Shown here piece by piece: positions 1 to 19,862 of a DNA stretch of 19,862 bases. A program made the translations under genes and the position numbers. This DNA is from a virus (Duplodnaviria; Heunggongvirae; Uroviricota; Caudoviricetes). Positions within the stretch are counted from its first letter, which is position 1; each line of letters opens with the position of its first letter. The notes below the pieces were generated by a model that was not told the origin of the DNA, searched no databases, and worked only from the letters and a program-made list of their open reading frames with translations. The DNA is taken from the IMG/VR virus record IMGVR_UViG_2516143081_000003; one strand, written 5' to 3'.

Positions 1-1284
1 TTACAGACTTCTGGAAGGTTGCGCAGCTCTTACAACACGCGGTTGATCTTCCGCAGCGTCTTCCAGCGCACTTAAATCACGGTCTTTCACCTCTGGCATT
101 TTCAGCGCAGAGATTAAACCAATCACTGAATATGCCATGATCATAATGGCGATCGGATACCAGGATTCCGTCATGGTGCAGAAAATACCCGCCAGGATAG
201 GACCAAAACCGGAAGCGATAAGACCACCAATTTCTTTAGAAATAGCCATCCGGGTAAAGCGGTTTTTACAGCCGAACATTTCTGCCATGGTAATGTTTTC
301 CAGAGCAAATAATCCCAGCACCGCACAGTTATGAATCACAATCAGTGCAACCATAATGGTGCTCGGGGCATAGCTTTTATCTACAATGATAGAAAGCATT
401 GGCCATGCCAGCACAATCGCGGAGGTATTCATAATAATATACGGGATCCGGCGACCAATTTTATCGGATAACCAACCAAGGAACGGAATGGTCATAAAGC
501 CGAGAATCGAACTGATCATCAATGCATCTGTTGGAATTGCTTTGTTAAACAATAACGTCTGCACTAAATAGCCTGCAAGGAAAGTCTGAATTAACCCGGA
601 GTTACCCGCCTGACCAAAACGCAGCCCTGTTGCCAGCCAGAAGGATTTGCTCTGGAACATGCTACCAGCAGGTGCAGGTTTTGCTGTCGGTTGGTTACTG
701 TCGTTAACCTTCTCAAAGACCGGGCTTTCTTTCAGATTCATACGCAACCAGATAGCAAAGACCATCACGACAACACTCGCCAGGAACGGTATACGCCATC
801 CCCACGCCAGCAGTTCCTCTTTACTGAGAATGAAGAACATAAAGGCCCAGATTGCCGTTGCGCTCAAGGTTCCGCAGTTAGTTCCCATAGCCACAAATGA
901 GGAGATAATTCCGCGCTTACCTTTTGGCGCATATTCCGCCAGCATCGTACCGGCACCGGAAATTTCCGCACCTGCACCCAACCCCTGAATAATACGCAAC
1001 GTCACCAGCAAGATGGGTGCAAAAACACCAATCTGTGCATAGGTCGGTAACACACCAATTAAGGTGGTACAGATCCCCATCATGGTGATGGTAATAAAGA
1101 GCACTTTTTTACGCCCTATTCTGTCGCCCATTTTGCCGAAAATAAATGCTCCGACAATACGCGCCACATAACCTGCACCGTAGGTTCCCATTGCCAGAAT
1201 TAACGCCATTGCCGTTGATGATTCAGGAAAAAATATTTCATGAAACACTAACGCTGCGCCGAGCGAATATAACTGGAAATCCAT
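1..1284 (-). CDS. ydfJ: MFS transporter (metabolite:H+ symporter family), apparently N-terminally truncated at the prophage junction
   Basis: 427-aa ORF with multiple hydrophobic helices and the MFS loop motif FGKMGDRIGRKK. It begins MDFQLYSLGAALVF, which in related transporters lies about 30 residues in, inside TM1. An in-frame TGA sits 2 codons upstream of the ATG at 1282-1284. Confidence 0.85.
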   Translation of the reverse strand: MDFQLYSLGAALVFHEIFFPESSTAMALILAMGTYGAGYVARIVGAFIFGKMGDRIGRKKVLFITITMMGICTTLIGVLPTYAQIGVFAPILLVTLRIIQGLGAGAEISGAGTMLAEYAPKGKRGIISSFVAMGTNCGTLSATAIWAFMFFILSKEELLAWGWRIPFLASVVVMVFAIWLRMNLKESPVFEKVNDSNQPTAKPAPAGSMFQSKSFWLATGLRFGQAGNSGLIQTFLAGYLVQTLLFNKAIPTDALMISSILGFMTIPFLGWLSDKIGRRIPYIIMNTSAIVLAWPMLSIIVDKSYAPSTIMVALIVIHNCAVLGLFALENITMAEMFGCKNRFTRMAISKEIGGLIASGFGPILAGIFCTMTESWYPIAIMIMAYSVIGLISALKMPEVKDRDLSALEDAAEDQPRVVRAAQPSRSL

Positions 1285-1887
1285 AATTCACAGGTGTTTT
1301 TTCCCATCCTGTGGTTTCCTTGGCGTTTTCTAGGTTTTTTCAGATAGTTGCATTTTTTAAAAAGCATCCTAAGTTCGATCTCAGTGTCTATCTGGGGCCC
1401 ATTTCTGTCCCATATATGCCCCAAAAAAACTCCTCAACAGATAAGTAGTTTTTTCATGGAGTTACGCGTAAAATCAATAACGGCTGGAAATCATTCAATA
1501 CTCGCACTATCGAAAAATTTACCAGCCAACCGCAGCACGTTCTTGCATAAGGCGTGTCTGCGGTTTTTCAACTATTCAGATACATCACTCCCATCACATT
1601 CATTCCTCCACATCAAAGGCATATAGGCTATATCACCTTGATATTTTTCTTCTTCAGATAAAAACTGTTATCTATGTATACTTTTAAACCCAATCCGTGT
1701 AGAGTCTCTGCATAAGATAGTTTGCAGTTGCCACTTCAGCTTGCGCCATAAACCGCCTGATTTTTGCCGCCATCTGTTAGCATTCCTGTATACCTGAAAC
1801 GACAATGTTTATCTACGAACTTTAAGAACACCCAGGATAAAAATTGTCAACTATATCATATATAACACATTACTAATTCGAGGCTAT

Positions 1888-2001
1888 ATGAACAGCATAC
1901 TGATAATCACTTCGCTCCTTATCATATTCAGCATTTTTAGTCATGCTCTAATAAAATTAGGGATTGGCATATCCAATAACCCAGACAAAACCGATGTATA
2001 A
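1888..2001 (+). CDS. Candidate 37-aa hydrophobic small protein ([37 protein letters not shown])
   Basis: Not in the ORF track. ATG at 1888 with GAGG 4 nt upstream; one predicted TM helix; lies in AT-rich DNA between the prophage junction and ydfK. Confidence 0.25.
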
Positions 2002-2069
2002 GTCAACATATCCTGAATCAGACATACAATATCGCAATGAAAATCAATAATATTTTAAGGAATATATTC

Positions 2070-2303
2070 ATGAAATCAAAAGACACCCTAAAGTGGTTCC
2101 CTGCGCAGCTTCCTGAAGTCAGAATTATCCTAGGGGATGCTGTAGTGGAAGTAGCAAAACAGGGAAGACCTATCAATACCAGAACATTGCTTGATTACAT
2201 TGAAGGAAACATAAAGAAAAAATCATGGCTGGATAACAAAGAATTATTACAAACAGCGATATCAGTTCTTAAAGACAACCAAAATTTAAATGGTAAAATG
2301 TAA
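2070..2303 (+). CDS. ydfK: Small cold-shock-associated prophage protein YdfK (77 aa)
   Basis: ATG at 2070 has AAGGA 8 nt upstream; the ORF-track start at 2037 has no RBS. Protein MKSKDTLKWFPAQLPEVRIILGDAVVEV... recognised from recall. Confidence 0.8.
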   Translation: MKSKDTLKWFPAQLPEVRIILGDAVVEVAKQGRPINTRTLLDYIEGNIKKKSWLDNKELLQTAISVLKDNQNLNGKM

Positions 2304-2462
2304 TATAATAAACTTACTTTTTTATCATTTTTCCACTTTAACAACATTTTGCTCCACTTTTCCACGACCAAACAACTTGAAATCTGGTTAAAATAACACG
2401 CAACACTATTCTTCTTCCTTGAGTCCGCCCGGAACTCGAAAAACAAACCGAGTTAAAGCCAT

Positions 2463-2488
2463 TTTTCACAAAATCGATTTTGGGTCTC
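2463..2488. other. Candidate orphan invertase crossover-like site (perfect 14-bp palindrome CAAAATCGATTTTG inside a 26-bp dyad)
   Basis: TTTTCACAAAATC|GATTTTGGGTCTC lies about 130 bp upstream of pinQ. The half-sites resemble the A-tract half-sites of Hin/Gin/Cin/Pin crossover sites (for example TTATCAAAAACC) but differ at the centre. No second copy found in the window. Confidence 0.3.
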
Positions 2489-2619
2489 ACCAAAGTTACG
2501 GGGTTGCATACGCATTCGTTTATTTTCGAACGTGTACATACAAATATGCACAAAAATAATCAAAATTATTTTCTGAGATGCATTATGATATGAACACCAA
2601 TTTCGTATAGAGTCTCACT

Positions 2620-3210
2620 ATGTCTCGAATTTTTGCTTACTGTCGGATATCAACGCTGGATCAGACCACCGAAAATCAACGCCGGGAAATCGAAAGTGCA
2701 GGTTTTAAAATCAAACCTCAGCAAATAATCGAAGAACACATTAGCGGCTCAGCAGCAACCAGTGAGCGTCCTGGTTTTAACCGGTTGCTTGCTCGCCTGA
2801 AATGTGGTGATCAATTGATTGTGACAAAACTGGATCGCCTTGGTTGTAATGCAATGGATATCAGGAAAACAGTGGAACAACTGACCGAAACAGGTATCAG
2901 AGTGCATTGCTTAGCATTGGGGGGCATTGACCTGACCAGTCCAACAGGAAAAATGATGATGCACGTAATTTCAGCAGTCGCTGAATTTGAACGAGACCTT
3001 TTACTTGAACGCACTCATTCCGGGATAGTAAGAGCCCGCGGCGCAGGGAAACGTTTTGGTCGACCACCTGTGTTAAATGAAGAACAGAAACAGGTGGTAT
3101 TCGAACGAATTAAGTCAGGTGTAAGTATAAGTGCCATTGCCCGGGAATTCAAAACCTCGCGGCAAACCATTTTAAGAGCCAAAGCAAAACTTCAGACACC
3201 TGACATATAA
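2620..3210 (+). CDS. pinQ: Serine recombinase, DNA invertase Pin/Gin/Hin family (196 aa)
   Basis: N-terminal resolvase catalytic domain with the active-site Ser in YCRISTLDQ; C-terminal HTH ([19 protein letters not shown]). Confidence 0.95.
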
Positions 3211-3307
3211 AAAATAATCTCGGTGTGAGATGCTTTACGTCTTCCAAGCCCCCTTCCTTGCCGTAAATGGAGAGATACATCTAATTATAGAATTTATATG
3301 TTTTACC

Positions 3308-3883
3308 CTACGGCAGTGCTGGCCATTCAATATCCGGTGCAGTTGATGTATCAACACGGTTCAGCAACACCCGATACTTTTTCCAGGCTTCCAGCAACAA
3401 GGTTTCTTCCTCCGTTGCGATCTCCAGATCCACAGCATCCTGAAGCGGCGCTATATGCTCACTGGCTATCTGCATCAGGCTGTTTTTTGTTTCTTCCGCC
3501 TCCCGGATCCGGAACAGTTTTTCTGCTTCCGTATCCTTCACCCAGGCTGTGCCGTTCCACTTCTGATATTCCCCTCCCGGCGATAACCAGGTAACATTTT
3601 CCGGTAACGGACCGAGTTCAGAAATAAATAACGCGTCGCCGGAAGCCACGTCATAAACCGTTTTACCCCGATGATCTTCAACGAGATGCCACGATGCCTC
3701 ATCACTGTTGAAAACAGCCACGAAGCCTGCCGGAATATCTGGCGGTGCAATATCGGTACTGTTTGCTGGCAGACCTGTATGAGGCGGAATATATGCGTCA
3801 CCTTCACCAATAAATTCATTAGTTCCGGCCAGCAGATTATAAATTTTTATGGTCCGTGGTTGTTCACTCATTCTGAATGCCAT
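3308..3883 (-). CDS. tfaQ: Tail fibre assembly protein (191 aa)
   Basis: Tfa-family sequence. Its ATG at 3881-3883 overlaps the stop codon of the upstream chimeric ORF, as in stf-tfa pairs. Confidence 0.9.
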
Positions 3884-5217
3884 TACGCAAGCCTCACAAT
3901 ATAGTTAAATGCGATGTTTTTGACGGTGTTTTCCGCGTTACCAGCAGCGTTAACGGTGATGGTATGTCCATGTGAACCAATCGCAACGGAGTGCGTATGA
4001 GCACCAATACCGACAGTATGTGCGTGTGCACCTGCGCTTGCAGCAGTATCTGATGGTCGGTCCTGCACGAACGTCAGCGTCTGCCCGTTCCATACCGGCA
4101 TACAGCGCATCGCCGAGCAGAAATCACTGAGAACATCCCACGCCTTACGCTGTGTGGTCAGCCAGGCATTACAGGTGATGCGCGGCTCCGTGCCGCCAAA
4201 ACCGTCCGGCACCGACTGGTCGCAACACTGGCCGATGACATACAGCGCCCATTTATCCACATCTGCCGCACCAAGACGTTTACCCATGCCGTAGCGCGGG
4301 TGGGTCAGCATATCCCACAGACACCAGGCCATGTTGTTGCTGTATGCTGGCTTAAACGTTCCGTCCTGCTGACGGATGACGCAGGCATTATGCTCACAGA
4401 GATAAAACACGCTGGAGGGATCATCCGGCATCCATTTGAGGCCAAACGGCGTCTCTTTGTCGCCAAATTTAAGGTACTGCTCCTTCCCGCAGTGCGGGCA
4501 GGCAACATGAAAACGCATAAAATGCGGGGATTCACTGGCTGCACGCTCAATCTGGCAGGTGCCTCTCACTTTGGGCGTGGAGCCACGGATGGATTTTGGC
4601 CAGACAGAGCCTTCAATACGCTTATCGCCCAGGAACGTCGGAGAGCCTTCCTGTTCAATATCCTCATCAAAGGCAGCAAGTTCATCATAACCCGCCACAT
4701 CCACTGTCTTTTCACGGTAGTTTTTTGCCGCTTTACCGCCCAGGCACCAGAAGCCACGCCCATTGGTGAAACGCTTCATGGTGAGCGTGTTATCCCGGTG
4801 CTTTTTGCCATACCACGGGGCCAGCGCCAGCAGCGAAGGAATATCACGGATGGTCGGCTCAACGTGGGTTTTCATAAAGTTCTCGGCATCACCATCCGTC
4901 GGCAACCAGATAAGTGTGTTGCGCTGCTTATGCTCTATGAAGTAGGCATAAACACCCAACAGCATTTTGGAATAACCAACACGGGCAGACTTCACCACAT
5001 TCACCTCGCGGATGTAGTCGCTGCCCATCGCATTCATGATGGCCCGCTGAAAGGGCAGTGTTTCCCAGCGCCCTTCCTGGTATGCGGATTCTTTCGGGAG
5101 ATAGTAATTGGCATCCGCCCATTCAACGGCGGTCTGTGGCTCCGGCCTGAACAGTGAGCGAAGCCCGGCGCGGACAAAATGCCGCAGCCTGTTAACCTGA
5201 CTGTTCGATATATTCAC
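3883..5217 (-). pseudogene. stfQ: In-frame chimera: terminase large subunit A N-terminus (aa 1-284), internal segment of tail tip protein J (aa 285-390), side tail fibre C-terminus (aa 391-444)
   Basis: Residues 1-284 match recalled lambda gpA (GTG start overlapping Nu1, as in lambda). [20 protein letters not shown]...FVQDRPSD matches recalled lambda J. The C-terminus ends ...[11 protein letters not shown] like lambdoid Stf. Joints at about nt 4366/4365 and 4048/4047. Confidence 0.85.
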
Positions 5218-5737
5218 TCAGCAACCCCGGTATCAGTTCATCCAGCGCGGCTGCTTTGTTCATGGCTTTGATGATATCCCGTTTCAGGAAATCAACATGT
5301 CGGTTTTCCAGTTCCGGAAAACGCCGCTGCACCGACAGGGGGATCCCGTCGAGAATACTGGCAATTTCACCTGCGATCCGCGACAGCACGAAAGTACAGA
5401 ATGCGGTTTCCACCACTTCAGCGGAGTCTCTGGCATTTTTCAGCTCCTGTGCGTCGGCCTGCGCACGCGTAAGTCGATGGCGTTCGTACTCAATAGTCCC
5501 TGGCTGGAGATCTGTCTCGCTGGCCTGCCGCAGTTCTTCAACTTCCCGGCGCAGCTTTTCGTTCTCAATTTCAGCATCCCTTTCGGCATACCATTTTATG
5601 ACGGCGGCAGAATCATAAAGCACCTCATTACCCTTGCCACCGCCTCGCAGAACGGGCATTCCCTGTTCCTGCCAGTTCTGAATGGTACGGATACTCGCAC
5701 CGAAAATGTCAGCCAGCTGCTTTTTGTTGACTTCCAT
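5192..5737 (-). CDS. nohA: Terminase small subunit, lambda Nu1 homologue (181 aa)
   Basis: Near-identical to recalled lambda Nu1 ([29 protein letters not shown]..., winged HTH); cos lies immediately upstream. Confidence 0.9.
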
Positions 5738-5739
5738 TG

Positions 5740-5960
5740 TTCATTCCACGGACAAAAACAGAGAAAGGAAACGACAAAGGCCAAAAAGCCCGCTTTCAGC
5801 ACCTGTCGTTTCCTTTCTTTTCAGGGGGTATTTTAAATAAAAACATTAAGTTACGACGAAGAAGAACGGAAACACCTTAAACCGGAAAATTTTCATAAAT
5901 AGCGAAAACCCGCGAGGTCGCCGCCCCGTAACCTGTCGGATCACCGGAAAGGACCCGTAA
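5740..5960 (-). other. Lambda-type cos region; the 12-nt cohesive-end sequence GGGCGGCGACCT (cosN) is at 5915-5926 on the minus strand
   Basis: The minus strand reads GGGCGGCGACCTCGCGGGTTTTCGCTATTTATGAAAATTTTCCGG..., matching the recalled lambda left end through cosB into Nu1. The plus-side flank resembles the lambda right end. Confidence 0.85.
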
Positions 5961-6125
5961 AGTGATAATGATTATCATCTACATATCACAACGTGCGTGG
6001 AGGCCATCAAACCACGTCAAATAATCAATTATGACGCAGGTATCGTATTAATTGATCTGCATCAACTTAACGTAAAAACAACTTCAGACAATACAAATCA
6101 GCGACACTGAATACGGGGCAACCTC

Positions 6126-6359
6126 ATGTCAACGAAGAACAGAACCCGCAGAACAACAACCCGCAACATCCGCTTTCCTAACCAAATGATTGAACAAATT
6201 AACATCGCTCTTGAGCAAAAAGGGTCCGGGAATTTCTCAGCCTGGGTCATTGAAGCCTGCCGCCGGAGACTGTGCTCAGAAAAAAGAGTTTCTTCTGAAG
6301 CAAACAAAGAAAAGAGTGACATTACTGAATTGCTCAGAAAACAGGTCAGACCAGATTGA
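6126..6359 (+). CDS. ynfO: Small lambda-right-end-like protein (77 aa), possible ribbon-helix-helix fold
   Basis: ORF MSTKNRTRRTTTRNIRFPNQMIEQINIALEQKG...; basic N-terminus followed by an Arc/MetJ-like segment; weak RBS. Confidence 0.65.
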   Translation: MSTKNRTRRTTTRNIRFPNQMIEQINIALEQKGSGNFSAWVIEACRRRLCSEKRVSSEANKEKSDITELLRKQVRPD

Positions 6360-6416
6360 AGCAATTTAGATAATCGTGCAGACTACGCCCCCTCATATCA
6401 CATGGAAGGTTTATCT

Positions 6417-6827
6417 ATGGATCAGGTAGTCATTTTTAAACAAATATTTGATAAAGTTCGAAACGATTTAAACTATCAATGGTTTTATTCTGAGCTAAAA
6501 CGTCACAATGTCTCACATTACATTTACTATTTAGCCACAGAGAATGTTCATATTGTATTAAAAAATGATAATACAGTGTTATTAAAGGGCCTAAAAAACA
6601 TTGTGTCTGTCAAATTTTCAAAGGATAGGCATCTTATAGAAACGACCTCTAATAAGCTGAAATCCAGAGAGATCACATTTCAGGAATACAGAAGAAACCT
6701 TGCTAAAGCAGGAGTTTTTCGGTGGGTTACAAATATCCACGAACAAAAAAGATATTACTATACCTTTGATAATTCATTACTATTTACTGAAAGCATCCAG
6801 AAAACTACACAGATCTTACCACGCTAA
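6417..6827 (+). CDS. ydfO: DUF1398-like prophage protein of unknown function (136 aa from the second ATG)
   Basis: ATG at 6417 has GGAAGG 7 nt upstream; the ORF-track ATG at 6402 has no RBS. Very AT-rich codon usage, consistent with an acquired accessory gene. Confidence 0.75.
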
Positions 6828-6978
6828 ACCATAACGTCCGGCTTCTCTCACTCCTGAGCCGGACTGCATTGGTTTAATAAAAACCATCAACAATTGTGAT
6901 TTAGATATTCGGAACCATTCAAATATAACAAAACCCCGTAAAAACGAGGTTTATGGATAAATTTTATTATTGAATACA

Positions 6979-7152
6979 TCAGATTAAATTAATCTTGACA
7001 TCATAGCTTTCAAGACCCGTCATTTTTTCCCGTGCGGTAAACTGAATACTGGTAACTTCTTTCCCGGTCTTTTTCTTAAGTTCAATAATTTTTTTTGTTA
7101 TATATTCAGAAATATCTGCTTCTGCTTTTGTTTTTAAGTTTTCAATATTCAT
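6979..7152 (-). CDS. gnsB: Gns-family small protein (57 aa; MNIENLKTKAEADISEYITKKIIELKKKTGKEVTSIQFTAREKMTGLESYDVKINLI)
   Basis: Not in the ORF track (under 60 aa). Tandem ATGs at 7155 and 7152 behind AGAGGAA; recognised Gns family. A stem-loop followed by a U-rich tract lies downstream. Confidence 0.75.
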   Translation of the reverse strand: MNIENLKTKAEADISEYITKKIIELKKKTGKEVTSIQFTAREKMTGLESYDVKINLI

Positions 7153-7323
7153 CATTTCCTCTTTTAGTCTGTTATGACTTTCCAGTTACACAGTAAGTCG
7201 ATTATATGGTGCAAACGTGTAAAAGATAAGATGAAACATCGCAATAATCAACATACGATAGTCTAAATTTTACACAAACAGACAAAGAGAATTTTCCTGA
7301 ATTATCAATGCAATAGCATCAAA

Positions 7324-7479
7324 TCAACTCAAGAGCCTTATTGCTGCTTCCAGAATTTCTTCTGAAGTAACATGTCGATCCGCGGCTACATAAATGACTT
7401 TATGATCTCCGGTCAGAGATGGAAACCCTGCGGCCATTACAGTAAGGTGTGTTTTTTCGCCATTTGGATATTCACGCAT
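7324..7479 (-). CDS. ynfN: Small prophage protein YnfN (51 aa from MREYPNG...)
   Basis: ATG at 7479 with GGAG about 11 nt upstream. Alternative starts are the ATG at 7500 (58 aa) and the GTG at 7515 used by the ORF track. Confidence 0.6.
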   Translation of the reverse strand: MREYPNGEKTHLTVMAAGFPSLTGDHKVIYVAADRHVTSEEILEAAIRLLS

Positions 7480-7595
7480 GATGGTGTTAACTCCAGTCAT
7501 CGCTGGCACTACCACTGCTGGTTCAGAGTTAAAAAAACTATGATTTTTTTCATGATGTTACCGTAGTATGTGAGTATCCATCGAATAGACACCAA

Positions 7596-7625
7596 GCAAA
7601 AAAGCTCCCGAAGGAGCCTTCATTT
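7596..7625 (-). terminator. Rho-independent terminator (GGCTCC-TTCG-GGAGC followed by UUUUUUGCUU on the minus strand)
   Basis: GC stem with tetraloop and U-tract, about 200 nt downstream of the cspI stop. Confidence 0.5.
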
Positions 7626-7824
7626 TCACTTTTTTAAATCCAACGACAGACGGCTGGCATTTAAGTATTGTGAAATATTATCAAATGTAATCATCATTGA
7701 TTTACAAAAGATACATTTTGCCCCGAAAGGATTCATGTCAGAAACATCAAAAGATGATGTTCTATACTGGGAACCATGACAACACGGGCATCTAAAGTGA
7801 ATATGGTTTGTAATATTGTCTACC

Positions 7825-8037
7825 TCAAAGCGCCACTACATGAACAGCGGCAGGACCTTTAGGTCCGTTCTCAATACCAAATTCAACTTCCTGATTCTCA
7901 GTTAATGTTTTGAAATCGTTGCTCTGAATTGCTGAGAAATGGACAAACACATCTTTGCTGCCATCTTTCGGCGTGATGAAACCAAAACCTTTTTCAGGGT
8001 TAAACCATTTCACTAAACCAGTCATTTTGTTAGACAT
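7825..8037 (-). CDS. cspI: Cold shock protein CspA family (70 aa)
   Basis: [23 protein letters not shown]...; RNP1 motif KGFGFI and RNP2 motif VFVHF. Confidence 0.95.
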
Positions 8038-8399
8038 AATTATTACCTTTTGAAGAAATTAGCCCTTGGGCAGAATGGTCCGAAAAAAAATATCAGAGAG
8101 AAAAACCAACAAGGAAATCTCAAGAGGTACAAATAATAAAATTATAACAATGACTGCTTCAGATAAATTTGTAACAAACCAGAACACCATTAACGCATGA
8201 TTAACCACCCATAGCAAGGATTACTTTTGTAAAGAAAAACACAGCAATGAAAGAATAGCTTTATTTATTAATAAAACGTGTCATTCTGATTAAGACCTTT
8301 TATCTTACCCTTAAGATTTCAGGAATTTTGGCTCATGGAAGAGTCCTTTTTATTTAAATTTTACATTCCGCGATGTAAATGTTCCGATTTAATATTACC

Positions 8400-9423
<1,024 letters not shown>

Positions 9424-9427
<4 letters not shown>

Positions 9428-9735
9428 AGATATTTATGATGAGGACGCTCGTGCTTATTGGCAGGATTTTCAATCTTAAAGGAGTACTGATGCTGCAGAT
9501 AAGACTCAACTTTTTCTGACAATTTTTCTGCTACTTCCAGGAAGACTTGCCGGACGCTCCTTCTGGCTGCTGCCTCATAAAACTCCAGCGCAGCTCCTTC
9601 AACACGGTCCATGGCGACATCCAGGTCAAAAATTTCACCGTCAAAGCGTTCTTTGTCCTGTAAGGCTACAGTTACCGTAACTTTATTCTCAAAATTACGG
9701 ACTCCTTTCACAACCAGTTCATAGTCTTGAGTCAT
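9424..9735 (-). CDS. ydfR: DUF1327-like protein inserted between holin and endolysin (103 aa)
   Basis: ATG at 9735 with GAGGAGAG 7 nt upstream; its stop overlaps the rrrQ start (ATGA). Confidence 0.7.
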
Positions 9736-9739
9736 TGGA

Positions 9740-9955
9740 TTACTCTCCTCTCGCAGCCTTACGCCTGTCTTCTTTAATCTTGAAATAAAGATTTGTCAGA
9801 TACGTCAGCAGGCCAAAAACCAGGCTACCCAGCACACCGATTGCAGCCCACTGTGACGGAGTTACTTTATCGAGTAACTGCAATGCCCAGAAACCAGCAT
9901 TACCCGCCGATGTGCCATAGGCAACACCTGTTGTTAACTTATCCATTGATTTCAT
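9740..9955 (-). CDS. essQ: Class II holin / pinholin, phage 21 S-like (71 aa), with a dual-start motif M-K-S-M
   Basis: Close to recalled S21 (...[60 protein letters not shown]). ATGs at 9955 and 9946 behind GGGGTGAGGA. Confidence 0.85.
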
Positions 9956-10174
9956 ATCCTCACCCCGATGTACACGGATGGTGCAATATGTTTGAAAAGA
10001 TCGGAGTCTACGGGGTAGTTTTGACAGCACACGTTGTTCTCAACGGCGCTAAAAAAACATACACATTAAAAATGTGGGTAATTATTTTGAAAGAAAGTCA
10101 TATATAAAATAATAATACGAGAAATGTTTTCATATTTAGTGTACTGTATACGGCCATTTATACAGGAAAAGCCT

Positions 10175-10345
10175 ATGTCAGAACGTAAAAACTCAAAATC
10201 ACGCCGTAATTATCTCGTTAAATGTTCCTGCCCAAACTGCACCCAAGAGTCAGAACACAGTTTTTCAAGAGTACAAAAAGGTGCCCTTTTGATCTGCCCT
10301 CATTGCAACAAAGTATTCCAGACAAATCTTAAAGCTGTAGCCTGA
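10175..10345 (+). CDS. Candidate zinc-ribbon small protein (56 aa; MSERKNSKSRRNYLVKCSCPNCTQESEHSFSRVQKGALLICPHCNKVFQTNLKAVA)
   Basis: ATG at 10175 with AGGA 7 nt upstream; paired Cys motifs CxCPNC and CPHC. Possibly the gene I recall as ynfU, but I am unsure of that name and location. Confidence 0.55.
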   Translation: MSERKNSKSRRNYLVKCSCPNCTQESEHSFSRVQKGALLICPHCNKVFQTNLKAVA

Positions 10346-10402
10346 TTGATTTTATTAGTAACAAGTATTTTTTATATTTTAATAATATATTTAAAGCAGA
10401 TA

Positions 10403-10427
10403 ATAAAAAACCCGCCTGAGCGGGTTT
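10403..10427. terminator. Bidirectional rho-independent terminator (CCCGC-CTGA-GCGGG)
   Basis: Flanked by an A-run upstream and T-run downstream. On the minus strand it reads stem plus UUUUUUAUUAUC and would terminate cspB; it is weaker on the plus strand for the zinc-ribbon ORF. Confidence 0.6.
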
Positions 10428-10708
10428 GAGATTGTGGTGCTTTTTGTGGGAGTCATCCACTTACGCACTTTGTTTTGCCATGCCAGCAGTTAGCTTCTGC
10501 TGTAAAACTATTCATGCAGCAAACCTGCACTTCACCACAATGGTTAGCATACTTTTCCTGATTAAGATTTTGCCAAATATGCTAGCCATTGTTTCATGTA
10601 TTGGACCTCCTTACTTTTTATTAAAGAGATCCAATATTCACTACTCTGTCCGTATCTCTACTCAGGCATCAGCCTTCTTCGTTATCGTATACAGACGAGC
10701 GATGAATT

Positions 10709-10924
10709 TTAATCAGTAATGATGACATTTGCTGCTGCAGGACCTTTAGCACCACTCTCTATAGAGAAGGTAACCTTTTGACCTTCAAATAAGGTTCGAT
10801 AATTATCATTCTGAATCGCAGAAAAATGCACAAACACATCTTTACTACCATCAACAGGAGAAATAAAGCCGAAACCTTTATCAGCGTTAAACCATTTTAC
10901 TAAACCAGTCATTTTATTTGACAT
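10709..10924 (-). CDS. cspB: Cold shock protein CspA family (71 aa)
   Basis: [23 protein letters not shown]... with RNP motifs. The upstream 5' UTR contains a cspA-like GCCGAAAGGC element just before the RBS. Confidence 0.95.
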
Positions 10925-11224
10925 TCTACATTCCTTAACTTGAGCCTTTCGGCATAAATGGTTTGCATAACAGAAACGACTTCGTACTTAATTGGAGAGA
11001 CTCAAAGAAGGAATAAGTGAATAACACCTGAAATGAGAACTGCTTTAGTAAACTACTTCGTATATCGTCTGTTCTTCAAACCGACGCAATCATTAACGCA
11101 TAGTTGAACATATGAAGCAATGTTTATTTTAGACATCCAGCCATCTTCAACCCCATCAAAAAACTATAGCTTTCTTCAGGAACGTGTGTATAGTGCGCCA
11201 AGTTATCAGTATTAAGGAATTTTT

Positions 11225-11437
11225 TTGTCCCGTAAAATGACAGGAATTGTCAAAACCTTTGACGGCAAAAGCGGCAAGGGTCTTATCACCCCATCCGATG
11301 GTCGTATCGATGTCCAGCTTCATGTTTCAGCGCTCAATCTCCGCGATGCAGAAGAAATTACCACCGGATTACGCGTGGAATTTTGCCGGATAAATGGTCT
11401 GCGTGGCCCTTCAGCTGCCAATGTTTACCTTTCATGA
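11225..11437 (+). CDS. cspF: Divergent CspA-family paralogue (70 aa), TTG start
   Basis: TTG at 11225 with AAGGAA 5 nt upstream. Cold-shock domain fold, but the RNP1 motif is degenerate (KSGKGLITP). Confidence 0.8.
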
Positions 11438-11491
11438 GCTATATTAAAGCTTTAATTTCAGGCCCCATCGGATCACACATGGAGAGTTTTT

Positions 11492-11581
11492 ATGAATAAC
11501 CCCGTCTGTCTTGATGACTGGTTGATTGGCTTTAAAAGCTTATGCTGTACTTTGGCCGTAATAGCTCTGCTAATAATATAA
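11492..11581 (+). CDS. Candidate 29-aa hydrophobic peptide ([29 protein letters not shown])
   Basis: Not in the ORF track. ATG at 11492 with GGAGAG 5 nt upstream; C-terminal TM-like segment; lies between cspF and a terminator. Confidence 0.35.
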
Positions 11582-11728
11582 TAAGCAGACTCATTGTGTT
11601 TAGGGACATTGTACTGGAAGAAAACATTTTAAACATCAGGCAAATAACCAAGTCACCAGCTAAATAATAAGTTAACAGACATGAGTCCCGGGATGAGATT
11701 CAACATTACCATTGCCCCATTTAAAGCA

Positions 11729-11765
11729 CAAAACCCGCTCATCAGCGGGTTTTCTACTTTTTCTT
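11729..11765. terminator. Rho-independent terminator (AAACCCGCT-CATC-AGCGGGTTT followed by TCTACTTTTTCTT on the plus strand)
   Basis: Strong for plus-strand cspF transcripts. On the minus strand it sits about 40-60 nt downstream of a candidate late promoter, in a tR'-like position. Confidence 0.6.
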
Positions 11766-11798
11766 AACGTCGGGTATACAAAGCCCATCGTTGAAAAA

Positions 11799-11827
11799 AT
11801 TTTATCCATATTTTTTGAAAAATGCAA
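11799..11827 (-). promoter_or_regulatory. Candidate late promoter (PR'-like) immediately downstream of Q
   Basis: Minus strand reads TTGCAT (11827-11822), 17-nt spacer, TAAAAT (11804-11799); located about 30-60 bp past the quuQ stop, as PR' is in lambdoid phages. Confidence 0.35.
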
Positions 11828-11858
11828 ACATCATGTCGCCATCTTCAGCAAAAATCAT

Positions 11859-12611
11859 TTATCTCGTCACCTTCCTCAATTGCGCTTCCGCGTATGCTTC
11901 TTCCTGCCAGCACTTTGTTACCAGTTTACCAATGACGTCCGCATACCCCTTATACCACTGATAATCGGTCAGGTCTGGTACCAGCTTCTGGACATGACGT
12001 CGTGCCAGCGTGGTCGGTAAACGACTAAACCGGTTTCCATTACAACGCCCACAAATCTTATATACCGGTACGCCATGAAACCGGGTTCTTTTTTCATCCA
12101 GAACAATCCCTTTACCCTTACACCCTCTGCACGCTGTGCTGGCTTCGCCCTTACCATGGCAATGCTGACATAGTTCCTTCACCCATTCTTCCTTGATTAC
12201 AGATTCCCCGCGTCTGTAGTGTTTCACCACTTCGCGCAATACATTATAAAATCCCGTACCTGAACAATGCTCACAGCGAGCCTTACTTGCCGCAGACCTG
12301 GAGTAATCAGCAAAGGCAAAACTCACGAGGTAAGGAATAATCTGTAACCGGATTTCTTCACTCAATTTGTTCAATGTCGGGTTATCCAGTGCCATCGCGT
12401 AATTTAGCAGGCCTTCAATCGCAAACTGAGGGTCCTGAACACCAACTTTTGCCAGAAATAAGGCCAACCCAAGTGGTGCTTTCGACTGCACCATCCCCTG
12501 CGCTGCCATTACATCCGTAATTGTTAAACAACCGGTGCCTGTCGCTGGAGCGTCATCGCTCAATTTTGGAGATTTTGGGGAGTAATATTTTGGTAAGGCT
12601 TCAAGGTTCAT
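11859..12611 (-). CDS. quuQ: Late-gene antiterminator Q (250 aa)
   Basis: ATG at 12611 with GGAGAA 5 nt upstream; Cys-rich zinc-binding region (CEHCSGTG...CQHCHGKG...CRGCKGKG...CGRCNG). The ORF-track start at 12641 is a TTG. Confidence 0.85.
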   Translation of the reverse strand: MNLEALPKYYSPKSPKLSDDAPATGTGCLTITDVMAAQGMVQSKAPLGLALFLAKVGVQDPQFAIEGLLNYAMALDNPTLNKLSEEIRLQIIPYLVSFAFADYSRSAASKARCEHCSGTGFYNVLREVVKHYRRGESVIKEEWVKELCQHCHGKGEASTACRGCKGKGIVLDEKRTRFHGVPVYKICGRCNGNRFSRLPTTLARRHVQKLVPDLTDYQWYKGYADVIGKLVTKCWQEEAYAEAQLRKVTR

Positions 12612-12624
12612 GCTCGTTCTCCAC

Positions 12625-13674
12625 TTACGCCAGTACGCCAATTGCCAGCGCGCGATCGATAAAACGAAATATCAGCTCCAGTTGAGAGCCATACTTATCT
12701 TCAAATGCCACTGTATCCGTATGCAGCTCGTTGTGATGCTTTCTGCACAAAGGCAACACAAAGAGATCATGTGCTTTTGTTCCCATTCCGCCCTGCCCGT
12801 GACCAATCAGATGATGCGGATCGTCGGCTGGCATACCGCAGCAAGCACACGGCTGTGTCTTAACCCAACGTGTGTATTTCTCCTTAACCCAGCGGCGACG
12901 TTTAGGCAGCTTCATGAAAGATTCCGGAGACTCTGGATCAACGGTGATGCTTACCACCGTCTTTTCCTGTGGTGATTTTTGTTGCTGGTGGGCGTAAGGC
13001 AACGGTGCAAGATTTTTTGTGCGTTGTTTCAATATGCTGGTGGCGGTCTGCTCTCCCGGTACGATGTCGCTTTCGCGGTACACCGAGCAGATTTTTTCCG
13101 CTGGTAATCCCAGCGAACGACGCGATACAGCCTCAGGTAGTGCATCCACCACCTGATTGCAGACCGCCCACCAGGATAATTCAGCCAAAGATAATTCCCG
13201 CTCCTGCGTACCGCTTATTGCGTGACGGATGACGTCAATCACCCATGCTGTCAGATTTTGTTGAGCAAGCAGCTCCAGTGATTCCGATGTCTGGTCACGC
13301 AGTTGGTTGTCGCAGTGCCAGCACAACACCATTGCGCCGGTACCATAACGGTGAATGACTGTTTCAGTGTGATGGTAATCGCCATTAGGCCACTGGCAGG
13401 ATGTAACATGACGTAATAGCCAGTCGGACAATGCGCCAACGCCGCCAGCAGCACGAATCACCCGTTCGTTACTAAAAAACGGCAGCAATGTTTTGTCTTC
13501 CGCCAGCGGCTGGCGAACGGCAGGAACGACTCCGGATGGCAGATTACGCATGCTTTTTGGTTCCGGTTCCACCAGCACTCGAGGATTATGAAATATCTGT
13601 ATGGATTCACGGCCCGGCTTAAGGACCACCAGCCCAAGCTCAGGCACCAGAACAGGTCTAAGTAATACCCGCAC
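12625..13674 (-). CDS. ydfU: Nin-region protein with a C-terminal HNH-type motif (DUF968-like, 349 aa from GTG)
   Basis: GTG at 13674 lies 1 nt after the stop of the upstream 92-aa ORF. C-terminus CACCGMPADDPHHLIGHG...HDLFVLPLCRKHHNELH fits an HNH zinc-binding nuclease fold. Confidence 0.8.
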   Translation of the reverse strand: MRVLLRPVLVPELGLVVLKPGRESIQIFHNPRVLVEPEPKSMRNLPSGVVPAVRQPLAEDKTLLPFFSNERVIRAAGGVGALSDWLLRHVTSCQWPNGDYHHTETVIHRYGTGAMVLCWHCDNQLRDQTSESLELLAQQNLTAWVIDVIRHAISGTQERELSLAELSWWAVCNQVVDALPEAVSRRSLGLPAEKICSVYRESDIVPGEQTATSILKQRTKNLAPLPYAHQQQKSPQEKTVVSITVDPESPESFMKLPKRRRWVKEKYTRWVKTQPCACCGMPADDPHHLIGHGQGGMGTKAHDLFVLPLCRKHHNELHTDTVAFEDKYGSQLELIFRFIDRALAIGVLA

Positions 13675-13675
13675 G

Positions 13676-13954
13676 TTACCTCCAGATCCGTTGCTGGAAA
13701 GTGCGGGACGCACGTGGTGGGCGTTCGGAATAAGGCAGCCTGACAGAGATTATCCAGTGCCGATAGTCGAGACTGAGAGCTTTCTTAACCTCGAACCCGC
13801 GCCTGCGGTAAGAATGAATCAGCCATTCGGCCTGTTCTGCAGTGCATGGAGGGTGCTGGAACCATTCAGACTTGAATGCGTGAGAATACCGCCCGTGCGT
13901 GCAGGCAAGAACGGGCGAATTATCAGAATTGTAATATTTTGCGTTGCGTGCCAT
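13676..13954 (-). CDS. Hypothetical 92-aa protein translationally coupled to ydfU
   Basis: ATG at 13954 with GGAG 7 nt upstream; stop TAA at 13676-13678 abuts the ydfU GTG. I do not recognise the sequence. Confidence 0.45.
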   Translation of the reverse strand: MARNAKYYNSDNSPVLACTHGRYSHAFKSEWFQHPPCTAEQAEWLIHSYRRRGFEVKKALSLDYRHWIISVRLPYSERPPRASRTFQQRIWR

Positions 13955-14020
13955 CGGTTTTCTCCGGTGGCACGGTGTTACTCAGCGGGAGTTCAGCCCC
14001 GCGCAAGATTGTAGATGAGT

Positions 14021-14272
14021 TTATTCTCCTGAAAAAGCAGAAAAGCCAGCTTTTATTCCGATCTCTTTCAATGCCTGTAATGAAGTGACAAACTCACCTT
14101 CGCGCAAGATAAATCCGTCCGTGACCCGAGCATCCACAAAATTAATTAACGCAGCCCCATTCTTTCGCAAACACATAATGCGGTAATGACTAACAAGATT
14201 TCCATTTTCAACGCACACAGCATAGAGGCCATCTTCACAAAAAATTTTACGCAGTTCTTCGATGTTCATCAT
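14021..14272 (-). CDS. rem: Small protein of unknown function (83 aa), probably Rem
   Basis: Tandem ATGs at 14272 and 14269 with GGAAGGA 5 nt upstream; immediately downstream of the hokD terminator. Name assigned by position and recalled length only. Confidence 0.55.
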   Translation of the reverse strand: MMNIEELRKIFCEDGLYAVCVENGNLVSHYRIMCLRKNGAALINFVDARVTDGFILREGEFVTSLQALKEIGIKAGFSAFSGE

Positions 14273-14385
14273 CAGAATCCTTCCGGATAATTAGCTCTCC
14301 CCTTTAAGGGACCATCCCTCTTATCCCTGCGCGCTACTTAAGTATTTTTGATTCTATTCCGGCACCGTCCAGAACTTCAAACGCG

Positions 14386-14420
14386 TTGAAAATAAAACAA
14401 AAACCCGCCGAAGCGGGTTA
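14386..14420 (-). terminator. Rho-independent terminator of the relB-relE-hokD operon
   Basis: Minus strand reads AACCCGC-TTCG-GCGGGTT followed by UUUGUUUUAUUUU, about 70 nt after the hokD stop. Confidence 0.65.
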
Positions 14421-14487
14421 AGTGCGGGTGCGTTGAGGATGCCTGCCACATCAGAGGTGGCGAGGGATTTCTCCCCCGCCGGGTCTC

Positions 14488-14643
14488 TTACTCCTCAGGT
14501 TCGTAAGCTGTGAAGACAGCGACCTCCGTCTGGCCGGTTCGGATTCGTACCTCGCAGAGGTCTTTCCTCGTTACCAGTGCCGTCACTATGACGGTTAAAC
14601 AGATGACGATCAGGGCGATTAACATCGCCTTTTGCTGCTTCAT
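14488..14643 (-). CDS. hokD: Hok-family membrane toxin (51 aa; MKQQKAMLIALIVICLTVIVTALVTRKDLCEVRIRTGQTEVAVFTAYEPEE)
   Basis: Not in the ORF track (under 60 aa); found by hand translation. AGGAGAAG lies about 6 nt upstream of the ATG at 14643; Hok-family TM helix and conserved Cys. Confidence 0.9.
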   Translation of the reverse strand: MKQQKAMLIALIVICLTVIVTALVTRKDLCEVRIRTGQTEVAVFTAYEPEE

Positions 14644-14714
14644 AGCCTGCTTCTCCTGTCAACGCAAAGCAGAAGTGTCACCTTCGGTGCGAAACAGAGA
14701 TGTCATGCTTTGGT

Positions 14715-15002
14715 TCAGAGAATGCGTTTGACCGCCTCGCTATATACTTCCGAGCGTTCTCTTTTCCCAACAGAAATCACGAAAACGACAACTTTCTCGT
14801 CTATAACCTGGTATACAAGGCGATAGCCTGAAGACCGGAGCTTAATCTTGTAACAATCAGGCATACCACGGAGCTTGTTTGCTTCAATCCGGGGTGACTC
14901 AAGTACTTCAACCAGCTTCTTTTTCAACTGTTCACGTACCGTCGAGCCCAGCTTTCGCCATTCCTTTAGTGCCCGCTCGTCAAAATCCAGAAAATACGCC
15001 AT
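14715..15002 (-). CDS. relE: RelE mRNA-interferase toxin (95 aa)
   Basis: Recognised sequence; start overlaps the relB stop (ATGA). Confidence 0.95.
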   Translation of the reverse strand: MAYFLDFDERALKEWRKLGSTVREQLKKKLVEVLESPRIEANKLRGMPDCYKIKLRSSGYRLVYQVIDEKVVVFVISVGKRERSEVYSEAVKRIL

Positions 15003-15241
15003 CAGAGTTCATCCAGCGTCACACGTACTGGCTTAGGATTACGAAGCCGTTCTTTCACTATCTCCACAAGTTCAGCATCTTCATCACTCAGGAGTGTCTG
15101 TTTGAACGGCAAGCGTTCATTGTCAGCGATATACTCGAGCATGAGACGAAGCGCTTCAGAAGGAGTTACACCCATTTTTTCAAGCGCGGCGTAAGAACGC
15201 GCTTTAAGTTCATCGTCAATACGCAGGTTAATGCTACCCAT
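15002..15241 (-). CDS. relB: RelB antitoxin (79 aa, ribbon-helix-helix)
   Basis: Recognised sequence MGSINLRIDDELKARSYA...; an operator palindrome lies directly upstream. Confidence 0.95.
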   Translation of the reverse strand: MGSINLRIDDELKARSYAALEKMGVTPSEALRLMLEYIADNERLPFKQTLLSDEDAELVEIVKERLRNPKPVRVTLDEL

Positions 15242-15252
15242 GTCTTACACCT

Positions 15253-15278
15253 CTTGTAATTACAAATGTCATTACAAG
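15253..15278 (-). promoter_or_regulatory. relBE operator (relO): palindrome TTGTAATTACAA within inverted repeats CTTGTAAT ... ATTACAAG
   Basis: Perfect 12-bp palindrome at 15255-15266, flanked by 8-bp inverted arms, between the putative promoter and the relB RBS. Confidence 0.7.
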
Positions 15279-15571
15279 TATCGCACTACAACATGCTTAG
15301 GGCAAGTCACGAAGGAAGTCAGAAAGTAGTCGTAAGAACGGTGATCACTGTCCGCTTTGTGCCAGGAGCAGCCATTGCTAAGTCCATCCTGTATTGTGCA
15401 GGTCAGCTCGTTTTTAAAGAGTCCGGCCATCATCTTACTGGTACAGACACCATATACTTTGTGACGGTCAGGCTACATATGCACAACTCAACTTATTCAT
15501 CTATTTTTTGCTTTAGCATGTCAGTGTTGCTTTCTCGTCGGCGGGTGAGCGGTGACCTGACCTGTCGATAA
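15266..15571 (+). CDS. ydfV: Doubtful ORF (101 aa) upstream of flxA
   Basis: ORF overlaps the relB operator and promoter region; no clear RBS; no recognisable domain. Symbol assigned by position from recall only. Confidence 0.3.
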   Translation: MSLQVSHYNMLRASHEGSQKVVVRTVITVRFVPGAAIAKSILYCAGQLVFKESGHHLTGTDTIYFVTVRLHMHNSTYSSIFCFSMSVLLSRRRVSGDLTCR

Positions 15572-15723
15572 AGGAACGTAACACGTTTTATGCAACACCC
15601 GCATGCGGCAGAAAATTATTGCCGAACGTTTACCCCTGTCAACAAGCTTTACTTTCTGAGGCGCGCCAGCCCGCGAGGAAAACAATCTGAACATCAAACA
15701 ATTAATGACACAAGAAATACGAT

Positions 15724-15750
15724 TAAAGATTTTTTTGTGCATGCCGATAG
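15724..15750 (+). promoter_or_regulatory. Sigma-28 (FliA) class 3 flagellar promoter driving flxA
   Basis: TAAAGATT (15724-15731), 11-nt spacer, GCCGATAG (15743-15750) against consensus TAAAGTTT-N11-GCCGATAA; about 25 bp upstream of the flxA ATG. Confidence 0.7.
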
Positions 15751-15773
15751 TGCTTTTTTAAAAGGAGAAATCT

Positions 15774-16106
15774 ATGTCTGTCACAATTCAGGGAAATACC
15801 TCAACCGTTATTTCAAACAACTCCGCCCCGGAAGGAACATCAGAAATAGCCAAAATCACAAGACAAATTCAGGTGCTGACTGAAAAGCTTGGGAAAATCT
15901 CATCGGAAGAGGGGATGACGACACAGCAGAAAAAAGAAATGGCTGCATTGGTACAGAAGCAAATTGAAAGCCTCTGGGCTCAACTGGAGCAGTTGTTAAG
16001 GCAGCAGGCAGAGAAAAAGAATGAAGACGCGACAGTTCAGCCTGATAAAAAAGAAGAGAAAAAAGACGATACAAATACCGCTGGCACCATTGATATTTAC
16101 GTCTAA
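15774..16106 (+). CDS. flxA: FliA-regulated protein FlxA (110 aa), coiled-coil Gln/Lys-rich
   Basis: ATG at 15774 with GGAG 6 nt upstream; the sigma-28 promoter directly upstream and a terminator directly downstream. Confidence 0.85.
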   Translation: MSVTIQGNTSTVISNNSAPEGTSEIAKITRQIQVLTEKLGKISSEEGMTTQQKKEMAALVQKQIESLWAQLEQLLRQQAEKKNEDATVQPDKKEEKKDDTNTAGTIDIYV

Positions 16107-16120
16107 GTGACAGCCGTATT

Positions 16121-16147
16121 GTGGCCCTCATCGGGCCACTTTTCGCC
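16121..16147 (+). terminator. Rho-independent terminator of flxA (GTGGCCC-TCATC-GGGCCAC followed by TTTT)
   Basis: Perfect 7-bp GC-rich stem followed by a T-run, 15 nt after the flxA stop. Confidence 0.7.
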
Positions 16148-16542
16148 ATCAGCCTTTTCTTTAAAGACATATTATCTTTGTATCATTTCTGATAGTTAAC
16201 ATTACAAGATATAAGTAATGGACGCACTCCCAATTAGTCTATTTAAATCGCCACGAGTTTAACTGACAACCCATGATCAATTATGAATTGCAACTATTTC
16301 TGTAGTCACTTTTGTGGGGACAGTCCACAAAACTGCCAACTTCCGCTTCTTGCTCTTAGCGGACATTAGCATAGGCTATTTACCATAACGCCTCATTACG
16401 CGCACCGCCCAGACTGACTCAGCGCGTTTCTGGCATATCCCCGGTAAAACAAGTAACAAACCACCCGAAAATGAACACCAGAAACGCGACTTAAGAATCT
16501 ACCCTATGAATGGATATGCACTCAACCGAATCGATCTTGGTT

Positions 16543-17307
16543 TCAATCTTTTTTATCGGGATCAGGCTTCTTTTTAGGTAACTTCGGGGGCTTAACTTGC
16601 TGATGACTTTGCGTTCGGCGCGTAAGCCAGGGATGGTCAGCTTTAGGTTTAACATAGTATTTTGAGCGTAAATCAATACGGGCATTATCCACTCGTTCAT
16701 GGACACTCTTTTCATCATCCAGTGGTATAGGCTCCGGGCCATCAACATACTTTTCCCAGCCCAGCGCTTTCCCGTCATACAGAACGTTAATTTCACCGTC
16801 AAAGTTCTCGCATACAGTAACAACCGAATGCCTAAGTCGATATCCCCGGCCCTCACTGCGTACCTGAAACGCACTGCTTTTGTACTGGAAAGTGAGATTT
16901 TTAGACAGAACGCGCTTCGCCTGTAGGCTGAAGATATAACCCAGTTCCTCTTCAGAATGGTGCACATCAAGATGAGCATTATCAGTAGTACGAGGCGACG
17001 TAGCGAACCGGTTGTTATAGGCTTCAATAAAGGTCGGCAACCATGCATTTGCTGTTTCAATATCACTGATATTCTGAAGCCGCATTTCTTTGACCAGCCT
17101 GTCCTGTAGTGTCTGATTGGCGCGCTCTACCCGCCCTTTTGCCTGCGGGCTGTTGGCATGGATTGGCTCGATGCCCAGTGTCTTTATCGCACGAGTGAAC
17201 TGGGTCAGCTCACCTTCCCGCTCTGGGTTATTTACCCTGAATATACTGTGTCTATCAGAGTAGAGAGCGAGCGGTACGCCATGATCATTAAGGTAGCCTT
17301 CCAGCGT
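16543..17307 (-). pseudogene. intK: 5'-truncated integrase-core (rve, DDE) transposase/integrase fragment
   Basis: One continuous minus-strand frame reads ...YLNDHGVPLALYSDRHSIFRVNNPEREGELTQFTRAIKTLGIEPIHANSPQAKGRVERANQTLQDRLVKEMRLQNISD... with the D and E motifs. It opens only after a TGA at 17310-17308 and lacks the N-terminal DNA-binding part and first catalytic Asp region. Confidence 0.7.
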
Positions 17308-17513
17308 TCAAATATCTTCACTCGATTAACGCCAAGCGCTCGCTGATCAATCGCGCCACCTTCATATGTGACACGCTGAACATCGATGTTCGGGCGCTCT
17401 TTCAAAGCCCAGAATGCTTCAGTGATTAATATCGTCGCCTGCTCCTGTGTCATTCCTGGTCGACATATCCAGGCATCCAGAGCCTCACGAGCCTGTTCAG
17501 GAGTGATTTTCAT
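17232..17513 (-). pseudogene. ydfX: 93-aa ORF overlapping the start of the DDE fragment in another frame, probably a remnant
   Basis: Its 3' third overlaps the DDE-fragment frame at a +2 offset; its 5' end overlaps dicC by 17 nt. Symbol assigned by position from recall. Confidence 0.35.
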
Positions 17514-17727
17514 TGTTCAACCGCCCCGCCCGCTTCGTCTTACGATATTCATCATAAACTTTGGGATCATACTGAAGCTCCCCGCCAGATGCCTCCTGTA
17601 GACGCATCGCGCGACCTTCGGGAACTAAATCCCCTTTCCAGCTATAAAGCGAAGCCAAACGAATACCTGCTGCTTGTGCAAGTTTTGTTTTTGAACCGAA
17701 ATACAAAAGAGCGTCAGTTTTAAGCAT
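17497..17727 (-). CDS. dicC: Cro-like regulator DicC (76 aa)
   Basis: Recognised sequence; divergent from dicA with operators in between. Confidence 0.9.
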   Translation of the reverse strand: MLKTDALLYFGSKTKLAQAAGIRLASLYSWKGDLVPEGRAMRLQEASGGELQYDPKVYDEYRKTKRAGRLNNENHS

Positions 17728-17741
17728 TTAAAACACCTTTA

Positions 17742-17808
17742 TTGTTAGTAATAACTAACAAGATAGATGTTAACAAAAACATAGTCAATACGATTTAGCA
17801 TTAGCTAA
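17742..17808. promoter_or_regulatory. dicC-dicA divergent promoter region with two palindromic operator motifs (TTAGY-N4-RCTAA)
   Basis: TTGTTAGTAATAACTAACAA (perfect 20-bp palindrome, 17742-17761) and TTAGCATTAGCTAA (17795-17808). Confidence 0.6.
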
Positions 17809-17810
17809 CT

Positions 17811-18218
17811 ATGGAAACAAAAAATTTAACTATCGGCGAACGCATCAGGTATCGTCGGAAAAACCTCAAACACACCCAAAGGTCTCTTGCTAAAGCCCTG
17901 AAAATCTCCCATGTGTCTGTATCACAATGGGAACGGGGTGATAGTGAACCTACAGGGAAGAACCTTTTTGCCCTCAGCAAAGTATTGCAATGCTCACCAA
18001 CATGGATTCTATTTGGCGATGAAGACAAGCAACCAACACCACCTGTTGAGAAGCCAGTTGCCTTATCCCCCAAAGAACTAGAGCTCCTTGAGCTGTTTAA
18101 TGCACTGCCAGAATCAGAACAGGATACCCAGCTCGCCGAAATGCGAGCTCGAGTAAAAAACTTCAATAAACTCTTTGAAGAATTACTAAAAGCCCGTCAG
18201 CGGACAAATAAAAGATAA
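17811..18218 (+). CDS. dicA: XRE-family HTH repressor of the division-inhibition operon (135 aa)
   Basis: N-terminal HTH (TQRSLAKALKISHVSVSQWERG); recognised sequence. Confidence 0.95.
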   Translation: METKNLTIGERIRYRRKNLKHTQRSLAKALKISHVSVSQWERGDSEPTGKNLFALSKVLQCSPTWILFGDEDKQPTPPVEKPVALSPKELELLELFNALPESEQDTQLAEMRARVKNFNKLFEELLKARQRTNKR

Positions 18219-18278
18219 CATCATCAATGAGTTATCTTTTACCACATCAATTATGTTATCTATAGCATACAAAATCAC

Positions 18279-18307
18279 TTGACCGATATGTTAGTCATGG
18301 CTAATCT
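18279..18307 (+). promoter_or_regulatory. Candidate dicB-operon promoter with an overlapping operator
   Basis: TTGACC (18279-18284), 17-nt spacer, TAATCT (18302-18307); the spacer carries a third copy of the operator motif, TTAGTCATGGCTAA (18291-18304). Confidence 0.55.
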
Positions 18308-18384
18308 TGTTTGCATCAACACACCGCACGGTGTTCTCAGCAAACAGTTCCGCTACCCCAGCGTTAAGGGGAAATGAGGTCAGC

Positions 18385-18540
18385 ATGGATACTATCGATC
18401 TTGGCAACAACGAATCTCTGGTGTACGGCGTGTTTCCAAACCAGGACGGCACGTTCACCGCAATGACGTATACCAAAAGCAAAACGTTTAAAACCGAAAA
18501 TGGTGCCCGTCGCTGGCTGGAAAGAAACTCAGGTGAGTGA
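18385..18540 (+). CDS. ydfA: Small protein YdfA (51 aa)
   Basis: ATG at 18385 with GAGG 5 nt upstream; the ORF-track start at 18307 has no RBS. Confidence 0.75.
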   Translation: MDTIDLGNNESLVYGVFPNQDGTFTAMTYTKSKTFKTENGARRWLERNSGE

Positions 18541-18541
18541 T

Positions 18542-18670
18542 ATGGATTTCGACACAATCATGGAAAAGGCTTACGAAGAATACTTCGAAGGCCTTGCCGA
18601 AGGCGAAGAAGCTCTCAGCTTCAGTGAGTTTAAACAGGCGCTTTCCAGTTCGGCAAAATCTAACGGCTGA
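18542..18670 (+). CDS. ydfB: Small acidic protein YdfB (42 aa; MDFDTIMEKAYEEYFEGLAEGEEALSFSEFKQALSSSAKSNG)
   Basis: Not in the ORF track. ATG at 18542 with AGGTGAG 4 nt upstream; coupled to the ydfA stop (TGATATG). Confidence 0.7.
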   Translation: MDFDTIMEKAYEEYFEGLAEGEEALSFSEFKQALSSSAKSNG

Positions 18671-18699
18671 TAAGCGAAACAGCACCGCGAGGAATCAGT

Positions 18700-18918
18700 A
18701 TGCAGAAACGAGAACCCGTCATCATCGCGCCAGACTATACCGATGATGAACTTTATGAGTGGATGCGCCAGAAAATTAATGCAGCGCAGGATCTGAAATG
18801 GGCTAATGAAGCCAGGGCTAAGCAGGCTGAAAATCTGTCCGCTCTGGAGCAGGATATCACCAATCTGGAAAAAGCAGCGGCATTAAGCATTGCCAGAATG
18901 ATTACATACCCGCGTTAG
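18700..18918 (+). CDS. ydfC: Small protein YdfC (72 aa)
   Basis: ATG at 18700 with GAGGAA 5 nt upstream. Confidence 0.75.
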   Translation: MQKREPVIIAPDYTDDELYEWMRQKINAAQDLKWANEARAKQAENLSALEQDITNLEKAAALSIARMITYPR

Positions 18919-19257
18919 TAGCTAATCAACAAAGCTAAGGTTAGTAATTAAGGAGTTCTCCACGGGTGAGGTGGAGTGCGTGCGCCGGACACGGGTGCGC
19001 ATCCGGAACTGACAGTTTACTGAAAGGATATTTCCCTGAAAAGTCAGACCATAACGCGAAAGCGCACGGCGAGGTAGCTGGTTCATAGATAGCCTGTCGT
19101 TAAATTTTCGTCGACCGTGCGCTTCCGGTTGTGGCAACCCGCGAAATGGCGCGGCGGTAAGTATGGCGGGGTTATTCCTTCCCCGTTGAGGACACCGGGT
19201 TGTCAGGTTGACCATACGCTTAAGTGACAACCCCGCTGCAACGCCCTCTGTTATCAA

Positions 19258-19316
19258 TTTTCTGGTGACGTTTGGCGGTATCAGTTTTACTCCGTGACTG
19301 CTCTGCCGCCCTTTTT
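19258..19316 (+). ncRNA. dicF: DicF small regulatory RNA (about 53 nt plus U-tail), an Hfq-dependent antisense inhibitor of ftsZ translation
   Basis: Sequence TTTCTGGTGACGTTTGGCGGTATCAGTTTTACTCCGTGACTGCTCTGCCGCCC followed by TTTTT matches recalled DicF; intrinsic terminator hairpin GGCGG...CCGCC. Confidence 0.85.
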
Positions 19317-19485
19317 AAAGTGAATTTTGTGATGTGGTGAATGCGGCTGAGCGCACGCGGAACAGTTAAAACCAAAAACAGTGTTATGGGTGGATTCTCT
19401 GTATCCGGCGTTAATTGTTAACTGGTTAACGTCACCTGGAGGCACCAGGCACTGCATCACAAAATTCATTGTTGAGGACGCGATA

Positions 19486-19674
19486 ATGAAAACGTTATTA
19501 CCAAACGTTAATACGTCTGAAGGTTGTTTTGAAATTGGTGTCACTATCAGTAACCCAGTATTTACTGAAGATGCCATTAACAAGAGAAAACAAGAACGGG
19601 AGCTATTAAATAAAATATGCATTGTTTCAATGCTGGCTCGTTTACGTCTGATGCCAAAAGGATGTGCACAATGA
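19486..19674 (+). CDS. dicB: Cell division inhibitor DicB (62 aa)
   Basis: ATG at 19486 with GAGGA 7 nt upstream; recognised sequence MKTLLPNVNTSEGCFEIGVTISNPVF... Confidence 0.9.
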   Translation: MKTLLPNVNTSEGCFEIGVTISNPVFTEDAINKRKQERELLNKICIVSMLARLRLMPKGCAQ

Positions 19675-19862
19675 ATTCAGCATTTGTGCTTGTTCTGACA
19701 GTTTTTCTTGTTTCCGGAGAGCCAGTTGATATTGCAGTCAGTGTTCACAGGACAATGCAGGAGTGTATGACTGCAGCAACCGAACAGAAAATTCCCGGTA
19801 ACTGTTACCCGGTCGATAAAGTTATTCACCAGGATAATATCGAAATCCCGGCAGGTCTTTAA
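19671..19862 (+). CDS. ydfD: Small membrane protein YdfD (63 aa), reported to cause lysis when overexpressed
   Basis: ATG at 19671 overlaps the dicB stop (ATGA); N-terminal hydrophobic helix (SAFVLVLTVFLVSG); stop TAA at 19860-19862, the window edge. Confidence 0.85.
   Translation: MNSAFVLVLTVFLVSGEPVDIAVSVHRTMQECMTAATEQKIPGNCYPVDKVIHQDNIEIPAGL

Follow-up and report, generated by a model that had tools for sequence, protein, structure and literature searches.

We found that the open reading frame (ORF) at 3883-5217 on the minus strand of the window (the whole 19,862-nt stretch of DNA that was analysed) joins pieces of three lambda-like late genes in a single frame. The ORF runs from a GTG start to a TAA stop and encodes 444 amino acids, and the list of ORFs, Pfam, the lambda alignment and PHROGs all describe it as gpA'::gpJ'::Stf', that is, a piece of the terminase large subunit (gpA), a piece of the tail tip protein (gpJ) and the end of a side tail fibre (Stf). 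Judging from the sequence, we consider that this chimera most probably represents a non-functional, pseudogene-like remnant of the stepwise decay of the late region in a Qin-type cryptic prophage, and we put the probability of this reading at about 0.85.

Composition and location of the chimeric ORF

The segments were mapped on the lambda reference NC_001416. The results of the alignment showed that nucleotides 1-854 of the ORF correspond to lambda A (nt 711-1564, 96.8% nucleotide identity; window 4364-5217, minus strand), which covers codons 1-284 of gpA and the first two bases of codon 285. Nucleotides 852-1171 correspond to lambda J (nt 16284-16603, 95% nucleotide identity; window 4047-4366, minus strand) and encode residues 261-366 of gpJ with 98% amino acid identity. 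The last 54 residues, with HxH 'His-box' motifs, are the C-terminus of a side tail fibre according to the lambda alignment, the structure 2xgf and PHROGs (window 3883-4048, minus strand). In this segment, nucleotides 1186-1335 of the ORF align with 85% identity to the 150 nt at the 3' end of lambda orf-314 (stf, nt 21824-21973); the stf ends of other Qin-type loci are closer, with 97.6-98.8% identity over this stretch. In addition, the PHROGs follow each other along the ORF in the order terminase large subunit, central tail fibre J and tail-fibre C-terminus (the C-termini of phrog_295 and phrog_8239). The ORF is therefore not colinear with one known protein, and the alignment gives its pieces three separate origins. 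The original prediction of a three-part fusion of A, J and stf, with residues 1-284 of terminase A and the last 54 residues of a side tail fibre, was borne out by the lambda alignment, Pfam, PHROGs and the PDB sequences. It also gave the length of the gpJ piece correctly (about 105 residues), but these residues come from the first third of the 1132-aa gpJ and not from its middle.

All three pieces are truncated domains. The Pfam family GpA_ATPase (PF05876) matched residues 47-285 of the ORF (model positions 3-237 of 247, E = 9.7e-51), and the gpA segment lacks the last 10 positions of this model and the whole nuclease domain. It retains the Nu1-binding N-terminus and the Walker A/B region, and the translation contains KSARVGYS and VDVAGYDE, which we take to be the Walker A and B motifs of gpA; the ATPase domain of a large terminase subunit (TerL) can thus be recognized from PF05876 together with both motifs. 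However, the homology to gpA ends at residue 284 of 641, so the ORF has neither the endonuclease domain (PF20454, for which Pfam gave no match in the 444 aa) nor the prohead-binding tail. The 444-aa protein, as predicted from these domains, is not a functional terminase, and a folded, active N-terminal gpA module is conceivable. The gpJ piece covers only positions 1-37 of 164 of the Pfam model Phage-tail_3, which makes it a fragment of one domain, about a third of it; by sequence it matches residues 261-367 of 8iyk_J in the PDB. A full TipJ is a multi-domain protein of about 1130 aa with a C-terminal receptor-binding region, and the ORF has only its residues 261-366. Meanwhile, the Stf piece matches the C-terminal 53 residues of the T4 gp37 tip (2xgf residues 190-242, E = 3e-20), and it would presumably be a descending His-box strand without its partner. 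Of the N-terminal attachment region, the collar and the C-terminal receptor-binding/His-box region of a side tail fibre, 54 residues are left; the collar domain (PF07484) had no match in the 444-aa ORF but is present in relatives of 601 aa and in the precursor state S1 described below. The protein is on deposit at NCBI as 'terminase large subunit family protein', and this name is misleading for a chimera. Furthermore, an antisense ORF of 285 aa lies over the gpA segment (4300-5157, plus strand); none of the PHROG families covers it, and most probably it is a shadow ORF of the gpA frame.

The chimeric ORF lies between nohA and tfaQ. Positions 1-4047, 5209-16727 and 17294-19862 of the window are colinear with the Qin prophage of Escherichia coli K-12 MG1655 at 98.7-99.9% identity. 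The prophage can be identified as Qin by its position beside ydfJ and by its typical gene order, which runs as in Qin from ydfJ through pinQ and tfaQ to nohA, ynfO, ydfO, gnsB, cspI, rrrQ and essQ, and continues after essQ with cspB/F, relBE, flxA, dicC/A, dicF and dicB. In the alignment of the late region, a K-12 counterpart is absent only for 4048-5208. Elsewhere in the window, the 566 nt between flxA and dicC (16728-17293) have a counterpart of only 58 nt in MG1655, and K-12 seems to carry a deletion there, near ydfW/ydfX.

Both ends of the ORF are those of native lambda genes. At the downstream end, the ATG of tfaQ, a tail-fibre assembly gene (3308-3883, minus strand), shares one base with the TAA of the ORF (TAATG), which confirms the predicted start/stop overlap, and lambda stf and tfa likewise share one stop/start base (nt 21973). 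At the upstream end, the GTG is overlapped by 26 nt by the 3' end of nohA, a full-length Nu1 homologue of 181 aa (5192-5737, minus strand). In lambda, too, the A gene begins with a GTG that lies 26 nt within nu1 (711 versus 736). Because this architecture is native to lambda, the overlap with tfaQ is uninformative about the fusion. In addition, the deletions that produced the chimera left the native gpA start and the native stf stop/tfaQ start in place, so any in-frame combination between them results in one long ORF.

Upstream of nohA there is an intact cos region (5738-5926, minus strand; 97.4% identity to lambda nt 1-190), in which the cosN 12-mer (5915-5926) is followed by the cosB R sites. 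The cos packaging signal and the small terminase subunit encoded by nohA have therefore survived beside a truncated large subunit. The serine invertase gene pinQ (2620-3210, plus strand), found in the ORF listing, by Pfam and in the K-12 alignment, is convergent with tfaQ. A scan of 3000-6500 for promoters and terminators gave counts no higher than those in shuffled sequence. If late transcription extends to the 444-aa ORF, a low level of translation is possible.

Precursor states and deletion joints

The original prediction assumed two large deletions with a loss of about 15 kb and proposed that intermediate deletion states be sought in Qin-like prophages of other strains. Two such intermediates, S1 and S2, were found in near-identical strains. 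With them, the number of deletions rises to at least four, nested in each other. In the comparison with lambda, the missing DNA corresponds to about 19.9 kb (14.7 kb and about 5.2 kb) instead of 15 kb.

S1 (locus L016, protein P0035) has the joint between gpA 284 and gpJ 261, keeps gpJ to about residue 811 and then continues with a separate, overlapping stf ORF of 367 aa in another frame. Its J/stf joint is thus out of frame, and A::J and stf are separate ORFs. S2 (loci L006-L009, protein P0004) encodes one protein of 733 aa, which consists of gpA 1-284, gpJ 261-600 and about 108 Stf residues. L016 and L006 are 100% identical on either side of a segment of 1399 nt that is absent from L006. In turn, S2 and the window have 0 mismatches over 1-4048 and 1-6 mismatches over 4047-11216 (7171 nt), and the window state is S2 minus 867 nt. 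In their 390 shared codons, the window and S2 differ by one nonsynonymous substitution (S171T), which is too few for a test of selection. Meanwhile, the HSP425 state (L002) branched off independently from an S1-like parent via two other deletions.

From these states, the history of the locus may be reconstructed as follows. A first deletion (D1) would have joined gpA codon 284 to gpJ codon 261 with the loss of about 14.7 kb, and a second (D2) would have fused stf, in another frame, to about codon 811 of gpJ. We infer both that D1 came before D2 and by what process the DNA was lost. A third deletion (D3, 1399 nt) would have joined gpJ codon 600 to the His-box region of stf; it would have taken out the D2 joint and by chance restored the frame, which gave the 733-aa ORF. 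Finally, a fourth deletion (D4, 867 nt, 289 codons) would have joined gpJ codon 366 to the last 54 stf codons and left the 444-aa ORF. The J/stf joint of the window is accordingly a replacement joint rather than the one first formed between these two genes. Since S1 is out of frame and S2 is in frame, the frame was lost and then regained, not maintained; with such an ancestor, it cannot have been kept open by continuous selection. The claim that A, J and stf were joined in frame therefore stands for the surviving joints, but the lineage passed through the out-of-frame S1.

The two joints were expected near 4366 and 4048, and they were found at 4364-4366 and 4047-4048 (minus strand). The A/J joint shows a microhomology of 3 nt, GGA (G/GA), lies in the same codon phase in both parents and is the same in L006-L009 and L016. 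The J/stf joint, left by the 867-nt deletion from the 733-aa state, shows an exact microhomology of TA, with an imperfect 6/8 match (ATCrGrTA) around it over 4047-4054. When the true parents are compared, the microhomologies are GGA (A/J), ATA (S1 to S2) and TA (S2 to the window); those at the two joints of the HSP425 branch are CAGC and GATA(C/A)CGGGG. Microhomology is therefore present at the joints of the window, as had been suspected, but it is minimal (GGA and TA) and did not guide the frame. In the loci examined, neither an IS element nor a long repeat was seen at the joints. With the parents S1 and S2 recovered and such short identities at the joints, the deletions look like events of illegitimate recombination at short microhomologies.

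The allele is extremely rare and recent. Neither the whole ORF nor either joint was found in any of 5426 complete RefSeq E. coli genomes. In the protein collection, the exact 444-aa protein was found on two contigs and two versions with 99% identity on three more (about 5 contigs). Because the allele is so rare and so young, its retention cannot be inferred. The second carrier of a 444-aa ORF (3001-4335 of locus L010, GCA_028598035.1) differs at 16 codons, which lie within ORF codons 101-274; 12 of the differences are synonymous and 11 restore the lambda allele. The pattern resembles that left by gene conversion, with an intact lambda-like A gene at another place in the same genome as the donor.

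Open frames, recurrent breakpoints and other explanations

The chance of two successive in-frame joints had been put at roughly 1 in 9, and this value is too low. In the lambda late genes, identical k-mers pair in the same phase with a frequency of 0.37 for 2-mers, 0.40 for 3-mers and 0.60 for 8-mers. At about 0.37-0.40 per joint, the chance for two joints is about 0.15, and this is before allowing for the ORF having been picked because it is long. Furthermore, at least 10 deletion states of the interval between nohA and tfaQ were found across strains. In 7 of 10, the frame is open from the gpA GTG to tfaQ (444, 733, 601, 517, 474 and 703 aa, and the 320-aa stfQ of K-12). In the other three it is not open, namely in DLI.5a, in TL-14, which is the 601-aa type minus 10 nt, and in HSP425, which has lost the gpA start. 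The fraction of open states is higher than one third, but several of the states are relatives of each other, and in-phase GAT-A microhomologies are common to several. Some bias toward open states, either mutational or selective, may exist.

With regard to a mutational bias, we found that some breakpoints recur in other prophages. Gene A codon 349 ('...DWMKTKGD', GGGGAT/ACGG; lambda A nt about 1758) has about 20 partners among the 120 best protein matches. They include Stf at many positions, gpJ 10, 101 and 768, gpB 288, gpH 604, gpE 154 and 242, and Tfa 45. This gpA349 hub was seen in the proteins P0009-P0119 and in the loci L001, L011, L013 and L017-L020, in prophages at different chromosomal sites. 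The gpA of the window ends at codon 284, and the gpA349 site is therefore absent from it. Smaller hubs are gpA389 (at least 6 partners), gpA519 (at least 5) and Stf 'D/MRGW' (at least 5). In addition, gpJ366 (CAGATA/AGG, window 4047-4054), at which the J/stf joint of the window lies, is also joined to J958-960 in the unrelated fusions P0009/P0012. Similarly, gpJ600 (GTGGATA/ACGG, L016 1660-1663) is the left end of the S2 deletion and the right end of an HSP425 deletion in the same parent. Many of the hubs read (G)GAT/A, with GAT (an Asp codon) in phase 0.

It is possible, though we lean against it, that deletion itself is biased and that this bias, rather than pure chance or selection, led to the in-frame outcome. 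Such a process would use a few preferred sites, often (G)GAT/A, and keep the frame more often than one time in three. The reuse of gpJ366, gpJ600, gpA349, gpA389, gpA519 and Stf 'D/MRGW' agrees with such a process, as does the rise of same-phase pairing from 2-mers to 8-mers. Moreover, GATA is in phase 0 at 59 of its 82 occurrences in the lambda late genes, and GATA-GATA joints would be in frame in 58% of cases. Joints at gpA349 that are out of frame also exist in other prophages (L018, L020), which argues for a mutational rather than a selected hot spot. However, the joints of the window share only 3 and 2 nt, and its A/J joint is not at GATA. The list of partners was drawn from the 120 best protein matches, so it favours in-frame fusions, and a search with full-length lambda A, in which the best place per record was taken, returned mostly intact copies and gave no unbiased distribution of breakpoints. 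Finally, no enzyme or structure accounts for the hubs. To our knowledge, none of the consensus sequences for Pin crossover, Chi, IS-mediated events, type II/IIS restriction or HUH nicking fits them; in the hix/gix consensus, we take the crossover to be about 12 bp from the GATAA end and not within it. Hairpins in single-stranded DNA were considered as a cause of the hot spots and rejected, for the minimum free energies of 61-nt stretches at eight sites fell at percentiles 0.25-0.63 gene-wide, which is unremarkable.

The more general idea is that lambda-like late-region decay in E. coli is non-random and proceeds via a few reused hot spots, with gpA349 the strongest, which are often rebuilt at the joint. 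We regard this as rather unlikely at present. Within the hot-spot reading, hubs would tend to leave open chimeric ORFs, because most of them are in-phase GAT-A. If it is true, a site-preferring break or joining activity would be behind the decay. Recurrent breakpoints, if they are real in an unbiased census, would likewise reveal a hitherto unrecognized site preference in prophage decay.

The original prediction concluded that either short homology guided the deletions or the fused product has been retained. Neither alternative is supported, since the microhomology is 2-3 nt, the frame of S1 is broken, and the allele is too young and rare. For a retained protein, two functions could be proposed. 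It could be a dominant-negative terminase that titrates Nu1/NohA, in which case it is conceivable that packaging by superinfecting lambda-like phages is blocked, or its translation could serve TfaQ through TAATG. The gpA piece does keep the Nu1-binding N-terminus and Walker A/B, nohA and cos are intact alongside it, and most states of the locus are open down to tfaQ. StfE2, moreover, offers a precedent, since this chimeric tail-fibre protein of a cryptic prophage has an anti-phage role (PMC12529663). Nevertheless, we consider a retained function very improbable. The frame was broken in the immediate ancestor S1, the allele is extremely rare and recent, and other lineages lack the gpA start (HSP425) or are frameshifted (DLI.5a, TL-14). 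Coupling to tfaQ needs only the stf frame at the stop, which all states keep, whatever the joints upstream, and just 54 Stf residues are left. We thus infer that the 444-aa ORF has no function.

An artefact of assembly from collapsed lambda-like prophages can practically be dismissed: most E. coli genomes do carry gpA, J and stf in several copies (a median of 4-6 places per genome), but the same joints occur in the independent assemblies GCA_012746575.1 and GCA_028598035.1 (the latter with a contig of 4.64 Mb), the A/J joint also occurs in five further assemblies with S1 or S2, and the 2-3 nt at the joints are far under any assembler k-mer.

As a remnant of stepwise decay, the locus is informative in two ways. 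The fully resolved series from S1 through S2 to the window, found in near-clonal strains, shows the speed and the step sizes with which a late region erodes, and it makes clear that selection cannot be read from a long open frame across a chimera. In addition, the comparison of alleles brought out the recurrent breakpoints.

Comparison with other chimeric prophage genes

The Qin prophage of K-12 carries stfQ (b1547) and nohA (b1548) at the same locus and with the same neighbours as the window, among them ynfT and ydfK, and the flanks are 98.7-99.9% identical. Its stfQ (L004 4886-5848) is also an in-frame fusion, in which the gpA GTG and codons 1-3 ('VNI') run into stf. Unlike the ORF of the window, it lacks both the gpA body and a J piece but keeps 317 stf codons instead of 54. 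In addition, nohA encodes 189 aa in K-12 and 181 aa in the window. Read in this way, the 'side tail fibre' gene of K-12 is itself a gpA::Stf chimera, and its joint (lambda nt 719) appears to have come from a DLI.5a-like out-of-frame state by a deletion of 1208 nt.

S2 and S1 (P0004 and P0035) share the identical A284/J261 joint and near-identical flanks with the window, and they are direct precursors of its allele. They differ from it in the length of their tail pieces, since gpJ is kept to residue 600 (S2) or about 811 (S1), and stf amounts to 108 to about 367 residues.

Other fusions of the gpA N-terminus in E. coli, such as the common 601-aa gpA350::Stf and the DLP12 remnant of K-12, are objects of the same type. 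All of them have the native gpA start, a truncated ATPase, a fragment of a late gene and an adjoining Nu1 homologue. However, their breakpoints are different, their partners are B, C, E, H, K, L, U, Z, J, Stf or Tfa, and most of them have one joint.

A previous study described StfE2, a side-tail-fibre chimera that is formed via Pin inversion in the e14 prophage and has a demonstrated effect against T2 (Kirigo et al. 2025, PMC12529663). PinQ, which is encoded by the same Qin prophage as the locus studied here, is an actor in the formation of StfE2, and no inversions were found in Qin itself (PMC12529663). StfE2 and the ORF of the window are alike in that both are chimeras of tail-fibre gene fragments from cryptic prophages. 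However, StfE2 arises by reversible site-specific inversion and has a substantial fibre body, whereas the ORF of the window arose by irreversible deletion, has 54 Stf residues and has no known effect. The same difference holds for Pin/Gin/Hin chimeras in general, which are reversible and use inverted crossover sites of 26 bp, whereas the joints of the window have 2-3 nt of identity and the intervening parental DNA is lost. With the ORF of the window, a known class of prophage-decay chimeras gains a new allele, which is a product of ordinary decay.

Follow-up and report, generated by a model that had tools for sequence, protein, structure and literature searches.

Cryptic lambdoid prophages, among them DLP12 and Qin of K-12 as well as the prophage pool of Sakai, are generally accepted to act as chromosomal break points and as recombination partners of other phages. 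For example, in crosses between lambda and DLP12, 10 of 19 recombinant junctions were located next to cos (De Paepe et al. 2014, PMC3945230), and the authors of that work proposed that breaks at cos in both lambda and the prophage stimulate the exchange (PMC3945230). It has also been reported that Sp4 of O157 Sakai, a prophage whose own terminase is broken, is nevertheless packaged, most likely through the action of the Sp14 terminase on an identical or nearly identical cos (PMC2669165), and in assays of the Feiss laboratory the packaging by a helper of passive prophages situated between two cos sites is routine (PMC4669245). Phage-inducible chromosomal islands of the cos type in E. coli (cos-type PICIs) carry cosN and exploit the terminase of a lambda-like helper (Fillol-Salom 2018; Murialdo and Feiss 2022, PMC9026076).

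The use of such a site is governed by a small number of sequence elements and by the two terminase subunits that act on them. The small subunit, TerS-lambda, possesses a winged-HTH with its recognition helix at residues 17-24 and its wing at residues 31-39 (PMC9026076), and TerS contacts bp 55-63 within the R3 element of cosB, which occupies bp 50-65 (Murialdo and Feiss, PMC9026076). R3 is the most critical of the R elements, with packaging defects known for positions bp 56, 58 and 59, and the spacing between cosN and cosB is subject to a strict requirement, even a 3-bp deletion being deleterious (PMC9026076). The I1 element sits between R3 and R2 (PMC9026076; PMC4669245), and cosQ is a conserved sequence of 7 bp (PMC4669245). 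The large subunit, TerL-lambda, carries in its C-terminal domain the endonuclease centre, a coiled coil and a portal-binding tether (PMC9026076). The terminase remains on the end that bears cosB, and packaging proceeds from Nu1 until the downstream cosQ-cosN is reached (PMC9026076; PMC4669245); according to reviews of the field, cos-type terminases need this second site, and uncut protruding DNA blocks the attachment of tails.

Here, a lambda-type cos site and the terminase genes next to it were analysed in a stretch of viral DNA of 19,862 nucleotides, referred to below as the window. The interpretation that we consider highly probable is that the feature is what remains of the cos-nohA-A' region of a cryptic, Qin-type lambdoid prophage in ydfJ, with a cos that is usable and with no efficient mobilisation. 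Step-wise deletions took the head and tail genes together with the nuclease half of the terminase. The cos of about 200 bp and the small-subunit gene survive, and both have near-identical counterparts in deposited genomes of lambda-like phages.

A Qin-type prophage in ydfJ

The window can be assigned to an E. coli cryptic lambdoid prophage of the Qin type that is inserted in ydfJ, as sequence comparison revealed both the insertion at the ydfJ 5' end and colinearity with the genes of K-12 Qin. Following ydfJ, the gene order includes ynfT and ydfK before pinQ is reached, and tfaQ adjoins a 444-aa ORF, being the next gene along the packaging direction (Table 1). To the right of cos are found ynfO, ydfO, gnsB, cspI, the lysis genes, cspB/F, the Q homologue ydfT and ydfU, and further to the right rem, hokD, relBE, flxA, dicC/dicA and ydfABC. 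K-12 Qin is colinear from nohA rightwards, with 99.9% identity over 11.5 kb, and the segments of the window that match it at 99.8-99.9% extend from 5209 to 16727 and from 17294 to 19862; in addition, the window abuts ydfJ. The NCBI draft assembly GCA_012746575.1 contains the sequence of the window save two one-base gaps in 15.2 kb. An inversion of the cspB/cspF segment relative to K-12, as read from the ORF list, was dropped, since blastn shows full colinearity.

Table 1. Position of the cos elements, terminase genes and neighbouring genes in the window, and their state relative to lambda.
Feature	Window position	Strand	Lambda position	Observation or basis
ydfJ	1-1284	minus		left end of the window
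pinQ	2620-3210			
tfaQ, tail-fibre assembly gene	3308-3883	minus		gene call; synteny with K-12 and strain 789
444-aa chimeric ORF	3883-5217	minus		in-frame gpA + gpJ + Stf; ends at the native stf stop beside tfaQ
Stf, C-terminal ~54 residues (~1067-1120)	3883-4047	minus		end of the 444-aa ORF
gpJ, internal fragment, ~residues 260-367 of 1159	4047-4366	minus		blastn against strain 789 prophage; Pfam Phage-tail_3
gpA (TerL) remnant, residues 1-284 of 641	4366-5217	minus	nt 711-1564	97% identical to lambda
nohA, Nu1-type terminase small subunit	5192-5737	minus		181 aa, full length; DNA-binding domain identical to lambda's
cosB R1	5762-5777	minus	bp 151-166	outermost base C151T at 5777; core CGTTTCC intact
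cosB difference	5777		bp 151	C>T
cosB difference	~5791		bp ~137	1-bp deletion
cosB R2	5803-5818	minus	bp 109-124	same sequence as in lambda; orientation opposite to that of R3 and R1
cosB difference	5825		bp 102	T>C
I1, IHF-consensus matches between R3 and R2	5836-5853	minus	bp 74-91	unchanged
cosB difference	5854		bp 73	A>G
cosB R3	5862-5877	minus	bp 50-65	one change, C53T at 5874; core CGTTTCC to TGTTTCC
cosB difference	5874		bp 53	C>T
I2, spacer between cosN and R3	5878-5914	minus	bp 13-49	identical to lambda
cosN, 12-nt cohesive end GGGCGGCGACCT	5915-5926	minus	bp 1-12	identical in lambda, K-12 Qin and strain 789
cosQ (GGGTCCT), termination signal	5950-5956	minus	48473-48479	region identical to lambda

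The similarity to K-12 is not uniform along the window. The part that corresponds to ydfJ (1-1351) contains no differences from K-12, and the left arm (1352-4047, with ynfT, ydfK, pinQ and tfaQ) contains 51. At 1.9% divergence this arm is set apart from the right arm, which is 99.9% identical, and the two arms therefore differ in history. Another difference is located between 16727 and 17294, where about 567 bp are also present in strain 789 and K-12 possesses 59 bp instead; this segment adjoins the region that in strain 789 holds replication genes and what is left of an ISNCY transposase, and it marks another end point of deletion within the early region.

Qin is said to have been described originally by Espion et al. 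in 1983, and lambda qin111 reportedly derived its late region from it. Among deposited phage genomes, PhiR42_1 carries Qin-type late-region morons (rzpQ, cspI, ynfN, gnsB and ydfO-like and ynfO-like genes) as well as an intact Nu1 and gpA, and its cosB allele is that of K-12 Qin across the aligned cosB. From this gene content, PhiR42_1 looks like an intact relative of Qin.

Composition of the cos site and its likely competence for a lambda-specificity terminase

The cosN sequence is present as a single copy in the window, on the minus strand, and all 12 of its bases are those of lambda. Identity to lambda is base-for-base over window 5927-6262 (lambda 48167-48502) and continues through lambda bp 1-52, a tract that spans cosQ, cosN and I2. 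Over 253 bp the cos region is 98.0% identical to that of lambda (E = 1e-121), and chance is therefore excluded as an explanation of the match. The initial annotation had described both the 12-nt cohesive end and the flanking cosB-like sequence as apparently identical to lambda; this is correct for the former and has to be corrected for the latter, as five differences are present in cosB (Table 1). The layout of cosB is nevertheless that of lambda, R3-I1-R2-R1 with an inverted R2, and its cores are placed at the lambda-equivalent bp 53-59 (TGTTTCC), 114-120 and 155-161. In I1, a consensus scan of our own yielded two matches, which are the same in lambda and in the window.

On the side of cosN that faces away from cosB, the identity to lambda runs through the first ~46 codons of ynfO (DUF3950, 6126-6359), after which homology ends. 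The right end of lambda contains, on the complementary strand, an apparent truncated ynfO-like frame that is unannotated in NC_001416.

With respect to function, the position of the five changes is of importance. None of them affects the contact bases of R3, bp 56, 58 or 59, or the spacing between cosN and cosB, and between lambda bp 1 and 52 there are neither indels nor substitutions that would alter the distance from cosN to R3. The bases at bp 55-63, which within R3 distinguish lambda from phage 21 or N15 specificity, are identical to those of lambda, the sole change in R3 being the one at bp 53, the first base of the CGTTTCC core common to the three R sequences. Thus, the point differences that could have spoken against recognition are found in cosB, five in number, and they spare both cosN and the R3 contact bases. 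Moreover, the DNA-binding domain of the Nu1 homologue is that of lambda, and a lambda-specificity terminase should therefore recognise this cos. The suggestion that a lambda-type phage could do so is accordingly retained by us in graded form: with cosQ, cosN, I2, the spacing and R3 bp 55-63 unchanged, recognition of the site by a lambda-specificity helper appears likely.

It could be argued that C53T, or any other of the cosB changes, blocks productive assembly of the terminase even when a helper is present, so that the site would be a dead relic. The rank of R3 as the most critical R element (PMC9026076) lends this view some weight, and so does the sequencing of capsid DNA from K-12, which gave no obvious packaging from cryptic cos sites. 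On the other hand, all five cosB variants co-occur in the phages 2H10 and PhiR70_1, the Nu1 of which is 100% identical to that of the window; both are known to us as records deposited as complete phage genomes, PhiR70_1 with E. coli C as its listed host. T53 is shared by 2H10, PhiR70_1 and the Stx1 phage Stx1_112808, and from 4708 to 5919 the window differs from PhiR70_1 by a single base. This combined match of cosB and Nu1 answers most of the concern raised by C53T. As the positions at which defects are known (56, 58 and 59), the contacts at bp 55-63 and the spacing between cosN and cosB are also unaltered, we regard a site that fails even with a helper as unlikely.

Packaging direction, termination and possible use by a helper

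Since cosB is situated at lower window coordinates than cosN, packaging from this site would run towards coordinate 1. The prophage DNA that would enter a capsid would be limited to about 4.65 kb, from cosN at 5926 to the Qin boundary near 1276, and the prophage DNA to the right of cos, at least 13.9 kb, would remain outside. On the contig of the matching draft assembly the host genes that follow the prophage are ydfJ, ydfI, ydfZ, rspR, ydfG and dcp, and the mar and lsr operons would come next in the packaging path if the synteny with K-12 continues. A second cos is absent from the window, and in 50 kb of the syntenic K-12 flank no cosN was detected at up to 1 mismatch and no cosQ-cosN composite at up to 4 mismatches.

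Some information on the use of such sites is available from K-12, which carries two cryptic lambda-type cos sites, in Qin and in DLP12. When lambda virions purified from a K-12 lysogen were sequenced, coverage consisted almost exclusively of lambda and its own flanks. The near absence of coverage beyond these regions indicates either that cryptic cos sites are rarely used or that their use yields no stable particles.

It had been proposed in the initial annotation that the prophage and the flanking host DNA become a substrate for helper-dependent packaging or for breaks induced by cleavage at cos. The first part is not supported in this form, as the DNA taken up would be mainly that of the host on the ydfJ side, most of the prophage is excluded, neither the window nor the 50-kb flank offers a cos for termination and the sequencing of capsid DNA speaks against frequent packaging; the second part, by analogy with what has been described for DLP12, would be a more realistic outcome than packaging. 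A stronger version, in which the remnant serves as an efficient helper-dependent launch site and gives rise to infectious particles at meaningful frequency, as in lateral transduction, appears quite unlikely to us. In its favour, the cos is competent by sequence, and defective prophages with a broken terminase have been found to be packaged by the terminase of a co-resident prophage (PMC2669165). Furthermore, a lambda-type cos region was detected in 4,593 of 5,426 complete E. coli genomes (85%), at 8,775 places in total, with 2 places per genome as the median and 8 as the maximum, and pairs at packaging distance might thus exist. However, packaging is unidirectional and leads away from most of the prophage, the second cosQ-cosN that is needed is found neither in the window nor in the 50 kb of syntenic flank, the Sp4 precedent concerns an excised and amplified circular element and the window shows no evidence of excision or replication, and DNA of K-12-derived lambda virions is almost without coverage away from lambda.

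An extension of this idea, which in our opinion is very unlikely, holds that, in strains that carry or meet an active lambda-specificity phage, packaging of the chromosome on the ydfJ side may start from Qin-type remnants as fixed sites and proceed in one direction. If this were true, and if a cosQ-cosN of the same orientation were provided 36-51 kb downstream by another prophage, infectious transducing particles would result. The process would be the counterpart among cos phages of lateral transduction, which current reviews assume that cos phages do not perform, and the packaged ydfJ-side stretch would, with K-12 synteny, include dcp, the mar operon and the lsr operon.

Terminase genes and decay of the locus

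The NohA protein shares 179 of its 181 residues with Nu1 of lambda, the only differences being A75T and L132I, and the Pfam family Phage_Nu1 (PF07471) is matched over its full extent (1-164 of 164, E = 3.9e-101). Its winged-HTH recognition helix (residues 17-24) and wing (31-39) are as in lambda. The gpA remnant upstream of the J fragment is colinear with lambda gpA to residue 284. It retains the N-terminus that binds Nu1 and an ATPase domain in which both Walker motifs, A and B, are present (GpA_ATPase, PF05876, residues 47-285, E = 9.7e-51); in the 444-aa ORF this ATPase is the only gpA domain found by Pfam, and no nuclease domain was detected. As the endonuclease centre, the coiled coil and the tether of the C-terminal part are missing from its predicted product, the remnant is not a functional TerL. 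Lacking the nuclease domain and the portal-binding end, it leaves the element unable to cut its own cos. In these respects the initial annotation was accurate, both in reporting a full-length Nu1 homologue and in stating that the element cannot cut its own site, and its view of a truncated large subunit was right in that gpA stops at residue 284 of 641, but it did not capture that the ORF is a triple chimera rather than a shortened gpA.

The junctions of this chimera involve microhomologies of 3 nt and 1 nt, and both are in frame. A search for the gpA-J-Stf junctions in complete E. coli genomes gave, as the best match in one place, at most 78% of the 1401-bp query. The exact 444-aa protein is found in only 2 draft assemblies of a large collection and in none of the complete RefSeq E. 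coli genomes.

Comparison among strains shows that Qin at the ydfJ locus forms a decay series, all members of which keep cos. In strain 789, gpA and the tail genes are intact; VE-V11-M has a 601-aa terminase fusion ORF; the window retains gpA 1-284; in BUCT2930, the cos of which is 100% identical to that of the window, nu1 breaks off at codon 84 and continues directly into the J fragment also found in the window; and in K-12, nohA is fused to stfQ. The J fragment of E. coli BUCT2930 (7254-9044) runs 1 kb further than that of the window. The nested deletions of BUCT2930 and the window suggest descent from one ancestor, after which each decayed further on its own. Such varied end points, some of them nested, are in keeping with neutral erosion and not with selection for a particular product.

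A second trace of the history of the locus is its mosaic structure. Within 5209-16727 the window shows 14 differences from K-12 Qin, of which 10 fall in 5595-5874, that is, in cosB and the 5' end of nu1. To the left of cosN the sequence is PhiR70_1-like, to the right it is like K-12 Qin and lambda, and a mosaic boundary can therefore be placed at cosN. Recombination near cos with an active phage could account for such a boundary. The cosB side is said to be protected by bound terminase (cited in the context of PMC3945230), and, as the mosaic patch lies on this protected side, it constitutes weak evidence for an exchange initiated by cutting at cos.

That NohA and the nuclease-less gpA fragment are kept in order to poison or titrate a superinfecting terminase, or to occupy cosB, and thereby protect the host is most improbable: gpA 1-284 does retain its ATPase domain along with the N-terminal region that binds TerS, the reading frame is kept across both deletion junctions and the Rpp proteins of PICIs are known to interfere with terminase small subunits (Fillol-Salom 2018), but deletion end points vary widely between strains, which is the pattern of neutral erosion and not of one conserved product, the exact 444-aa protein occurs in only 2 assemblies and two in-frame junctions are expected by chance in about 1 in 9 cases. 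Selection for a decoy terminase was rejected on the grounds that these end points differ among strains.

Proposed behaviour of the remnant

Under the interpretation favoured here, that of a usable cos without efficient mobilisation, the remnant alone would be inert for packaging. When a lambda-specificity phage or prophage grows in the same cell, its Nu1 together with IHF would assemble on R3-I1-R2-R1, and the gpA of this helper would then nick cosN at 5915-5926. The terminase on the cosB end would translocate to lower coordinates through nohA, A', tfaQ, pinQ, ydfK and ynfT and, beyond the prophage, into ydfJ, ydfI and the host genes that follow. As a downstream cosQ-cosN is missing, packaging could not be completed properly, and mature transducing particles should consequently be rare.

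The other cut end, from 5927 onwards, would be exposed to RecBCD. Chi is active in one orientation only, as is well established, and the first correctly oriented Chi is located at 9002. The realistic outcome would thus be a double-strand break and recombination of the remnant with incoming lambdoid phages, and not efficient mobilisation. The intact state of cos and Nu1 would reflect recent descent from an active phage or recombination with one, and selection by the host need not be invoked.

Significance and comparison with known systems

The remnant is of an ordinary and already known kind, in a well-studied prophage family for which helper use and recombination clustered at cos have been published. 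If a helper cuts the cos, the chromosome would break at a predictable place, and incoming lambdoid phages would find in the remnant a partner for recombination; this would contribute to the mosaicism of phages and, on occasion, could mobilise host genes nearby. To this the present finding adds one allele and a clean example of step-wise decay, in which a 200-bp cos has outlived its enzyme.

The use of a chromosomal cos in trans by a helper has precedents. It is reportedly seen in the docL particles of lambda, described by Sternberg and Weisberg in 1975. In the assays of the Feiss laboratory (PMC4669245), a helper whose cosB specificity matches acts in trans on a cos in the chromosome, both cosN and cosB being required for initiation; those assays supply a second downstream cos, whereas the window and the 50-kb syntenic K-12 flank have none. 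Like the window, the Sp4/Sp14 pair of Sakai (Asadulghani et al. 2009, PMC2669165) involves a defective lambdoid prophage without an intact terminase. In Sp4, however, it is the small subunit that is broken, by an IS, and the prophage excises and amplifies, whereas in the window the large subunit is truncated and most morphogenetic genes are gone.

A PICI-like satellite was considered as an identity for the element and rejected, as its cosB is of the phage type and its genes are those of the Qin late, lysis and immunity modules according to the annotation of K-12 and strain 789. PICIs resemble the window in being without packaging machinery of their own and reliant on a lambda-like helper terminase. 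They differ from it in that they excise, replicate and, by means of Rpp, redirect TerS to a non-phage cosB, whereas the window carries a phage cosB and a lambdoid late region.

The cos-nohD region of DLP12 (De Paepe et al. 2014, PMC3945230) likewise belongs to a cryptic prophage with a lambda-like cos and with homology to nu1 and A. Prophage and locus are not those of the window, and recombination was measured there experimentally, whereas the window offers a mosaic boundary at cosN alone. The most direct counterpart is K-12 Qin itself (the nohA-cos region in the neighbourhood of b1548), which occupies the same ydfJ site with the same gene order and has a cosN, cosQ and I2 identical to those of the window. 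In K-12 Qin, nohA runs into stfQ after residue 176 and nothing of gpA is left, whereas the window keeps a full Nu1 as well as gpA 1-284 and the J fragment; the cosB allele is of the G54A type in K-12 Qin and of the C53T type in the window.
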